Below are positions 1 through 64,000 of a DNA stretch of 64,000 nucleotides, in pieces. Source of the stretch: Candidatus Harrisonbacteria bacterium. Its GTDB lineage: Bacteria > Patescibacteriota > Minisyncoccia > UBA6257 > UBA11618. Both the position numbers and the translations under genes were made by a program. Each line of letters opens with the position of its first letter. Position 1 is the first letter of the stretch. The stretch covers positions 148,312-212,311 of the forward strand of contig VGJO01000001.1 of NCBI GenBank assembly GCA_016867415.1. The letters run 5' to 3'. The notes beneath the pieces were generated by a model that was not told the DNA's origin, did not search any database, and was given only the letters and a program-made list of their open reading frames with translations.

Positions 1-550
1 CCACCTCCTTTGGCGTCGCATTTCCCATTCGTTCCATTACCTTGGTCACCTGGTAGCCAAACTGCTTATTTTTTGTAAGGTAGTCAGTCAGTTCGCCCGT
101 TAAAATATTCTCTCCGGCAATCGCCACTTTGGTAAGCGGCGCCCCCTTAATAAGAAAATTATTAAACCATCGCCGCCAAAACAATTCGATAAACACAAAA
201 ACTATCAGAAAGAGAACCAAATTTGTTTTTGGGGTAAGCGTATTAGAAAAAATATATAAGATTACAATCGCTGCTCCACCAACCACAAGAAGTGTTCGCC
301 CCAATTTTTTGAAAAATTCGAGCGCTCCCCGGAAGTAGTGAATTTCATAAAAGCCTGCGATATAAAAAATAATCAAAGTTACCGCAAAGATAAGAGAAAA
401 TACGGGCATATGCTCGTAGAAAGGCGGATTCTCCGTAAAGTCCACTCGAGGGAAATATCTGAGATAGAGAGATACTGCGAGGGATAAATAGAGTGCCACC
501 GTGTCTCCCAAAAGAAGCACTACTTGCTTTAATTTGACAGAGCTTTTCAC
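1..550 (-). CDS. polyprenyl glycosylphosphotransferase (WbaP/CpsE-type sugar transferase), N-terminal part; gene runs off the window start
   Basis: Own translation of minus strand (absent from ORF track, no in-window stop): GTG at 550, open to position 1; TM helices then 'RTLLVVG...KVAIAGENILTGELTDYL...GYQV' Rossmann-like segment typical of WbaP N-termini. Confidence 0.5.
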   Translation of the reverse strand, partial: MKSSVKLKQVVLLLGDTVALYLSLAVSLYLRYFPRVDFTENPPFYEHMPVFSLIFAVTLIIFYIAGFYEIHYFRGALEFFKKLGRTLLVVGGAAIVILYIFSNTLTPKTNLVLFLIVFVFIELFWRRWFNNFLIKGAPLTKVAIAGENILTGELTDYLTKNKQFGYQVTKVMERMGNATPKEV

Positions 551-574
551 GAGCCTTATTCTATAAGAAAAAAT

Positions 575-1315
575 ATGGAAACTCAACCGAAATCCTATCT
601 TTTACCAATCAGCATCCTGCTTGCCGCGGTGATTGTCGCTGGTGCTGTCATATTTAATGCGAATGCCAAATTGAATGGTGGTATGGCAAAGGGTGATCCA
701 AACGAACCCACCGCTCCTGCCGTCTCCCCCAAAGAAGCGAAAAAAATATTAAGCGCTGCCTCCAAAGATTTTATCGTTTTGGGTGACCCGAAGGCTAAAG
801 TGGAAATTGTTGAGTTCTCCGATTTTCAGTGTCCTTTCTGTACTAAGTTTCATAAGGAAGCCGGCGAGCAGATTCGCAAGGATTACATTGAGACCGGCAA
901 GGCAAAAATGGTCCTTTTCGATCTTGTCTTCTTAGGTCCGGAATCAGTCAGAGCTGCTGAAGCGACTCACTGTGCTGGTGATCAAAAGAAGTACTGGACT
1001 TACCATGATAAGCTTTTAAATTTCTTTGATAGCCACCTCGCCAAGGGTCGAGAAGATGAAAATGGCAGCGCCTTTTCTGACGCAAATTTAAACAAGTTTG
1101 CTAAAGAAATTGGTCTTGATACCGCCGCTTTCTCCTCCTGCCTCTCTTCCGGTAAGTATGCAAGTAAAATTGAAAGAGGTCAGGAAATTGCCACTCAGGT
1201 CCTCGGTGCCGAGCTTTCCACTCCATCTATCTTTGTAAACGGTGAGCTCATCCAAGGCGCTCAGCCCTACAGGGTCTTCAAAGAAGTCATTGAGAAGGCT
1301 TTAAAGAATAGCTAA
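575..1315 (+). CDS. DsbA-like thiol:disulfide oxidoreductase (thioredoxin fold, CPFC active site), N-terminal TM anchor
   Basis: ORF track 246 aa; 'FSDFQCPFCTKF' CxxC motif in thioredoxin-fold context. Confidence 0.8.
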   Translation: METQPKSYLLPISILLAAVIVAGAVIFNANAKLNGGMAKGDPNEPTAPAVSPKEAKKILSAASKDFIVLGDPKAKVEIVEFSDFQCPFCTKFHKEAGEQIRKDYIETGKAKMVLFDLVFLGPESVRAAEATHCAGDQKKYWTYHDKLLNFFDSHLAKGREDENGSAFSDANLNKFAKEIGLDTAAFSSCLSSGKYASKIERGQEIATQVLGAELSTPSIFVNGELIQGAQPYRVFKEVIEKALKNS

Positions 1316-1340
1316 AATATTACAAAGCGTAACGTAATCA

Positions 1341-1463
1341 CAGCGCAGGATTTTTGAGAAGATTTTAGATTTTCTTTCCGAGTACGGAGCGGAGCATACA
1401 TAGAAAAAGTATGTGAGCACCGAGCGCAGGAAAAAAATCAAAAATCTTCCAAAAATACCAGCT
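1341..1463 (+). repeat. family-1 element copy (flank cacagcgcaggattttt; arms gagaagattttagattttctttcc / ggaaaaaaatcaaaaatcttcc; core gagtacggagcggagcatac-atagaaaaa-gtatgtgagcaccgagcgcag; 3' ccaaaaataccagc)
   Basis: arms ~27/30 complementary; 8 nt before glutaredoxin ATG. Confidence 0.7.
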
Positions 1464-1470
1464 CATCTTT

Positions 1471-1710
1471 ATGAAAAAAATAATAATTTATAGTACGCCC
1501 ACCTGTGTTTACTGTAAAATGGCCAAAGAATTTTTTGCCAAAAATAATATTCCTTTTGAAGATCACGATGTTTCGGCCAATATGAAAGCTCGGGAAGAGA
1601 TGATCGGCAAGTCCCATCAGCTCGGCGTGCCCGTGATCGATATCGAAGGTGAGATCTTTGTCGGCTTTGACCGCCAAGGCATCTCCGAAGCCCTCGGAAT
1701 CGTCAGCTAG
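1471..1710 (+). CDS. glutaredoxin/NrdH-like small redoxin
   Basis: 79 aa, 'IIIYSTPTCVYCKMAKEFF' CxxC glutaredoxin signature. Confidence 0.8.
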   Translation: MKKIIIYSTPTCVYCKMAKEFFAKNNIPFEDHDVSANMKAREEMIGKSHQLGVPVIDIEGEIFVGFDRQGISEALGIVS

Positions 1711-1720
1711 AATTTAATCC

Positions 1721-1750
1721 ATCATTCCAGACTTGATCTGGAATCTATAA
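1721..1750 (+). repeat. family-2 hairpin repeat subtype A (atcattccaga-cttga-tctggaatctataa)
   Basis: perfect 8-bp palindrome, 11 nt after grx stop and 4 nt before trxB ATG. Confidence 0.6.
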
Positions 1751-1753
1751 AAA

Positions 1754-2680
1754 ATGCAAGAACTAATAATAATAGGGGGAGGACCAGCCGCCGCAGGCGC
1801 CGCAGTATATTCTGCTAGAAAAAAAATAAAAACCCTCATCATCACTCCCGAATTTGCCGGTCAATCCGTTGTCTCCAATGAGATTGGTAATTGGATCGGC
1901 TCGAAATCCATCTCCGGCCTCGACCTTTCAAAAAATTTAGAAGATCATGTCCGTAGTTTTGTTGGGCCTGATCTTGCTATTGAGGAGGATAAAGTAGTTG
2001 CTGTTTCTAAAGTAGAAAAAGGTTTTATTATTACGACTGAAAAAGGTAAATCCTTTGATACCCATACGATTCTCGTGGCCTCCGGCAGTCGCCGTAAGCG
2101 CCTCGGCATTCCCGGTGAAGATCGTTTGGATGGGAAAGGTGTCGCCTGGTGCGCCACCTGCGATGCCCCGCTTTTCTCGGGGGTGGATGTGGTGGTGATT
2201 GGTGGTGGAAACGCCGGACTTGAGTCTGTCCTCGATCTCCATGCCTATGCTAAAAAGATCTATCTTCTCCACCGCCGTGATAACTTAAAAGCGGATGAAG
2301 TCACTCAAGAAAAAGTCCGGGCCTTATCAAATGTAGAGATTATTTTGAATACCGAGCCTAAAGAGATCCTTGGTGATAACTTTGTCTCCGGTATTCGCTG
2401 CTTAGATAAGGTAGCGAATGAGGAAAAAACCCTCCCTGTTTCCGGTATCTTTATTGAAATTGGTTCTCTCCCTAACAGCGATTTTGTAAAAGACCTAGTC
2501 GAGCGAAATGTGATCGGTGAGATAGTTGTCGATCATAAGACCCAATCCTCCTCTCTTCCGGGCATCTGGGCCGCTGGCGACGTCACAGACGTCCTCTATA
2601 AGCAAAACAACATAAGCGTAGGCGACGCCATTAAAGCCATTTTGAGTATCTTCGACTACCTCCACCACCACCACCGCTAG
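1754..2680 (+). CDS. trxB: thioredoxin-disulfide reductase; natural C-terminal HHHHR tail
   Basis: N-terminal GGGPAAAGAA FAD motif, 'WCATCDAPLF' redox-active disulfide, second NAD(P) GGGNAG motif. Confidence 0.9.
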   Translation: MQELIIIGGGPAAAGAAVYSARKKIKTLIITPEFAGQSVVSNEIGNWIGSKSISGLDLSKNLEDHVRSFVGPDLAIEEDKVVAVSKVEKGFIITTEKGKSFDTHTILVASGSRRKRLGIPGEDRLDGKGVAWCATCDAPLFSGVDVVVIGGGNAGLESVLDLHAYAKKIYLLHRRDNLKADEVTQEKVRALSNVEIILNTEPKEILGDNFVSGIRCLDKVANEEKTLPVSGIFIEIGSLPNSDFVKDLVERNVIGEIVVDHKTQSSSLPGIWAAGDVTDVLYKQNNISVGDAIKAILSIFDYLHHHHR

Positions 2681-2786
2681 GCTTCGCCCACCGTAGGAGC
2701 ATTTATAAATGATTAAGCGGTTTTATATCTATAATTTGAGTAGTTAATTCTAGCTAAAAGATTGGAATGATGATAAAAACCAGTCT

Positions 2787-4442
2787 TCAAAAGAAGAGTT
2801 GAGCTATCTTTATCTCATCATACGAATATCTATCACCTATGATCCTTTTTAATTCTGATAAAGTAAGACCATTCCCATTTCCTTCCCCTGCTGATTGAAC
2901 AATATCTTTAATAGTGAGAATTTTTTTCTCTGATAATTCTTCCTTTATAGCTGACAGATCGAGATCCGGAGAAAGAGAGCGTAATTTAAAAAGGTGATTA
3001 ATAATCGTTTCTTTGGTAAGTTCTCGTTCTTTCGCTATCTCCTTAATATTTTTTCCTTGAAGAAGGAGTTCTTTGGTAAGAGAAAGAGTATTGGAAGCTT
3101 CACCTTTCTCCGCTTTTGTTTTTTTAGATTTCGCTCCCGATCTCGCAAGAAACTCATTCGATCGTTGCTTATAAGTCTCTTCATCAAGGAGCCGGATTTC
3201 CTTTGCGTGCTCCGCCGATATTTTTCGAAAATAATCATCATATTGGAGGACTTCTTCATTCATTCGGAGCGCTCCTTCATTAATTCCTTTGAGAGTGAGA
3301 CCAGCGAGACTCCGTACTCGCGAGAGCGCCACATATCCCATCCCCACCTCAAATGATTTAGAAAGATCAATCTCCGCCGCGTCCATGCTCATTCCTTGAC
3401 TCTTATGAATAGTGATCGCCCAGGCGAGGCGTAGGGGATACTGATTAATCTCGGCGACTTTTCGCCCATTATCTTCAATGATCCAGCTTGTAGGGACTAC
3501 TTTTATCTCTCGTCCGGAAAGAGTCTTCACCTTCACGCCATACTGATCACATTCGACTACCGTCCCGAGAGTGCCGTTCGCGTACCCCTCCTCAAAATTA
3601 TTTTTCACAAACATTACCCGCGCGTCTTTTTTGAGCGTCAGCACCTCGGGCGCGAGACACCCTTTTTTAAGCGCTTCCACCGCCCGATCATTGCCCTTGC
3701 CCGTCATCTTGTAGCTGTAGGCCTTAGTAGGGAGTTTCGCTAATTCCCGCTCATTTTCCCGGTCCACATCCGCATTGTGCGGATAGAGTCGGGTAAGGAC
3801 GCCTTCTCCAGCGCCTTTTCCCATCCTAGAAAAAAGAAGAGCCATCTCTGGATGTTTCACTCGATTATCTCGGATCGCGTTCAAGACTCCTAAATATGCC
3901 TTGTCATTCTGCCGATGTTGTTCCTCTAAGTAGCAAATTTTTAGCCCCATTTTTTTCCACGCCTCCGAGTGGTAAATAAAGAGTGGTTCCTCTTCGCTTC
4001 CTCGAGACACCGGCGGTAGTTGGAAAAAATCCCCGCACAAGATCACCTGCAGTCCGCCAAAAGCTTTCTCCCGTCTTCGTAAAAATCGCGCCACCCGCTC
4101 CACCATGTCGAGCCGGAAGTGATGCAGCATCGACACCTCGTCAATGATAAGTACCGTCGCTTTTTGCATCCGCTTGAAAAGCATCGCTCGCTCCTCAAGC
4201 TCCTCAAGCTCTCGTTCGGAAAGAAAATCCCGGATTCCTAATCCTGACCAAGAGTGAATCGTCGTCCCGCCGATATGTGTTGCCGCAATGCCGGTCGAGG
4301 CCGTGATCTCCGGCTCCACCCCACTTTCTCGAAGATACGCTATATATTGATTAATGACATGCGTCTTACCCGATCCGGCCGGCCCGGTAATAAAAACATT
4401 TTCTCCCGTCTTAAGTATCTTGAGTGCCTCCTCCTGTGTCAT
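2787..4442 (-). CDS. Pif1/RecD-like superfamily 1 helicase with C-terminal helix-turn-helix (HTH_40-like) domain
   Basis: Walker A 'ITGPAGSGKTHV', Pif1-type motifs, C-terminal 'NIKEIAKERELTKETIINHL' HTH; ATG at 4442 preferred over the TTG at 4475 used by the track. Confidence 0.75.
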   Translation of the reverse strand: MTQEEALKILKTGENVFITGPAGSGKTHVINQYIAYLRESGVEPEITASTGIAATHIGGTTIHSWSGLGIRDFLSERELEELEERAMLFKRMQKATVLIIDEVSMLHHFRLDMVERVARFLRRREKAFGGLQVILCGDFFQLPPVSRGSEEEPLFIYHSEAWKKMGLKICYLEEQHRQNDKAYLGVLNAIRDNRVKHPEMALLFSRMGKGAGEGVLTRLYPHNADVDRENERELAKLPTKAYSYKMTGKGNDRAVEALKKGCLAPEVLTLKKDARVMFVKNNFEEGYANGTLGTVVECDQYGVKVKTLSGREIKVVPTSWIIEDNGRKVAEINQYPLRLAWAITIHKSQGMSMDAAEIDLSKSFEVGMGYVALSRVRSLAGLTLKGINEGALRMNEEVLQYDDYFRKISAEHAKEIRLLDEETYKQRSNEFLARSGAKSKKTKAEKGEASNTLSLTKELLLQGKNIKEIAKERELTKETIINHLFKLRSLSPDLDLSAIKEELSEKKILTIKDIVQSAGEGNGNGLTLSELKRIIGDRYSYDEIKIAQLFF

Positions 4443-4575
4443 AAGTTTAATAAATCTACCACGCCCCCAAAACAAATCCTATATATACATTCATATTGAT
4501 AATTTTTTCTCAAATATTACAAAGTTCACAAGACGTTTTCAGTTCCGCGAAATAATTTTGCTTTTTCTCGCCTCC

Positions 4576-5136
4576 CTACCCTTCAGTAAGGGTTTTTGCT
4601 ATCAATCCAATAGTGAAGATGCCCATGCTATTAAAAATAAATGCTATCGTAAAAAACACTCTAGATTTTACTTTTGACAAGCCAAGCATAGCGACACCAA
4701 TCTCATCTGGAAAAGGAGAAGCTATTATAAGTGCCCCCAGAATTGGAATGAAAAATCGAAAAAATCTTGTTCTAAAAAAACTAATCCACCCTTTTTTTCT
4801 CTTTGAAGAAAATAAATAGGTAAAATCACTTGAAATTTTGTCTTTCACAAATCTGAAAATAATATAATCGCCGACAGCCGCCCCTAGTCCTCCCAAAAGA
4901 ACAAGAAGTGGGAGGGGAGTTACCTGGGCTAATTCTCCAAGCAAGACAATAGATGGAGCGGTGGTAAAGACAGAGGTAAAAAATAATCCAGCAAGAAATA
5001 TTCCTAGCCACTCTAATGTATTAAGTGATGCGACAAGCTGAGTTGCAAGACCAGTTACGCTAAAAAAGAACGCAAAAAGAATACTGACTGTTAGAAATAA
5101 AAGGTCTTTATAAAAGATTTTCTGTTGTTTCTTCAC
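4576..5136 (-). CDS. polytopic membrane protein, unknown function
   Basis: 186 aa, several hydrophobic helices, no recognisable catalytic motif. Confidence 0.45.
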   Translation of the reverse strand: MKKQQKIFYKDLLFLTVSILFAFFFSVTGLATQLVASLNTLEWLGIFLAGLFFTSVFTTAPSIVLLGELAQVTPLPLLVLLGGLGAAVGDYIIFRFVKDKISSDFTYLFSSKRKKGWISFFRTRFFRFFIPILGALIIASPFPDEIGVAMLGLSKVKSRVFFTIAFIFNSMGIFTIGLIAKTLTEG

Positions 5137-5177
5137 TAAGAAAATAATATCAATTCAATAACGAAAAGGATAATCTG

Positions 5178-5250
5178 GGTGCCTGACGGGAATCGAACCC
5201 GCATCACCGGAACCACAACCCGGGGCTTTACCACTAAGCTACAGGCACCA
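5178..5250 (-). tRNA. tRNA-His (anticodon GTG) with encoded G-1
   Basis: Reverse complement folds as cloverleaf: G-1 + acceptor GTGCCTG/CAGGCAC, anticodon loop TTGTGGT, T-loop GGTTCGATTCC, discriminator C; no encoded CCA. Confidence 0.8.
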
Positions 5251-5360
5251 TCATTCTTCTCAAAAAAATTGCAAAAAAAGATTCTTGAGAAACCTTATAA
5301 TAACACATATATCACTTTTTTCAAGTTTTTCTCCGCTTCTTTTTGTGAGAAAATACTTGG

Positions 5361-5999
5361 GTGCAGGCTCTTCTTGAATCCATAAAATTTTTCATCATTG
5401 ATCATGGCCCTTTGGCCATTTTTTTAATAGGTCTTATAGAAGAGCTGGTTTTTTTTATCCCCTCTTCGCCCATCTTTATCACTGCTGGCTTCTTTCTCAC
5501 TGATCCGCAAAGTAGTTTTACTGACGTCTTTCTGCAAGTGTTTTTTAATTTTGGCATCCTCGGCGCCTCTGGTCTCACTCTAGGATCCTACTTTATCTAT
5601 TATATCTTCTATTATGGCGGCAAACCCTTCATTCTTCGTTTTGGTAAATACGTTGGCGTGTCTTGGCAGGGGATTGAGCGTTTTGAAGAAAAAATGAAAG
5701 ATACGTATATCGATGAGTGGACTATTTTTTCTTTGCGGGCCATTCCCATTCTACCCATCACCTTTGTTTCTGTTTTTGCTGGTCTTATCCGGATTCACCC
5801 GCGAGAATTCGGCCTCTTCACTTTCTTAGGTGCGGTAGTAAGACTCACTATTTTAGGTCTTATCGGCTGGGCTTTTGGTGAGGCATACTCCACTTTCATA
5901 AAAGACATTCTTGAGGTAGAAAGATATGGCTCTATCCTGGTTATTCTCATAGTTCTCGCTTGTCTCTACTACCTTCTTAAAAAACGCAAATCTTTTTAA
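5361..5999 (+). CDS. DedA/VTT-family membrane protein (GTG start)
   Basis: 212 aa; 'GLIEELVFFIPSSPIFITAGFF' resembles the DedA re-entrant loop motif; multiple TM segments. Confidence 0.5.
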   Translation: MQALLESIKFFIIDHGPLAIFLIGLIEELVFFIPSSPIFITAGFFLTDPQSSFTDVFLQVFFNFGILGASGLTLGSYFIYYIFYYGGKPFILRFGKYVGVSWQGIERFEEKMKDTYIDEWTIFSLRAIPILPITFVSVFAGLIRIHPREFGLFTFLGAVVRLTILGLIGWAFGEAYSTFIKDILEVERYGSILVILIVLACLYYLLKKRKSF

Positions 6000-6002
6000 A
6001 AT

Positions 6003-7112
6003 ATGGCTGATTCAAAGCTCGAGAAAACCCTCAAAAAAATATCTTCAGAAAAAGAAAGTATTCTCCCTCTTTCCTCTAAAAAAGATATTGGTGCCAACCT
6101 TCTTCGTGATCTTATCGCTGACCGTCTTCACCATCTTTTTTCTCTTAAAAAGGATTGGTATGTAAATATTGATTCTGCTTCCGTTGAAGTTGCTTCTCTT
6201 GCCGCGCTTTCCTCTCTCATGGACTTTGGTGAGACCTTTCTCACTCTTTCTCTTGCCTCCGGCGGCTACCCGTTCTATAGTTCGCGCTTGAGTATAGTGA
6301 GCCGCGCCTATCGGCCTATCTCCTATAATGTCGATCCTTCTTCTGGTCTCATTGATTACGACGAAATCGCTCGGTTGATCGAGCTCCATGCTCCCAAGGT
6401 GATCATTTCTGGCGGCCTCACCTATCCTCGCATTATTGATTTTGAAAAAATCAGTAAGCTTGCCCATCGCGCCTCCGCTTTTCACCTTGCTGATATTTCT
6501 TCCATTGCCCCGCTCATTCTCGCCGGCCTCTACCCCCCACCTTTCAAAAGTACCGATCTTGTCCTTCTTGATACCCAATCTCTAACCGGCATAAAAAGTG
6601 GTTGTCTTCTTTCAGGGGAAGAGCTTTCTGATCGTCTTGCTCGTGCTGTCACTCCTGGTATTGAAACTACTTTCGATGAGGATAAATATATTTCTCTAGC
6701 CGCCGCTTTTCCTATTGCCTCTTCGCAGGAAGCAAAAAAACGGACCAAACAATCGGTAAAAAATGCCTCTCTCCTTGCAAGTCAGCTGAAAAAAACCAGC
6801 TTCACTCTAATGACCGACGGTACCGACACTGATTGCCTTATTCTTGATCTTCGCCATCAAGGCCTCTCGGGGAAAGAGGGAAGAGATCTTTTGAAAGCTG
6901 CCGGCATCTTTGCTGCTCCAAATTTTCTTTTCTCTGATTCTGATATCACTTCCCCCTCAGGTCTTCTTCTGAATACCTCGCACCTTCCGCGAGGAATGAA
7001 AGAAAGTGAAATAAAAATTCTCGCCTCCATAATAAGTGAGCTTCTCTTTAAAACAAAAAAACCTTCCGAAAAAAAATCTGAAGTTCTCGCTCTCCTAAAG
7101 AAATCTCAATGA
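6003..7112 (+). CDS. serine hydroxymethyltransferase-like protein, N-terminally truncated and lacking the PLP-binding lysine (probable pseudoenzyme)
   Basis: Collinear with GlyA: 'LSLASGGYPFYS' vs MNLAHGGHLTHG; 'HAPKVIISGG' vs HKPKMIIGGF; 'LDTQSLTGIKSG' vs TTTHKTLAGPRG (K replaced by S); 'TDGTDTDCLILDL' vs SGGTDNHLFLVDL. Confidence 0.6.
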   Translation: MADSKLEKTLKKISSEKESILPLSSKKDIGANLLRDLIADRLHHLFSLKKDWYVNIDSASVEVASLAALSSLMDFGETFLTLSLASGGYPFYSSRLSIVSRAYRPISYNVDPSSGLIDYDEIARLIELHAPKVIISGGLTYPRIIDFEKISKLAHRASAFHLADISSIAPLILAGLYPPPFKSTDLVLLDTQSLTGIKSGCLLSGEELSDRLARAVTPGIETTFDEDKYISLAAAFPIASSQEAKKRTKQSVKNASLLASQLKKTSFTLMTDGTDTDCLILDLRHQGLSGKEGRDLLKAAGIFAAPNFLFSDSDITSPSGLLLNTSHLPRGMKESEIKILASIISELLFKTKKPSEKKSEVLALLKKSQ

Positions 7113-7156
7113 ATAAAATAAATGGTCACCTTATCGCCAAAATTGCGAGCGTGAGC

Positions 7157-8341
7157 TTACTCAGAGGCTTCTCCTGCACCCATCTCCGTCCTCTTAGCCG
7201 CTTCTTTAATTTCCTTCTCTATTCTCTTAAGTAATTCTGGTTGTTCTTTAAGACTGACTCGTACGTTGTCAAAACCCACTCCGAGTTTAGTGTCCGAGAA
7301 AGAGTAGCTCGCTCCCGATTTAGTCACTACTTTGTATGCTAGACCCGTATTTAAAACATCGGCCTCATAAGAAATTCCTTCTCCATACATAATATCAAAT
7401 TCTGCATTTTTGAAGGGTGGTGCCACTTTATTTTTAACCACCTTTGCCTTCACTCGGTTACCTATAATTGTTTCACCTTTTTTGATCTGGGCCATCCGGC
7501 GAATATCAATCCGGACAGAGGAATAAAATTTGAGTGCCCGGCCGCCCGGCGTGGTCTCTGGTGAGCCAAACATCACCCCAATCTTTTCTCTGAGTTGGTT
7601 GATGAAAATAATCAGCGTATTCGTCTTAGCTGAAATTGCGGTTAGTTTCCGCAAAGCTTGCGACATCATCCGAGCTTGAAGGCCGATAAACTGCTGGCCC
7701 ATCTCTCCTTCAATTTCTGCTTTCGGCGTAAGCGCCGCTACTGAGTCTACTACTACCACGTCAATAATCTCCGATTTCACTAAGCCTTCTAGGATCGAGA
7801 GTGCTTCTTCTCCATTATTAGGTTGGGAGATAATCAGGTCTTTTACCTTCACTCCTAATCGAGCTGCATAGTCCGGATCCATGGCGTGCTCCGCGTCAAT
7901 GAAGGCGCACCGACCGCCTTTTTGCTGTGATTGAGCAATGCAATTAAGAGCTAAAGTTGTCTTTCCTGAAGATTCCGGTCCGAAGACTTCGATGACTCGT
8001 CCTTTTGGCAAGCCGCCGACTCCAAGGGCTAAGTCGAGTGAAAAGGATCCTGTGGGGATTACATCAATATTTACTTTTCGAAGTTCTCCCATCCGCATCA
8101 CTGATCCTTCGCCAAATCGATCCTGTAAATCCTCAATGAGCTTCTGTACTTCGCTGTTTTTCTCCTTCTCCTTTTTCTGATCTGCTGTCTGTGATGAGCC
8201 TCGATCTGAGCGGGCGGCCTGCTCTTTCTCTCGCTTCGCCGCCGCCTTCATATCCTCCTTCTCTTTTTTCTCCTTGTCCATATTTTTATTTGATGGGATT
8301 TTGTAATTCAAAGTTATATCGAATTTTTTCCTCTTATTCAA
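7157..8341 (-). CDS. recA: recombinase RecA with ~55-75 aa lysine/glutamate-rich N-terminal extension
   Basis: 'GSVMRMG', Walker A '[12 protein letters not shown]', 'IDAEHA', L2 loop region; extension MNKRKK...KKEKEKNSE precedes canonical start region. Confidence 0.9.
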
Positions 8342-9062
8342 TAGGGAAGATGTCTTCGAATGGAGAAATCTTTTTAGTGGTTATCGTAGGCGTACTCGTC
8401 GCCGCATGTATTTGTTCGTAGACAATCCGCTTGGTGAGAGTCGTCTCTCTACCCAAAAGTTTTTTCGCTTTAACCTCAATGATATTTATTCCTGCTGTGA
8501 GTGATAATTCTTTTTCAAATCGGCCATCTTCATCCACAAAAACATCCACGCCGTTGATCGTGATCTTTCCGCCTGCACCCGTCTTTCCTTCGATCTGAAC
8601 GCTGTTTTCCCGGACGATGAGATTATCGCTTTCTGGATAGGTGATAGTAAGTTTCGGTGTCCCAAGAAGGGTATTGATATTAAAAAGGGCATAAAGGGCA
8701 AAAAGAAAGATGATAAAGAGTGCTAAGAAATATTTTTTTCTATAAAATCGCAACGCATAGCGGTTGTTAGGAAGTAGATCCCTTTCTCCGGAGCTCCGTG
8801 GCCGAGTCTCCCGCTTATATGCCCGCCAGATATCCTCCGCCTGAAATCCCAGATTATCTCCGAGCCGCAAGATAAAGCCTCGTACATATGGCTCCGGCGG
8901 CAGCTTCTCATATTGCCCGAGAAGCATTGCATTAATAAATCGTTCCTGCACTCCGGTCTCCTCCACCAATTTTTTAACGCTTGTCCCCTTAGCATTAATG
9001 GCTTCTTTTAGGTATTCAGAAAACCGGAAATTTTCCATGGGGTCATTATAGGTAAGTCCCAC
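8334..9062 (-). CDS. RodZ-like HTH (HTH_25) membrane protein
   Basis: N-terminal HTH followed by '[20 protein letters not shown]' RodZ signature, one TM helix, C-terminal beta-rich domain; 8-bp overlap with recA. Confidence 0.55.
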
Positions 9063-9157
9063 TTTTATGCAACTCGCCTACGTAGCTGTTCTAAAGTTCT
9101 AAAAAAAGCCAGAGCGTGGAGCCGGCCCACCTAGGGTCGAGCCTCCCTTAAGGGAGA

Positions 9158-9195
9158 ATAAAAACAGAGAATGTACTCATTCTCTGTTTTTATAA
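9158..9195. terminator. bidirectional hairpin with flanking A/T tracts (aaaaacagagaatg-tac-tcattctctgttttt) inside a divergent intergenic region
   Basis: perfect 9-bp inverted repeat seen directly; T-tract on + strand, A-tract upstream. Confidence 0.5.
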
Positions 9196-9256
9196 AAAGA
9201 TTAAAAATCTTTTGCTCGCCCCGCATACTTCACCACCCCTCCTAATCTTTGTGTTA

Positions 9257-9375
9257 CCAAAGAACCCCTCCCTTCCCCTATAGTGACTATTCTGAGAAAA
9301 AAATCTTTTCCGAAGATAAAGGGAAAGTTCGCCGGAAACTTTCCTGTGTCACGGTAGGGAAAGAAGGGGTTCTGG
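9257..9375 (+). repeat. motif-A element copy A: 28-nt inverted repeats (ccaaagaacccctcccttcccctatagtgac / gtcacggtagggaaagaaggggttctgg) flanking nested hairpins
   Basis: direct reading; arms ~26/28 complementary; shares core with copies at 18239, 32894, 39471. Confidence 0.6.
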
Positions 9376-9421
9376 AAACTATCTAAAATATAAGCTTAGT
9401 ATTTTTCCTAAAAAAGTATCC

Positions 9422-9946
9422 ATGCTTGCTTTTTATTTTTATTTTGTATATAAAGCTTTCAATTCCAATTTCCTTAAAATGAATCGCCTTCTTAAGCTGA
9501 CACTAGCGGTTATTATATTTTTTCTTTTTGCCAGCTTCTCTTTTGTTCTGCATGCCTTCTATATTTCTCCCTCCCACACCTTCGCTCTTAGTGAAAAAAA
9601 ATTTGCCAAAGACTCTGGTGGCAATCCTGATGCCGCTCTTCTTCTAAAAAACTTTTCTGATCTTCTCGAGGAGGGAAATATTGAAAAAGCTCTTCCGCTT
9701 CTTGCTAGTGCCGATAATGAAAAGAATTTCTTATTAATGAAAAAAGCTCTCGAGACAGAAAAGTCTCAAGGCTCCCTCCCACATCTCATCTCTCTTATTC
9801 GCCTTGCCACACTCGATGCTTCTCAATCCCCATCTTCCGCCGATCTTATTTTTTCTGTTTTTGACCCGGCTGCCGGTAATCTCCTAGGCGAAGTAATCAT
9901 CAGGAAAAACCAAATAGTGGGTAACTATCAGATTCACAGTTTCTAA
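9422..9946 (+). CDS. hypothetical membrane-anchored protein (likely true start at MNRLLKL, 9479)
   Basis: 174 aa ORF, N-terminal hydrophobic helix, no known motif. Confidence 0.4.
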   Translation: MLAFYFYFVYKAFNSNFLKMNRLLKLTLAVIIFFLFASFSFVLHAFYISPSHTFALSEKKFAKDSGGNPDAALLLKNFSDLLEEGNIEKALPLLASADNEKNFLLMKKALETEKSQGSLPHLISLIRLATLDASQSPSSADLIFSVFDPAAGNLLGEVIIRKNQIVGNYQIHSF

Positions 9947-9949
9947 TCC

Positions 9950-12900
9950 ATGATTTTTTCCCGCCTCCTCTTTCTTATTGTCTTCATCCCTTTTTTCTCT
10001 CCTGCGTTTGTCTTTGCCTATGAACTCTCCGCCCACGAGCGCCTCACTCGAGCTATCATCGATTCTATCAATAATTCCAGCTCTTTTTCCCTTTCAGAAA
10101 GTGAGGCCGAGGCCTTGGTGAAAGGTGTTCTTGCCGAAGATAATCTTCCTCGGCCTCTTAATCATTTTTATGATCCCGTTCATAAAAAAGGTCTTTCTCT
10201 CGGTACTCATATTTTTGAATCCGCAAAAAGATGGGCCAATGACCCCTTCTCTCAAAGAACCTTCACGAAATCAAATTTTCTTACTCGCCGCCTTTTTAAT
10301 GCCGAGGATAATATCTTCACTTACAATCGTGCCTTAGAGCTCTACAAGCAAGGCAAGAAAATTGAGGCTTACGAACATTTAGGTCACGTCCTCCATCTTG
10401 TCGAAGACATGGGCGTGCCCGATCACACTCGCAATGACGCACACCCCGCCGAGACCAGTCCTTATGAAAATTTTACTAAAGATGCTCCTCTTCCATATTC
10501 AAAAAAGTATTTGAATACCATTGCTCCTCGCCGCTTCTCTTCCCTTGACGCTGTTTTTGTTCACCTCGCCCGCTATTCGAATTCCAGTTTCTTTTCTGAA
10601 GACACCATCCTTTCCGAAGACTATCCCGCTCCTATCCCCAAAGGAATAAAAAAAGTAGCCGACGGCTATGAGTACGCCTACCGCACTGATGAGAACGGTG
10701 TTGATTATCTTCTCTATCGCCGCCGTCTTCCCTCTCTTTCCAGTTTTATTGGCAATGACGCTTATACCGAATTTAATACTCTGAAAAGTCTCCCGGTATT
10801 GGAGGATTACTATGCTCACCTAAGTCGCGAGGTGATCGCCTCCGGTCTCGGTCTTTTCTCTTTATTTTTGAAAGATGTTGGTGAGCCCGATCTTTCTTTT
10901 ATTCCAAAAGTTTCTCTTTCTGACCCTGCCTTGTCTCTTATTGATTCCGCTTCATCCTCACCCGCAATCAGTCTCACGGTAGAAAGAGAAAAAGAATATA
11001 TTCCGGTTTTTGCTCGTGCTCCAGAAGATAATATCGCCGAATTTTCCGCTCTTCTTGCCTCCACTCCTAAAGTGCTAGAAGTCTTCTACAATGCCCCACC
11101 CGTCATTCCTCTTATTCTTGCTCCCTCCACCTCTTCCTCTCTTGCTTCTTCCTCGACTACCTCTCTCACATCTACTTCGACAGCCTCTTCTTTTTCTTCC
11201 CTCACTATTGCTGATTCAGAAAATTCCTCTTCCCCCGCTTCTTCTACGCTTGCCTCTACAACCCCACTTATTTCCGGATCCGCCCTTATCTCCGAAGTTT
11301 TCTTCGATGCCGAAGGTTCTGATACTGGCAAAGAATTTATTGAATTATTTAATCCCGGCGAAACTGCCTTTGATCTTTCTCTTGCCTCTCTGCAGTTTGG
11401 CGAGCTTGGAGGCACTATCAAGAAAAAGAATTTTGAATTGGGCAATAGCATTCCGCCTCACGGATTCTTTCTGATTACGATTGGAGAAGGGGATGCTCGC
11501 GATGGTAAGAAAGGGGACATGCTCTACAAAAGTGGTTCTTTGAAAAATGCCTCCGATACCATCCGCCTCGTAGCCGACCAAATCTCTCTCTCCGCTTCCT
11601 CTACTATCCTTGATAGCTTCCATTATGACATAAGAAATTTCCCGAACTTTACTCCTGGCGCTTCTCTTGAGCGGGCCACTCTTCTTGGCCCTTCCTCTTC
11701 TGACTGCGTAAGAAGCCAGGGTGATGCCGAATACTCCGGTCATTTCTGTCCTGCTCCTACTTTTTACCTTCGCTCTCTTCCTCACTCGCAAAACTTCGCT
11801 TCTTTCAAAGAGCCTCGAGCCTATCCTGAAGAGCCTATTAGCTACGCCTTCACTTTTGATTCCGCTACCCGTTCTCTTAATCTCTCCCTTTCCTCTATTA
11901 ACCCTTTTTCTTATAAGATAAATCTCATTCCCTCCACTGATTTCTTTTATCCCTCATCTGCTTCTCAAAGTTTCTCCACTACGACTAGCGTCTCTGCCAT
12001 TTTTCCTCTCTCTACCCTGGGCCATTCCCTCACCTTTGAGATCAATCTCACCGATGAAGAAGGATTCTCTCTCCCTCCAATATTGCTTCTCTATAATTCT
12101 CCCTCTCTTCTTTCTCATCCTTCATACATAGTCCGTGATGATCTGGGTGATGTCGCCGATCTTAACTTCTCCCTCTCTGATTTTACGAAAGAAATTATCA
12201 GGACTAATACCTCTCATTCCGCTGATACCTATCTTGGTTTTATGAAGCCCGGTTATCAAGACTTTATATTCTCCTCCTCTTCTCCTTCATTCGATCTCTA
12301 CCTGCCTTTCTTTGAGTCACTTTCACCCAGTGCCCCCGCCTCATATTTCCTAAAAATATCCCCCTATGGGAATATCCCCGCGAGTGACACGCTCTCCCTC
12401 GCTATCCAAAAATCCGAATCCGCAATTCCTGTACTTTTCTCCCGCCTTTACGCCTCTTCGACCACCGAGGTTGTCCCTCTCTATACCAATCCATCTCTTC
12501 TTCTCTCCGACCCGCTCTGCGACGGGAGCTTAGACTCTGATCCTTTCCGTGTTTCCTATAATTCCTTCTTCCACCGAGTCACCCTCCGCTCTTGCCGGAG
12601 CGAGAACGATCGCTTTCTCTTTAGTTTCCGTCCAGTAAATTCCGACATCTCTCCTCTAGAAATAAAAAACTCTTCTGATCCCTTTGCTGTCTTTTCTCCG
12701 CTTGCGACCAACGAAAAGTATGAATTCTTAGTCGACCTCCTCGGTGTCGACGGCTCCATTATGAATCATTTCTCTACCACCCTTTTTATCCCCGGCCTCT
12801 TCTCTCGCTTCTCCTTCCCCTCCGAGCTTACGCCCGAAATTGATTCTGCTCTCTCTGAAGAGTTTGAAGAAATCCCTCCCTATATTAGTCTCGAATATTC

Positions 12901-13426
12901 CCGCACTCACCTCTCAGGTTTTCTTACTGAAAAATTATTCAATCGCTCTCTTGGTCTTATTCCGCCCATCACCTCCTCTGGCCAGAGCTTTATTTATCCC
13001 TACGCCAATCATCGTCTTATCCTCTTCACCGACACCGATCCCTCTACCCTTACCCCACCTGATAGCCTCACTCTCTCCAAAGACACCGACTTCACCCTCG
13101 ATTCTGGCACCCTCGGCTTTTCTCCGATCGAAGTCGCCTACACTAATGAAGACATGAGCCTCGAGTATAAGAATCGTTTCCCATATCTTCTCCTCTGCGA
13201 ATCTCGCTTCTATATCCTCGGCCTCGATAATAATTGTTTCAAGACCGACCTTTTACGCTCCTACAGTCTCCGCCTCCCGCTTCTTGTAAAAGACGAAGTT
13301 ACCGAATTTTCTCTCTTGATCTATCGTTTGCAACAGCTCCTCCCGGCCGCCGAAGGTGTCGAAGAATCCGCCCGTTTTGTCCTCGAAAGCATCGACAAAA
13401 ACCGCTATAAAAAATCCGCCGAATAA
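9950..13426 (+). CDS. giant secreted/surface protein: N-terminal zinc-dependent phospholipase C / P1-nuclease-like domain + lamin-tail domain (LTD) + long S/T/P-rich low-complexity region
   Basis: signal/anchor 'LLFLIVFIPFFSPAFVFA'; 'GHVLHLVEDMGVPDHTRNDAHP' His/Asp zinc-ligand pattern; 'ISEVFFDAEGSDTGKEFIELFNPGETAFDLSLASLQF' LTD signature. Confidence 0.65.
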   Translation: MIFSRLLFLIVFIPFFSPAFVFAYELSAHERLTRAIIDSINNSSSFSLSESEAEALVKGVLAEDNLPRPLNHFYDPVHKKGLSLGTHIFESAKRWANDPFSQRTFTKSNFLTRRLFNAEDNIFTYNRALELYKQGKKIEAYEHLGHVLHLVEDMGVPDHTRNDAHPAETSPYENFTKDAPLPYSKKYLNTIAPRRFSSLDAVFVHLARYSNSSFFSEDTILSEDYPAPIPKGIKKVADGYEYAYRTDENGVDYLLYRRRLPSLSSFIGNDAYTEFNTLKSLPVLEDYYAHLSREVIASGLGLFSLFLKDVGEPDLSFIPKVSLSDPALSLIDSASSSPAISLTVEREKEYIPVFARAPEDNIAEFSALLASTPKVLEVFYNAPPVIPLILAPSTSSSLASSSTTSLTSTSTASSFSSLTIADSENSSSPASSTLASTTPLISGSALISEVFFDAEGSDTGKEFIELFNPGETAFDLSLASLQFGELGGTIKKKNFELGNSIPPHGFFLITIGEGDARDGKKGDMLYKSGSLKNASDTIRLVADQISLSASSTILDSFHYDIRNFPNFTPGASLERATLLGPSSSDCVRSQGDAEYSGHFCPAPTFYLRSLPHSQNFASFKEPRAYPEEPISYAFTFDSATRSLNLSLSSINPFSYKINLIPSTDFFYPSSASQSFSTTTSVSAIFPLSTLGHSLTFEINLTDEEGFSLPPILLLYNSPSLLSHPSYIVRDDLGDVADLNFSLSDFTKEIIRTNTSHSADTYLGFMKPGYQDFIFSSSSPSFDLYLPFFESLSPSAPASYFLKISPYGNIPASDTLSLAIQKSESAIPVLFSRLYASSTTEVVPLYTNPSLLLSDPLCDGSLDSDPFRVSYNSFFHRVTLRSCRSENDRFLFSFRPVNSDISPLEIKNSSDPFAVFSPLATNEKYEFLVDLLGVDGSIMNHFSTTLFIPGLFSRFSFPSELTPEIDSALSEEFEEIPPYISLEYSRTHLSGFLTEKLFNRSLGLIPPITSSGQSFIYPYANHRLILFTDTDPSTLTPPDSLTLSKDTDFTLDSGTLGFSPIEVAYTNEDMSLEYKNRFPYLLLCESRFYILGLDNNCFKTDLLRSYSLRLPLLVKDEVTEFSLLIYRLQQLLPAAEGVEESARFVLESIDKNRYKKSAE

Positions 13427-13437
13427 TTTTTTTGTAT

Positions 13438-13473
13438 TGTCATTCCGGCCACCGAGCCAGAATCCAGTACCTC
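13438..13473 (+). repeat. family-2 hairpin repeat (tgtcattccggcc-accgag-ccagaatccagtacctc)
   Basis: 12 nt after stop of 9950..13426; imperfect palindrome attccgg/ccagaat. Confidence 0.6.
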
Positions 13474-13608
13474 AAAAAAATAAAAGTTCGCAGAAGCTTT
13501 CATGTTTCCAAAAAAGGATAAAGACTTCTTTCAAGCAGTAATGATTTTTATATATAAAACCAAATTGTATTTGATTGAACTCTCAACTCAAGTTACTGTA
13601 AAGAAAAT

Positions 13609-14082
13609 ATGCTCGTCGCTATTCTCCATAATATCCGTTCTCTTCATAATGTCGGCTCTATTTTCCGTACGGCCGACGGCGCCGGGGTAGATAAGCTTTA
13701 CCTCGGTGGTATTACCCCGAGCCCCCTCGATCGGCTCGGCCGCCTCAAGCCTCAGTTTGATAAAGTCGCGCTTGGTAGTCATATAAGCGTCCCATTCGAA
13801 TCTGTCCGCTCCACCCGTACTCTTATCAAGAAGCTCAAAGACCAAGGCTACTCCATCCTCGGCCTCGAGCTCGCTTCAAAAGCTATTCTTTACAGTGACT
13901 TTCACCCAAAAAACCGTAAACTTGCTCTCATTGTCGGTAATGAAGTCCAGGGTTTACGCAAAGACATTCTTGATCTCTGCGATCATATGCTCATGATTCC
14001 TATGCGTGGTGCGAAAGAATCTTTAAACGTCAGTATTGCTTTTGGGATAGTAGCCTACGAATTAATGCGTCATAATCAATAA
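13609..14082 (+). CDS. SpoU/TrmH-family RNA 2'-O-methyltransferase
   Basis: 'LHNVGSIFRTADGAGVDKLYL', 'IVGNEVQGL', 'LMIPMRGAKESLNVSIAFGI' SPOUT motifs. Confidence 0.85.
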   Translation: MLVAILHNIRSLHNVGSIFRTADGAGVDKLYLGGITPSPLDRLGRLKPQFDKVALGSHISVPFESVRSTRTLIKKLKDQGYSILGLELASKAILYSDFHPKNRKLALIVGNEVQGLRKDILDLCDHMLMIPMRGAKESLNVSIAFGIVAYELMRHNQ

Positions 14083-14090
14083 ATAAAAAA

Positions 14091-14645
14091 ATGGAAGCAT
14101 TAGACAAAATAATCGGCCCTCTTGTCATCGGTATTATTATTCTTTTCATAATTATATATTCAAGCGGAGCTTTGAATAATCTTGTCATCTTCCTTCTTCG
14201 CCCGCACTATCTCCGAAGGGAAGTCGCTCCCGACGGCGCCGTCTCCTACACCTACGACAAAGCCGCCTCTTCAAGCGTCGCGATCAATAATCACCTGATC
14301 CGAGTCACTCTCGCTGAGACCTCCTTCTCTCGTTCCAAAGGTCTCTCTGGTCACGCCCCCCTCGCCTCTGATGAAGGTATGCTCTTTCTCTTCCCTCGCG
14401 CGACTATTCAATCCTTCTGGATGAAGGACATGCTTTTTCCTCTCGACATCATCTGGCTCCAAAGCGTGAGCGCTAAGGAAGCCAAAATCATCGGTGTCGC
14501 CAAAAACGCCCAACCCTTAAAAAGTCTCCTCAATCTCGAATATTTCACCTCACCCGCGCCTGTCGACTGGGTTCTCGAAGTTTCCGCCGGCACCTTTGAC
14601 TCCTTAAAAATGAAAGTAGGAGACTCCGCCACCTTCTCCCGCTAG
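14091..14645 (+). CDS. DUF192 (COG1430) family protein with N-terminal TM helix
   Basis: 'RSKGLSGHAPLASDEGMLFLFPRATIQSFWMKDMLFPLDIIWL...VLEVSAG' matches DUF192 pattern. Confidence 0.7.
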   Translation: MEALDKIIGPLVIGIIILFIIIYSSGALNNLVIFLLRPHYLRREVAPDGAVSYTYDKAASSSVAINNHLIRVTLAETSFSRSKGLSGHAPLASDEGMLFLFPRATIQSFWMKDMLFPLDIIWLQSVSAKEAKIIGVAKNAQPLKSLLNLEYFTSPAPVDWVLEVSAGTFDSLKMKVGDSATFSR

Positions 14646-14675
14646 ACTATCTTATCTTGGATCCCTAGTTGGAAT

Positions 14676-15131
14676 CTAGATTTGCTTTATTTTCTCAATT
14701 CGTCTCGCGTGCCGCTCCTCTCCGGAAAAAGCTGTCGTAAGAAAAAGCTTCACTGCCGCGAGTGCCTCCTCCTGAGTCATAAATCGCGCCGCGAGTGACA
14801 AGACGTTTGCATCATTGTGTTCCCGAGCGAGTCGCACTATCCCTCTTCCTCGCTCATCCCATGGCCCATAAAAAGTCACTGCCCGCACTCCCGCGACTCT
14901 GTTTGCCACTATGGCCTCGCCCGCTCCCGATCCGCCCAGAATAACCCCAAAAGATCCCGCTTCCTTCGCTACCGCCTCCGCACACGGCCGAATATAGTCC
15001 GGATAATCATCCGCCGGATCAAAAGCCTCCGTTCCATGATCGATTACCATCATCCCCTCCGCTGCAAGCGCCCCTTTCAAAAATTCCTTAAGCTCAAAAC
15101 CTGCATGATCCGTAGCAATATGAATTGTCAT
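14676..15131 (-). CDS. rpiB: ribose-5-phosphate isomerase B
   Basis: 'IHIATDHAGFELKE', 'GVILGGSGAGEAIVANRVAGVRA' RpiB/LacAB signatures. Confidence 0.85.
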   Translation of the reverse strand: MTIHIATDHAGFELKEFLKGALAAEGMMVIDHGTEAFDPADDYPDYIRPCAEAVAKEAGSFGVILGGSGAGEAIVANRVAGVRAVTFYGPWDERGRGIVRLAREHNDANVLSLAARFMTQEEALAAVKLFLTTAFSGEERHARRIEKIKQI

Positions 15132-15148
15132 AAATTATTAAATCCACT

Positions 15149-16183
15149 TTATAGAAGTGCTGCCACTTTTTCCAGATGATGCACGAGTGTAGTCACATAC
15201 CCCCACTCATTGTCATACCATGCCATCACTTTTACAAGATCTCCTCCTACCACTTTAGTATATGAAAGATCCACCACGCAGCCATACGGCGTCCCAATTA
15301 TGTCCGAGGAGACTACTGGGTCCGAGATAGTGGCGAGCGCTCGATGCCATCGAGGTGTCTTTGCCTCTTCAATAAAGATGTGATTAATCTCGGCAACCTC
15401 TGTCTTTCTCTTTGATACAAAGGTAAAATCCGCGAGAGATACTGTTGGCGTTGGCACCCGCACTGCTACCGCGTCAAATTTCCCCATAAGAGAGGGGAGT
15501 GCTCGAGTGACCGCGATTGCCGCTCCCGAGTCTGATGGCACCATATTCACCCCCGCCGCTCGTCCCCGTCGAAAATCATTCTTCCCCCCCGTCCCATCCA
15601 CGAGGCCCTGCGTCGCCGTGTAGCTATGTGTCGTATTCAAAAATCCTTTCACTACTCCTACCGACTCTTCCATAATAGTCGCCAAAGGATGTGTGGCATT
15701 CGTCGTGCAGGAGCCATTCGAAGTGATAGCGCAAGCGCCGAGCGCTTCTTCATTCAGCCCCATGAGCACCGTCTGTCCGAGCTCCGAATCTAGATCCTTT
15801 GATGGCGCGGATAGGATCACCCGCTTCGCCCCTGCTTCAAGATGAGCCTTCGCCTTCTCATATGAATCAAATACCCCTGTGCACTCGATCACCGCATCTA
15901 CTGCAAGCTCCCTCCACGGCAGTGCCTGCGGCTCCCGATCATGTAGGATCGTGATCTGGGTGTCCCGTACCGTAAGATACTCCGCCGTCCCGCGCCGTGT
16001 GACAGAGACCGGATGCGCATACGAGTGATAGACCGAATCATATTTCAATAAGTATGCAAGATTATCCGCGGGCGTGAGATCATTGATCGCCACTATTTCA
16101 AACTCCGGCTTGCCAAAAATCTGCCGGAAAAAAATCCTCCCAATCCGTCCAAACCCATTGATCGCCACCCGCGTCTTCTTCAT
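15149..16183 (-). CDS. gap: glyceraldehyde-3-phosphate dehydrogenase
   Basis: 'VAINGFGRIGR' NAD motif, 'SNGSCTTN' catalytic Cys region (ASCTTN-like). Confidence 0.9.
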   Translation of the reverse strand: MKKTRVAINGFGRIGRIFFRQIFGKPEFEIVAINDLTPADNLAYLLKYDSVYHSYAHPVSVTRRGTAEYLTVRDTQITILHDREPQALPWRELAVDAVIECTGVFDSYEKAKAHLEAGAKRVILSAPSKDLDSELGQTVLMGLNEEALGACAITSNGSCTTNATHPLATIMEESVGVVKGFLNTTHSYTATQGLVDGTGGKNDFRRGRAAGVNMVPSDSGAAIAVTRALPSLMGKFDAVAVRVPTPTVSLADFTFVSKRKTEVAEINHIFIEEAKTPRWHRALATISDPVVSSDIIGTPYGCVVDLSYTKVVGGDLVKVMAWYDNEWGYVTTLVHHLEKVAALL

Positions 16184-16222
16184 TCCTCTATTTTACCAAA
16201 AAATCGATTGGGGATAGACGGT

Positions 16223-16260
16223 TGTGTCATTCCGGGCCAAGATCCGGAATCCAGTACCTT
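16223..16260 (+). repeat. family-2 hairpin repeat (tgtgtcattccggg-ccaagat-ccggaatccagtacctt)
   Basis: perfect 7-bp palindrome attccgg/ccggaat; located 40 nt upstream of gap start on opposite strand. Confidence 0.6.
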
Positions 16261-16858
16261 TAAAGTAGTAATATAAAATCCCTTGCCTTTTATAGATAAA
16301 GTAAGCAAATAAAAAAAGCCTACCCGCCCCTCGCGCCAAACAAGCTTTTCTTTCGTTTCCTCGATCATCCGCTGGAGTAATTTTGACCCCTAGTAGAAAG
16401 TAATCCAAAGCCGCATAGATTCTATTCAGTATCGCCTTTGGACATTCCAGTCAGAAGCAGTTATCAAAGTTGGGACTTTCCTCGGTCAAGTATTCGACCT
16501 CAGAAATTTTGACCTTCTTGATGATCTCAATCACTACCCTATAGCATTTCTTCTGCTGGTCTCGCTGGCTTTTTGTGATCTTTGTAAAAGGAAGACAGAC
16601 ATCTCCTTCTCTGCCCCGCCATTTTTCATTTTCTTCCTAGGAAAATCCAATGAGGTAGCACTCCTCAATATTCTTGCAGAGTACCACGTCGATCTTGAAG
16701 AATTTGTTAAGTTTACCCACCGCCTGATGACTCGATCCATAAAAAACCAGTGCGCTCTTAATCATCTTCCCCTCGTCCTAAAAAAAATAAAAAATGTGAG
16801 TGTTCCGTAACCGAAGTATTAAAAAATAATAAATAAAAAAGTAAAATAAAGCTCTCCT

Positions 16859-16886
16859 TTGACATATAAAATATTAGCTCTATACT
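16859..16886 (+). promoter_or_regulatory. near-consensus sigma70-type promoter TTGACA-N16-TATACT driving the tRNA-like/ncRNA locus
   Basis: ttgacatataaaatattagctctatact read directly; rare consensus match in this window. Confidence 0.5.
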
Positions 16887-17015
16887 AATTAAGCTCTTTA
16901 AATTGAGAGACATTACGCGTTTATACATTTCTAATAAATTTGTGGATGTGGTCGATTGGAGAGGCAGCGGCTCCGTAAGCCGTGCATCGAAGTTTGATTC
17001 TTTGTATCTACTTTT

Positions 17016-17087
17016 GTCGGGATAGATCAGTGGTAGGGCATAGGATTAAAAATCCAAATGTCGGAGGTTCAATTCCTTCACCCGGCT
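17016..17087 (+). ncRNA. tRNA-like gene with 7-nt anticodon loop UUAAAAA (anticodon AAA); possible pseudo-tRNA or tRNA-like module of a longer ncRNA
   Basis: cloverleaf: acceptor GTCGGGA/ACCCGGC (one A.A mismatch), D-arm GATC-AGTGGTA-GGGC, T-arm GGAGG-TTCAATT-CCTTC; unusual A34 anticodon; lies 125 nt downstream of promoter and 195 nt upstream of a strong terminator. Confidence 0.35.
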
Positions 17088-17280
17088 CTCGGTCTGAAGT
17101 CGCAAGTTACTTTGCCATTTAGATCGAAATCTCTCTTTGTCTATCGTCTTGATTTCCTTATTAGTCTTATACAAGCCCTGCGCTTGAGACTTTCCGAAAG
17201 GATTCCTAAAGGAAATGATTGACAAACTCCAGTCAACATCGAGTTCATTCCCTCGTTACTGGATGAGAGATGTTTCCTCT

Positions 17281-17316
17281 GCCGCTCGGACGAAAGTCCG
17301 AGCGGTTTTTCTTTTT
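17281..17316 (+). terminator. intrinsic terminator: gccgctcggac-GAAA-gtccgagcgg + TTTTTCTTTTT
   Basis: 10-bp GC-rich stem with GNRA loop followed by T-tract. Confidence 0.75.
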
Positions 17317-17337
17317 AATTCACTAGTTTTTCAAGAA

Positions 17338-17462
17338 GAAATTGTAGGATTTTTTGGATGAAGTTTTGTAGTTCTTTTCGAGTATGTACCGGAGCATTCA
17401 AGAATTTGAGTGTGTGAAGATTAAGCTCAGAAAAAACTACAAAAATTCGACAAAAAGATCAG
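17338..17462 (+). repeat. family-1 structured element copy (arms attttttggatgaagttttgtagttctttt / aaaaaactacaaaaattcgacaaaaagat, core ...cggagcattc...gtgtgtgaag...)
   Basis: arms ~26/30 complementary; ends 24 nt before rpe ATG. Confidence 0.6.
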
Positions 17463-17485
17463 ACTTAATTTGTTATAATTAATTA

Positions 17486-18133
17486 ATGAGAATAATCCCC
17501 GCCACCAACGCCGACACCATCGAAAAATTCCGCACCCAACTCCACCGCTTCTCCTCATTTCTCCCTCATGACGCTACTATCCACATTGATCTCTGCGATG
17601 GTAAGTTCACCTCTCACAAGACTCTCCTTGATCTCTCCCTCATCGCCCCGGAAATAAAAAAGACCCCCTTCCGCTTTGAGGGTCATTTTATGGTAAATAA
17701 TCCTGAGCTTCTCATCCCCAATTTTTTAAGCCAAGCCATTTCCCGCGCTTTAATCCCTGTCGAAGTTTTTCACCACTATGAAAAGATCTTTGAGTGGGAA
17801 GAAAAGTACGCCGCCTCCCTCGCTTTCTCCGCCCGCGCTCTCAAGTCCGATGAGCTTCTCCTCTATGCGTTAAAAAAATCTCACCTCCGCGACTGCCTCA
17901 TCCTCGCCGTCCCTCCCGGCCCCGCTGGCCAAACCTTTGATCCTCACGCTCTCCAATCTGTCACAAAGATCAAAAATCATTTCCCCGACTGTCGCATCAC
18001 GGTCGACGGGGGTGTCACCCCCATTCTAATTCCGCTCTTGAAAGATCTCGGCGTCGACGCTGTCGTCCTCCATTCCACCTTCATCACCTCCGGCGACCCA
18101 TCCGCCCTCTTCTTCAATCTTTCTAATATATAA
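17486..18133 (+). CDS. rpe: ribulose-phosphate 3-epimerase-like protein (divergent)
   Basis: 'IHIDLCDGKF', 'GHFMV', 'LAVPPGPAGQTFDP', 'ITVDGGV' align to RPE metal/catalytic positions. Confidence 0.65.
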   Translation: MRIIPATNADTIEKFRTQLHRFSSFLPHDATIHIDLCDGKFTSHKTLLDLSLIAPEIKKTPFRFEGHFMVNNPELLIPNFLSQAISRALIPVEVFHHYEKIFEWEEKYAASLAFSARALKSDELLLYALKKSHLRDCLILAVPPGPAGQTFDPHALQSVTKIKNHFPDCRITVDGGVTPILIPLLKDLGVDAVVLHSTFITSGDPSALFFNLSNI

Positions 18134-18238
18134 GCTTACAGGCCGCATGGATATAATCGCCTTTACGGGCCGCAGGTGACGTGAGAATTATGTGCTCATA
18201 ATTTTCAGTTAATCCTTTCCAAGGACATAATAAAAATT

Positions 18239-18282
18239 CGCAGGAATTTTTTATGTGTTATGGCAGGGTAAAGAAGGGGTTC
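18239..18282 (+). repeat. hybrid element: family-1 5' flank (cgcaggaatttttt) fused to motif-A 28-mer (tgtgttatggcagggtaaagaaggggttc)
   Basis: direct reading; ~95 nt upstream of transketolase N ATG. Confidence 0.5.
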
Positions 18283-18378
18283 TTAAAGTTAACTTGCTCT
18301 ACAAGCTCTCCCTCCTCTTTTCCTAAATACTATCCACTATCTACTAATTAGTAATCTAATTATTTATAATCAAATTGT

Positions 18379-27415: not shown

Positions 27416-28156
27416 ATGGATTTTCAAAAAATAATTCTTGAGGTAAGAGGCGGCGCTGGTGGCGACGAAGCCGCCATCTTTGCCGCCGACCTTGCCCGCA
27501 TGTATCAGCGCTATGCTGCAAAGCGGAATTGGTATTTTAATGTGATTGAATCCGCCGAGAGCGGTATTGGTGGGATCAAAAATTTTGTCGCTCAAATCCA
27601 GGGCGATAGCGCGTATGACGATTTGAAGCAGGAGTCTGGTGTTCATCGCGTCCAGCGCGTTCCCAAGACGGAAAAAAACGGACGGGTCCATACCTCGACC
27701 GCTACCGTCGCTGTCCTCCCCGAAGTCTCTCCCAAGGAAGTCGAGCTTCGCCAATCCGATATTGAGATGACCTTTTTCCGTTCCTCCGGTCCTGGTGGTC
27801 AAAACGTCAATAAAGTGGAGACTGCTGTCCGCCTCCATCACAAACCCACCGGCATCATTGTCGCTTCTCAAAACGAACGCTCCCAATTAAAAAACCGCGA
27901 AAACGCCGAAGGCATTCTCCGCGCCAAGCTCTATGAAGCAAAGATCGCCGAAGAAACCGCCGCTCTCGGCGCCGACCGCCGCTCCCAAGTGGGAACAGGG
28001 GATAGGAGTGAAAAAATGCGCACCTACAATTTCCCTCAAGACCGCATCACTGACCACCGCGTAGAAAAAAAATTCCACAATATTGAAAAAATAATGGAAG
28101 GTGATCTCGACCCAATCATCAAAGCCTTCAAAAAATCCTCCGAAGAAAATAAATAA
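27416..28156 (+). CDS. class I peptide chain release factor, RF1-like (PKT tripeptide, GGQ) lacking N-terminal domain 1
   Basis: starts at domain-2 equivalent '[17 protein letters not shown]'; '[23 protein letters not shown]'; '[11 protein letters not shown]'; 246 aa vs ~360 for RF1. Confidence 0.75.
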
Positions 28157-28216
28157 GAGAATCTGTGGATAAATTGCCATCTTGGAAAATATATTTTGTC
28201 ATTCATAATTAAGGTA

Positions 28217-28423
28217 ATGTCAAAGAAAAAGAAAAAGGCAGGAAACAGTATGAAGGGAGGCTCTGTCGCAATGCGACTTGGCAGTGAATCTCGGAATCCT
28301 AATTGGCTTGTGAAGTCCATCCTTATTATCTCCATTCTCATTTTGATTGGATTGGTACTTAAGGAATCCTCCCTCGGCCTTGATCTCCTCGCTTCAGCGT
28401 TCACTACTCTCGGATTTAAATAA
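28217..28423 (+). CDS. candidate small basic membrane protein (68 aa)
   Basis: MSKKKKKAGNS... then one TM helix; followed by terminator at 28451. Confidence 0.25.
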   Translation: MSKKKKKAGNSMKGGSVAMRLGSESRNPNWLVKSILIISILILIGLVLKESSLGLDLLASAFTTLGFK

Positions 28424-28450
28424 ATCTTGGTTGTAGGTCACCGCTAACCT

Positions 28451-28487
28451 AAACAAAAACCTCCTTCTCAGAAGGAGGTTTTTGTTT
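28451..28487. terminator. bidirectional terminator aaacaaaaacctcctt-ctcag-aaggaggtttttgttt
   Basis: 8-bp stem with A/T tracts both sides; terminates the minus-strand 16S transcript as well. Confidence 0.7.
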
Positions 28488-28509
28488 AAACTATAATTTC
28501 AATATTCAT

Positions 28510-28631
28510 CACGCTAGCACCCAGCATAAGCGAAGTAATTTTGAGCTTATTTTCGTTCTTCTTTTCTAAAAAGGTACCGGAGCATACTACAGGAAGTATG
28601 TGAGGAACGTTTTTAGAAAAAAGGATGAGCC
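28510..28631 (+). repeat. family-1 element copy (subtype flank aagcgaagtaattttgag; core ggtaccggagcatac-tacaggaa-gtatgtgaggaac); truncated right arm; orphan ccaaaaatacgagc motif at 28717..28731
   Basis: read directly; sits in 16S 3' flank on the opposite strand. Confidence 0.55.
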
Positions 28632-28914
28632 TCCACTACTACTAGATAAACAAAGAAAAAGAAGAAACAGAATAATCAGTAGAAGAGAGATAAGGTCGGC
28701 TACACGAGCGAAAGAAGCCAAAAATACGAGCGAAGATAAATCCTTTCTTGTTGCCCCAAAAGGTTTTGTTTATCAAACAGAGGATAATCAAACAGTAAAG
28801 TAAGTGAACACATCAAACACTTCTTTATCAGTCCGGCATTGCCATTACAATGCTTGGATTTATCGTGTTATCGACTACTTGAGAAAAGAAAACAATAAAG
28901 TTTCTTTTCTTTTC

Positions 28915-30418
<1,504 letters not shown>

Positions 30419-30813
30419 AACATAAGCGAATAATTACTCACATTCATCAAAGATAAACATGAGTAAGTACTGCTTACGTTGTGAATTTGGGACAACAAGA
30501 AAAAATTCATCTTCTTGTCATTGAAATGAATGAGTATCGCTACTCATACATTTCGTTTATGGAATGGTTAGAACTTGGTAAAAAATATCTAAAACATTTT
30601 TTACTAATTCTTAGTTTTTCAGTTATCAATCTGCGACCTTTTATTCTCTAAAAAAGCGGGAAAAAACCACGCTTGATTAGCTAATCAAGGAATATGGGTA
30701 ATTATAGCCGCCGCACCATATAAGTCAAGACCACTTTGGTACTCCAAGTGGCAGCCGACCGTGTGAAGAAAAAAGTAACCTTTTTTCTTTTTATGTGGGG
30801 CTTTTCATTCTGT

Positions 30814-30844
30814 ATCATCATCCTGAATTAAATTCAGGATCCAG
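30814..30844 (+). repeat. family-2 hairpin repeat, subtype B (atcatcatcctgaat-taaa-attcaggatccag)
   Basis: perfect 9-bp palindrome. Confidence 0.6.
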
Positions 30845-30929
30845 ACTTCTGCTGCTTCTGACCACTTCTAATGCCTTTACTCGTTCTTATTTCCTAATCT
30901 TTTCCGCTATACTATGTATTAGTATTTTT

Positions 30930-31056
30930 GCATCTCGCATGCGCAGGATTTTTAAGAAGAGTTTGGTTTATCTTCACGAGTTTCGCACAGGGTATTCTCT
31001 AAAAGTCTGTGAGTACAGAATGCAGTAAAAAATAAAAATATTTCAAAAATACAAGC
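30930..31056 (+). repeat. family-1 element copy (flank gcatctcgcatgcgcaggattttt; core ...gtctgtgagtacagaatgcag; 3' caaaaatacaagc 8 nt before ATG)
   Basis: read directly. Confidence 0.6.
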
Positions 31057-31064
31057 TTTTCCTT

Positions 31065-31430
31065 ATGAAAAAAATACTTTTGGTAGAAGATGACCCTTTT
31101 CTCTCTCTTTTATTAAAAAATCGCCTTGCTAAAGAAAGCTATGAAGTCATGCACGCCCACGACGGCGAGGAGGCTCTTGAGCTTCTTGGTATGAATTCCT
31201 TTGATCTTATCCTCCTTGATATTATTCTCCCCAAGAAAAATGGTTTTGAAACGCTAGAAGCTATTCGACAGAGTCCTATCTTTAGTTCTGTCCGTGTTAT
31301 TATTCTCTCCAATCTTGGTCAGGAATCCGACCTCGCCCGTGGTAAGTCTTTGGGAATAATTGATTATTGGATTAAAACAGAAAATTCCATCGACACTCTC
31401 ATGGCAAAAATCCGAAATATTTTGCTCTAA
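31065..31430 (+). CDS. stand-alone response-regulator receiver domain (CheY-like), first gene of T4P locus
   Basis: 'ILLVEDDPFL', phospho-acceptor 'LILLDIILPKKNGFE', 'ILSNL', K-site 'YWIKT'. Confidence 0.85.
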   Translation: MKKILLVEDDPFLSLLLKNRLAKESYEVMHAHDGEEALELLGMNSFDLILLDIILPKKNGFETLEAIRQSPIFSSVRVIILSNLGQESDLARGKSLGIIDYWIKTENSIDTLMAKIRNILL

Positions 31431-31578
31431 GAATTTTTTAAAAATAGTTTTCCACATTTTTTTTCTTTCAAAAAGCAATATGAATGATATTCTTAGTAAA
31501 GAAAAACGGTCGAAATTCCTTTTTCAAAATTTTCCCTAATCGGAAAAATAAAAAATTATAAAGCAAAGAATATATCAA

Positions 31579-32163
31579 ATGTCGACAAAAAAAACAGGCT
31601 TTACTCTGATTGAGCTCCTGATTGTGATCGCGATCATTGCCATCTTGGCCACTACGGCCGTCTTGGTCTTGAATCCTTCTGAAATCTTAAAGAAAGCCCG
31701 CGACACGCAAAGAATCGGGGATCTTGAGACCGTAGCGAGCGCGATTGCCTATAGCTTGGCCACTTTGAGTAAGACGCCCAGCTTCCAAGCTGGTTCCGGC
31801 TTTTCCTGCGCAAGCAACTGCGCTTCTTCCCTTACTGGCGTTTCCGCGAACTGCGGCGGCCGCAACACGCAGACGCCGGCTAAGAGCACCGTTGATCGCA
31901 GCGCTACTCCCCGAGCTATTGATGGTAATGGTTGGGTAGCCTTAAACTTCAGTGCGGTGACCAATAATCCGCTCTCTATTCTCCCGATGGACCCGTCGCC
32001 GGATAACGCCTTGACATTCTACGCGTATGCCTGCGATAATGACAAACAGAAGTACGAATTGAGTGCTGTCCTTGAGGCAACCGACAACGTGAGCCGAATG
32101 AAAAACGATGGCGGTGATAAAGATTCTGTCTACGAAGTCGGTTCCGGTATCAGTTCCCTCTAA
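31579..32163 (+). CDS. type IV pilin (major pilin candidate) with class III signal
   Basis: 'KKTGFTLIELLIVIAIIAILA' prepilin cleavage/N-methylation motif (G|FTLIE). Confidence 0.85.
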   Translation: MSTKKTGFTLIELLIVIAIIAILATTAVLVLNPSEILKKARDTQRIGDLETVASAIAYSLATLSKTPSFQAGSGFSCASNCASSLTGVSANCGGRNTQTPAKSTVDRSATPRAIDGNGWVALNFSAVTNNPLSILPMDPSPDNALTFYAYACDNDKQKYELSAVLEATDNVSRMKNDGGDKDSVYEVGSGISSL

Positions 32164-32166
32164 TCT

Positions 32167-32832
32167 TTGAGAAAAAATATTTTTTCCACTCCCAGATGGG
32201 AGTGTTTTTTTACTTTTTACTTTGTTACAGTCTTACTTATGTTTCTAATGAGTTGGCCCCTTTCTCTTATTCTTCTTGTAGTTCTCTATTTTTTTTCTCT
32301 TACTCATCCTGGCCGCTTTTTTCTTATCCAGAAAAAACACCTAATTTTCTTTATTCTTATTGCTGTATTTTTTATAAAAAATACCCTCTCTAGTTATTTT
32401 CTCTATGTCTCTTGGGCTCAAGATTCCTTCGCTTACTACTTCCTCCCTCCCTACACTCCCTTCACTTATTTTATCCGCTACTCCCTCACTCATTATTGGT
32501 TTAATTTTCTTCTTTCGGTGATCTTTGCTTATTTTGCCCTTATTTTTTTTCAGTGGCTCAATCGTCGCCGCAACCATCTCCTTTTCCAGCCCGACGAGCT
32601 CTACTTTCCCTCCTTTATTATTCTCATTCTCGGTCATCCTGCCTGGCTCATTTTCTTGATCCTCACCCCCATCGCTTTTATCCTCTACTCCCTTCTTCTG
32701 TTTTTAATTAATAAAAAGACCGATCGCGTCTCCTTCTACCACCTCTTCTACCCCTTAGCTTTTCTAAGCCTCGCCCTCCATCTCTCCCTCCTCCACTCCC
32801 TCTCCTACTCCATCCTCGGCATCGGTAGGTAG
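32167..32832 (+). CDS. polytopic membrane protein of unknown function, immediately after the pilin gene
   Basis: 221 aa, 6-7 hydrophobic helices, Tyr/Phe-rich; lacks A24 prepilin-peptidase Asp motifs. Confidence 0.4.
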   Translation: MRKNIFSTPRWECFFTFYFVTVLLMFLMSWPLSLILLVVLYFFSLTHPGRFFLIQKKHLIFFILIAVFFIKNTLSSYFLYVSWAQDSFAYYFLPPYTPFTYFIRYSLTHYWFNFLLSVIFAYFALIFFQWLNRRRNHLLFQPDELYFPSFIILILGHPAWLIFLILTPIAFILYSLLLFLINKKTDRVSFYHLFYPLAFLSLALHLSLLHSLSYSILGIGR

Positions 32833-32893
32833 TCTCTAACTCAGAATCTATATAAACAAAAAGACCAGAGCGCAGCTCCGGCCTACCACAAAT

Positions 32894-32951
32894 AAAGAGA
32901 AAATCCACTGGAGATTTCCCCGTGTCACGGTGGGGAAAAGGAAGGGTTTTT
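32894..32951 (+). repeat. motif-A element copy B (hairpin aaaatcca-c-tggagattt then ccccgtgtcacggtggggaaaaggaagggttttt)
   Basis: ccgtg-t-cacgg perfect palindrome inside the conserved 28-mer; ~100 nt upstream of pilB. Confidence 0.55.
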
Positions 32952-33052
32952 AAAAAAAATATTTTATCAAGCTTTCCTAGTTATAATAAAAACTCCACTC
33001 ATCTCTCCACTCTCTTTATTTTCTCAAAATGATAAAATAAAACCATACCTCT

Positions 33053-34756
33053 ATGACTCTTGAAATTCCGGTTGAAAAACTAAAATCCATCCTAATTGAG
33101 GATGGTGTTCTTAAAGAAGCTGACTTTGATTCGGCAAAAAGAGATGCCAAGCGGATGAGTCAGTCTCTGAGTGATATTTTAATCTCCCGCAATCTCATTA
33201 CCGAAGATTACTACGAAAATCTCCTTTCTAATTTCTACGGCGTCCCTCGCATTAATCTCCTCGGTAACCCTTTAGATGAATCCCTGATCACACTTCTTCC
33301 CGAAAACATCGCTCGAGAAAAACGCGCCATTATCTTTGGTAAAAGCGATCGTGGTGAGTATCTTGTCGCCATGGAAGATCCAAGTGATCTTGAAACCATC
33401 GAATTTTTAAACCAGTTCCTCAAGGGAAAAATCATTCCCTATCTTTCCACTCGCGAGAGTCTCAACGTTGGCTTCTCCTACTATGTGAAGCGCTCCTCCG
33501 AATCTTTCCGCAAGATGATCGATGATAGCGTCCGCGCTTCCCTCCGTAAGAAGCTCGGCGATTCCAAAGAAGCCGCCGAGGAGCTTCCTGTCGTTGCTCT
33601 CGTCGACAATCTTATTGCCTATGCGATCAGCTCCCGCGCCTCTGATATTCATATTGAGATCCTTGAGGATTCTGTTCTTATCCGTTTCCGTGTTGATGGC
33701 GTCTTAAAAGAAATTATTCGCGTCCCCAAGGAAATTCACGCTGCGATTCTCGCTCGCCTGAAGCTTCTTGGTTCTTTGAAGCTTGACGAACATTCCCGCC
33801 CTCAAGATGGGCGTTTCCGCTACAAGCTCGTCGGCGAGCTTATGGATATCCGTCTTGCCATCATGCCCACTTTCTATGGTGAAAAAGCTGAAATGCGTCT
33901 CCTCGCGAGCACCGAGCGCCCACTTTCTCTAGAAGAGCTTGGTTTCTTTCCCGATCACGTCGCTATCATCAAAAAAACGATCAAAAAGACCTATGGTCTC
34001 ATTCTTATGACCGGTCCCACCGGCTCCGGTAAGACTACGACCATGTATTCGATCCTAAGTATGCTAAACAAGCCTGAGGTTAATATCGTCACCATCGAAG
34101 ATCCGGTTGAGTACGATATGAAATATATCAATCAGACGCAGATCAATCCAACCGCCGGCATCACCTTTGCCTCCGGCCTTCGTGAAATTGTTCGTCAGGA
34201 CCCAAACGTTATTATGGTCGGTGAAATCCGTGACGAGGAGACGGCTGATATCTGTGTCCAAGCAGCGCTCACCGGCCACCTTGTCTTATCTTCCTTACAC
34301 ACCAACGACGCTTCTACCGCCATTCCACGTTTCATTGATCTTAAAGTCGCCCCTTTCCTTCTCTCCGCCGTTATTAATCTTATCCAGGCCCAGCGTCTCG
34401 TCCGCCGCATCTGCCTTGAGTGCATCAGCTCTTATATTCCCGAAGAGAGTCTTCTCTCTTCGCTAAAAAATTATCTTTCACCCGATTCCCCTGTCCGTTT
34501 ACCCAGCTCCTTTTTTAAAGGAAAGGGCTGCCCTGCTTGCGGTGGCACTGGCTACAAAGGACGTATCGGTATCTTCGAGTTGCTTGATGTTTCTGATAAA
34601 GAACGCGAGGTTATCGTCTCACCTCATTTCACTCTTGATAGTCTCCGCGCCGAAGCAAGGAAGTCTGGTATGATCACCATGTTTGAAGATGGTCTTCGCA
34701 AAGTCGAGAAGGGGATTACCACTCCCGAAGAAGTCCTCCGCGTGATCCGAGAGTAA
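33053..34756 (+). CDS. pilB: type IV pilus assembly ATPase PilB (GspE family)
   Basis: Walker A 'MTGPTGSGKTTTM', Asp box, Walker B 'IMVGEIRDEET', His box 'LVLSSLHTNDA', tetracysteine 'CLEC...CPAC'. Confidence 0.9.
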   Translation: MTLEIPVEKLKSILIEDGVLKEADFDSAKRDAKRMSQSLSDILISRNLITEDYYENLLSNFYGVPRINLLGNPLDESLITLLPENIAREKRAIIFGKSDRGEYLVAMEDPSDLETIEFLNQFLKGKIIPYLSTRESLNVGFSYYVKRSSESFRKMIDDSVRASLRKKLGDSKEAAEELPVVALVDNLIAYAISSRASDIHIEILEDSVLIRFRVDGVLKEIIRVPKEIHAAILARLKLLGSLKLDEHSRPQDGRFRYKLVGELMDIRLAIMPTFYGEKAEMRLLASTERPLSLEELGFFPDHVAIIKKTIKKTYGLILMTGPTGSGKTTTMYSILSMLNKPEVNIVTIEDPVEYDMKYINQTQINPTAGITFASGLREIVRQDPNVIMVGEIRDEETADICVQAALTGHLVLSSLHTNDASTAIPRFIDLKVAPFLLSAVINLIQAQRLVRRICLECISSYIPEESLLSSLKNYLSPDSPVRLPSSFFKGKGCPACGGTGYKGRIGIFELLDVSDKEREVIVSPHFTLDSLRAEARKSGMITMFEDGLRKVEKGITTPEEVLRVIRE

Positions 34757-35967
34757 TGAAAAAATTCCGCTACACTGCCAATCGTTCTGATGGCCGCCTC
34801 ATGACCGGCGATATTGATGCCGCAAGCGCCGACCAGGTCCTCACCTATCTTCGTGGCCGCGATCTTCAGCCGCTCTCAATCAGCGAGCTTAGCACTTCGA
34901 TCCTCAAAAAAGATATTTCCTTTTTTAGCTCTATTTCCGAGATGGATAAGATTTTTCTTTGCCGCCATCTCTCCCTTATGCTCCGTCTCGGCACCGATCT
35001 TTTTCATGCGCTAGAAATCCTAATTGAAGACACTGATAATAAAGTTTTAAAGAGTATCCTTCTTGAGATTCAATCTTCTCTCGAGCGTGGTCAGCCTTTC
35101 TATCTTACTTTCGCGAATTATCCTCAACATTTTTCTCCTGTATTTGTAAATCTTATCGAGGCTGGTGAGGCCGCCGGAACCCTTGATGAATCCTTCGAAA
35201 ATCTTGCCGTCATACTCGCAAAGTCTGATGATCTGAGGAAAAAGATTCGTGGTGCCCTGATCTACCCCGCGATTCTCACCATTGGCTCCATCTCCGTCCT
35301 CTTCTTCCTTGTCTCTTTCGCTATCCCACGCATTGCCACTGTTTTTTCTGAAACCACCGCCGAGATCCCCTTTTTTTCTCGCATAGTCTTTGCAATCGGT
35401 AATTTTTTCTCCGCTTATCTCCTCATCATTCTTCTTTTTTTCATTGCTCTCGGCACCGGTCTTTTTTATTTCTTTTTAAAGACTCCTACTGGCCGTCTTT
35501 TCTTTCTCCATATCTTGAGCCGTATTCCCGTGATCAAAAAAGTCGTTCTCGAGATTGGTATAGAGCGCTTCTCCAGCACCTTGAGCTCGCTTCTTAAGGC
35601 GAATGTCCCGATTATCCGCTCCCTAGAGATCACCGCTAATTCCTCTGGTAATGAGGATATCAAAAATTCCGTCCTCCGGGTCGCCCACGAGGGCATCAAT
35701 AAAGGTCTCACCCTAGGTGAAGCCTTCAAGCGGGAAAAATCTTTTCCAAATACTGTCACGAGCCTCATCGTCATCTCCGAACGTGCCGGCCGTCTTGAAG
35801 AAGTCCTCCATTCCCTCTCCTCCTTTTATGAGTCCGAAATTGACGCCTCCTTGAAAGCCATGATCGCCTTCATTGAGCCCGTCCTTCTCGTTATTATTGG
35901 CGCCGTCGTCGCTCTTATCGCCCTCTCCGTCATCGTTCCAATCTACCAGCTCGTCGGCCAGTTCTGA
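34756..35967 (+). CDS. pilC: type IV pilus platform protein PilC (GspF family)
   Basis: two T2SSF repeats ('FLCRHLSLMLRLGTDLFHAL', 'FSSTLSSLLKANVPIIRSL'), three TM segments. Confidence 0.9.
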   Translation: MKKFRYTANRSDGRLMTGDIDAASADQVLTYLRGRDLQPLSISELSTSILKKDISFFSSISEMDKIFLCRHLSLMLRLGTDLFHALEILIEDTDNKVLKSILLEIQSSLERGQPFYLTFANYPQHFSPVFVNLIEAGEAAGTLDESFENLAVILAKSDDLRKKIRGALIYPAILTIGSISVLFFLVSFAIPRIATVFSETTAEIPFFSRIVFAIGNFFSAYLLIILLFFIALGTGLFYFFLKTPTGRLFFLHILSRIPVIKKVVLEIGIERFSSTLSSLLKANVPIIRSLEITANSSGNEDIKNSVLRVAHEGINKGLTLGEAFKREKSFPNTVTSLIVISERAGRLEEVLHSLSSFYESEIDASLKAMIAFIEPVLLVIIGAVVALIALSVIVPIYQLVGQF

Positions 35968-36025
35968 CGGTCTTTTTGCCTTAAGGTAAAAAGACCGTCA
36001 TCCTGAACTTAATTCAGGATCCAGG
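35966..36025 (+). repeat. 12-bp hairpin (gacggtcttttt/aaaaagaccgtc, overlaps pilC stop) followed by family-2 hairpin subtype B (gtcatcctgaac-ttaa-ttcaggatccagg)
   Basis: read directly. Confidence 0.6.
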
Positions 36026-36108
36026 CACCTGCCTTCTTAAGAAGACATTCTAAATCCCTATCTTTTTCTGTATTTTTCTAGTTAAAAATCCTTACCTCAC
36101 CTACTCAT

Positions 36109-36150
36109 TTGACACATCTATTGACAATATGATTATAAATATGCTATAAA
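36109..36150 (+). promoter_or_regulatory. sigma70-like promoter candidates (TTGACA-N17-ATTATA / TTGACA-N18-TATAAA) for the 36231 cassette
   Basis: tttgacacatctattgacaatatgattataaatatgctataaa read directly. Confidence 0.4.
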
Positions 36151-36230
36151 AAAAATGTTCCTTCCCAATTTTTATCCCTTCCCATTCCGGGCGCTGAGGC
36201 ATCAGCGAGACCTCTATAGGAGGACATGCC

Positions 36231-37103
36231 ATGAACGTAAACAAGACGATCCTTTTCAGAGATTCCGAAGATCGGCACGCGGGGGTGGTGATTGTAGCAG
36301 GTAGAGATCCCTTCGAAAGAAGCGATTCTTTTCAAAAGATTTGTCACATTCACGCGAAGGGTGATCGGCAATATGAAAAGGCTTTTCTTCTCAATCCCAA
36401 CGATACTGCTTTTGCGGCTCAACCCTTTTATGTCCGCAAGCCAGACGAAGAAGGAAAAGAAGTTGATTTTGCTCTTGCTGTTCTTAATGAACGATTGAGC
36501 GGCAAACCAGCAACTTCCGGTCTCGCCTTCGGTCGAAGTGGAAAACCAGACTATCCATCCCTCTTCCGCCCCCTTCCTACGAAGTATGTCATTATAGTCC
36601 CCCAGGGCTACACCTTCGAGTCATTCTGGATGACCTTCTGGGAAAAGTATGAAAACCACCCGAAGCGCTACTTCTATGAGAATCTCTCTACTGCGCAAAA
36701 CTTCTCGCAGTCCGTAGTGCTTCGCCCCGGCCAAAAGATCGAAGTGACCGTTTTTGAGCAAACAGTGGATCGACTAATGACCTCATCAGTGGAAAGAGTG
36801 AACTTTCTAAAATCCATCCCCGGCAACATCTTCACTGGTCTTTCCGGATCGGCCCTCATGTTTGATCAGCACTGGGAAAAACTCCCTAAAGGCCGAGCCT
36901 ACTGCTCTTTTGACGAGAAAGACCGCCTCCCTGCCCTCGAGTACTTCCACCGGGTGCCGTGCTTTGACTGCCACGCCGATGGGTACTTCCACTTCTTCCG
37001 CTTGGGCTTCGGGGGCAGCTGGGATTCGGACTGCCTGCTCCTGTCGTTCCGCGACTTATCTGCCGAAGCGACAGTGGAGGCAGAGAAGTCCTCGGATGCT
37101 TAG
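36231..37103 (+). CDS. hypothetical protein (290 aa) with canonical AGGAGG Shine-Dalgarno, own promoter and terminator; inserted between pilC and the minor pilins
   Basis: ataGGAGGacatgccATG; GC-richer codon usage; no signal peptide; terminator at 37148. Confidence 0.55.
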   Translation: MNVNKTILFRDSEDRHAGVVIVAGRDPFERSDSFQKICHIHAKGDRQYEKAFLLNPNDTAFAAQPFYVRKPDEEGKEVDFALAVLNERLSGKPATSGLAFGRSGKPDYPSLFRPLPTKYVIIVPQGYTFESFWMTFWEKYENHPKRYFYENLSTAQNFSQSVVLRPGQKIEVTVFEQTVDRLMTSSVERVNFLKSIPGNIFTGLSGSALMFDQHWEKLPKGRAYCSFDEKDRLPALEYFHRVPCFDCHADGYFHFFRLGFGGSWDSDCLLLSFRDLSAEATVEAEKSSDA

Positions 37104-37147
37104 GCACTTGTCTCCGATCAGTGCCTCAGATCCTTTGGTTCTTGATT

Positions 37148-37181
37148 CCCGTTTGTGTACACGCAAACGGGAATTTTTTTA
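37148..37181 (+). terminator. intrinsic terminator cccgtttg-tgtacacg-caaacggg + AATTTTTTTA
   Basis: 8-bp stem then T7. Confidence 0.75.
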
Positions 37182-37224
37182 TCTCTCTATTTTCTCTTCT
37201 TATGATAAACTTACTACAAGCACT

Positions 37225-37791
37225 ATGCCTCCTTTCTTTAAGAAAAACTTCGGCGTTACTTTGATTGAGCTTCTCATCGCTATGGGCGCCACGGTCATTA
37301 TTTCTACCTCCGCCTTCCTCTCCCTCTCTGGCATCCCCGGCCGCGAAGCCGTCGTTGACGCTACCCTAAAGCTTGCCGCCGATCTTCGCGATGTCCAATT
37401 CCGCTCAATTACCCAAGATGACGCCTCCTACTGGGGTGTCTACGTTGACTATGGCGGCGGCACCGCGCCTCTTTACAAACTCTACTCCTTGACCTCTCTT
37501 CCTGCTAATAGCTACAGAAATAAACCTACTGACCCCCCTCCTAATTCCACTTTAGAAAAATCTATTTCTCTCGATCCCAATCTTCGCTTCATCACCCCAG
37601 GCGCTACCAATAATCTCGTCCTTATCTTTGATCAATTAACCGGGCTTCCGGCTTCTTTCACTAATTTTAATTGTGGAAGCGTCGACGATGTCACTCCCCG
37701 CCCCATCCGGATTATCAATACCAATAATTACCAAGGTGAGGTCGATATTTACTGCTCCGGCCGCATCGACGTCACCTTCGCTCAACTATAA
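37225..37791 (+). CDS. type IV pilin-like protein (minor pilin/pseudopilin)
   Basis: 'MPPFFKKNFGVTLIELLIAMGATVII' class III signal; ATG at 37225 within the longer track ORF 36862..37791. Confidence 0.7.
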   Translation: MPPFFKKNFGVTLIELLIAMGATVIISTSAFLSLSGIPGREAVVDATLKLAADLRDVQFRSITQDDASYWGVYVDYGGGTAPLYKLYSLTSLPANSYRNKPTDPPPNSTLEKSISLDPNLRFITPGATNNLVLIFDQLTGLPASFTNFNCGSVDDVTPRPIRIINTNNYQGEVDIYCSGRIDVTFAQL

Positions 37792-37795
37792 AGCA

Positions 37796-37827
37796 TTGTC
37801 ATTCTGGACTCGACCCAGAATCTATAA
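37796..37827 (+). repeat. family-2 hairpin repeat subtype A (ttgtcattctgga-ctcgac-ccagaatctataa)
   Basis: perfect 7-bp palindrome attctgg/ccagaat, 5 nt after stop. Confidence 0.65.
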
Positions 37828-37840
37828 GAAAGAATCCACT

Positions 37841-38473
37841 ATGAACTCCAGTAAAAATTCAGGACAATCTCTTATTGAACTCCTCCTTGCCCTCTCTGTC
37901 GCTGTAGTCGCTATCATCTCCGGTTTTCTTGTCTTGCAGTTTCTCATTAAGCGCGCCTCCGATGAGGGTGCTTCTCAAATGGCCGCCTATCTCCGTGAAG
38001 AAACACTTAAAAAAATGCATTTCTTAAGTAATATAAGTTATACTGCTCTAATCGATCCGTCTCTTGACTCAACCGTCGACTATAAATTCGTTACCGCCGC
38101 AAACGGCACCATCTCTCTTACTCCTGGTATTGATACGCAAGTGGTAAGTGGTAAACCTTATTCCGTAGCTTTTCGTATTCTTCCTGTGTATCGTGATGCG
38201 AATAAAAATATTGTCTCAAGTGGCAACGTCGAAGATAAAAATACTCGGCAAGTAAATTTGGCAATCTCCTGGACTGGTCCAGACGGTCCGGTATCTCTCT
38301 TTTCCTCTACTTATCTCACTCGCGATCGTAATTATTCCTTCCATCAGACCGACTGGAGCGGCGGGGCGACTATCCCTGCCGACCCCATCTTTTCTGGATC
38401 GTCGTATAATAAGTATAAGCAGGGGACTGATATTGATGTTACGACCTCCCCCGGCCGCGTCACCGTCCCATAG
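37841..38473 (+). CDS. type IV pilin-like protein (minor pilin/pseudopilin)
   Basis: 'MNSSKNSGQSLIELLLALSVAVVAIISGF' class III signal; ATG at 37841. Confidence 0.7.
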   Translation: MNSSKNSGQSLIELLLALSVAVVAIISGFLVLQFLIKRASDEGASQMAAYLREETLKKMHFLSNISYTALIDPSLDSTVDYKFVTAANGTISLTPGIDTQVVSGKPYSVAFRILPVYRDANKNIVSSGNVEDKNTRQVNLAISWTGPDGPVSLFSSTYLTRDRNYSFHQTDWSGGATIPADPIFSGSSYNKYKQGTDIDVTTSPGRVTVP

Positions 38474-38476
38474 TAA

Positions 38477-38507
38477 TTGTCATTTCGGCCTCCAAGCTAG
38501 AATCTAG
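38477..38507 (+). repeat. family-2 hairpin repeat variant (ttgtcatttcggcctccaagctagaatctag)
   Basis: shares ttcggcctccaagctRgaat with copy at 46248. Confidence 0.5.
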
Positions 38508-38530
38508 CGCCTAACTTCCAATCTCTCAAA

Positions 38531-39403
38531 ATGCTCAAAAATTTTTCTCTTATAATATTTATCTCCTCCCTTTTCCTCTTTACCGCTCTCGCCGCTCCCG
38601 GCGACATTAATCCTGTTCCCGGTGAATCTTTTCATTTCGGTTGGAACGATCTTTTTGGTTTCCTTGATTGGAAGCCTGGATCGACCAATATTGTCTCGGT
38701 AAAAAGCAATCATCTTGAAGGAAAGATTGTTACGAGTATCGGCGACATCTACCTTGATTGTGCGACTGCTAAAAATACGAGCTGTGCCTCTGCTGAAGAT
38801 TGGTCCGTGAAAAAAAATCTAGACAGCCTCTGCGAATATGGCTGGAATGATCTTATTGGTTGGATAAAGTTTGCCTCGAGTTGCAACCCGCTCGAAGCCA
38901 ATCATTGGGGCGTGAGTCTTATCCCCGCTGATTCCGGTACTAATCGATTCTTTGATGGTTTCGCTTGGAACGATGTTGTCGGCTGGATTAGTTTAAGTTC
39001 TGACAATGACCATGATACTGCCGCGGGCATCCAAACTTCCTCTAGCGTCTACAAGGTAAAAGTCGAAGGCACTGGTGTCACTTCCGTAAAAGCCAGTCTC
39101 GAGTCTAATATTTTCGACACCAATTTTCCCGCTCCCTCCTGGAACTATATCCTCTGGCAGGGGAGTCTCGCTGGGAGTGAACCTACCTCCGTCTCCTTTA
39201 TCCTCCTCTCCTCTGATTCCTCTGCCGGACCCTGGGATTTCTCCAGTCTCTCTGCCGTTACCTTAAGAGGCAATCCCGGCGAAAAAATATTCTTCCCTTC
39301 AGACTTCCCCAAGAAACGCTATCTCAAATACCAAGCTCTCCTAATGTCCTTAAACGGAATTTCTCCCATCATCGACGACTTCATTATTAATTGGAGTCCG
39401 TAG
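38531..39403 (+). CDS. secreted protein with three G(W/F)ND-x2-G(W/F)(I/L) repeats; T4P-associated (tip/adhesin candidate)
   Basis: signal peptide; 'FGWNDLFGFLDW', 'YGWNDLIGWIKF', 'FAWNDVVGWISL' repeats; several Cys. Confidence 0.5.
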   Translation: MLKNFSLIIFISSLFLFTALAAPGDINPVPGESFHFGWNDLFGFLDWKPGSTNIVSVKSNHLEGKIVTSIGDIYLDCATAKNTSCASAEDWSVKKNLDSLCEYGWNDLIGWIKFASSCNPLEANHWGVSLIPADSGTNRFFDGFAWNDVVGWISLSSDNDHDTAAGIQTSSSVYKVKVEGTGVTSVKASLESNIFDTNFPAPSWNYILWQGSLAGSEPTSVSFILLSSDSSAGPWDFSSLSAVTLRGNPGEKIFFPSDFPKKRYLKYQALLMSLNGISPIIDDFIINWSP

Positions 39404-39438
39404 CTTATCATTCTGATTCCCCGAGCCAGAATCTATAA
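39404..39438 (+). repeat. family-2 hairpin repeat subtype A (cttatcattctga-ttccccgagc-cagaatctataa)
   Basis: read directly, 1 nt after stop. Confidence 0.6.
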
Positions 39439-39470
39439 AAAAGGCTGGAGCATCTCGTAGGCTTGCCAAT

Positions 39471-39534
39471 CCGAAGATAATGGGAAAGTCCTCTAAAGAC
39501 TTTCCTGTTTCACGGTAAGGAAGTGTTTTTTCTG
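39471..39534 (+). repeat. motif-A element copy C (ccgaagataatgggaaagtcc-tctaaa-ggactttcc tgtttcacggtaaggaagtgtttttt)
   Basis: perfect 9-bp hairpin ggaaagtcc/ggactttcc then conserved 28-mer; ~70 nt upstream of 39602. Confidence 0.55.
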
Positions 39535-39601
39535 AAAAAATATTATCTAAAAGAAAGTTATTTCTGGTTTTCTGTATGTAAAAAAATGTTAAACTTATTC
39601 T

Positions 39602-40087
39602 GTGACTCATAATTTTCAGTCGGGTTTTGTAGTCCTTCCCTCTATAATTATTTTTTCCGTCTTAATTCTTGGCTTCATTTTTACTGGCCTTTACTTATTC
39701 AGCAGCCTCAACTTCACTGGCGCCTCTGCTCGTTTCTCCCTCGAAGCCGAAAATATCGCCCGCTCTGCTCTTGGTGACATGACTCGCCGGATCTTAGATC
39801 AAAATGATCCAAATTTTGGCGGTCTTTCTGTTGCTTCCGATTGTAGTGATTTTAACACCGCCTCAACCTTCACTGACTATAATCTTTCTTTTCCAAGTGC
39901 TCGCATCCGTTACAAATCATGCTGTAATTCCCCAGCTACAAATCCTTGTCCTGAAATAAAAACTCGCTTCGAAATCGCTCCCACAAATCTCTTCCTCGGC
40001 AACGCCCGCCGCTTTTACTCCACTCTCTCCATCGATCCTCTCACTCGCGAGCTCCGCGTGAGTCCCTTAGAAAAGAAAAAATTCTAA
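39602..40087 (+). CDS. pilin-like protein (PilX/minor pilin-like; atypical N-terminus QSGFVVLPSIIIF)
   Basis: hydrophobic N-terminal helix after G-F, Cys pair CC/C near C-term; position in T4P operon. Confidence 0.45.
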   Translation: MTHNFQSGFVVLPSIIIFSVLILGFIFTGLYLFSSLNFTGASARFSLEAENIARSALGDMTRRILDQNDPNFGGLSVASDCSDFNTASTFTDYNLSFPSARIRYKSCCNSPATNPCPEIKTRFEIAPTNLFLGNARRFYSTLSIDPLTRELRVSPLEKKKF

Positions 40088-40099
40088 AAAACTAACCCT

Positions 40100-41656
40100 A
40101 TGAGCCTCTCAAAACGAATCTGGAAAATAATGAGTTCCAATCCTTCTGTTAGCGGTTTAGAAGTCACTGATAATAGTCTTCGTTTTGTCCTTCTCAAAAA
40201 TGCCGCGATCTCTCTCTCTGCTTCAGTTAATCTTCCCCCAGGCATCGTAGAAGATGGTCTTGTCCGTGATCGACAGCAATTCATTGCCGCCCTCGCCACC
40301 CTCCGTAATCAGATCCCCAAAAAAAATATCATAAACATCATTCTCGTAATCCCCGCCACCCACGTCTACACCCAAGTCTTCTCCCTCCCGCTTCTCCCAG
40401 AAGACAAAATCGCCGAAGCGGCCCGCCTTAATCTCGAGACTATCTCGCCTATCAATAGCAAAAATGCTTTCTTTGACTGGCAGTATGCCGGAGATCCTGC
40501 TGGCAAGGATGGCAAGCTCGAGCTTATTGGCGCTTTTATCCAGCGCAACTATATAGATGAGCTTTCTTACTGCGTCGAGCAAGCTGGCTTTGTAATTGTT
40601 GCGATTGAGCCTCTTCCGCTCTCTCTCGCTCGTCTTATTAATTTTACCTACCCCACCGTCCTCGACTCGCCTCGCCTCGTCCTTCACCTTTCAAGCGCTG
40701 GTCTTGATTTCTTTATCCTTCGCTCTGGCGCTCTCTACTTCGAATATTATCTTTCTTTCCGTGAGATTCAGGAGCGTCTGGGCGTCTCCTTGATCAAGCT
40801 TGCTGATCTGAAAAAAATTGTTATCTTCGAAGTGAATCGTCTCCTTAATTTCTATATTGCTCGCGAGTCCCAAGCCATTGAGGAATTAGTAGTAAGCTCG
40901 GTGATCGACATTGGCGACCTCCTCTCTGATCTATCCGCTTCCTTCAAGCTAAAAATTACCCCGCTTCTTCTTTCTAATTATCCAGATCTTATAAGCATTT
41001 GGTACCCGGTCTTTGGAGCCGCCCTCCGTGGTGAAATCCCACGTTCGAAAGATACATTCATCTCTCTTGCGAGCGCCGGTACGGAAGAGCGCTTCAAAGA
41101 AGAGCGGGCTATGAGCTTTATTCGTTTCTGGCGTCTTATTACTCTTTCAATCATCTCTTCGCTTACCGTAGTTTCTCTCGTCCTCTATCTCTTTGGATTA
41201 AGGCAAGAAAAAGCTCTCACGGCAAAACTTGCCGCCACCCCCACCCTCTTTTCCTCAGCTGATTTCACCGCTCTTAGCGCCGCCGCCGATTCTTTCAACG
41301 CATTAATCGCAAAGGCCGAGATGGCAGAGAAAAATACCAATACCCCTTCCCGTTTTATAAACACTCTCTCTGGTCTTGCCTTAGGAATCGACATTCTCGG
41401 TCTCGATTTTGATCCTAATTCTGGAGATTTTTCCATTACTGGGGATAGTGATTCAGAAAAATTAGTGATTGACTTCAAAAATACCCTCCTAAAAGATTCT
41501 CGTTTTGATTCGATTATCCTCCCCGTCACCGCCATCCGTCTTGATTCCTCAGGGAGTGCCCGCTTCACTCTCCGTGGTCGTGTAAAATCTTCTGATTTTC
41601 CTCCTCTCTCCATCTTTCCTGCTAGCTCCACTTCTTCTGCTCCAACCCAGCCCTAA
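40100..41656 (+). CDS. PilM-PilN fusion protein (actin-like PilM domain, TM helix, PilN/PilO-like periplasmic domain)
   Basis: N-terminal ~330 aa PilM-like ('VSGLEVTDNSLRFVLLK', 'LIGAFIQRNYIDELSYCVEQAGFVIVAIEPLP'), TM 'FWRLITLSIISSLTVVSLVLYLF', C-terminal coiled/beta domain. Confidence 0.65.
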   Translation: MSLSKRIWKIMSSNPSVSGLEVTDNSLRFVLLKNAAISLSASVNLPPGIVEDGLVRDRQQFIAALATLRNQIPKKNIINIILVIPATHVYTQVFSLPLLPEDKIAEAARLNLETISPINSKNAFFDWQYAGDPAGKDGKLELIGAFIQRNYIDELSYCVEQAGFVIVAIEPLPLSLARLINFTYPTVLDSPRLVLHLSSAGLDFFILRSGALYFEYYLSFREIQERLGVSLIKLADLKKIVIFEVNRLLNFYIARESQAIEELVVSSVIDIGDLLSDLSASFKLKITPLLLSNYPDLISIWYPVFGAALRGEIPRSKDTFISLASAGTEERFKEERAMSFIRFWRLITLSIISSLTVVSLVLYLFGLRQEKALTAKLAATPTLFSSADFTALSAAADSFNALIAKAEMAEKNTNTPSRFINTLSGLALGIDILGLDFDPNSGDFSITGDSDSEKLVIDFKNTLLKDSRFDSIILPVTAIRLDSSGSARFTLRGRVKSSDFPPLSIFPASSTSSAPTQP

Positions 41657-41664
41657 ACGTGATT

Positions 41665-41700
41665 ATAAAAAAGAGGCCCTCACGGGCCGCCTTCGTTGAT
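41665..41700 (-). terminator. minus-strand intrinsic terminator (reverse complement ggcggcccgtgagggcctc + TTTTTTAT)
   Basis: hairpin ggccc-tcac-gggcc with T-tract only on the minus strand; 400 nt downstream of tRNA-Phe. Confidence 0.5.
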
Positions 41701-41798
41701 TCATTGGAGATCACCTCCCATGTTCCACATTGTTGCTACCTAGCTTTGAGAAAATATTTTTGTGTGTCCGCTTGAGTGAAGTAGCTCACGTAGTCTCC

Positions 41799-41954
41799 CT
41801 ACTTTGCTGGTTCAGGTCTCCTCGCCGAGTAAATACTTTCCACCTCCATATAGCAACAAAGCCGTCGACCGATCTCTTCATTGCCCTTCACCATCACCCG
41901 GAAATTATCCCCATCCGCTTCCAAGGAGAAATTCTTTGTTTGAATTGCTCCCAT
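41799..41954 (-). CDS. candidate small protein (51 aa, MGAIQTKNFSLEADGDNFRVMVKGNEEIGRRLCCYMEVESIYSARRPEPAK) between tRNA-Phe and the minus-strand terminator
   Basis: own translation (below track length cutoff); purine-rich stretch before ATG; antisense to track ORF 41730..41978. Confidence 0.2.
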   Translation of the reverse strand: MGAIQTKNFSLEADGDNFRVMVKGNEEIGRRLCCYMEVESIYSARRPEPAK

Positions 41955-42108
41955 AATTTTCTCTTTTCCAGCCGATGAACGGCTTACATCGTTAAGTATT
42001 TCTGAATATAGCTTTCAGACAAGCATTCTTGATGAAAATTTCAACGTTCTCCCACAAACACTATAAGTACCCAATTTTTATATAATTATGTAAAAATTTT
42101 TATTAGTG

Positions 42109-42180
42109 TGCCGAGAGGGTGAATCGAACACCCGACGCCAGCCTCTTCAGGGCTGCGCTCTACCACTGAGCTACCTCGGC
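42109..42180 (-). tRNA. tRNA-Phe (anticodon GAA)
   Basis: reverse complement GCCGAGGTAGCTCAGTGGTAGAGCGCAGCCCTGAAGAGGCTGGCGTCGGGTGTTCGATTCACCCTCTCGGCA folds as cloverleaf; anticodon loop CTGAAGA. Confidence 0.85.
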
Positions 42181-42250
42181 TTTTAAAATATCGAGCTAAG
42201 AATAGCATTTTTTTTCTCTTCTTTCAAATAATTTGTATACTATTAGTATT

Positions 42251-42742
42251 ATGACCCAAACCGAAAAACCAAAAGATATTAAGCTTATTATAGGTCTCGG
42301 TAACCCGGGTATGAAATACGAAAATACCTATCACAATGTTGGCGTCCTTTTTATTGATAGCCTGAAGGATAAGAAAGACCGCAAGATTCTCCGCTCCTCG
42401 GTCTACATGAATGAGTCCGGCGCATTTGTAAAAAATGAATTAAAAAAGCACAAGGTGAAGCCCAGTGAGCTTCTGATCGTTCACGACGAATCCGACATCG
42501 AGCTTGGTAAAGTAAAGCTTTCTTTCGATCGCGGCGCTGCTGGTCACAATGGCGTCCAAGACATCATTGATAAGTTAAAGACCAAAGCGTTTTGGCGTCT
42601 CCGCCTTGGTATCCGCCCTATCTCTCCTCTCGGGAAAGAGCGTCCGAAAGCTGACAAATTTGTTTTGAAGCCTATCTCCGCCACCAACAAGACCGTTCTC
42701 AAAAAGATCTTCGCCCTCGAAGAAGCCAAGCTTTTCTCCTAA
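42251..42742 (+). CDS. pth: peptidyl-tRNA hydrolase
   Basis: 'LIIGLGNPGMKYENTYHNVG', 'MNESG', 'LIVHDESDIELGKVKL', 'GAAGHNGVQDI' Pth motifs. Confidence 0.85.
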   Translation: MTQTEKPKDIKLIIGLGNPGMKYENTYHNVGVLFIDSLKDKKDRKILRSSVYMNESGAFVKNELKKHKVKPSELLIVHDESDIELGKVKLSFDRGAAGHNGVQDIIDKLKTKAFWRLRLGIRPISPLGKERPKADKFVLKPISATNKTVLKKIFALEEAKLFS

Positions 42743-42763
42743 TCTTCGGCCGCCTTTAGATGG

Positions 42764-42794
42764 CTGTCATCCTGAACTTAATTTAGGATCCAGC
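42764..42794 (+). repeat. family-2 hairpin repeat subtype B (ctgtcatcctgaac-ttaa-tttaggatccagc)
   Basis: read directly, 22 nt after pth stop. Confidence 0.6.
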
Positions 42795-42847
42795 CGATTG
42801 CAGACCTTGTATGAAACATTTGTAATTAAATATTTCCCTGCTTCTCT

Positions 42848-43666
42848 ATGCCTCTTAATCCCTATAAAAAATTCTCCCTCTCTCTCGAAGCCTGGTACAG
42901 CACAAACGCCCGCCATACCCTTCCCTGGCGGGCGACCCATGATCCCTACCGCCTTCTCGTCTCCGAGGTAATGCTCCAGCAGACCCAAGTCCCGCGGGTT
43001 ATACCAAAATACGCCGAATTTTTAAAAAAATTCCCCACCGTAAAAAAGCTTGCGGCAGCAAAGTCCCAAGAAGTCCTCTCCATCTGGGATGGTCTCGGCT
43101 ATTTCCGCCGCGCCCGCGATCTCCATGAAGCAGCAAAAAAAATCGAAAAAGACCACCAAGGCAAATTCTCCCTCTCTCCCGCCGCCCTCATTCAGCTCCC
43201 CGGAGTAGGGGAGTACACTGCTGGCGCTGTTGCTTGTTTCACAACTGATACTTTTTTCTCTTTCTATGATATTAATATTCGCCGGACTCTAATCCACGAG
43301 CTCAAAGTGCGAGACGAAAAAATAGCTCTCTATAAAGCTCTCGAGAAATTATTTTCCATTTCTCATCTTTCTCCCCGTGACTTCTACTATGCTCTCTTTG
43401 ACTACGGCAGCTTCCTGAAAGGCAAAGATTCACAAAAAATAGTTTCCAAAAAGCAATCTGAGTTCAAAGGCTCCTTCCGCTCCTTCCGCTCCCTCCTTCT
43501 TAAAAAGATCGTCACAAGCGGCAGCATCAAGACGAGCACAGCTCTCAATCTTTTAGAAAATTCTATCCGCAAAGCCGAGGTCGATATTCACCCCCAAGCC
43601 GTGATCAGTAGCCTCAAGAAAGATAAGCTTGTATTTGAGAAGAAGAATCTTCTTCTTATCCTATAA
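42848..43666 (+). CDS. MutY/EndoIII-family HhH-GPD DNA glycosylase lacking the C-terminal [4Fe-4S] cysteine cluster
   Basis: 'LPWRATHDPYRLLVSEVMLQQTQVPRVIPKYAEFLKKFPTV', 'LPGVGEYTAGAV' HhH-GPD; no Cys-x6-Cys-x2-Cys-x5-Cys downstream. Confidence 0.7.
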   Translation: MPLNPYKKFSLSLEAWYSTNARHTLPWRATHDPYRLLVSEVMLQQTQVPRVIPKYAEFLKKFPTVKKLAAAKSQEVLSIWDGLGYFRRARDLHEAAKKIEKDHQGKFSLSPAALIQLPGVGEYTAGAVACFTTDTFFSFYDINIRRTLIHELKVRDEKIALYKALEKLFSISHLSPRDFYYALFDYGSFLKGKDSQKIVSKKQSEFKGSFRSFRSLLLKKIVTSGSIKTSTALNLLENSIRKAEVDIHPQAVISSLKKDKLVFEKKNLLLIL

Positions 43667-43741
43667 AAGGCTTATTCCTTTATTTTTCAATAAAACCCAA
43701 TTTGACCAGCTTCTTTGAGGGGACTATAATTAGGCAAAAAA

Positions 43742-45217
43742 ATGGCTAAAAAAGACGGAAAAGCGAAGGCAAAAACTTCCAAAAAAAGTCCGAATATAAA
43801 AAAACCCGCCAAAGCCGTTTCTCCTAAGAAGCCTACCCCAAAAGCTCCAGCTAAGAGCAAAAAAGACCTGGCATCAACAAAGTCAGCCTCTAGAATAAAA
43901 ATGCCTCATAAGGCTGTTTCTGAGGCCTTAAAAGTTGCTCCTCAGCCTTCCAAAAAATCCCTCCGTCAGGGTCTCGAAAGCGTGAAGGGGATGCACGACA
44001 TCCTCCCCAAGGATCAGCCCTATTGGGAGAAGATGCGCGATGAAGTCCGGTGCGCCGCCTACTTCTACAATTTTTCCCGCATCGATACCCCCATCGTCGA
44101 GCATGCCGCTCTCTTTGAGCGCGGAGCTGGTGAGACGAGCGAGATAGTCGAAAAGCAAATGTATTTTTTGAAGACCGAAGACAAGCTTGTCCTCCGGCCC
44201 GAAAACACCGCCTCCGTTGCCCGCGCCTACATCGAGCACGGTATGAGTCACGAGCCCCAGCCCGTCCGCCTCTATTACTTCGCGCCTATGTTCCGCTATG
44301 AGCAGCCGCAGGAAGGCCGCTTCCGCTCCTTCCACCAGGCAGGTTTTGAGATCTTAGGCGGCGAGAGTGATCCGATTTATGATGCTGAAATCATCCTCAC
44401 CACTTTCCGTCTCTTGGAGTCCTTAAAGCTCTCCAATCTCTCTATCGAAATTAATACCCTAGGCTCTCCTTTTGACCGGGCTATTTATCGCCGCAAGCTG
44501 GTGGATTTTCTAAAAAATAAAAAGCTTTCTAAAGAAGTCCACGCCAAGCTCGATACCAACCCGCTCCGCATCTTAGATAGTAAAGATGAATCCGTAAAAG
44601 AAATTCTAAAAACCGCCCCCAGTATTCTCGACTCGCTTTCCGCTAGCAGCTCCGCCCACTTCAAAGCCGTCTTAGAGTATCTCGACACGCTTGGTCTTCC
44701 TTATACCATCTCCAACAATCTCGTCCGCGGACTTGATTACTATTCCCACACCGTCTTTGAGATTTTTTCCTCCGATTTTAATTTTGCTCTTGCCGCCGGC
44801 GGCCGTTATGACGGCTTAGTGGAGCTCCTTGGCGGGAGAAAGACTCCAGCCGTCGGCTCCGCTATTGGCCTCGAACGTATCGTCCACGTGATGAAAGCGG
44901 CTGGAATAGACTTCAATAATAAAAATAAACCCAAAGTTTTCTTGATCCACGTCGGCGATCTTGCCAAGAAAAAATCATTGGCCCTTTTAGAGACTCTGAA
45001 AAATGCCAATATTTACTGCAAAGAAGCTCTTTCTAAAGACTCGCTCAAAGCCCAGTTGAAACAAGCTGATAAAGAAGGATCTCATCTCGCCCTCATCATG
45101 GGTCAAAAAGAAGCTTTTGAAGAAAGCGTTATCATCCGCGATCTCGAGTCCGGTATCCAAGAGACCGTCCCCATCGATAAACTCATCGAAAAACTCCACC
45201 ACTTCTTAAAGTCGTAA
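43742..45217 (+). CDS. hisS: histidine--tRNA ligase with ~75 aa Lys/Pro/Ala-rich (histone H1-like) N-terminal extension
   Basis: class II motifs 'LRPENTASVARAY', 'YFAPMFRYEQPQEGRFRSFHQAGFEILG', 'AAGGRYDGLV'; extension MAKKDGKAKAKTSKK... Confidence 0.9.
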   Translation: MAKKDGKAKAKTSKKSPNIKKPAKAVSPKKPTPKAPAKSKKDLASTKSASRIKMPHKAVSEALKVAPQPSKKSLRQGLESVKGMHDILPKDQPYWEKMRDEVRCAAYFYNFSRIDTPIVEHAALFERGAGETSEIVEKQMYFLKTEDKLVLRPENTASVARAYIEHGMSHEPQPVRLYYFAPMFRYEQPQEGRFRSFHQAGFEILGGESDPIYDAEIILTTFRLLESLKLSNLSIEINTLGSPFDRAIYRRKLVDFLKNKKLSKEVHAKLDTNPLRILDSKDESVKEILKTAPSILDSLSASSSAHFKAVLEYLDTLGLPYTISNNLVRGLDYYSHTVFEIFSSDFNFALAAGGRYDGLVELLGGRKTPAVGSAIGLERIVHVMKAAGIDFNNKNKPKVFLIHVGDLAKKKSLALLETLKNANIYCKEALSKDSLKAQLKQADKEGSHLALIMGQKEAFEESVIIRDLESGIQETVPIDKLIEKLHHFLKS

Positions 45218-45276
45218 TGAAGTCCTGTGCCATATGGCACAGGACGAAGTGAAGACTGTGATTGGAAAATATTTGC

Positions 45277-45404
45277 ACATCGCCACGCGCAGGATTTTTC
45301 GAGGAAATTTTGATTTTCTTTGCGAGTACTGGACGGAGCATGCTGCGGAAAGCCTGTGAGTATGGAACGCAGCAAAAAATCGAAAGTTACCGAAAAAGAC
45401 AAGC
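45277..45404 (+). repeat. family-1 element copy (flank cgccacgcgcaggattttt; core gagtactggacggagcatgc...cctgtgagtatggaacgcag; 3' ccgaaaaagacaagc)
   Basis: read directly, 27 nt before HIT ATG. Confidence 0.6.
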
Positions 45405-45430
45405 TTTAAAAATTAAAAGTAAGGAACATT

Positions 45431-45841
45431 ATGGAATGCTTATTTTGTAAGATAATATCCAAACAAATCCCCTCTGAAACAATCTACGAAGACGACTCCA
45501 TCTTCGCTTTCTTAGACATTCACCCCCTCTCTAAAGGCCATATTCTTGTCATCCCCAAAGTCCACGCCGACACTCTCGAAACCCTTCCTGAATCTGAAAT
45601 TACTCCGCTTTTCACCGCTGTTCAAAAAATTACTCGTGCCGCCAAGCCCGCCCTTTCTCCATCCGCTTTCACTATCGGTATAAATAATGGCAAAGATAGT
45701 GGTCAAGCCATAGATCACCTCCATATCCACATCATTCCTCGCTTCCCAGGTGACGGAGGCCACTCCCTCCATTCCGTCGTCCAATCCGGCACCGATGAAC
45801 CCCTTTCGATTACTTGCCAAAAGATCAGAGATCGTCTATAA
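45431..45841 (+). CDS. HIT-family (histidine triad) hydrolase
   Basis: 'CLFCKI', 'AIDHLHIHIIPR' HxHxHxx motif. Confidence 0.85.
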   Translation: MECLFCKIISKQIPSETIYEDDSIFAFLDIHPLSKGHILVIPKVHADTLETLPESEITPLFTAVQKITRAAKPALSPSAFTIGINNGKDSGQAIDHLHIHIIPRFPGDGGHSLHSVVQSGTDEPLSITCQKIRDRL

Positions 45842-45867
45842 TTCAAAAACTTAATTTATTCACTCTA

Positions 45868-46080
45868 ATGATCGATATCAAGAAAAAAGACGGCGAATCT
45901 CCTAATTCGATGATTTTCCGCTTCATTAAGAAGGTCCAGCAAAGCGGTGTCTTAAAGGAGGCAAAAAAGCGCAAGTTCTACAGCCGCAAAAACACCAAAA
46001 ACAAGCGCCGCTTGAGCGCCCTCTACCGCGAAGAAAAGAAGCAAGAGTTCATCAAGAAAAAGAAACTTGGCCTCATTTAG
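45868..46080 (+). CDS. rpsU: 30S ribosomal protein S21
   Basis: 'FRFIKKVQQSGVLKEAKKRKFYSRKNTKNKRRL' S21 pattern; ATG 45868 chosen over 45814 which overlaps HIT. Confidence 0.75.
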   Translation: MIDIKKKDGESPNSMIFRFIKKVQQSGVLKEAKKRKFYSRKNTKNKRRLSALYREEKKQEFIKKKKLGLI

Positions 46081-46247
46081 AAAAGACTATAAGAAAAAAC
46101 TCCCAAAGAGAGGTTTGTGAATAATTCTATGAACCTTCCTTTTCCTAAAAGAAGGTATAAGATAAAAAATCAACGAACTATCCCAAAATTTTCTGTATTT
46201 ATAGATATTTGTAAGCTTGTATTTTTGTCAAAAAAAGTTATTCTAGG

Positions 46248-46276
46248 ATTGTTACTTCGGCCTCCAAGCTGGAATT
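46248..46276 (+). repeat. family-2 hairpin repeat variant (ttgttacttcggcctccaagctggaattc)
   Basis: read directly. Confidence 0.45.
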
Positions 46277-46347
46277 CAAAAACAAGCCTTTAAAAGAAAG
46301 GTGCTAAAAAAATAATGTTTCATGGAAAGTATTTCTGAATTACTAAT

Positions 46348-46803
46348 ATGTTAAAAGAAACAATCTTAAATGATATTAAGTCTGCTATGAAAGCAGGTGA
46401 CTCTGCCTCTCTTGAAGTCCTCCGCGGCCTCAACTCCGCCATAAAAAACCAAGAGATCGACAAGCGCGGGAAAGGGGATGAAAGCGAACTTTCCGAAAAT
46501 GAGTATCAAGATGTGATAAAGCGGGAAGTAAAAAAGCGCCGTGATGCCGCCAATCTTTTCCGTGAGGGTGGCCGGCCCGAGCTTGCCGAAAAAGAAGAGA
46601 CCGAAATAAAAATCCTCCAAAAATATCTTCCCGAAGAATTAAGCCACGAAGCCCTCGAGGGAATAGTCCTTCAGGTCCTCGCCGATCGTCGAGCGGCAAA
46701 TTTGCCAATGGACTTTGGCCCCGTCATGAAAGCCATTATGGACGCCGCTGCCGGCCGCGCCGACGGTCGTGTCGTCTCTGAAATACTTAAAGCAAAACTA
46801 TAG
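46348..46803 (+). CDS. GatB/YqeY-domain protein
   Basis: 'LNDIKSAMKAGDSASLEVLRGLNSAIKNQEIDK', 'ILQKYLPEELSHEALEGIV', 'DFGPVMKAIM' YqeY pattern. Confidence 0.8.
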   Translation: MLKETILNDIKSAMKAGDSASLEVLRGLNSAIKNQEIDKRGKGDESELSENEYQDVIKREVKKRRDAANLFREGGRPELAEKEETEIKILQKYLPEELSHEALEGIVLQVLADRRAANLPMDFGPVMKAIMDAAAGRADGRVVSEILKAKL

Positions 46804-46875
46804 AATAAAGCATACTTCGTAATCAAAGTATGTGAAGACCCCGATAAGAATTAAGTATTCTTTATTCTTTTTATG
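46801..46875 (+). repeat. partial family-1 core (gcatac-ttcgtaatcaaa-gtatgtgaagac) flanked by short inverted repeat gaataaag/ctttattc
   Basis: read directly, overlaps yqeY stop. Confidence 0.45.
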
Positions 46876-46881
46876 GGGTAG

Positions 46882-46916
46882 AAAAAAAACCTCGCGTTCC
46901 CGCGAGGTTTTTTTCC
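46882..46916. terminator. bidirectional intrinsic terminator aaaaaaaacctcgcg-ttcc-cgcgaggtttttttcc
   Basis: 7-bp GC stem, A8 and T7 tracts. Confidence 0.8.
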
Positions 46917-46928
46917 TTGAAACTATCA

Positions 46929-47639
46929 CTAAAGCAGATCCAGTTGTTCGTGAAGCCACCAGATAGACCGAACGATATTGCTTTGCACGAGCTTCGGATT
47001 CTGGTGCTGAAAGTATTGGGTTCTATAGAATGGTCGCAATTTTTGCATTCGTTCCAGAAACTCAATTCTTTTTCTCAAGTAATCTCCTTCACTTGCGAAA
47101 ACTCCGCGCCACTCGGCTCGAATCCCTCGTTCATACTGGTCAAACTCCTCCTCTGGTGCATTAAAGACCGCAAGGTCAATATCAAGCATCACCTTCCCAT
47201 TCTCATCACTTGGATCAAATATTTGAAAGTAATCTTTAGTGAGAAGAATAAGCCTCTTCACTTCTGCAATGAAAATATCCTTGTCAGGAGTGATGATATT
47301 CCCCTCTCGTTTTTCGGCTAGCCTTGCTTGGAGATACCGCTCCGCCATATCCGCGCTCCGCTCCTCGTTATCCTTGGCGTCAGGCACATAGACTGCATCA
47401 TGAAAAAGAAGTGCAAAACTTACTGGGCGCCATTCCTCTGCCCACCCTTTGTTTCCTTGGCAGGCAGACCGATAATCTCGATCGTGCCTAAGGCAGGATA
47501 TGATATGGGTGGTGTCATGGTAGAGTCGATGAGGCTGATTGTACAAGCGTTCGAGCGCTTTCATCTCTGCTTGATTGCAGAAGAAAGCCTCTCCATGAAT
47601 TCGCGTTGCTATTTCTATGAATTGTGTTTCCCGATCCAT
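46929..47639 (-). CDS. HD-superfamily phosphohydrolase-like protein (COG4339-like), Shine-Dalgarno GAGGAG present
   Basis: 'LYHDTTHIISCL', 'LLFHDAVYVPDAKDNEERSA' pattern; cacGAGGAGcttggaaATG. Confidence 0.5.
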   Translation of the reverse strand: MDRETQFIEIATRIHGEAFFCNQAEMKALERLYNQPHRLYHDTTHIISCLRHDRDYRSACQGNKGWAEEWRPVSFALLFHDAVYVPDAKDNEERSADMAERYLQARLAEKREGNIITPDKDIFIAEVKRLILLTKDYFQIFDPSDENGKVMLDIDLAVFNAPEEEFDQYERGIRAEWRGVFASEGDYLRKRIEFLERMQKLRPFYRTQYFQHQNPKLVQSNIVRSIWWLHEQLDLL

Positions 47640-47798
47640 TTCCAAGCTCCTCGTGAAAAATTGTGTGTTTTCAAATAACTCGGCACTATAATACCACTTT
47701 TTAATAATAAAAGCAAAATAATATTGATTTATATCCGGAATTATAGTTTATTCTTAATTAAGAATTTCTCGTCCCTTAATAATGCAAAAGGAGTCGTC

Positions 47799-48452
47799 AT
47801 GACAAAAGTTATAGTGATTGGGCTCCTTATGTTCTTTCTCACAAAAGCGGCCCTTGCTGTTTTTCCCCGTTGTGCAGAGCAATGGATTGCCCTTGGTAAA
47901 AAGCGGCGTGCTTTACAACGAAATCTTTCCCTCCTCTTTTGTCATCTTTTGGATGGTGACAAGGTAGGAAAAGGAAAAGTGATAGGCCGTCGCATTCGTC
48001 TTGTAGGAAGTCAGGAGCTTCCCATTGAAATTCAGCCCTGGGTCATGCAGGAATTAAATTTCTTCGGCCGAGCTCAGAAAGTTGAATATAATCCTACTGA
48101 TTTTTCCCACTCATTCGATCTTCTAGCTCAAGGCGGTGAAGTCGAGTTAAGGATAATCCGGACCTGTATATCTGGATATGATGCCGCCCTTGAAATTCTC
48201 TGGCTCACCTTTCCTCAAAATGCTTCTTTTGTCGAAGAAGTCGCTCCCTCTCTTTTCCCACTTCTCTTTGGTTTCACTGAATTTGAAAATATTCCCTTCA
48301 CTGGCGCTTATTTCCGGGAAAGATTTGGCGAAGTAAATCTCTTAGCTATAAATTACTTCAAGCCAAAAGATACTCTCCAAATCTGCATTAGCGCCTACTC
48401 TCACATCCAGATGAAGAGATTAATGGAAAAAGAGCAAGATAAAGGAAAGTAA
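47799..48452 (+). CDS. hypothetical secreted/membrane-anchored protein with AAGGAG Shine-Dalgarno
   Basis: aaAAGGAGtcgtcATG; N-terminal hydrophobic helix MTKVIVIGLLMFFLTKAALA; no known motif. Confidence 0.45.
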   Translation: MTKVIVIGLLMFFLTKAALAVFPRCAEQWIALGKKRRALQRNLSLLFCHLLDGDKVGKGKVIGRRIRLVGSQELPIEIQPWVMQELNFFGRAQKVEYNPTDFSHSFDLLAQGGEVELRIIRTCISGYDAALEILWLTFPQNASFVEEVAPSLFPLLFGFTEFENIPFTGAYFRERFGEVNLLAINYFKPKDTLQICISAYSHIQMKRLMEKEQDKGK

Positions 48453-48460
48453 TCTCTCCC

Positions 48461-48490
48461 AAAACCGACCGCTTCACGGCCGGTTTTTTA
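48461..48490 (+). terminator. intrinsic terminator aaaaccgaccg-cttca-cggccggtttttt
   Basis: stem with one bulge, T6 tract. Confidence 0.6.
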
Positions 48491-48536
48491 CTAAAAACCA
48501 TTGCCGTCCGCCAAAAAAAAATGTATTATCCCATCC

Positions 48537-48917
48537 ATGCGTTATTCCTTAGAAAGCGTCGATAAACCGCATCTGCAAGCCGAATATGACATCAAAGAAG
48601 CACTCGAAAAAGTAAGCTCCTTCCTTCCTCTTGAGGACGCCTTCTTTGAAATATATCTCGTTTCTGATGATTTTAATGTTCATTCCTACGAGCCCGCTCC
48701 CAATTTTCCCTACCCTAATCTCGAAGGTGGAGAGTATTTTCTGGGAGAAATCCATCTCAATCCGGAGAAGATTATGAAAAATGATGAGAGTCTCATCTTT
48801 ATGCTTATTCACGGCCTCCTCCATCTCCTCGGATACGACCATAAGAATGATGATGATAGAATAAAAATGGAAAAAAAAGAGGCCGAAATACTCAAGCTTC
48901 TCGGAGAATCTTTTTAA
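48537..48917 (+). CDS. ybeY: rRNA maturation RNase YbeY
   Basis: 'HGLLHLLGYDH' zinc-binding motif. Confidence 0.85.
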   Translation: MRYSLESVDKPHLQAEYDIKEALEKVSSFLPLEDAFFEIYLVSDDFNVHSYEPAPNFPYPNLEGGEYFLGEIHLNPEKIMKNDESLIFMLIHGLLHLLGYDHKNDDDRIKMEKKEAEILKLLGESF

Positions 48918-48927
48918 TTATTTTTTT

Positions 48928-50211
48928 ATGGCTTCTTCCCCTTATTATCTGGGTATAGATATAGGATCTTCCACGACTAAGGTGGCCGTAGGTATTTTTT
49001 CCACTGGCCGTTTTTCTTTAGTTAAACTGCTCAAATTTCCCACCCGTGGCGTGAAGCGCGGTCTCATTGATGATATTAAAGAAGCTACCTCTGGTCTCAA
49101 TCCGGTCCTGAGTGAATTAAAGACCACTTATCCTGGCTCGGAAAAAAATATTTTTTTAAGTATTGGGAGTGCCTATATTAATTCTCGCGTCTCCCAAGGC
49201 ATCGTCGCCGTCGCCCGTGCAGATTTTGAAATCGGTCATGATGATATCGATCGCGCTATTTCTTCTGCCTCTGCCATGCGCTTGCCGATCAATCGCACTT
49301 TGATTGGCAAAAGTCTTTTGGAGTATATCGTCGATGGTGTAGGTGAAATCCATAATCCTCTTGGCATGATTGGCAATCGTCTGGAATCCCGTATTCTTTT
49401 AATCGATGTTTTTACTCCCGTCATCAAAAATATTGAGAAAGCTCTTGAGTCCAATGGGGGAGTTATTCGTGGTCACTTTTATTCCGCCCCTGCCGCCGCT
49501 GAATCTGTCCTCACGGAAGAAAAAAAAGAAGAAGGATGTCTCCTCATCGATCTTGGCGCTCACACGACCTCTCTCTCTGTCTTCGAAGAAGGCCGTCTTC
49601 TTCATACTGCCATTCTTCCTTTTGGTTCTTACAATATTACCAATGACTTAGCTATAGGTTTGAAAACTAGCCTCGAGACTGCTGAGATGATTAAATATTC
49701 CTTTGGAGCCGCCTATGCTAAGGATGCCTCTCCCAAAGAAAATATTGATCTGAAACGCCTAGACATTCGTCTCTCCGGTAAAGCCTCTCGTCGCTTCATC
49801 GCTCAGATTATCGAAGCCCGGCTCATGGAGCTTCTCGAATCCATCGTGAATGAGCTCGAAAAGGCTGGCCGCGTCGGAAAACTCCCCGCCGGTGTCATCC
49901 TGGTCGGCGGCGGCGCCAAGCTCCCTGGTATTCTCGACCTCTTCCGCGAAGAGCTTGGTCTTGTCGCTGAGCTTGGTCTCCCGCGCTCTGATCTTTTCCT
50001 CACCTTAGAAGAAAAAGAAGAGGGAAGTGGTGATAAAGAGGTTACTCCTACTAATTCCCCTAGTTTTTACCCCCGTGCTGACGATCCCGAATTCGCCACC
50101 ACTCTTGGTCTTCTCGATCTCGGCCTCAAAGGCTTCCATCTCCATAAAAAATCCAGCGCTTCCCCCTTCAAAAATTTCCTCCTCTGGCTCGCCGACCACT
50201 TCCTCCCCTAA
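48928..50211 (+). CDS. ftsA: cell division protein FtsA
   Basis: actin-fold motifs 'LGIDIGSSTTKVAVG', 'LLIDLGAHTTSLSVF', 'GVILVGGGAKLPGI'. Confidence 0.9.
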   Translation: MASSPYYLGIDIGSSTTKVAVGIFSTGRFSLVKLLKFPTRGVKRGLIDDIKEATSGLNPVLSELKTTYPGSEKNIFLSIGSAYINSRVSQGIVAVARADFEIGHDDIDRAISSASAMRLPINRTLIGKSLLEYIVDGVGEIHNPLGMIGNRLESRILLIDVFTPVIKNIEKALESNGGVIRGHFYSAPAAAESVLTEEKKEEGCLLIDLGAHTTSLSVFEEGRLLHTAILPFGSYNITNDLAIGLKTSLETAEMIKYSFGAAYAKDASPKENIDLKRLDIRLSGKASRRFIAQIIEARLMELLESIVNELEKAGRVGKLPAGVILVGGGAKLPGILDLFREELGLVAELGLPRSDLFLTLEEKEEGSGDKEVTPTNSPSFYPRADDPEFATTLGLLDLGLKGFHLHKKSSASPFKNFLLWLADHFLP

Positions 50212-50417
50212 TTCCCTCAAGGAATTAGTCTTCCTAAAATTGATCTAGGATCCATAATTCAGCCTCCTTAAGGAAGTATTTAAAAATATTTTTCTTATTT
50301 CTTTATTTCTTTTAAATCTCCAAAAAACCTATTCCATATACTAAAAAACTGTCGTAAAAGCAATCTTTTATTTTACGACAATGTTTTTTAAAAATTTTTA
50401 TTATAAATAAGACATTA

Positions 50418-50630
50418 TGCAGCACAAGTGAAGTAATTTTGGATAAAGTTTGAAATTTATTTTTGAGAATGAGCCTCTACTACCAAAAGATAGTCATATT
50501 GAATGCAAAGTCTATAGAATCAGAAGTAAAGATCAGAAAGAGGAAAGATGAGCGCAAGGGAGTATATATAAAGAAGAGATTGTGAGTATGCAGTACAGAA
50601 AAAAATCCCAAAATCCAAAAAAATACGAGC
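50418..50630 (+). repeat. long (~213 nt) family-1 element copy (flank gcagcacaagtgaagtaattttgg; core ...gagtatatataaagaagagattgtgagtatgcagtacag; 3' ccaaaaaaatacgagc) located in the ftsA-ftsZ gap, not upstream of a + gene
   Basis: read directly. Confidence 0.55.
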
Positions 50631-50642
50631 ATTTAAAAAATA

Positions 50643-50672
50643 AAAAAACCCGGAATTAATAAAATTCCGGGC
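50643..50672 (-). terminator. minus-strand intrinsic terminator (cccggaatt-ttatta-aattccggg + TTTTTTT on minus)
   Basis: 9-bp stem; T-tract on minus strand; 33 nt past stop of 50705..53242. Confidence 0.75.
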
Positions 50673-50704
50673 CACCCATATTGGGTTAGTAATGAACTGA
50701 ATTT

Positions 50705-53242
50705 CTACGCCGCCGCAGTTTCAGTAAGATCGTCCTTCGCTTCCTCCCACCGTCCATAATGTTTCAGGACGAGAGTGAGAAAGTTAGACACCACCTGAAT
50801 TCGCGCCCGCCAGAGACTGCACTTCATGGCGTGTGCGAGCTTTGGCTTACCCAAATGCTCTTCGAGGAATCCATTAGCTTCAAGAAGCAGAGCGTCGAAT
50901 GATCCGATCTTAGTCTTCTTCTTAGACTTTACCAAATCATCTTTGCGGGCCTGTTCCTCAGTTTTTTCCTGAGTTTTTGCTGACTCATTCTCATGAGCCC
51001 GCTCTTCTTCTTGCTCCTGAATTTTGAGGAGCTGGGAAAAGACTTCTCGTTGCTCATCTTGCGTACCCATGGTCTCCGACATGTGACAGACAAGTGCCTG
51101 CCGCAGGCGGCCTTGCAGATGCGCTTCTTCCCGTTGACCTTTTTGGAAAAGACTCAAAAGGTAAGCGCCGGCCGTAATCTGACCCCCAGTCTCTTGCTCC
51201 TTTTGCTGGGCTTCAAACAGCATTTCTGCTGAATGAATCCCGCTCTGGAAGCGGGTAAGAAGATCAAAGAATCCTGGTGCCACCTTAAAGAGCATCTCCG
51301 TTTCTGGAGTAGCTTCTCCCGTCTTGCTTTCGAGAAGTCGGAAGAGATCTTCCCGATGTTTGCAAGCTTGTTTGAGAAGCTCATGAGTCTCAGCACGGAG
51401 AGTGGGATCATCGATGAGAAGTCCCTTCTGAGTTGCAAGTGCTTGTTTCATCGCTTGGTAAGGCATTCCCGAGTTGGTAAACCGCCTCTTGCAACCTTCT
51501 GCATCTCCGAAAAACCATGAAAGGAAGTATTTTCGCCGTTTAATATGTCCCGGCTCTTCCTTCTTATCTCCACTATTTGAATCCTCACCTCTTTCCGTCG
51601 ATTGACTTGGAGCAGTATCCACCTTGGTAGTCATTAGTCCTGCCGCCTGCATCCTCTTGATAAAAGAATGCATAGCGAGACTTCCTCGTAAGCGAGAGTG
51701 GGGCTTCACAAGCGTCTCTTCGAGTTTGGCTTCAAAATCAGCCAGCTTTCCGGGGAAAGCTTTCTCAAAGACACTCTTTGCCGCCTCTCTCACGCTTTGT
51801 TCTGGATGAAAAGCGGCAATGAGTCCCACCTCAATGAATGTTCGGCTCCGTCGCATGAGTTCCATGAGTCGGCGGCCGTTGCTCATCTTGATGGTCCAGG
51901 TCTTTTCGAGAAACCAGATGATCATCCGCTGAGCCACTCCCGTCTGCCGGCCTGATTGTTTTTTCACTAATCGGCCTTGGTCGTCGGTCGTGAGAGCAAG
52001 ACAAAAGAGCATTCGTTGTAGGGCCGCCTTTCCTCGGCCAAATCGTTCGAAGTTGACAAGCGTCGCGATGAGATTGATCCAGAAGCTCACGCCCAGATTC
52101 CACTGAGGGCAAAAATCTTTGAGAGATTTGAAAACGGTGGTTTTTGCCAATGCCGTTCCAAATTTATTCTCCGAACTATTTTCCTCGGCCTGCATCTGAG
52201 CAAAGAGCTCATTCTCTTCGACTCGAATCCCCATTACCTCTTTTTGGACATCATTGGACAAAAAGATCATTCCTTTTCTGAATGATTGAGCGCACGCTCT
52301 CTTGTCCACTCGATTGCCCTGGCCAATCCGGTCACGCATCAAGACTTTTCGCTCATAAGCGAGAACGTAGAGAGCGTGAGTGTCGGGGAGTTTCTCGGTG
52401 ATGTAGTATCGGGAAGAAAGCCCTGTCCCTTTCTCTTGCATTCCAAGAAATTGTCCCATCTCTTCTTGGAGCTTTTCTTGGACTATGAGCCCTTTTCCTG
52501 GTGGGAAAAGAGCGATCGTGACGCCGAGAGGCGCCAGCTTTTCAAAGAGAGTCGGCACCATATCCCTATAACTGGGACCGGAGTTGGGAGCCAGCACGAA
52601 GCTTCCCTTAGAAAATCGGATGACCGCCGCTGGAAACAAATGGAATTTGCTCCACTGGTCTTTTGCTACCTCTGGAGTCTCTGGCGCACTTACTGCCTCG
52701 CTTGGAAGATCTTCTTCTTGAGAAGATTTCTCCCTGCCCGGGATTGAGAGAGTCGCAGGCGTTCCTTCGCTTGTTGTTTCATCTTCTGTTTTGACTTCCT
52801 CCTCTTCATTTTTCTTAAACGCGCCCTTCTTGGGCACGAAGAGGTAGCGGATCCCTCCATCCTTGGCAGTCAAGAATCGCGGCATCTGTAGCGTCTCGCC
52901 ACCGCTCCCCAAAACTGGAAGAGAGACAAGCGAAAGCTCACTGTCAGCAAGCGCAGTCTCTTTCTTCTTTGGACTGAGTTTGTTACCGTTTGGCCTCACG
53001 AGTATCCCTTGATGAAGCAGTTCAAAGGCCTGTATGGAGTTGGGATTGAGAGTAATCTCGACTAATCGGTCGCCAGTCTCGGAGAGGCCGACGATATAGG
53101 CGAGGAGAGCGTTTTCTCCCGACATTGGAGCATAGCGCACCGCCATCGCCCATTGTGTCACTAAAGAGATAGAAACCGTTGAGATTATCTCTGCCCCATC
53201 TTCCGTTTCGTCGTTTGGGGAGATTTTTTTCTTTCGGACCAT
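50705..53242 (-). CDS. large hypothetical protein (845 aa), opposite strand, inserted between ftsA and ftsZ
   Basis: uninterrupted ORF, own terminator, AT-rich upstream region; no recognisable catalytic or NTP-binding motif; charged low-complexity patches. Confidence 0.55.
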   Translation of the reverse strand: MVRKKKISPNDETEDGAEIISTVSISLVTQWAMAVRYAPMSGENALLAYIVGLSETGDRLVEITLNPNSIQAFELLHQGILVRPNGNKLSPKKKETALADSELSLVSLPVLGSGGETLQMPRFLTAKDGGIRYLFVPKKGAFKKNEEEEVKTEDETTSEGTPATLSIPGREKSSQEEDLPSEAVSAPETPEVAKDQWSKFHLFPAAVIRFSKGSFVLAPNSGPSYRDMVPTLFEKLAPLGVTIALFPPGKGLIVQEKLQEEMGQFLGMQEKGTGLSSRYYITEKLPDTHALYVLAYERKVLMRDRIGQGNRVDKRACAQSFRKGMIFLSNDVQKEVMGIRVEENELFAQMQAEENSSENKFGTALAKTTVFKSLKDFCPQWNLGVSFWINLIATLVNFERFGRGKAALQRMLFCLALTTDDQGRLVKKQSGRQTGVAQRMIIWFLEKTWTIKMSNGRRLMELMRRSRTFIEVGLIAAFHPEQSVREAAKSVFEKAFPGKLADFEAKLEETLVKPHSRLRGSLAMHSFIKRMQAAGLMTTKVDTAPSQSTERGEDSNSGDKKEEPGHIKRRKYFLSWFFGDAEGCKRRFTNSGMPYQAMKQALATQKGLLIDDPTLRAETHELLKQACKHREDLFRLLESKTGEATPETEMLFKVAPGFFDLLTRFQSGIHSAEMLFEAQQKEQETGGQITAGAYLLSLFQKGQREEAHLQGRLRQALVCHMSETMGTQDEQREVFSQLLKIQEQEEERAHENESAKTQEKTEEQARKDDLVKSKKKTKIGSFDALLLEANGFLEEHLGKPKLAHAMKCSLWRARIQVVSNFLTLVLKHYGRWEEAKDDLTETAAA

Positions 53243-53594
53243 AATTCATCTCACTTTCTGCTTGAGAAATTTTTCAAAGGACGGGCCCATAATTTGCATT
53301 GGGCCCCCTCCAGCACATAGGAGTTCCGATATTATATATATTAATATAAATATGTCAATATTGACTTAAGATAAAATTTATTATTAAATTTATTAGAGTT
53401 CTTTAAAATTTATAAATCTTCTCCAAGATTTTTTCCTCAACCCCCTTTACCGCTTGAGAGATGGAGTAGTGTAAAAAAATCATGAATTCCTCTCAAGCCC
53501 CTTCTTCAAAGAGCAAGATGGATAAAATTGGCAAGCGTGGGCCATCCTTGCTCTTCATTTTTTTGGCTGTGTGGAGTTAATTCTCTTCATGATC

Positions 53595-53624
53595 TCTCCC
53601 TCCGTCTTCGGAGGGATTTTTTAT
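53595..53624 (+). terminator. hairpin ctccctccg-tctt-cggaggg + ATTTTTTAT upstream of ftsZ
   Basis: 7-bp stem, T6. Confidence 0.5.
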
Positions 53625-53650
53625 ATCCCTCTTAAATTACCTGCGTTAGG

Positions 53651-55720
53651 TTGCTTTTCCCACCTTCTTTTTCGTACAATACTCGAAAACAGCTTATGCC
53701 CCCAAAGAAGCAAAAAAAATCCTCTCTGGCAAAGCCTATTTCCAAGCCTTTGGCAAAAAAGAAAGGGAGTGTGAAAAGTCCGCTCGCTATTTTAAGCAAA
53801 TCAATCAGCAAGCCCAAAAAAGCCAAGGCCTTAGTAAAATCAAAAACTTCCTCCGTCAAAAAATCTCCTATTGTAAAGAATTCAATCTCTTCAAAAAAAA
53901 TAATCACTCCCAAAAAGAAAAAAAATTCTCTTAAAAAACCGCCCCACTCTCAAAAGAAGTTTAGTATTCAAAATATTCTTGAAGAGACACCCGTAAAAAA
54001 AATCGAAGATCCTAAAGAAATTGAAGGAGATGAGGAAGAGGAGCGCGACCGCACCCCCCTCATTCATTCCCGAGCTGCTCTTCGCAAGAAATCCACTTCC
54101 AATAATTCTCTCAAGTCCCGTCTTGATTCTCTTATTAATAATAAGAAGCCTATTAATCAAGAAAAATCCGCTTCCTCTGATCGCCGTTCTATCTCAAAGA
54201 CGACGCCTGCCACAGGCGTAGTCGTGAATTCTGCTCGCCCCTCTCTTCGTCCCCGGCCGCTAGTCTCTAATAAAGCCGTTATCAAAGTTGTGGGCGTTGG
54301 CGGCGGCGGCGGGAATGCTATCAGTCGCATGTATGATGATTTCCCTCGCAATATCGAGTTTGTTGCCATTAATACCGATGCTCAAGATCTCGATCACCGC
54401 AAGGCTGACAAGAAAGTCTATATTGGTAAAAATATTACCAAAGGCCTAGGTACTGGTATGAATCCCGAGCTTGGCCGCAAAGCCGCCGAAGAAAATCGCC
54501 ATGAGATAGCCGAGGTGTTGGCCGGCAGTAATCTTGTCTTTGTGACCGCAGGCTTAGGCGGTGGCACTGGCTCCGGCGCCTCGGCCATCGTCGCTGATAT
54601 TGCCAAAGAAGTCGGTGCTCTCGTAATCGCCGTCGTCACCAAGCCCTTCATTTTTGAAGGTGGTGAGCGGGCTCGGATTGCCGATCTTGCTCTCCAAAAA
54701 ATTAAGGAAAAAGTTGATACCTATATAGTAGTTAGTAACGATCGTATCTTTGATATCGTCGGCAAAGACACTTCTATTCATAAAGCTTTCGTCGAGATCG
54801 ACAAGATTCTTCGTGGTGCGGTACAGGGGATCGCCGAGCTTATCGCCATGCCCGGTATTATCAATGTTGACTTCGCTGACGTCCGTACCATTATGGAGCA
54901 CTCCGGTAGTGCTCTCGTCGGCATGGGCCTTGCCGATGGCCCCACCCGTGGCGAAAAAGCCGTCAAAAATGTCCTCAATTTTCCGCTCCTTGATGTCTCT
55001 ATGTTTGGGGCAAAAGGAGTTCTCTTTGGTGTCTCCGGCGGCCGTGATCTCAAAATGACCGAAATTCAGGAAATCGCCCGAGCCATCACGGAAAATATTG
55101 ATTCCTCAGCAAAAGTTATTTTTGGGGCCTATCAAGACCGCAAGCTCCCGCCTGGGACTATTAAAGTCACTTTGATTGCTACTGGTTTTGAAGAATATTC
55201 TGGTGGAAAAGATGTGAAGCATGTCGAATTTCGTGTTGGCTCTCATCTCGCTGTTACTGGCCGTGACAGTTCCGAGCCTCGCCTCGAGCCCAAAAATATT
55301 TTAGAAAATCCCATCGAAGATCGCGTTTCGGCCGCGAGTCTCTCTTCCGCCGATCGTAATTCTTCTTCTCGCCCCTTTTCCATTCCTGAAAAAGAATTAG
55401 CTGAAGAAGAAAAAAAAGAAGAATCTTTTTTTGACTCGCCGCCCCGCCCCCCTTCTTTTTCTCTAAAAGAAAAAGAGATTATTTCTTCTCGACCTACCCC
55501 AGAAAAAAGAGCGGAAGATTTTTTCAAAAACAATGTCCGCGCCCCCTTTGCCGCCCCACCCCGTTCTCTCGAGCTTTCCTCAAAAGAAGCAACTAAAAAT
55601 ACCCCTTCTTTTGGAGACGAAAATGAGCCTCAAGAAATCATTCCTGAAAAAGAAGACCAAAAAAATAAACTCTTTGACATCTGGGATATCCCTGCTTTCT
55701 TGCGCAAGAAAAAGAAATAG
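53651..55720 (+). CDS. ftsZ: cell division GTPase FtsZ with ~215 aa Lys-rich N-terminal extension and long C-terminal tail
   Basis: 'IKVVGVGGGGGNAISRM', 'NTDAQDL', 'AGLGGGTGSGASAIVADIAKE' tubulin signature, 'NVDFADV'; extension MPPKKQKKSSLAKPISKPLAKKKGSVKSP... Confidence 0.9.
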   Translation: MLFPPSFSYNTRKQLMPPKKQKKSSLAKPISKPLAKKKGSVKSPLAILSKSISKPKKAKALVKSKTSSVKKSPIVKNSISSKKIITPKKKKNSLKKPPHSQKKFSIQNILEETPVKKIEDPKEIEGDEEEERDRTPLIHSRAALRKKSTSNNSLKSRLDSLINNKKPINQEKSASSDRRSISKTTPATGVVVNSARPSLRPRPLVSNKAVIKVVGVGGGGGNAISRMYDDFPRNIEFVAINTDAQDLDHRKADKKVYIGKNITKGLGTGMNPELGRKAAEENRHEIAEVLAGSNLVFVTAGLGGGTGSGASAIVADIAKEVGALVIAVVTKPFIFEGGERARIADLALQKIKEKVDTYIVVSNDRIFDIVGKDTSIHKAFVEIDKILRGAVQGIAELIAMPGIINVDFADVRTIMEHSGSALVGMGLADGPTRGEKAVKNVLNFPLLDVSMFGAKGVLFGVSGGRDLKMTEIQEIARAITENIDSSAKVIFGAYQDRKLPPGTIKVTLIATGFEEYSGGKDVKHVEFRVGSHLAVTGRDSSEPRLEPKNILENPIEDRVSAASLSSADRNSSSRPFSIPEKELAEEEKKEESFFDSPPRPPSFSLKEKEIISSRPTPEKRAEDFFKNNVRAPFAAPPRSLELSSKEATKNTPSFGDENEPQEIIPEKEDQKNKLFDIWDIPAFLRKKKK

Positions 55721-55852
55721 ATTGTATATATATTGCGACCCCTCTTGAACGGGAGTATCTTTAAAAAATAAAAATATTTTTTCCCTAAATATTTTCCTAA
55801 AAGTGTTTAAAGGTTGTTTAATTTTTCTTTTTAAAATACAAAAATAAAAAAT

Positions 55853-55988
55853 GTCGCGCTACCACAGCGAAATAATTTTGGAGGGTATTTCGATTTTCTT
55901 TGCGAGCAGCGAACGGAGCATACAAGAACTTTAGTATGTGAGTACGCAGCGGATCAAAAAAATTAAAATACCCTCCAAAAGTACGAGC
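55853..55988 (+). repeat. family-1 element copy (flank gtcgcgctaccacagcgaaataattttgg; arms ggagggtatttcgattttcttt / aaaaaaattaaaataccctcc; core gagcagcgaacggagcatac-aagaacttta-gtatgtgagtacgcagcgg; 3' ccaaaagtacgagc)
   Basis: arms end in perfect 11-bp ggagggtattt/aaataccctcc. Confidence 0.7.
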
Positions 55989-56017
55989 TTGTAGATAGTT
56001 ACTAAAAAGTAGTAAAT

Positions 56018-58894
56018 ATGGTGAAGAATTCAATTGAGAAAATCAAGAAACGTTCTGGTCGTCTCGTCCCTTTTGATCGCATTCGTATTGAGCGTGCGAT
56101 GGAAAAAGCTTTCATTAGCACTGAAGTTGATTATGAGATTAGTCTCTTAATCAGTCTCGCCGATGAAATTATTGAGACTCTTGAAGCTTGTTTTATTGAT
56201 CGGATTCCTAGCGTAGAAGATGTTCAGGATGAGGTGGAACGGAAGTTGCTTAAAAAAGGATTCTTGATGGTTGCCAAACACTATATTATTTATCGCCGCG
56301 AACATGAGAAGCTTCGCGAGAAAAAGCAAAAGGAGATCCTAAAAAAGATCGAACGCAGTGATCTCACGGTCAAAAAGCGTTCTGGAGAATTTGTTAATTT
56401 TGATATCACTCAAATTGAAGAATTAGTCTCAAACTGCGCCTCTGGTTTTCCTGATGGGATTATCGATGTGGCCGGCATTTTGGAAGATGCTAAGAAAAAT
56501 ATTTTTGACGGCATCAGTACCCGCGAAATCAATCAAGCTATTCTTCTTGGAGTGAAGAATCGTCTCGAGCTCGATCCTGAATATTCTTCCTACGCCGCCC
56601 GCCTCCTTTTCAATGATCTCTATAAAGACGTCTTGGGAGTCAATGAATTTTCTCCTGATTTTCAAAAGAAGCATCAGCAGTATTTTCCTAATCAGATAGT
56701 GGAAGGAGTAAATTCTGGCCGCCTCGACACTCGCCTTCTCGACTTTGACCTTTCCCGATTGAGTAAGGCGCTTAGCGCTGAAAATGATCGCTTCTTCGGC
56801 TATCTTGGTGCTCAAGTCATCTATGACCGCTATCTCGTCCGCGACGAATCCGACAAGCTCTATGAGACCCCTCAATATTTCTTTATGCGTGTTGCGATGG
56901 GTATTGCTATTAATGAGGAAAAGAAAGATGAGCGGGCAATTGAGTTTTATAAACTTATCTCGAGTTTTCTATATATGCCTTCTACCCCCACTTTGCTTCA
57001 TGCAGGCACCATCAAGCCTCAGATGAGCTCCTGCTACCTTACGACTGTTGAGGACGAGCTTTCTCATATTTTTAAGTGCATTGGCGACAACGCCCAGCTT
57101 TCCAAGTTTTCTGGTGGTGTGGCAAATGACTGGAGTAATATCCGAGCGACCGGTAGTCTTATTAGGTCTATTAATGTAGAGAGTCAGGGAGTGATTCCTT
57201 TCCTAAAAATTACCGATTCCACTACCTCCGCCATCAATCGCTCTGGAAAGCGCCGGGGTGCGACCTGCGTCTATCTTGAGACCTGGCACTATGACATCGA
57301 AGAATTTCTTGATCTTCGCCGCAATACTGGCGATGAGCGCCGCCGTACCCACGATACCAATACTGCCAACTGGATCCCTGATCTTTTTATGCAGCGTGTT
57401 GCCACTGATGGCTACTGGACGCTCTTCTCGCCTGAAGAAGTGCCCGAGCTTCATCATATCTATGGTCAAGCTTTCCGAGAAAAGTATGAAGCCTACGAAA
57501 AAGCTGCTGAAGAGGGCAAAATGCAGCTCACAAAAAAACTTAAGGCTCGTGACCTCTGGCGCAAGATGATTACAATGATTTTTGAGACGGGTCATCCGTG
57601 GGTTACTTTCAAAGATCCCTGTAATATCCGTTCGCCCCAAGATCATGTTGGCGTCGTCCACTCCTCCAATCTTTGCACTGAAATCACTCTCAATACCTCC
57701 GCCTCCGAGACCGCCGTCTGCAATCTTGGTTCTATCTCTATTCCCAGTCACATTGAGAATGGCCGCTTGGACAAAGTTGCCCTCGAGCGAACTATTCGGG
57801 TCGCGATGCGCATGCTCGACAATATCATTGATCACAATTTTTACCCCACCATCGAGGCCAAGTTTTCCAATCTTCGCCATCGTCCTGTCGGCCTTGGTAT
57901 TATGGGTTTCCAAGACGCACTTTTTGAGCTCGGTCTCCAGTTTGATTCCGTTGAAGCCGTTGAGTTTTCCGACGAGCTTATGGAATTTGTCGCCTATCAC
58001 GCCTACCTGGGTTCCTCCGAGCTTGCCGCTGAGCGGGGAAGTTACTCTACCTTCAAAGGAAGTAAGTGGGATCGGGGTATTCTCCCCTTAGATTCCTTAG
58101 GTCTTCTGGAGAAAGAGCGAGGTGAGCTTATTGAAGTTGATCATAAGACTCGTCTTGATTGGAATAAGCTTCGGAGCTTGATTAAAGAGCAGGGGATGAG
58201 GAACTCTAATTGCCTCGCAATCGCCCCTACGGCCACCATCTCCAATATTTCCGGCTGCCTCCCATCCATTGAGCCTATTTATAAAAATCTCTACGTAAAA
58301 TCAAATTTTAGTGGGGAATTTACTATCGTAAATAAGTACCTTATTCTTGATCTCAAAAAACTCGGCATTTGGACCAAAGATATCCTTGATAAGATAAAGT
58401 ACTTTGACGGCAGCATCCAAAAAATCGAGGAGATTCCCCTTAATATCCGTCTTCGCTACAAAGAAGCCTTTGAGATTGATCCCTATTGGGTGATTGCCCA
58501 CGCCGCTTTTCGTGGTAAATGGATCGACCAAAGCCAATCAGTGAATATCTTTACCACCAGCCAATCTGGTAAATTTATCGCCGATATTTACCTCAATGCC
58601 TGGCGGATGGGCCTCAAGACCACATATTATCTCCGCACCCTTGCTGTTTCCGGTATCGAAAAATCCACCATCGACATTAACAAAAACTACGAGAAAAAAG
58701 AGATTATTGATCAGGCGGTCGCTCCTATCGTAGAGACTATCGCCTCTCTTTCCTCTGTTCCTGTCTCCGCCCCTGTCATGATGGAAGCCGCCTCTTCTAC
58801 TGTAGCTTCTATCTCCGAGTCAATTTCTCCTAGTCCCGTCCTAAAAACCGGTATCCACATCTTCGAAGCCGGCCTCTGCGAATCCTGTCAGTAG
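56018..58894 (+). CDS. nrdA: class Ia ribonucleoside-diphosphate reductase alpha subunit with two N-terminal ATP-cone domains
   Basis: two 'VKKRSG..V.FD..' ATP cones, catalytic 'SSNLCTEI', C-terminal 'TTYYLRT' radical-transfer tyrosines and terminal CESCQ. Confidence 0.9.
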   Translation: MVKNSIEKIKKRSGRLVPFDRIRIERAMEKAFISTEVDYEISLLISLADEIIETLEACFIDRIPSVEDVQDEVERKLLKKGFLMVAKHYIIYRREHEKLREKKQKEILKKIERSDLTVKKRSGEFVNFDITQIEELVSNCASGFPDGIIDVAGILEDAKKNIFDGISTREINQAILLGVKNRLELDPEYSSYAARLLFNDLYKDVLGVNEFSPDFQKKHQQYFPNQIVEGVNSGRLDTRLLDFDLSRLSKALSAENDRFFGYLGAQVIYDRYLVRDESDKLYETPQYFFMRVAMGIAINEEKKDERAIEFYKLISSFLYMPSTPTLLHAGTIKPQMSSCYLTTVEDELSHIFKCIGDNAQLSKFSGGVANDWSNIRATGSLIRSINVESQGVIPFLKITDSTTSAINRSGKRRGATCVYLETWHYDIEEFLDLRRNTGDERRRTHDTNTANWIPDLFMQRVATDGYWTLFSPEEVPELHHIYGQAFREKYEAYEKAAEEGKMQLTKKLKARDLWRKMITMIFETGHPWVTFKDPCNIRSPQDHVGVVHSSNLCTEITLNTSASETAVCNLGSISIPSHIENGRLDKVALERTIRVAMRMLDNIIDHNFYPTIEAKFSNLRHRPVGLGIMGFQDALFELGLQFDSVEAVEFSDELMEFVAYHAYLGSSELAAERGSYSTFKGSKWDRGILPLDSLGLLEKERGELIEVDHKTRLDWNKLRSLIKEQGMRNSNCLAIAPTATISNISGCLPSIEPIYKNLYVKSNFSGEFTIVNKYLILDLKKLGIWTKDILDKIKYFDGSIQKIEEIPLNIRLRYKEAFEIDPYWVIAHAAFRGKWIDQSQSVNIFTTSQSGKFIADIYLNAWRMGLKTTYYLRTLAVSGIEKSTIDINKNYEKKEIIDQAVAPIVETIASLSSVPVSAPVMMEAASSTVASISESISPSPVLKTGIHIFEAGLCESCQ

Positions 58895-58950
58895 CTTGTC
58901 ATTCCGGCTTCACTCATTCTTAGTGAAGGCAGGTCATCTTGGACTTGACC
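58895..58950 (+). repeat. degenerate family-2-like hairpin cluster directly after nrdA stop (cttgtcattccggcttcac-tcattct-tagtgaaggcagg...)
   Basis: read directly. Confidence 0.4.
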
Positions 58951-59022
58951 CGTATTTAGGGTCTGCCTCCAAAGGAGGCATTATAGAATCTTCGTCCGTT
59001 TTTTGTATTTTTCTCTTACATA

Positions 59023-59055
59023 AAAAAATCCCCGCTTAGGCAGGGATTTCGGGGC
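59023..59055 (-). terminator. minus-strand intrinsic terminator (aaatccctg-cctaagc-ggggattt + TTTTTTTATG on minus)
   Basis: stem aaatccc/gggattt with T-tract on minus strand, 13 nt past stop of 59068..59643. Confidence 0.7.
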
Positions 59056-59067
59056 ACGCTTCTCATT

Positions 59068-59643
59068 TCATATCTTCTTTGCCACTATTCTTTTCATGCA
59101 TGCCTGGTATATCTGAGTCTTTATGTCGGCAGGTAACTCAAAAAGAATAGCCACAATGAGGGCGTACATATCCTCCATTTCTTGTCGTATTTCAGGAGAA
59201 AGATGGGAGAGTGCTCCTGTCCACCGCTCTCCATTTTCTTCCAGGCTAACCGAAGAATGAAGAGAGGGGAACTGTAATCCGGCGTTTTCCTGAATCGTGA
59301 TTTTTCTTCCCTTATTTTCGTATAAAAGACAACTTTCCGTGATCTTTATCCGTCGCATGACTGTTTGTGATTGGGTCTCCTCAAAAAAGATTATCTCTCC
59401 CTCTTCTCTTTCAAAATCGAGACAGAGTCGAGCTTGCTTGCATTTCCAGCAAGTGAGAGGTATTGCTCCTTTCATAGTCTCTCTAATTATTTCTTCATCT
59501 AGAAGAAATATTCTCTTGTTTTGTGAAATGGGAGCCTTTCCTTTCAAAGCTGAGCTTTTCGTAAAGCGGAGGCTTGTGAGGGAAAAACTACTAATAAGAA
59601 AAGAGACAATGGCCAAACCACCAATCACATATTTCCGCGGCAT
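59068..59643 (-). CDS. hypothetical membrane-anchored protein (191 aa) encoded antisense between nrdA and nrdB
   Basis: N-terminal TM helix, CWKCKQARLC cysteine pair, own terminator. Confidence 0.4.
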   Translation of the reverse strand: MPRKYVIGGLAIVSFLISSFSLTSLRFTKSSALKGKAPISQNKRIFLLDEEIIRETMKGAIPLTCWKCKQARLCLDFEREEGEIIFFEETQSQTVMRRIKITESCLLYENKGRKITIQENAGLQFPSLHSSVSLEENGERWTGALSHLSPEIRQEMEDMYALIVAILFELPADIKTQIYQACMKRIVAKKI

Positions 59644-59809
59644 AATCCTTTGCCTTTCTGGAAAAGTGTTTTCAAATTACCATCCTAGATTTCATTGTAA
59701 TAATAATTAAGCAAGAAATAAAACTCCGTACTTTTACTATCTATTCAAGTATTTACTTTGATTTTTGAAAGTGTACTATTAATAGTGCACAGATTTCCTC
59801 CTAAAAACT

Positions 59810-60814
59810 ATGTCCAGCGAGAAGAAAATTTTAAACTGCGGCACTACCGACCCGAACAAGATCCTTCCTATCAAGTACAAGTGGGCTCGCGAGTACTACA
59901 AAAAAGGCGTTGCTAACAACTGGGTCCCTGAGGAGGTTAATATGCAGGGTGATCTTGAGATCTGGAAGAATCCTCGTGCCCTCTCCGATGATGAGCGCCG
60001 CCTCATTCTCTGGAATATGGGTTTTTTCTCGACCGCCGAGAGTCTTACGGCTAATAATCTCGTCCTCTCTATCTACAAGCACATTACCAATCCCGAGTGC
60101 CGCCAGTATCTTCTCCGACAAGCATTCGAAGAGGCAATTCACACTGACACCTTTATCTACTGCTGTGATACCCTGAGCCTCAATCCCGATGAAGTCTATG
60201 ATATGTACCGCAGTATTCCTAGTATTAAGGATAAGGATGATTTTGTGGTGGATATGACCAAGTCCTTGTTGAATCCTTCTTTTGAGACCAAGACCAAAGA
60301 AGATATACAGAATTTTGTCCACGATCTCGTCGGCTTCTATGTGATTATGGAAGGAATCTTCTTCTATGCTGGCTTTGTCATGATTCTTTCTTTCCTTAGG
60401 CAAAATCGGATGGTGGGAATAGGGGAGCAGTTTCAATTTATTCTCCGGGACGAATCCATTCACCTCGCCTTCGGCACCGATCTTATCAAAACCATCGTGG
60501 CGGAAAATCCCGAGATTTGGACCAGCGACTTTAAAGAAGTCATCCGCAAAAATATTATTCGCGCCGTCGAGCTTGAATATACCTATGCCAAGGACTGCCT
60601 CCCGCAGGGAATCCTCGGTCTTAACGCTGACTTCATCAAAGAATACATCCAATACATCGCCGACCGTCGCCTTGAGCGCATCGGTCTCGAAAAGATCTAC
60701 GGTTCACAAAATCCCTTCCCTTGGATGAGTGAAATTATCGACCTCCGCAAGGAAAAAAACTTCTTCGAGACCCGCGTCACCGAGTATCAGTCTGGCACCC
60801 TCCGCTGGGATTGA
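59810..60814 (+). CDS. nrdB: class Ia ribonucleotide reductase beta subunit (ferritin-like di-iron)
   Basis: 'FEEAIHTDTFIYC', 'EGIFFYAGF', 'RDESIHLAFG' iron-ligand ExxH motifs. Confidence 0.9.
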   Translation: MSSEKKILNCGTTDPNKILPIKYKWAREYYKKGVANNWVPEEVNMQGDLEIWKNPRALSDDERRLILWNMGFFSTAESLTANNLVLSIYKHITNPECRQYLLRQAFEEAIHTDTFIYCCDTLSLNPDEVYDMYRSIPSIKDKDDFVVDMTKSLLNPSFETKTKEDIQNFVHDLVGFYVIMEGIFFYAGFVMILSFLRQNRMVGIGEQFQFILRDESIHLAFGTDLIKTIVAENPEIWTSDFKEVIRKNIIRAVELEYTYAKDCLPQGILGLNADFIKEYIQYIADRRLERIGLEKIYGSQNPFPWMSEIIDLRKEKNFFETRVTEYQSGTLRWD

Positions 60815-60869
60815 GCGCTTTTTAATTTCTAAATTCTTTAGTGTAGAAAGCGCGAGAATCCCGTGGAAC

Positions 60870-60960
60870 AAAAATCCCTTTTTCTAAAAAGGGATTTTTA
60901 TTCTTTACGGGACATTCCATTAAAAAAATTGCCCGCCGAGATTTTTTCGGCGGGACTTTT
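60870..60960 (+). terminator. two tandem intrinsic terminators after nrdB (aaaaatcccttttt-ctaaaaa-gggattttta; cccgccgag-atttttt-cggcggg + ACTTTT)
   Basis: read directly. Confidence 0.65.
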
Positions 60961-61192
60961 GTATACTAAGGAATCACCAACTATCTTCACCTTCCTCTGA
61001 AGATGGACTCGAGAGAAAATCCTCTCTTTCAATTGGTAATTACTATAATTATAGCATATTGATATATTATGTCAAATTAACACTAATTGACATAAGTATA
61101 AATATTATGTTATTTATTAAAAATAGCCTTTATCGCCAAAGGCTTTTCCCCGAAACTTGAAAACCCAACTCTTCTTCTGAAAGGTATCTATT

Positions 61193-61921
61193 GTGGCCTA
61201 TTCTGATGATCAAGCTCGAGAAGATGAATCAAAAAAGAAAAATCGTCGTGGCCCATGGCTTTTAGGGGGCTTTTGGCCGTTGCTTTTTATTCCGAGTCTT
61301 TTAATGACTTTGATCACATCTGGCTTACTGAATGTGTCTATTAGTTTCAATAGAGGCGGAAATCCATCCGTCCCTCTCGACGGCCTTGATGAATTTCACC
61401 CTGTCACCGATCTTGATAGTTCAGGTCGAGTGCAAAAAATCACTATCAATGGTCATTTTGTCGGTCTTGATGAACTTCATCTTCACTGGCAGCGAGTGAG
61501 TAATGCGCTCGGGTCCTTAGATCGTTTTGATAGGCCCTTCTCCTTTGAGAAAGATTTAGTGAATAGGCGCCGAACGCTCACTATTGAAGCTTATACTCAT
61601 CTCCCACGCCGCCTTGAGACTGTGACCCGCTATGTGGAGCATGGAGATGAGATCGAAGAAATTTCTTTAAGTGATGGGTATGTTCTCCGTCATTTCATCG
61701 GGACCGATGATCTTCTCATTACTCACAAGCGAGCGCAAGGGACGAGGGCGAAGATGATGAGCCTTAATTCTCCTGAGCTTTCCCAAAGTTTCCGAGAATT
61801 TCTCATTGGCTTCAAGCTTCTTGATCGGATAGAATCCGAGCTCGCCCCAGTCCTAAAGCCTATTGAAGACTCCGCTTTTGAGAAAAATCTGGAGCTCGGC
61901 CTCAGTGTGAGATATGATTGA
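61193..61921 (+). CDS. hypothetical membrane-anchored protein (GTG start)
   Basis: 242 aa, one N-terminal TM helix, no known motif. Confidence 0.35.
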   Translation: MAYSDDQAREDESKKKNRRGPWLLGGFWPLLFIPSLLMTLITSGLLNVSISFNRGGNPSVPLDGLDEFHPVTDLDSSGRVQKITINGHFVGLDELHLHWQRVSNALGSLDRFDRPFSFEKDLVNRRRTLTIEAYTHLPRRLETVTRYVEHGDEIEEISLSDGYVLRHFIGTDDLLITHKRAQGTRAKMMSLNSPELSQSFREFLIGFKLLDRIESELAPVLKPIEDSAFEKNLELGLSVRYD

Positions 61922-62143
61922 AAGACCTTCGGCTTGAGAGAATTACTCCCATAAAAAGTCAGTGCTTCCTCTCAAGTTTCTTCTTCCGCCTAGGAAAATC
62001 GTATCATTACTAAAATGAATTCTTTTTTTCTAGACTCCTCCCACCGCCCGCACGTCCCGTGCGGGTTTTTTCTTTAAAAATGCTTAAGCGCAACGAAAGT
62101 CTACTAAAGGGCGAGTCTCCAATCCAAAAGAGGAAGGAAGGAA

Positions 62144-64000
62144 TTAATATCCCTTATCTTTTAATTCATTTAATCTCTCTTGTATTACTGCCTCTAGTCT
62201 TTCGGTAGTAGCTATTAGTAGATTTCTCGTCCCCGCCTTCACTGTCGTCGTAAGTTTCGGCGTAAACCCAATATTATTTTTATTAATGACATTCATTGCT
62301 TTATAGTATACCCGCTTGCTTCCCAAGGTTCCTGGTGTCCCTGAGATCTGCAAGAAGCAACTTTCCATATCCGAAAAAGCCTCCACCGTCAACATCGGTG
62401 GCACGACAATATCTTTCTTATTAGCTTTTTTGACCGCTATCTCAAGGCCGCTGTAAGCCCGCCCTAAAGAATATTTAGTCGTCGCCTCAATCATGCGGGT
62501 AATGGCGAGGATCACCAAGTCTTTATGTTTTTTTAATCTATCCTCCGCATCAAGCAGTAGAATAGCGCTCTCAATCGCTGCAATATTTTCCTTAATCACT
62601 TCACTCCCTCCCGCCGCCATAAGACATATCGGCATCAGCGAGTAATCTCGCAGTAACTCCTCTGGCTTCTTTTCTTTTTTTACTTTTTTCTTTGATGGGG
62701 GATTAAGAATAGAAAGTCCGGAATTATCAGTCGTTTCTTCTACGTTAAATAATCCTTTGAAATTATTTACCAAATTTTCAAAAAAAGTCGTTTCTTCTTC
62801 TGTCGGTTGCTTTTTATACTCTGGCAAATAATATTCTTCTTCATAATCAGTGACGTAGGTATTTTGCTTTGCTGAAATCTCCGGTATCACATCATACTTA
62901 GCTAATTTTTCCCCCCAGTCTTTAATTACTCGGAAGCAATAAGAGCTCTCCACTCGGAAAGCGGGCCCGGCTGTGAGAGAAAGATCAAATAACCCTCCTT
63001 CATTTGCATTTATATTGGTCCTATTGGAAAATTTTTCATTGCTTTCCAAATACTTTTGCTCAATAGTCTTTCCATGGTTGGGTACGACATCTTTTGGATC
63101 TTCGGTTGATATTCGGGCATAATCCCCATCATCCGGAAGGTTATTATAGTATTGAAAAAGTCCAGATTTATTCGTCACGTCATTATACGTTTCCCCAGCA
63201 CCTTCCGCATCGCAAGTACCCACTCGCTCCGCTGTCTGGAGTTTGAAGCGTTCTTGAGAAATAAGATCCTTGTCGCTTACATGAAGGATGAGGCGTAAGC
63301 GAAAATTAGCATTGCCCTCATGAAAGAAAGTGGTATCGAGCGGAGTTTTATCTGGCGCTATCGGTCTCCCCGCTTTAGTCGTCTTCGTCATTGAGAAAAA
63401 TCTATATCCTGAAAGCCTTATGCTCGGAATGATTACTCCGCTGCTACCTCCACCTCCGCTACTACCTCCGCTGCTACCTCCACCTCCGCTACTACCTCCG
63501 CTGCTACCTCCACCTCCGCTACTACCTCCGCTGCTACCTCCACCTCCGCTACTACCTCCGCCTCCGCTACTACCTCCGCTGCTACCTCCACCTCCTCCAC
63601 CTTCGTCACCACCTCCGCCTCCTCCACCTTCGTCTCCTCCACCACCCGAAGCCGCTTCTGTTATAAAATTCCATGTGTCAGCATCATTGATCCCTGAATA
63701 ATTATTATTAGAAAGATCTTGAAATGCCCCATTCGAAATATTGATGTGATAGTTATGAGAGTTAGAAAGATTCCCGATTGGATTAATAGTTACTGTATCT
63801 CCTGATATGGTTACTTCTGATGAGTTCACGTTGATTGTCGCCGCCGTTGAGTTATTTGTGTCGTCTATAATGCTAATAGATCCACTTCCTTTTTTAATAT
63901 TTTCTGAAAAGGTGATGACAAAGTCGCTCGCAATTGAGACATTTGTGCTGTTGTCTGCGGGGGATAAAGTGCTGATAGTTGGCCCCCCGCTTCCGATCAC
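62144..64000 (-). CDS. surface protein, C-terminal ~618 aa of a gene continuing past the window end: bacterial Ig-like (SbsA/Big_5-type) domain, Gly/Ser-rich linker, unknown C-terminal domain
   Basis: 'LSPADNSTNVSIASDFVITFSENI...VTINPIGNLSNSHNYHINISNGAFQDLSNNN' Ig-like pattern; linker encoded by tandem 30-nt repeats. Confidence 0.55.
   Translation of the reverse strand: MIGSGGPTISTLSPADNSTNVSIASDFVITFSENIKKGSGSISIIDDTNNSTAATINVNSSEVTISGDTVTINPIGNLSNSHNYHINISNGAFQDLSNNNYSGINDADTWNFITEAASGGGGDEGGGGGGGDEGGGGGGSSGGSSGGGGSSGGGGSSGGSSGGGGSSGGSSGGGGSSGGSSGGGGSSGVIIPSIRLSGYRFFSMTKTTKAGRPIAPDKTPLDTTFFHEGNANFRLRLILHVSDKDLISQERFKLQTAERVGTCDAEGAGETYNDVTNKSGLFQYYNNLPDDGDYARISTEDPKDVVPNHGKTIEQKYLESNEKFSNRTNINANEGGLFDLSLTAGPAFRVESSYCFRVIKDWGEKLAKYDVIPEISAKQNTYVTDYEEEYYLPEYKKQPTEEETTFFENLVNNFKGLFNVEETTDNSGLSILNPPSKKKVKKEKKPEELLRDYSLMPICLMAAGGSEVIKENIAAIESAILLLDAEDRLKKHKDLVILAITRMIEATTKYSLGRAYSGLEIAVKKANKKDIVVPPMLTVEAFSDMESCFLQISGTPGTLGSKRVYYKAMNVINKNNIGFTPKLTTTVKAGTRNLLIATTERLEAVIQERLNELKDKGY
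63433..63600. repeat. tandem ~30-nt DNA repeat (ccgctgctacctccacctccgctactacct, ~5 units) encoding GGGGSSGGSS linker
   Basis: periodicity read directly in sequence. Confidence 0.7.

Follow-up and report, generated by a model that had tools for sequence, protein, structure and literature searches.

The 3.4 kb that separates ftsA from ftsZ in this Candidatus Harrisonbacteria (CPR) population is best read as a lineage-specific insertion into the ancestral ftsA–ftsZ spacer of a self-contained monocistronic cassette encoding a real 845-residue ORFan protein, a reading to which we assign a probability of roughly 0.6. The 845-codon open reading frame (50705–53242, minus strand; NCBI MBM3281308.1, locus tag FJY91_00960, annotated as a hypothetical protein) is convergent with ftsA and divergent from ftsZ, and its neighbours are housekeeping genes. 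All positions refer to the 64,000-nt stretch of DNA that was analyzed, termed the window.

The ftsA–ftsZ junction across Patescibacteria

ftsA (48928–50211, plus strand) encodes 427 residues with Pfam matches to FtsA (2.2e-30) and SHS2_FTSA (1.8e-17), and ftsZ (53651–55720, plus strand) encodes a protein that matches Tubulin (8.8e-44) and FtsZ_C (3.1e-26) over a core of residues 211–514. These matches and the list of open reading frames bear out the coordinates that an earlier note, made from the sequence alone, had given for both genes and for the minus-strand frame between them. The ftsZ start is either TTG 53651, yielding 689 residues, or ATG 53696, yielding 674 residues; gene callers take the latter. 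Aligned with relatives that are 443 and 463 residues long, FtsZ shows a ~185-residue K/S-rich N-terminal extension, and its C-terminal IWDIPAFLRKKK peptide is conserved in these relatives. With this basic extension and a C-terminal linker longer than in the relatives, FtsZ is itself remodelled in this genome.

In 65 of the 71 informative patescibacterial loci (~92%), the distance from the FtsA match to ftsZ is at most 685 nt, and in the nearest relatives L011 and L012 the two genes are adjacent with a 26-nt gap. The backbone pth-hisS-HIT-S21-YqeY-YbeY-FtsA-FtsZ-RNR is common to the nearest relatives, including L009. Given adjacency in 65 of 71 loci, we take adjacency to be the ancestral state and the 3.4-kb spacing to be an insertion. 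FtsA is ~51% identical to its closest sampled relatives, so the term insertion rests on parsimony across loci rather than on a sister genome; a scan of genome contigs with FtsA returned one distant locus only.

The remaining six junctions are interrupted by unrelated cargo or rearranged. L068 and L081 carry an MFS transporter and TetR on the opposite strand, L008 carries a DGR-type reverse transcriptase with bAvd, and L028 carries an alpha/beta hydrolase. The present locus resembles these four in having extra genes between ftsA and ftsZ, and L068 and L081 also in their opposite-strand orientation, but its cargo is unrelated to theirs (tblastn, phmmer) and, unlike theirs, belongs to no known family. 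The junction is interrupted more readily than the earlier note assumed in speaking of a very conserved synteny block, and in this genome nrdA–nrdB is split as well. The latter pair, adjacent in L009, is separated 6 kb away by a minus-strand 191-residue ORFan with its own terminator, which makes orphan insertion a pattern in this genome. Two further ORFs, 46929–47645 and 47724–48452, form another such insertion, between yqeY and ybeY, and the 845-residue gene is one of several species-specific orphan insertions here.

The 845-residue ORFan

The frame stays open for 845 codons, whereas shuffling the same bases 2000 times gave a longest open frame of 128 codons on average and 278 at most. Of the six frames it scores highest under a coding model trained on the other genes, and it shows a coding pattern in base composition (GC1 0.585 > GC3 0.519 > GC2 0.396). 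A strain variant differs by 22 SNPs across 13.5 kb, two of which fall in the 2538 nt of the frame as opposed to six in the 901 nt of its flanking spacers (Fisher p = 0.005); one of the two is a synonymous change, the other being D559E within a linker. The frame is 99.9–100% identical in at least seven independent metagenome assemblies and is intact in every assembly examined. A decayed plus-strand gene beneath it was considered and rejected, since no Pfam match appeared once the stops in frame +0 were masked. The frame is probably a real gene, its expression being predicted from sequence, and the protein is apparently under constraint.

Neither a word-indexed search covering 5.8 billion proteins nor an exhaustive HMMER search through 1.84 billion cluster representatives returned anything but the protein itself, and the one further sequence recovered is a one-residue variant of it. 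No match was found in Pfam (full length and four segments), NCBIfam, PHROG or IMG/VR, in PADLOC at E ≤ 0.1, or by tblastn against phages and plasmids; division-protein families (Pfam, NCBIfam, PDB sequences) likewise gave none. The PDB sequences held no credible match, the best being an APH kinase (E = 0.033) over a coiled-coil stretch, which was dismissed as noise. Searches of 87 related loci by tblastn and phmmer were empty, the gene is absent from all 71 informative loci, and a small database of 2955 ORFs from syntenic loci held no positional homologue (best E = 0.84). No paralogue was found in the window. The protein is thus the orphan that the earlier note had taken it for, with no relative outside one species-level population in any search and no conserved counterpart in related loci. 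With the coding evidence and no homologue outside one species-level lineage, the gene is an ORFan. The AGNOSTOS catalogue lists 45,788 species-level unknown clusters in Patescibacteria (PMC9132574), which the protein resembles in its CPR host, in having no domain and in having no homologue beyond one species-level population. It differs from them in its length, 845 residues being unusual for an ORFan, and in its location inside the ftsA–ftsZ pair with a textbook promoter and terminator.

We predict a soluble, cytoplasmic and largely alpha-helical protein, in which two acidic linkers (approximately residues 140–200 and 540–565) are probably disordered. As the earlier note had observed, there is no P-loop (no Walker A or B motif) and no TM segment (maximum 19-residue hydropathy 1.49). 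Neither a lipobox nor a hydrophobic N-terminal segment was seen, and no internal repeats or catalytic motifs were found. Single-sequence AF2 models were unusable for both the full protein (pLDDT 38.2) and residues 200–537 (pLDDT 36.0), and a Foldseek comparison with the PDB gave no hit below E = 0.27, with TM < 0.06; these results were discarded as meaningless. A loose PD-x9-ERK string is present at residues 286–299, in a region predicted to form β-strand. As a nuclease motif it was set aside and carries no weight, because D...(D/E)xK strings are expected about six times by chance in this protein.

Transcription signals, repeats and composition

Upstream of the gene, a sigma-70-type promoter, TTGACA-16-TATAAT (53331–53358, minus strand), matches the consensus at 12 of 12 positions; it lies ~89 nt 5' of the ATG and is one of two perfect matches in 45200–62200 (17 kb). 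An intrinsic terminator on the minus strand (50673–50647), ~30 nt past the stop codon, has an 11-bp stem with five GC pairs followed by the T-run TTTTTATTTT. The strong terminator and the AT-rich upstream region (GC 0.37–0.41) claimed earlier are therefore both present. The putative 5' UTR contains a GC-rich palindrome, GGGCCCA-N10-TGGGCCC (53283–53306, minus strand), read from the sequence. With a promoter and a terminator that both match consensus, the gene is transcriptionally autonomous in its predicted design.

The insertion has, judging from these signals, uncoupled ftsA from ftsZ, and ftsA now appears to end at its own terminator-like hairpin. This hairpin (50343–50387, plus strand), an inverted repeat with 17-nt arms that are 88% complementary and an 11-nt loop, is followed by a T-run and was missed by the terminator scan because its loop exceeds 8 nt. 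On the other side, a candidate divergent promoter for ftsZ, TTGACT-18-TAAATT (53361–53390, plus strand), adjoins the −35 box of the ORFan back-to-back. Its 9 of 12 matches are weak for AT-rich DNA, and the strain SNP T53389G hits its −10 box. The divergent arrangement makes co-regulation with ftsZ conceivable and counts against a wholly division-unrelated reading. The region 5' of ftsZ (53400–53650, plus strand) is predicted to be structured, with 53400–53700 folding at −71.8 kcal/mol (z = −3.39), and the leader includes a terminator-like hairpin at 53597–53616 (8 bp, 6 GC, then a T-run). This region has no Rfam match at E ≤ 1, and no credible RNA family emerged from Rfam, including a permissive scan of 50150–53750.

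The interval also holds the family-1 element that was reported earlier as a 213-nt copy. The copy is real, spanning 212 nt (50423–50634, plus strand), but it is degenerate and split, being a diverged version of a ~125-nt hairpin repeat with an 83-nt insert at 50476–50558. A profile HMM built from seven good copies matched two collinear halves on the same strand by nhmmer (50425–50475 to model positions 3–53, E = 0.0077; 50559–50633 to model positions 54–127, E = 1.4e-5), but the covariance model gave no full match, reaching 9.5 bits (E = 4.9) at 50423–50460 only. The copy folds no better than shuffles (z = −0.72); it fits the family profile without the intact ~42-pair hairpin, and three of the 22 strain SNPs fall within it. 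The family consensus has 42 predicted pairs, 13 of them with compensatory changes among five copies, and an invariant G-U pair suggests that the element may act as a strand-specific RNA. The repeat is specific to this genome, with no copy found in 0.93 Mb of related loci. It resembles REP/BIME or MITE-like repeats in being a ~125-nt imperfect palindrome with many intergenic copies, often just 3' of genes, but differs from them in that all eight copies share a single orientation and several end 19–26 nt before the next start codon.

A weak copy of a short palindromic intergenic repeat of the TCATCCTGAA..TTCAGGATCCAG type (D7 direct-repeat family; 50229–50263, plus strand; 71% identity to the reference) could be due to chance; better copies lie at 30818, 35998 and 42767. 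At the boundaries of the insertion, the only terminal repeats found were short, AT-rich matches of 71–81%, consistent with chance, and a 21-nt pair at 50398/53341 (81% identical, AT-rich) was rejected as probably coincidental. There is no integrase, transposase or recombinase among the Pfam-annotated called genes in 40705–63242 (±10 kb). No tRNA target was found at the boundary, the nearest tRNA to the insertion being at 42108–42180.

In terms of composition, the gene had been described as GC-richer than its neighbours, which is correct locally (GC 0.50 vs 0.477 for ftsA and 0.456 for ftsZ) but not across the window, where genes range from 0.36 to 0.54 in GC and from 0.29 to 0.61 in GC3. Because the ORF lies inside both ranges, the argument for foreign GC was rejected. 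Its GC3 of 0.519 is typical of the window, and the nine minus-strand genes, recA, gap and rpiB among them, all share its codon-usage shift. The coding-strand GC3 skew of the ORF (+0.10) falls with that of the minus-strand genes (0 to +0.57), as opposed to the plus-strand genes (−0.05 to −0.77). The ORF is an outlier in dinucleotide signature (δ* 121.6 vs 61 ± 24) and in tetranucleotide correlation (0.66 vs 0.825 ± 0.069), both in the top or bottom ~3% of windows, and in amino-acid usage (Q/M-rich, I/Y/N-poor). The evidence on the horizontal acquisition proposed earlier is therefore mixed, with signature and amino-acid usage in favour and native GC, GC3 and strand skew, together with the lack of a mobility gene and of boundary repeats, against.

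Origin and function

We propose that one promoter–gene–terminator cassette, encoding a protein restricted to this species-level population, entered the ancestral ftsA–ftsZ spacer of this Candidatus Harrisonbacteria population. The source may have been an unsampled mobile element, a virus or another CPR lineage. Because GC3 and strand skew match those of resident minus-strand genes, the acquisition would have to be old, although signature and amino-acid usage are still atypical. Transcription of ftsZ would then have to start in the AT-rich divergent spacer and pass through a long structured leader.

It is possible but unlikely that a mobile element or virus brought the gene in fairly recently, as its cargo or as a remnant of itself; a defence or anti-defence protein encoded by a single gene would be one example. 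The atypical oligonucleotide signature and amino-acid usage would suit such an origin, as would the self-contained cassette with its strong promoter and AT-rich DNA at both sides, and the DGR retroelement at the same junction in L008, the closest FtsA relative, indicates that the site accepts mobile DNA. The PD-x9-ERK string could be added to these were it not expected by chance, but PADLOC, PHROG, phage, plasmid and IMG/VR searches gave no match, the surrounding ±10 kb has no integrase or transposase, terminal repeats are not significant, and GC3 and strand skew are already resident-like. We regard as rather improbable a non-horizontal origin, in which an ancestral, fast-evolving gene of a deep lineage was lost by the sampled relatives or the gene arose largely de novo in situ. 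The phylogenetic gap to the nearest sampled FtsA is large enough for an ancestral fast-evolving gene to have changed beyond recognition, GC3 and skew look native, and no acquisition scars are visible; against this stand the ancestral adjacency of ftsA and ftsZ, the implausibility of an 845-codon frame born de novo, and a signature and amino-acid usage that deviate from the rest of the genome. That the frame is spurious or decaying, without function, is extremely unlikely. Its lack of homologues, its low AF2 confidence and strain data amounting to one synonymous and one non-synonymous change are outweighed by an open length far above the 278 codons reached by chance, the best coding score of six frames, a perfect promoter with a terminator, a SNP density below that of the flanks and its integrity in every assembly.

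The earlier note had also raised a divisome-associated factor. This is not borne out: the gene is antisense, carries a promoter and a terminator of its own, has no counterpart in any relative and resembles no division-protein family; no link of the gene to cell division was found. A lineage-specific division factor, co-regulated with ftsZ through the shared divergent promoter region and perhaps acting with the N-terminal extension of FtsZ, is accordingly very unlikely, and still less probable is a role at the Z-ring as a new regulator or structural partner peculiar to CPR, with a palindromic promoter region shared between the gene and the divergently expressed ftsZ. Such a role would draw on the position between ftsA and ftsZ, on the near-palindrome formed by the −35 box (53353–53358) and the plus-strand TTGACT (53361–53366), on the remodelled FtsZ and on the unusually structured ftsZ leader. 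However, the gene is predicted to be transcribed separately, the candidate ftsZ promoter is weak and polymorphic, and the same junction elsewhere holds MFS and TetR genes, a DGR reverse transcriptase or a hydrolase. The equivalent ORFan in nrdA–nrdB argues that position reflects insertion tolerance and not function. For the inserted cassette that we favour, the best guess is that the protein may have an accessory role, as a scaffold or in binding rather than as an enzyme, with no connection to the divisome. This is a weak inference, drawn from an architecture of helices and disordered linkers, from the lack of catalytic motifs and from the similar orphan insertions across the genome.

Taken alone, the protein adds another unknown to those of CPR and does not open any long-standing question. 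If the Z-ring role were true, the protein, the FtsZ extension and the terminator-containing leader would together amount to a remodelled division machinery in an ultra-small episymbiont lineage. Long, seemingly constrained and invisible to the homology methods used, the protein is a reasonable target for better structure prediction or metaproteomics. Insertions have landed repeatedly at the ftsA–ftsZ junction, where other Patescibacteria have unrelated cargo, and the locus provides a clean, well-bounded example of species-specific gene gain in CPR genomes, in a lineage for which co-transcription of ftsA and ftsZ would appear to be dispensable.

The gene between ftsA and ftsZ

The ORF listing and Pfam bear out the arrangement described in an earlier note on this DNA, in which ftsA (48928–50211, plus strand; FtsA and SHS2_FTSA domains) and ftsZ (53651–55720, plus strand; Tubulin and FtsZ_C domains; started at ATG 53696 by the gene callers on public contigs, giving 674 aa) flank an 845-codon ORF on the minus strand (50705–53242). 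We put the probability that this ORF is a functional protein-coding gene at about 0.9. The longest open frame in 2000 shuffles of the region averaged 128 codons and reached at most 278, compared with the 845 observed. A three-periodic Markov model built from the other genes ranks its frame top of six, with a coding score within the range of the other minus-strand genes, and its codon-position GC follows the order GC1 > GC3 > GC2, as in other genes. The ORF is intact and 99.9–100% identical in contigs of at least seven independent assemblies. One diverged strain variant shows 22 SNPs over 13.5 kb, of which 2 fall in the 2538 nt of the ORF versus 6 in 901 nt of its flanking spacers (Fisher p = 0.005); one of the two in the ORF is synonymous (A141) and the other, D559E, lies in a linker.

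Both spacers are AT-rich, with GC of ~0.31–0.36 at 50212–50704 and ~0.37–0.41 at 53243–53650, the latter being the AT-rich upstream region that had been noted previously. The strong terminator claimed for the gene was also found, as an 11-bp stem and T-run on the strand of the ORF (50673–50647). A 12/12 consensus promoter match, TTGACA-16-TATAAT (53358–53331, minus strand), is among just two perfect matches in 17 kb. Between this promoter and the start codon, in the putative 5′ UTR, lies a perfect 7-bp GC-rich palindrome, GGGCCCA-N10-TGGGCCC (53283–53306), which may serve as an operator or form an RNA stem.

The product is deposited as MBM3281308.1 from a Candidatus Harrisonbacteria MAG and annotated as hypothetical. 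It matches itself alone in a word-indexed search of 5.8 billion proteins (clusters) and in an exhaustive HMMER scan of 1.84 billion representatives, and a single other sequence, differing by D559E, shares its 90% cluster. No match was obtained with Pfam for the entire protein or four segments, with NCBIfam, PHROGs, PADLOC or PDB sequences, or with tblastn against phages and plasmids, plus IMG/VR; small-database searches of all window ORFs and of 2955 ORFs of related loci gave nothing better than E = 0.04 and E = 0.84, respectively. By these searches the gene is a true ORFan. The absence of a P-loop and a TM segment, remarked on in the earlier note, agrees with a motif check that found no Walker A or B, zinc-finger, HExxH or HD motif and with a highest 19-residue hydropathy of 1.49. 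The protein has balanced charge, no internal repeats and acidic, polar linkers at residues ~140–200 and ~540–565, and is predicted to be chiefly helical from residue ~300 on. Two single-sequence AF2 models (pLDDT 38 and 36) are unusable, and Foldseek on the first returned no match.

The ftsA–ftsZ junction and other insertions

The backbone pth-hisS-HIT-S21-YqeY-YbeY-FtsA-FtsZ-RNR(large)-RNR(small) is common to the window and the closest sampled relatives, whose FtsA proteins are only ~51% identical, so that the comparison of junctions is made without a sister genome. It covered 87 related loci, 71 of them informative. In 65 of the 71, the FtsZ core starts at most 685 nt past the end of the FtsA match, and 26 nt separate the two genes in the nearest relative (L011/L012); the corresponding distance in the window, ~4.0 kb, is the largest among the loci compared. 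The six exceptions are rearranged (L029 and L050) or carry cargo unrelated to the 845-aa gene: an MFS transporter and TetR regulator on the opposite strand in L068 (4504–6696) and L081 (11294–13447), a DGR-type reverse transcriptase with bAvd in L008, and an alpha/beta hydrolase in L028. Ancestral adjacency follows from this distribution, and the spacing check proposed in the earlier note thus supports an insertion. Judged from these sequence comparisons, insertions land at the junction now and then, and the 845-aa gene is an independent, derived one. L068 and L081 are more distant Patescibacteria, in which the MFS and TetR interruption is recurrent and unrelated to the ORFan. In L008, the closest FtsA relative (51.6% identity), ftsA is followed immediately by a DGR-like cassette (3636–5563) made up of a 161-aa ORF, an oppositely oriented RVT_1 reverse transcriptase and bAvd, and ftsZ is absent from the next 2 kb.

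Elsewhere in the window, a 191-aa minus-strand ORFan with its own terminator (59068–59643) separates nrdA from nrdB, neighbours in the closest relative, L009, and the yqeY-ybeY interval holds another two lineage-specific ORFs. Together these suggest that the position of the ORFan marks where insertions are tolerated. The nrdA-nrdB split (58895–59809, between the large subunit at 56018–58894 and the small at 59810–60814) follows the pattern of the ftsA-ftsZ insertion; its ORFan has a hydrophobic N-terminus and a terminator at 59050–59025, and matches itself alone among 5.8 billion proteins. The yqeY-ybeY genes, inserted relative to relatives, lie at 46929–47645 (minus) and 47724–48452 (plus); one matches a PHROG “phosphohydrolase” family (2.4e-23) and the other has no family. 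The L011 yqeY-ybeY junction carries an IS200-type Y1 transposase.

The intergenic repeat named family-1 in the earlier note is real: a covariance model describes a ~125-nt imperfect hairpin with seven good plus-strand copies (1338–1466, 17337–17467, 27292–27419, 28525–28650, 30936–31060, 45282–45408 and 55862–55992). Of 42 predicted consensus pairs, 13 stay paired through changes on both sides, and these compensatory changes, an invariant G-U pair and the shared strand suggest a strand-specific RNA. Several copies end 19–26 nt ahead of the next plus-strand start codon (17486, 45434, 56018). The copy after ftsA (50423–50634, plus) comprises two collinear HMM halves (E = 0.0077 and 1.4e-5) with an 83-nt insert, folds no better than shuffles (z = −0.72) and is not recovered as a whole by the covariance model. 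No copy was found in 0.93 Mb of related patescibacterial loci.

The window also holds tandem low-scoring plus-strand tRNA-like genes (16942–17012 and 17016–17088; Rfam 35.9 and 39.7 bits); for the second, ARAGORN gives tRNA-Phe and an unusual anticodon, AAA, and a normal tRNA-Phe(GAA) occupies 42108–42180. Tandem 30-nt repeats, CTCCGCTGCTACCTCCACCTCCGCTACTAC (63406–63645), in a minus-strand ORF extending past the window end (62144–64000+), are likely to encode a repetitive, Gly/Ser-rich stretch of protein.

Division, composition and origin

A terminator-like hairpin after ftsA (50343–50387, plus), where ftsA ends, faces the ORFan terminator across the degenerate family-1 copy, and co-transcription of ftsZ with ftsA would, partly by inference, be ruled out. 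The sole candidate ftsZ promoter, a weak TTGACT-18-TAAATT (53361–53390, plus), sits back-to-back with the ORFan −35 box and differs by a SNP in the strain variant. Upstream of ftsZ, a stretch of 300 nt folds much better than shuffles (z = −3.39), and a plus-strand terminator-like hairpin and T-run (53597–53616), ~35 nt before the TTG start, ends a structured region (53400–53650) that has no Rfam match and may act as a leader of the attenuator type or as a small RNA. FtsZ itself retains its C-terminal IWDIPAFLRKKK peptide and carries a K/S-rich N-terminal extension of ~185 aa, missing from relatives (FtsZ 443–463 aa); in none of the 67 related loci with ftsZ would one fit. The extension (53651–54230) is probably disordered and contains a non-synonymous strain SNP (53988), and the C-terminal linker is longer than in relatives.

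None of these changes to ftsA or ftsZ ties the ORFan to division. The divisome-associated factor proposed in the earlier note did not hold up, as every divisome feature tested was lacking, and a new Z-ring partner co-regulated with the remodelled FtsZ is very improbable. The other proposal, horizontally acquired cargo, stands in part. Its GC argument is weak: GC (0.50) and GC3 (0.519) are within the range of the window’s genes. Nor is atypical codon usage a sign of foreignness, since all nine minus-strand genes, including recA, gap, rpiB and a PIF1 helicase, score lowest against pooled usage. Third-position GC skew runs from −0.05 to −0.77 in plus-strand genes and from 0 to +0.57 in minus-strand genes, indicating a strand-specific mutational bias across the entire window, through which a naive codon-usage test would class minus-strand core genes such as recA, gap and rpiB as “foreign”; the ORF, at +0.10, fits the minus-strand residents.

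Although GC, GC3 and skew are thus native-like, the oligonucleotide signature and amino-acid usage are atypical. The strand-symmetric dinucleotide signature δ* is 121.6 versus 61 ± 24 and the tetranucleotide correlation 0.66 versus 0.825 ± 0.069, a deviation that nothing else in the window equals except the rRNA region and the gene of an 1158-aa surface-type protein; amino-acid usage is extreme for the window (Q 5.3% versus 2.4%; I 3.8% versus 7.6%). No integrase, transposase, tRNA target or convincing terminal repeat was found around the ORFan, and, composition apart, the tested hallmarks of a recognisable mobile element or known defence system were absent. The most economical reading would be acquisition long ago from an unsampled source, followed by partial amelioration; the ORFan may instead be a fast-evolving lineage gene. 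It falls within the vast group of species-level genes of unknown function in Patescibacteria, for which PMC9132574 gives 45,788 clusters, and only three things set it apart: the length of the gene, expression signals of textbook quality and a place inside the ftsA-ftsZ pair.

Follow-up and report, generated by a model that had tools for sequence, protein, structure and literature searches.

Three proteins encoded in one 64,000-nt stretch of a Candidatus Harrisonbacteria contig (Patescibacteria, uncultivated; VGJO01000001.1; this whole stretch is hereafter called the window) carry long Lys-rich terminal segments: FtsZ, HisRS and the ribosomal protein bL31. We propose, with a probability of roughly 0.55, that these tails are genuine translated appendages, disordered and Lys-rich, which represent elongated forms of leaders found throughout the clade and act as non-specific binders of polyanions. 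As far as sequence comparison goes, they are neither histone H1 homologues nor copies of a shared mobile module. Bacterial FtsZ and HisRS would then be new hosts of a known device, the Lys-rich disordered tail, in the form of a graded trait that extends across Patescibacteria. Our literature search retrieved no paper on Lys-rich N-terminal extensions of FtsZ, and none on disordered Lys-rich proteins in CPR/Patescibacteria. The features on which the following argument relies are these:

7157..8281, minus strand: recA, 374 aa from ATG 8281 (Pfam; NCBI places the start at ATG 8251, 364 aa)
8159..8281, minus strand: RecA N-terminal leader, 41 aa, a K/E polyampholyte with net charge +3, outside the polycationic set
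26944..27270, plus strand: rpmE (bL31, 108 aa; L31 profile models; NCBI MBM3281285.1)
27130..27267, plus strand: C-terminal Lys-rich tail of bL31, aa 63-108, about 45 residues, net +11
28913..28920, minus strand: 3´ end of 16S rRNA, reading UUUAAUGA, without CCUCC/anti-Shine-Dalgarno (Rfam match 28913-30418)
43702..43730, plus strand: near-consensus promoter TTGACC-17-TATAAT (11/12), ending 11 nt 5´ of the hisS ATG
43742..45217, plus strand: hisS, 491 aa (Pfam, TIGR00442; product identical to an NCBI-annotated Harrisonbacteria protein)
43742..43969, plus strand: HisRS N-terminal extension, aa 1-76, K22, R2, net +21, 29% Lys
53675..53680, plus strand: TACAAT, a -10-like hexamer 15 nt 5´ of the ftsZ ATG
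53696..55720, plus strand: ftsZ, 674 aa (Pfam Tubulin and FtsZ_C, TIGR00065; product identical to NCBI MBM3281309.1)
53696..54004, plus strand: FtsZ block N1, aa 1-103, a Lys/Ser/Pro-rich polycation by composition
54005..54067, plus strand: FtsZ block N2, aa 104-124, an acidic patch by composition, net -7
54068..54280, plus strand: FtsZ block N3, aa 125-195, Ser/Asn/Arg/Lys-rich, net +13, adjoining core strand S1
54281..55192, plus strand: FtsZ GTPase core and C-terminal domain, aa 196-499 (Pfam, TIGR00065; pLDDT 85-97)
55193..55717, plus strand: FtsZ acidic disordered C-terminal linker (net -7), FtsA-binding peptide and basic tip DIWDIPAFLRKKKK

The open reading frame of ftsZ spans 53651..55720 (+) and encodes 689 aa when counted from TTG 53651. 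This codon likely does no more than open the frame; we dropped it as a start in favor of the annotated ATG 53696, which has the -10-like box 15 nt upstream and A-rich codons downstream. The product matches the TIGR00065 equivalog with 370.6 bits (cut-off 295.2) over residues 191-508 of its 674 aa and contains the GTP-binding motif GVGGGGGN, while the Pfam Tubulin domain begins at residue 211 of the 689-aa frame. About 195 residues precede strand S1 if translation starts at ATG 53696, and about 210 if it starts at the TTG. The first block, N1, is extreme in composition (K32, R0, S18, P11; net +30; 31% Lys), its K:R ratio of 32:0 standing against 1.48 for the proteome. AlphaFold2 assigns pLDDT below 56 and no secondary structure to residues 1-190, with values of 43-52 in N1. 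At the opposite end, the tip DIWDIPAFLRKKKK agrees with the consensus of relatives and contains the conserved FtsA-binding peptide, the last residues being RKKKK; ftsA itself lies in the window at 48928-50211 (Pfam).

HisRS matches TIGR00442 with 427 bits (cut-off 286.75) over residues 80-477 and possesses both the class II core and the anticodon-binding domain. Its residues 1-85 are modeled without secondary structure at pLDDT below 56 (37-40 in the tail itself). Both N-terminal tails, with pLDDT of 37-56 between them, are predicted to be disordered. In bL31, the L31 profile models stop at residue 63-65. RecA is a different case. The start at TTG 8341 was rejected, as it overlaps the upstream gene, leaving ATG 8281 and ATG 8251 as candidates with leaders of 41 and 31 aa, respectively; both are mixtures of Lys and Glu with net charge of +3/+4, and RecA leaders of relatives are likewise near-neutral K/E polyampholytes. 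The upstream ATG 8281 looks a better start than the one chosen by NCBI: its start window is unstructured (-2.8 kcal/mol), compared with -17.4 kcal/mol at ATG 8251.

We counted as a Lys-rich appendage any terminal, net basic segment that lies outside the conserved domain and contains at least 30% Lys across tens of residues. N1 of FtsZ (31% Lys), the HisRS extension (29% Lys) and the bL31 tail (+11) were assigned to this class, and the RecA leader, at net +3, falls outside it. Measured against the window background of 7.2% Lys, the chance of finding the observed Lys counts is 7e-13 for FtsZ, 1e-8 for HisS, 3e-6 for L31 and 1e-4 for RecA. Long basic Lys-rich terminal segments occur in FtsZ, HisS and L31 only, among the 48 genes of the window. 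The original prediction had placed such extensions on FtsZ, HisS and RecA, with a similar C-terminal tail on L31. This was correct for FtsZ and HisS, in which the anticipated ~75 aa turned out to be 76, as well as for L31; it does not apply to RecA, for which 55-75 aa had been counted from position 8341. The ~215 aa expected ahead of the FtsZ core are close to the ~210 counted from the TTG and shrink to 195 with the likely start. The idea of tails on DNA- or RNA-facing proteins finds support insofar as FtsZ, HisRS and bL31 all face polyanions, and the scan for K-rich tails recommended at that time gave, over the 48 genes, the three proteins just named.

When each of the four tails was searched alone against Pfam at E<=10, the sole match was a meaningless HEPN hit of 11.5 bits; neither a linker-histone nor an Hc1/Hc2 family was matched at this threshold. 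No tandem repeats were detected in the FtsZ extension (Tandem Repeats Finder, minimum score 30, positions 53500-55800), and with repeats absent and AAA:AAG usage ordinary, there is no signature of slippage in it. Two motifs of the S/TP..KK type are present in each N-terminal tail, TPKKKK and TPVKK in FtsZ, SPNIKK and SPKK in HisRS. The label "histone H1-like", under which the tails were first described, is hence appropriate to their composition but not to their ancestry as far as Pfam and repeat searches can tell.

Are the extensions translated? The FtsZ and HisRS extensions look translated and real. That of FtsZ has no in-frame stop, compared with 4-17 stops in the five other frames, and none of 20000 shuffles remained open. 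Its codon score is +0.36 in frame (+0.49 within N3) and at most -0.07 in other frames in both cases, and its AAA/(AAA+AAG) fraction of 0.61 resembles the genomic 0.67. In the HisRS tail, its own frame has the top coding score and 1.3% of shuffles remain open. The starts in this genome have a recognizable signature, being unstructured and A-rich with a -10 box close upstream. The genome mean of folding energy is -5.1 kcal/mol at starts, compared with -10.0 kcal/mol in gene interiors (p=4e-7), and a -10-like hexamer accompanies 13 of 36 genes, in 12 of which it sits 0-15 nt 5´ of the start. The annotated starts of ftsZ and hisS fit this signature (-6.8 and -6.9 kcal/mol, 40-57% A), in contrast to internal start candidates in both genes (-9.5 to -16.8 kcal/mol, 7-29% A). 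Moreover, no ATG is found between 53696 and the FtsZ GTP-binding motif; the sole internal ATG before the end of the core follows GGGGGN. The long forms are also annotated by NCBI, JGI and further pipelines.

Relatives place the tails in a broader context. FtsZ leaders of 8-192 aa occur among them; in 118 related FtsZ proteins the median is 16 aa, with lengths up to 60 aa, and the leader is net-positive in 93%. HisRS orthologues have leaders of 12-78 aa, those of the relatives being 12-38 aa long with net charge of +4 to +20. Because FtsZ and HisRS leaders in Parcubacteria are shorter and almost always basic, this genome appears to sit at the far end of a trait that runs through the whole clade. 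Long versions are missing from its closest relatives (60-70% core identity), and other FtsZ representatives have leaders of 126 aa (K 35%) and 79 aa (K 39%). The survey of orthologs that the original prediction called for, which covered FtsZ, HisRS and RecA, did find basic leaders on the first two, and the presumed lineage specificity has to be softened: the tails are linked to lineage, yet most Parcubacteria have shorter basic leaders and other lineages reach 79-126 aa. Leader sequences cannot be aligned between relatives, and composition alone is preserved. The leader charges of FtsZ and HisRS co-vary across 12 genomes (rho 0.76, p=0.004, by statistics that ignore phylogeny). Between this contig and its sole near-identical counterpart, from a sister population, there are 3 SNPs in 9.8 kb, too few for comparison of synonymous and non-synonymous changes; one of the three is a non-synonymous Thr-to-Lys substitution within the FtsZ tail. 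When species genomes of GTDB were scanned with the core of FtsZ as single query protein, one locus was returned (L003), from a related Paceibacterota, in which ftsZ follows ftsA after 74 nt with nothing between them and its 36-aa leader is Lys-rich. We therefore rejected a fusion of ftsZ with an upstream gene, since ftsA directly precedes ftsZ and the leader is already Lys-rich.

A possible origin of such leaders lies in the way translation is initiated. The 3´ end of E. coli 16S rRNA is CCUCCUUA. Because the corresponding end reads UUUAAUGA here, the anti-SD is absent. Consistently, an SD-like 4-mer precedes 1 of 36 genes, against 13.7% at random positions, and 0 of 13 genes in the L003 relative. 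The literature search found no paper on anti-SD loss in CPR. The A content falls from 0.32 in codons 2-15 to 0.26 over the remainder of the gene, and Lys makes up 13.4% of protein positions 2-12 and 7.1% elsewhere. If an unstructured stretch rich in A is what identifies a start, as we propose, Lys codons AAA and AAG would be favored right after the ATG. For short leaders, such an mRNA-level explanation, with A-rich unstructured starts and no SD/anti-SD pairing, competes with explanations at the level of protein. The initiation effect reaches only the first ~10-15 codons, though, and cannot account for 76 or 195 residues. A lesson for annotation follows: SD motifs are no guide to start sites in such genomes.

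The alternative that deserves most attention is that the tails are a neutral by-product: selection for A-rich starts makes leaders Lys-rich, and drift in a small population with a reduced genome lengthens termini without function. We regard it as a real possibility, albeit rather an unlikely one. Unalignable leaders that keep their composition alone and FtsZ leaders as short as 8 and as long as 192 aa in close relatives are compatible with it; the charge that rises and falls together on FtsZ and HisRS, although these proteins are unrelated, points to a cause at the level of the genome and fits it too, and so is the Thr-to-Lys change in the FtsZ tail, given that just three SNPs separate the sister populations. 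RecA leaders argue in the same direction; their Lys and Glu, encoded by A/G-rich codons, yield no net charge, which fits a cause at the level of mRNA better than one at the level of protein. What speaks against neutrality is the 195-codon frame that no shuffle left open, the exclusive preference for Lys over Arg in N1, and the restriction of long basic tails to 3 of 48 genes, all of them for proteins that contact polyanions or polymerize. Streamlined genomes, moreover, seldom retain 600 nt of useless coding sequence. An artefact of start assignment is very improbable in our opinion. True starts would then be GTG 54224 in ftsZ and ATG 43901 or 43991 in hisS, with the Lys-rich stretches untranslated. 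Some callers do begin HisRS of relatives at the methionine of MHDIL (408 aa), callers also disagree with NCBI on the start of RecA, and 4 nt separate ATG 43901 from the end of a weak promoter-like match (9/12) on its 5´ side, which makes a shorter HisRS isoform conceivable. However, the frames are open and coding-like, the internal candidates do not carry the start signature of the genome, ftsZ offers no ATG ahead of its GTP-binding motif, and about 980 nt of non-coding DNA would have to precede ftsZ in a compact genome. In-frame basic leaders have also been kept by dozens of independent relatives, and several pipelines agree on the long forms. Translation from internal methionines, named at the outset as the observation that would refute the extensions, is therefore disfavored in silico, the extensions being open, coding-like and equipped with credible starts.

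A polycationic FtsZ tail might bind anionic phospholipids and thereby help to anchor or position the Z ring, which we consider improbable. The net charge of +30 in N1 would suit such a role. In mycobacteria, cardiolipin and phosphatidic acid are bound by the N-extension of FtsK, likewise long, cationic and disordered, whose action is not mainly through DNA (PMC13277299). On the other hand, AlphaFold2 predicts an amphipathic helix nowhere in the FtsZ tail, and the presence of FtsA together with the conserved FtsA-binding peptide at the C-terminus means that the usual membrane tether of FtsZ exists. Osawa and Erickson are said to have found in 2011 that the two termini of FtsZ emerge from opposite sides of the protofilament; anchoring to the membrane through the N-terminus would then work against anchoring through the C-terminus. 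Tethering to the membrane also leaves the tails of HisRS and bL31 unexplained. As for the idea that the tails stem from a histone-like gene of H1 or Hc1 type, acquired and then joined to several housekeeping genes, we give it hardly any credence. The Lys/Ala/Pro/Ser-rich make-up and the few S/TP..KK-type motifs are what could be expected from it, whereas the empty Pfam search (linker-histone and Hc1/Hc2 included), the repeat-free FtsZ extension, the absence of a gene able to fuse from the 74-nt ftsA-ftsZ interval of the related Paceibacterota locus, and the graded series of leader lengths in relatives, instead of presence or absence of a module, all speak against it.

Returning to the appendages as polyanion binders, we suggest the following scenario. 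Short basic leaders would be seeded at the level of mRNA, where a ribosome without anti-SD meets genes without SD and starts have to be A-rich and unstructured. Once lengthened into a flexible polycation of +20 to +30, a leader would most likely bind polyanions non-specifically, by electrostatic attraction. Lys-rich low-complexity regions are known to mark DNA- and RNA-binding proteins of prokaryotes (PMC6821194), and tethering of nucleic acids or formation of condensates by the tails is plausible by analogy. The HisRS tail might retain tRNA in the vicinity of the synthetase, much like the Lys-rich disordered appendage at the N-terminus of eukaryotic LysRS, and the bL31 tail might contact rRNA. 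In FtsZ, the tail most likely faces the cytoplasmic side of the filament; its target could be DNA or RNA of the nucleoid or, alternatively, the acidic linkers and cores of neighboring protofilaments, with bundling as a consequence. In a bolder version, the N-terminal arm of FtsZ in these ultra-small Patescibacteria connects the Z ring with RNA or the nucleoid, or else lets FtsZ self-bundle or condense against its own acidic linker, so replacing accessory cross-linkers and positioning factors that such reduced genomes may lack; Lys-rich arms on tRNA synthetases and ribosomal proteins, as a habit of the lineage, would follow from the loss of SD/anti-SD pairing, which would force gene starts to be A-rich. 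This version seems to us doubtful. If the link to anti-SD is true, an altered mode of translation initiation would have led basic disordered leaders to grow across the proteome, a matter of broader interest than the tails as such.

Several known systems resemble the tails in part. Chlamydial Hc1 and Hc2 are H1-like proteins of bacterial origin. AlgP is a further bacterial H1-like protein (PMC9239181). The tails share with these, and with the C-terminal tail of H1, a disordered Lys/Ala/Pro/Ser-rich make-up and occasional S/TPKK motifs, a likeness of composition only: homology, a globular winged-helix domain and a KPAA-type repeat array are all missing, and the tails are appended to enzymes rather than being free-standing chromatin proteins. 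On FtsZ itself, a basic stretch has been described at the other end. According to bioRxiv 10.1101/301622, which cites Buske and Levin 2012, charge of the C-terminal variable region controls lateral interactions of filaments. FtsZ described here ends in a basic stretch as well; by the same account, the variable region comprises 7-10 residues at the tip, while the N-terminal polycation has about 100 residues and net charge of +30 at the opposite end.

Among divisome proteins, the closest parallel is the N-extension of mycobacterial FtsK, which is long, cationic, disordered, lineage-specific and N-terminal on a core component, and which is unneeded for core activity and tunes localization (PMC13277299). 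FtsK is, however, a membrane DNA translocase whose extension has anionic lipids and specific proteins for partners, whereas FtsZ is a cytosolic polymer with the N-terminus probably pointing away from the membrane. Lys-rich tails are also known from Actinobacteria, namely the PAKKA repeats of M. smegmatis Ku (PMC3553676) and the lysine repeats of Streptomyces TopA (PMC7398561). Like the tails reported here, they are terminal, basic, of low complexity, lineage-specific and variable in length, and sit on conserved enzymes, where they modulate nucleic-acid binding. They differ in being C-terminal, in consisting of short recognizable repeats and in belonging to DNA-binding enzymes of high-GC Actinobacteria; two of our three tails are N-terminal, tandem repeats are absent from the FtsZ extension, and in Patescibacteria the tails are carried by FtsZ, HisRS and bL31.

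Finally, the disordered, Lys-rich N-terminal tRNA-interaction domain of human LysRS raises non-specific binding of tRNA and was reported to be missing from prokaryotic counterparts (PMC6213541). Appended domains of this eukaryotic type are defined by a Lys-rich N-terminal segment, an amphipathic helix formed with tRNA and a reduced Km for tRNA. The HisRS tail differs from the LysRS appendage in being bacterial, in residing on HisRS and in lacking both sequence similarity to it and a predicted helix; it resembles it in being Lys-rich, predicted to be disordered and positioned N-terminally to a class II core.

The window (64 kb, GC 45%) comes from a metagenome-assembled genome of Candidatus Harrisonbacteria (Patescibacteria/Parcubacteria), and its HisRS, RecA, FtsZ and L31 are identical to entries of a 227,960-bp contig annotated as Candidatus Harrisonbacteria. 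The original prediction ascribed lysine-rich, histone H1-like N-terminal extensions to FtsZ, RecA and HisRS (the hisS product), and a similar C-terminal tail to L31. In a compositional scan of 48 genes, long basic Lys-rich terminal segments were found in FtsZ, HisRS and bL31 only. Against the 7.2% Lys of the window, the binomial probability of the Lys counts is 7e-13 for FtsZ, 1e-8 for HisRS, 3e-6 for L31 and 1e-4 for RecA. Counts and scan thus confirm the observation for three proteins and show that it was overstated for RecA. The segments belong to the following features (FtsZ residues are numbered from ATG 53696).

53651..55720, + strand: ftsZ open frame from TTG, 689 aa
FtsZ residues 1-103: extension block 1, with 32 Lys, 0 Arg, 18 Ser and 11 Pro; net +30
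FtsZ residues 104-124: extension block 2, acidic patch; net -7
FtsZ residues 125-195: extension block 3, Ser/Asn/Arg/Lys-rich; net +13
43742..45217: hisS (HisRS); the equivalog model begins at residue 80
26944..27270: rpmE (bL31), 108 aa; L31 models end at residue 63-65

The most credible ftsZ start is the annotated ATG 53696, which yields a 674-aa protein (NCBI MBM3281309.1). Since Pfam Tubulin matches from residue 211 of the 689-aa frame and the FtsZ equivalog model TIGR00065 spans residues 191-508 of the 674-aa protein, about 195 residues precede core strand S1. After them, the core is normal; a disordered linker of 158 residues, acidic with net -7, leads from it to the conserved tip DIWDIPAFLRKKKK. 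Of the 76 residues in the HisRS leader, 22 are Lys and 2 are Arg (net +21); SPKK and SPNIKK occur in it. In bL31, about 45 residues with net charge +11 extend beyond the L31 models.

Several features lie around these genes. Between ftsA and ftsZ there is an 845-aa ORF (50705-53242, - strand) with no Pfam or NCBIfam match and a perfect promoter, TTGACA-16-TATAAT (53358 to 53331). A related Paceibacterota locus has ftsA, ftsZ and a ribonucleotide reductase gene side by side, so the ORF appears to have been inserted into the division cluster. The 450-nt intergenic region ahead of ftsZ holds a weak + strand promoter-like site (53361-53390) and, some 70 nt ahead of where ftsZ starts, a terminator-like hairpin (53597-53626, + strand; 8-bp stem with 6 GC pairs, then a T-run). 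The hairpin region matched no Rfam family; together with the promoter-like site it may represent a small transcript or attenuator. Downstream of rpmE, a release factor gene (27416-28156, + strand) encodes only 246 aa and keeps the GGQ motif. It seems to lack the N-terminal domain, about 100 aa long, that is usual in RF1/RF2, and the 146-nt gap ahead of it contains no ORF. In the HisRS insertion domain (44460-44660, about residues 242-303), eight Cys are at least 90% conserved among relatives, in CxxC-type pairs that presumably bind metal. The HisRS of the window has other residues at all eight positions, and it also bears the longest Lys-rich leader.

The extensions could be untranslated if synthesis started at internal codons. 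The ftsZ extension has no stop in frame and 4-17 in the other five frames, and none of 20000 shuffles remained open; for the hisS extension, 1.3% did. In both, the codon-usage score is best in the actual frame of the six, and the AAA:AAG ratio of the ftsZ extension (0.61) is similar to that of the genome (0.67). Shine-Dalgarno (SD) motifs are unfit for choosing between starts, because this genome does not use them: an SD-like 4-mer at -18..-4 precedes 1 of 36 genes, compared with 13.7% of random positions, and 0 of 13 in a related Paceibacterota contig. The 3' end of 16S rRNA (gene at 28913-30418, - strand; end at 28913-28920) reads GAUCAUUUAAUGA, and that of E. coli is GAUCACCUCCUUA. The anti-SD CCUCC is apparently lost, with UUUAA in its place. 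The 16S gene itself stands isolated: its flanks (28200-31000) hold no adjoining 23S, 5S rRNA or tRNA match, so the rRNA genes appear unlinked.

What does mark starts in this genome is weak structure (mean folding -5.1 kcal/mol, versus -10.0 in gene interiors; p=4e-7) and raised A content. Of 36 genes, 12 also have a TATAAT-like hexamer 0-15 nt ahead of the start codon (for example at 43725-43730, at 53675-53680 and upstream of 17486, 18379 and 23781). Such closeness to weakly structured starts suggests that leaderless or very-short-leader mRNAs are the norm. The hisS promoter (TTGACC-17-TATAAT) ends 11 nt ahead of its ATG, and TACAAT lies 15 nt upstream of ATG 53696. The annotated, tail-including starts of hisS and ftsZ fit the genomic signature (-6.9 and -6.8 kcal/mol; 57% and 40% A), whereas the internal candidates, GTG 54224 in ftsZ and ATG 43901 and 43991 in hisS, look like gene interior (-9.5 to -16.8 kcal/mol, 7-29% A). 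In ftsZ, no internal ATG occurs before the GTP-binding glycine motif. A weak promoter-like site (CTGGCA-17-TAGAAT, 9/12; 43868-43901, + strand) ends 4 nt before the in-frame hisS ATG 43901, so that initiation there could now and then yield a shorter form of HisRS, its leader reduced to 29 aa; the start window is structured (-14.7 kcal/mol). Internal initiation is thus disfavored in silico; the tails are real and almost certainly translated.

RecA does not belong to this set. The TTG at 8341, its proposed start, overlaps the upstream gene; the realistic starts on the - strand are ATG 8281 (374 aa, other pipelines) and ATG 8251 (364 aa, NCBI). The resulting leader of 41 or 31 residues is a Lys/Glu mixture of net +3/+4, not a histone-like tail. 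ATG 8281 is the more likely start, because its window is as unstructured as in other genes (-2.8 kcal/mol) and that of 8251 is strongly structured (-17.4). GGAGG is apparent at 8251, but the genome has no anti-SD to pair with it.

The original prediction called for a survey of orthologs. Relatives of FtsZ and HisRS mostly carry basic leaders, only shorter ones; those of RecA have K/E leaders of 12-30 residues with a net charge of about zero. In the 118 nearest FtsZ clusters whose G-box is recognisable (core identity 60-70%), the leader is net positive in 93% (median 16 residues, maximum 60), and most HisRS relatives have 12-38 residues of net +4 to +20. The leaders cannot be aligned; composition alone is kept. 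FtsZ leaders of E. coli, B. subtilis, S. aureus and M. tuberculosis, scored for comparison, are neutral or acidic. In 12 genomes with both genes on one contig, a small sample taken without phylogenetic correction, the leader charge of FtsZ correlates with that of HisRS (Spearman 0.76, p=0.004; 0.69 minus the window genome). The window genome therefore stands at the long end of a trait that is clade-wide and graded. When the FtsZ core was searched against 1.8 billion representative proteins, N-terminal extensions as such proved common, many of them acidic, Ala/Pro-rich or transit-peptide-like; long Lys-rich ones occur as well (126 aa, 35% Lys, net +51; 79 aa, 39% Lys). A near-identical 9.8-kb contig from another sequencing run (L001, SRR16108676) differs from the window at three positions. 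One, C/A at 53988 (its position 3350), changes Thr to Lys in the FtsZ tail (EETPVKK to EEKPVKK).

How might basic leaders arise? Without SD/anti-SD pairing, selection would favor A-rich, unstructured starts, hence AAA/AAG codons and basic leaders. In window genes, codons 2-15 have a raised A content and Lys makes up 13.4% of positions 2-12, versus 7.1% elsewhere; the related Paceibacterota ftsZ begins ATG AAG AAA AAA GAA ACA AAA. A purine-rich-encoded K/E leader that is not basic, as in RecA, would follow from the same selection. Such selection cannot account for 76 or 195 residues, and a tandem-repeat search of the FtsZ extension found no slippage signature. The apparent loss of the anti-SD, with its possible link to basic leaders, is the more unusual thread.

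The tails are low-complexity polycations and predicted to be intrinsically disordered. AlphaFold2, given alignments of 37-38 relatives, models the cores confidently, and FtsZ 1-190 and HisRS 1-85 with pLDDT 37-56 and no secondary structure. Searched singly, neither the FtsZ linker nor any of the four tails gave a meaningful Pfam match (E<=10), and Tandem Repeats Finder detected no array within the FtsZ extension. The tails resemble histone H1 in composition only. They are not members of the histone H1, Hc1/Hc2 or AlgP families, because the features that define these (globular domain, family profile, repeat array) are absent.

A flexible polycation of +20 to +30 would bind polyanions non-specifically, and the tails probably do so. 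Lys-rich low-complexity regions of ribosomal proteins are taken as nucleic-acid-contacting (PMC6821194), and the bL31 tail would act likewise. Lateral association of FtsZ filaments is controlled by the charge of a short basic stretch, the C-terminal variable region (bioRxiv 10.1101/301622). A 100-residue polycation beside an acidic linker should control it more strongly. The N- and C-termini of FtsZ reportedly lie on opposite protofilament faces (Osawa and Erickson, 2011), so the N-tail should face cytoplasm and nucleoid, not membrane. A membrane role is a rival reading, suggested by the mycobacterial FtsK N-extension, which is similarly long, cationic and disordered and binds anionic lipids (PMC13277299).

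Our literature searches found no paper on Lys-rich N-terminal extensions of FtsZ or bacterial HisRS, or on Lys-rich tails in Patescibacteria. The HisRS tail has its nearest functional analogue in LysRS of eukaryotes, whose N-terminal tRNA-interaction domain is Lys-rich and disordered; prokaryotic counterparts are described as lacking that domain (PMC6213541). By inferred function, we group the tails with the Lys-rich, low-complexity appendages found on Ku of M. smegmatis and TopA of Streptomyces, the mycobacterial FtsK N-extension and the appended domains of eukaryotic aaRS. Disordered Lys-rich appendages are a familiar kind; what is new is their host proteins, at the extreme of a clade-wide tendency.
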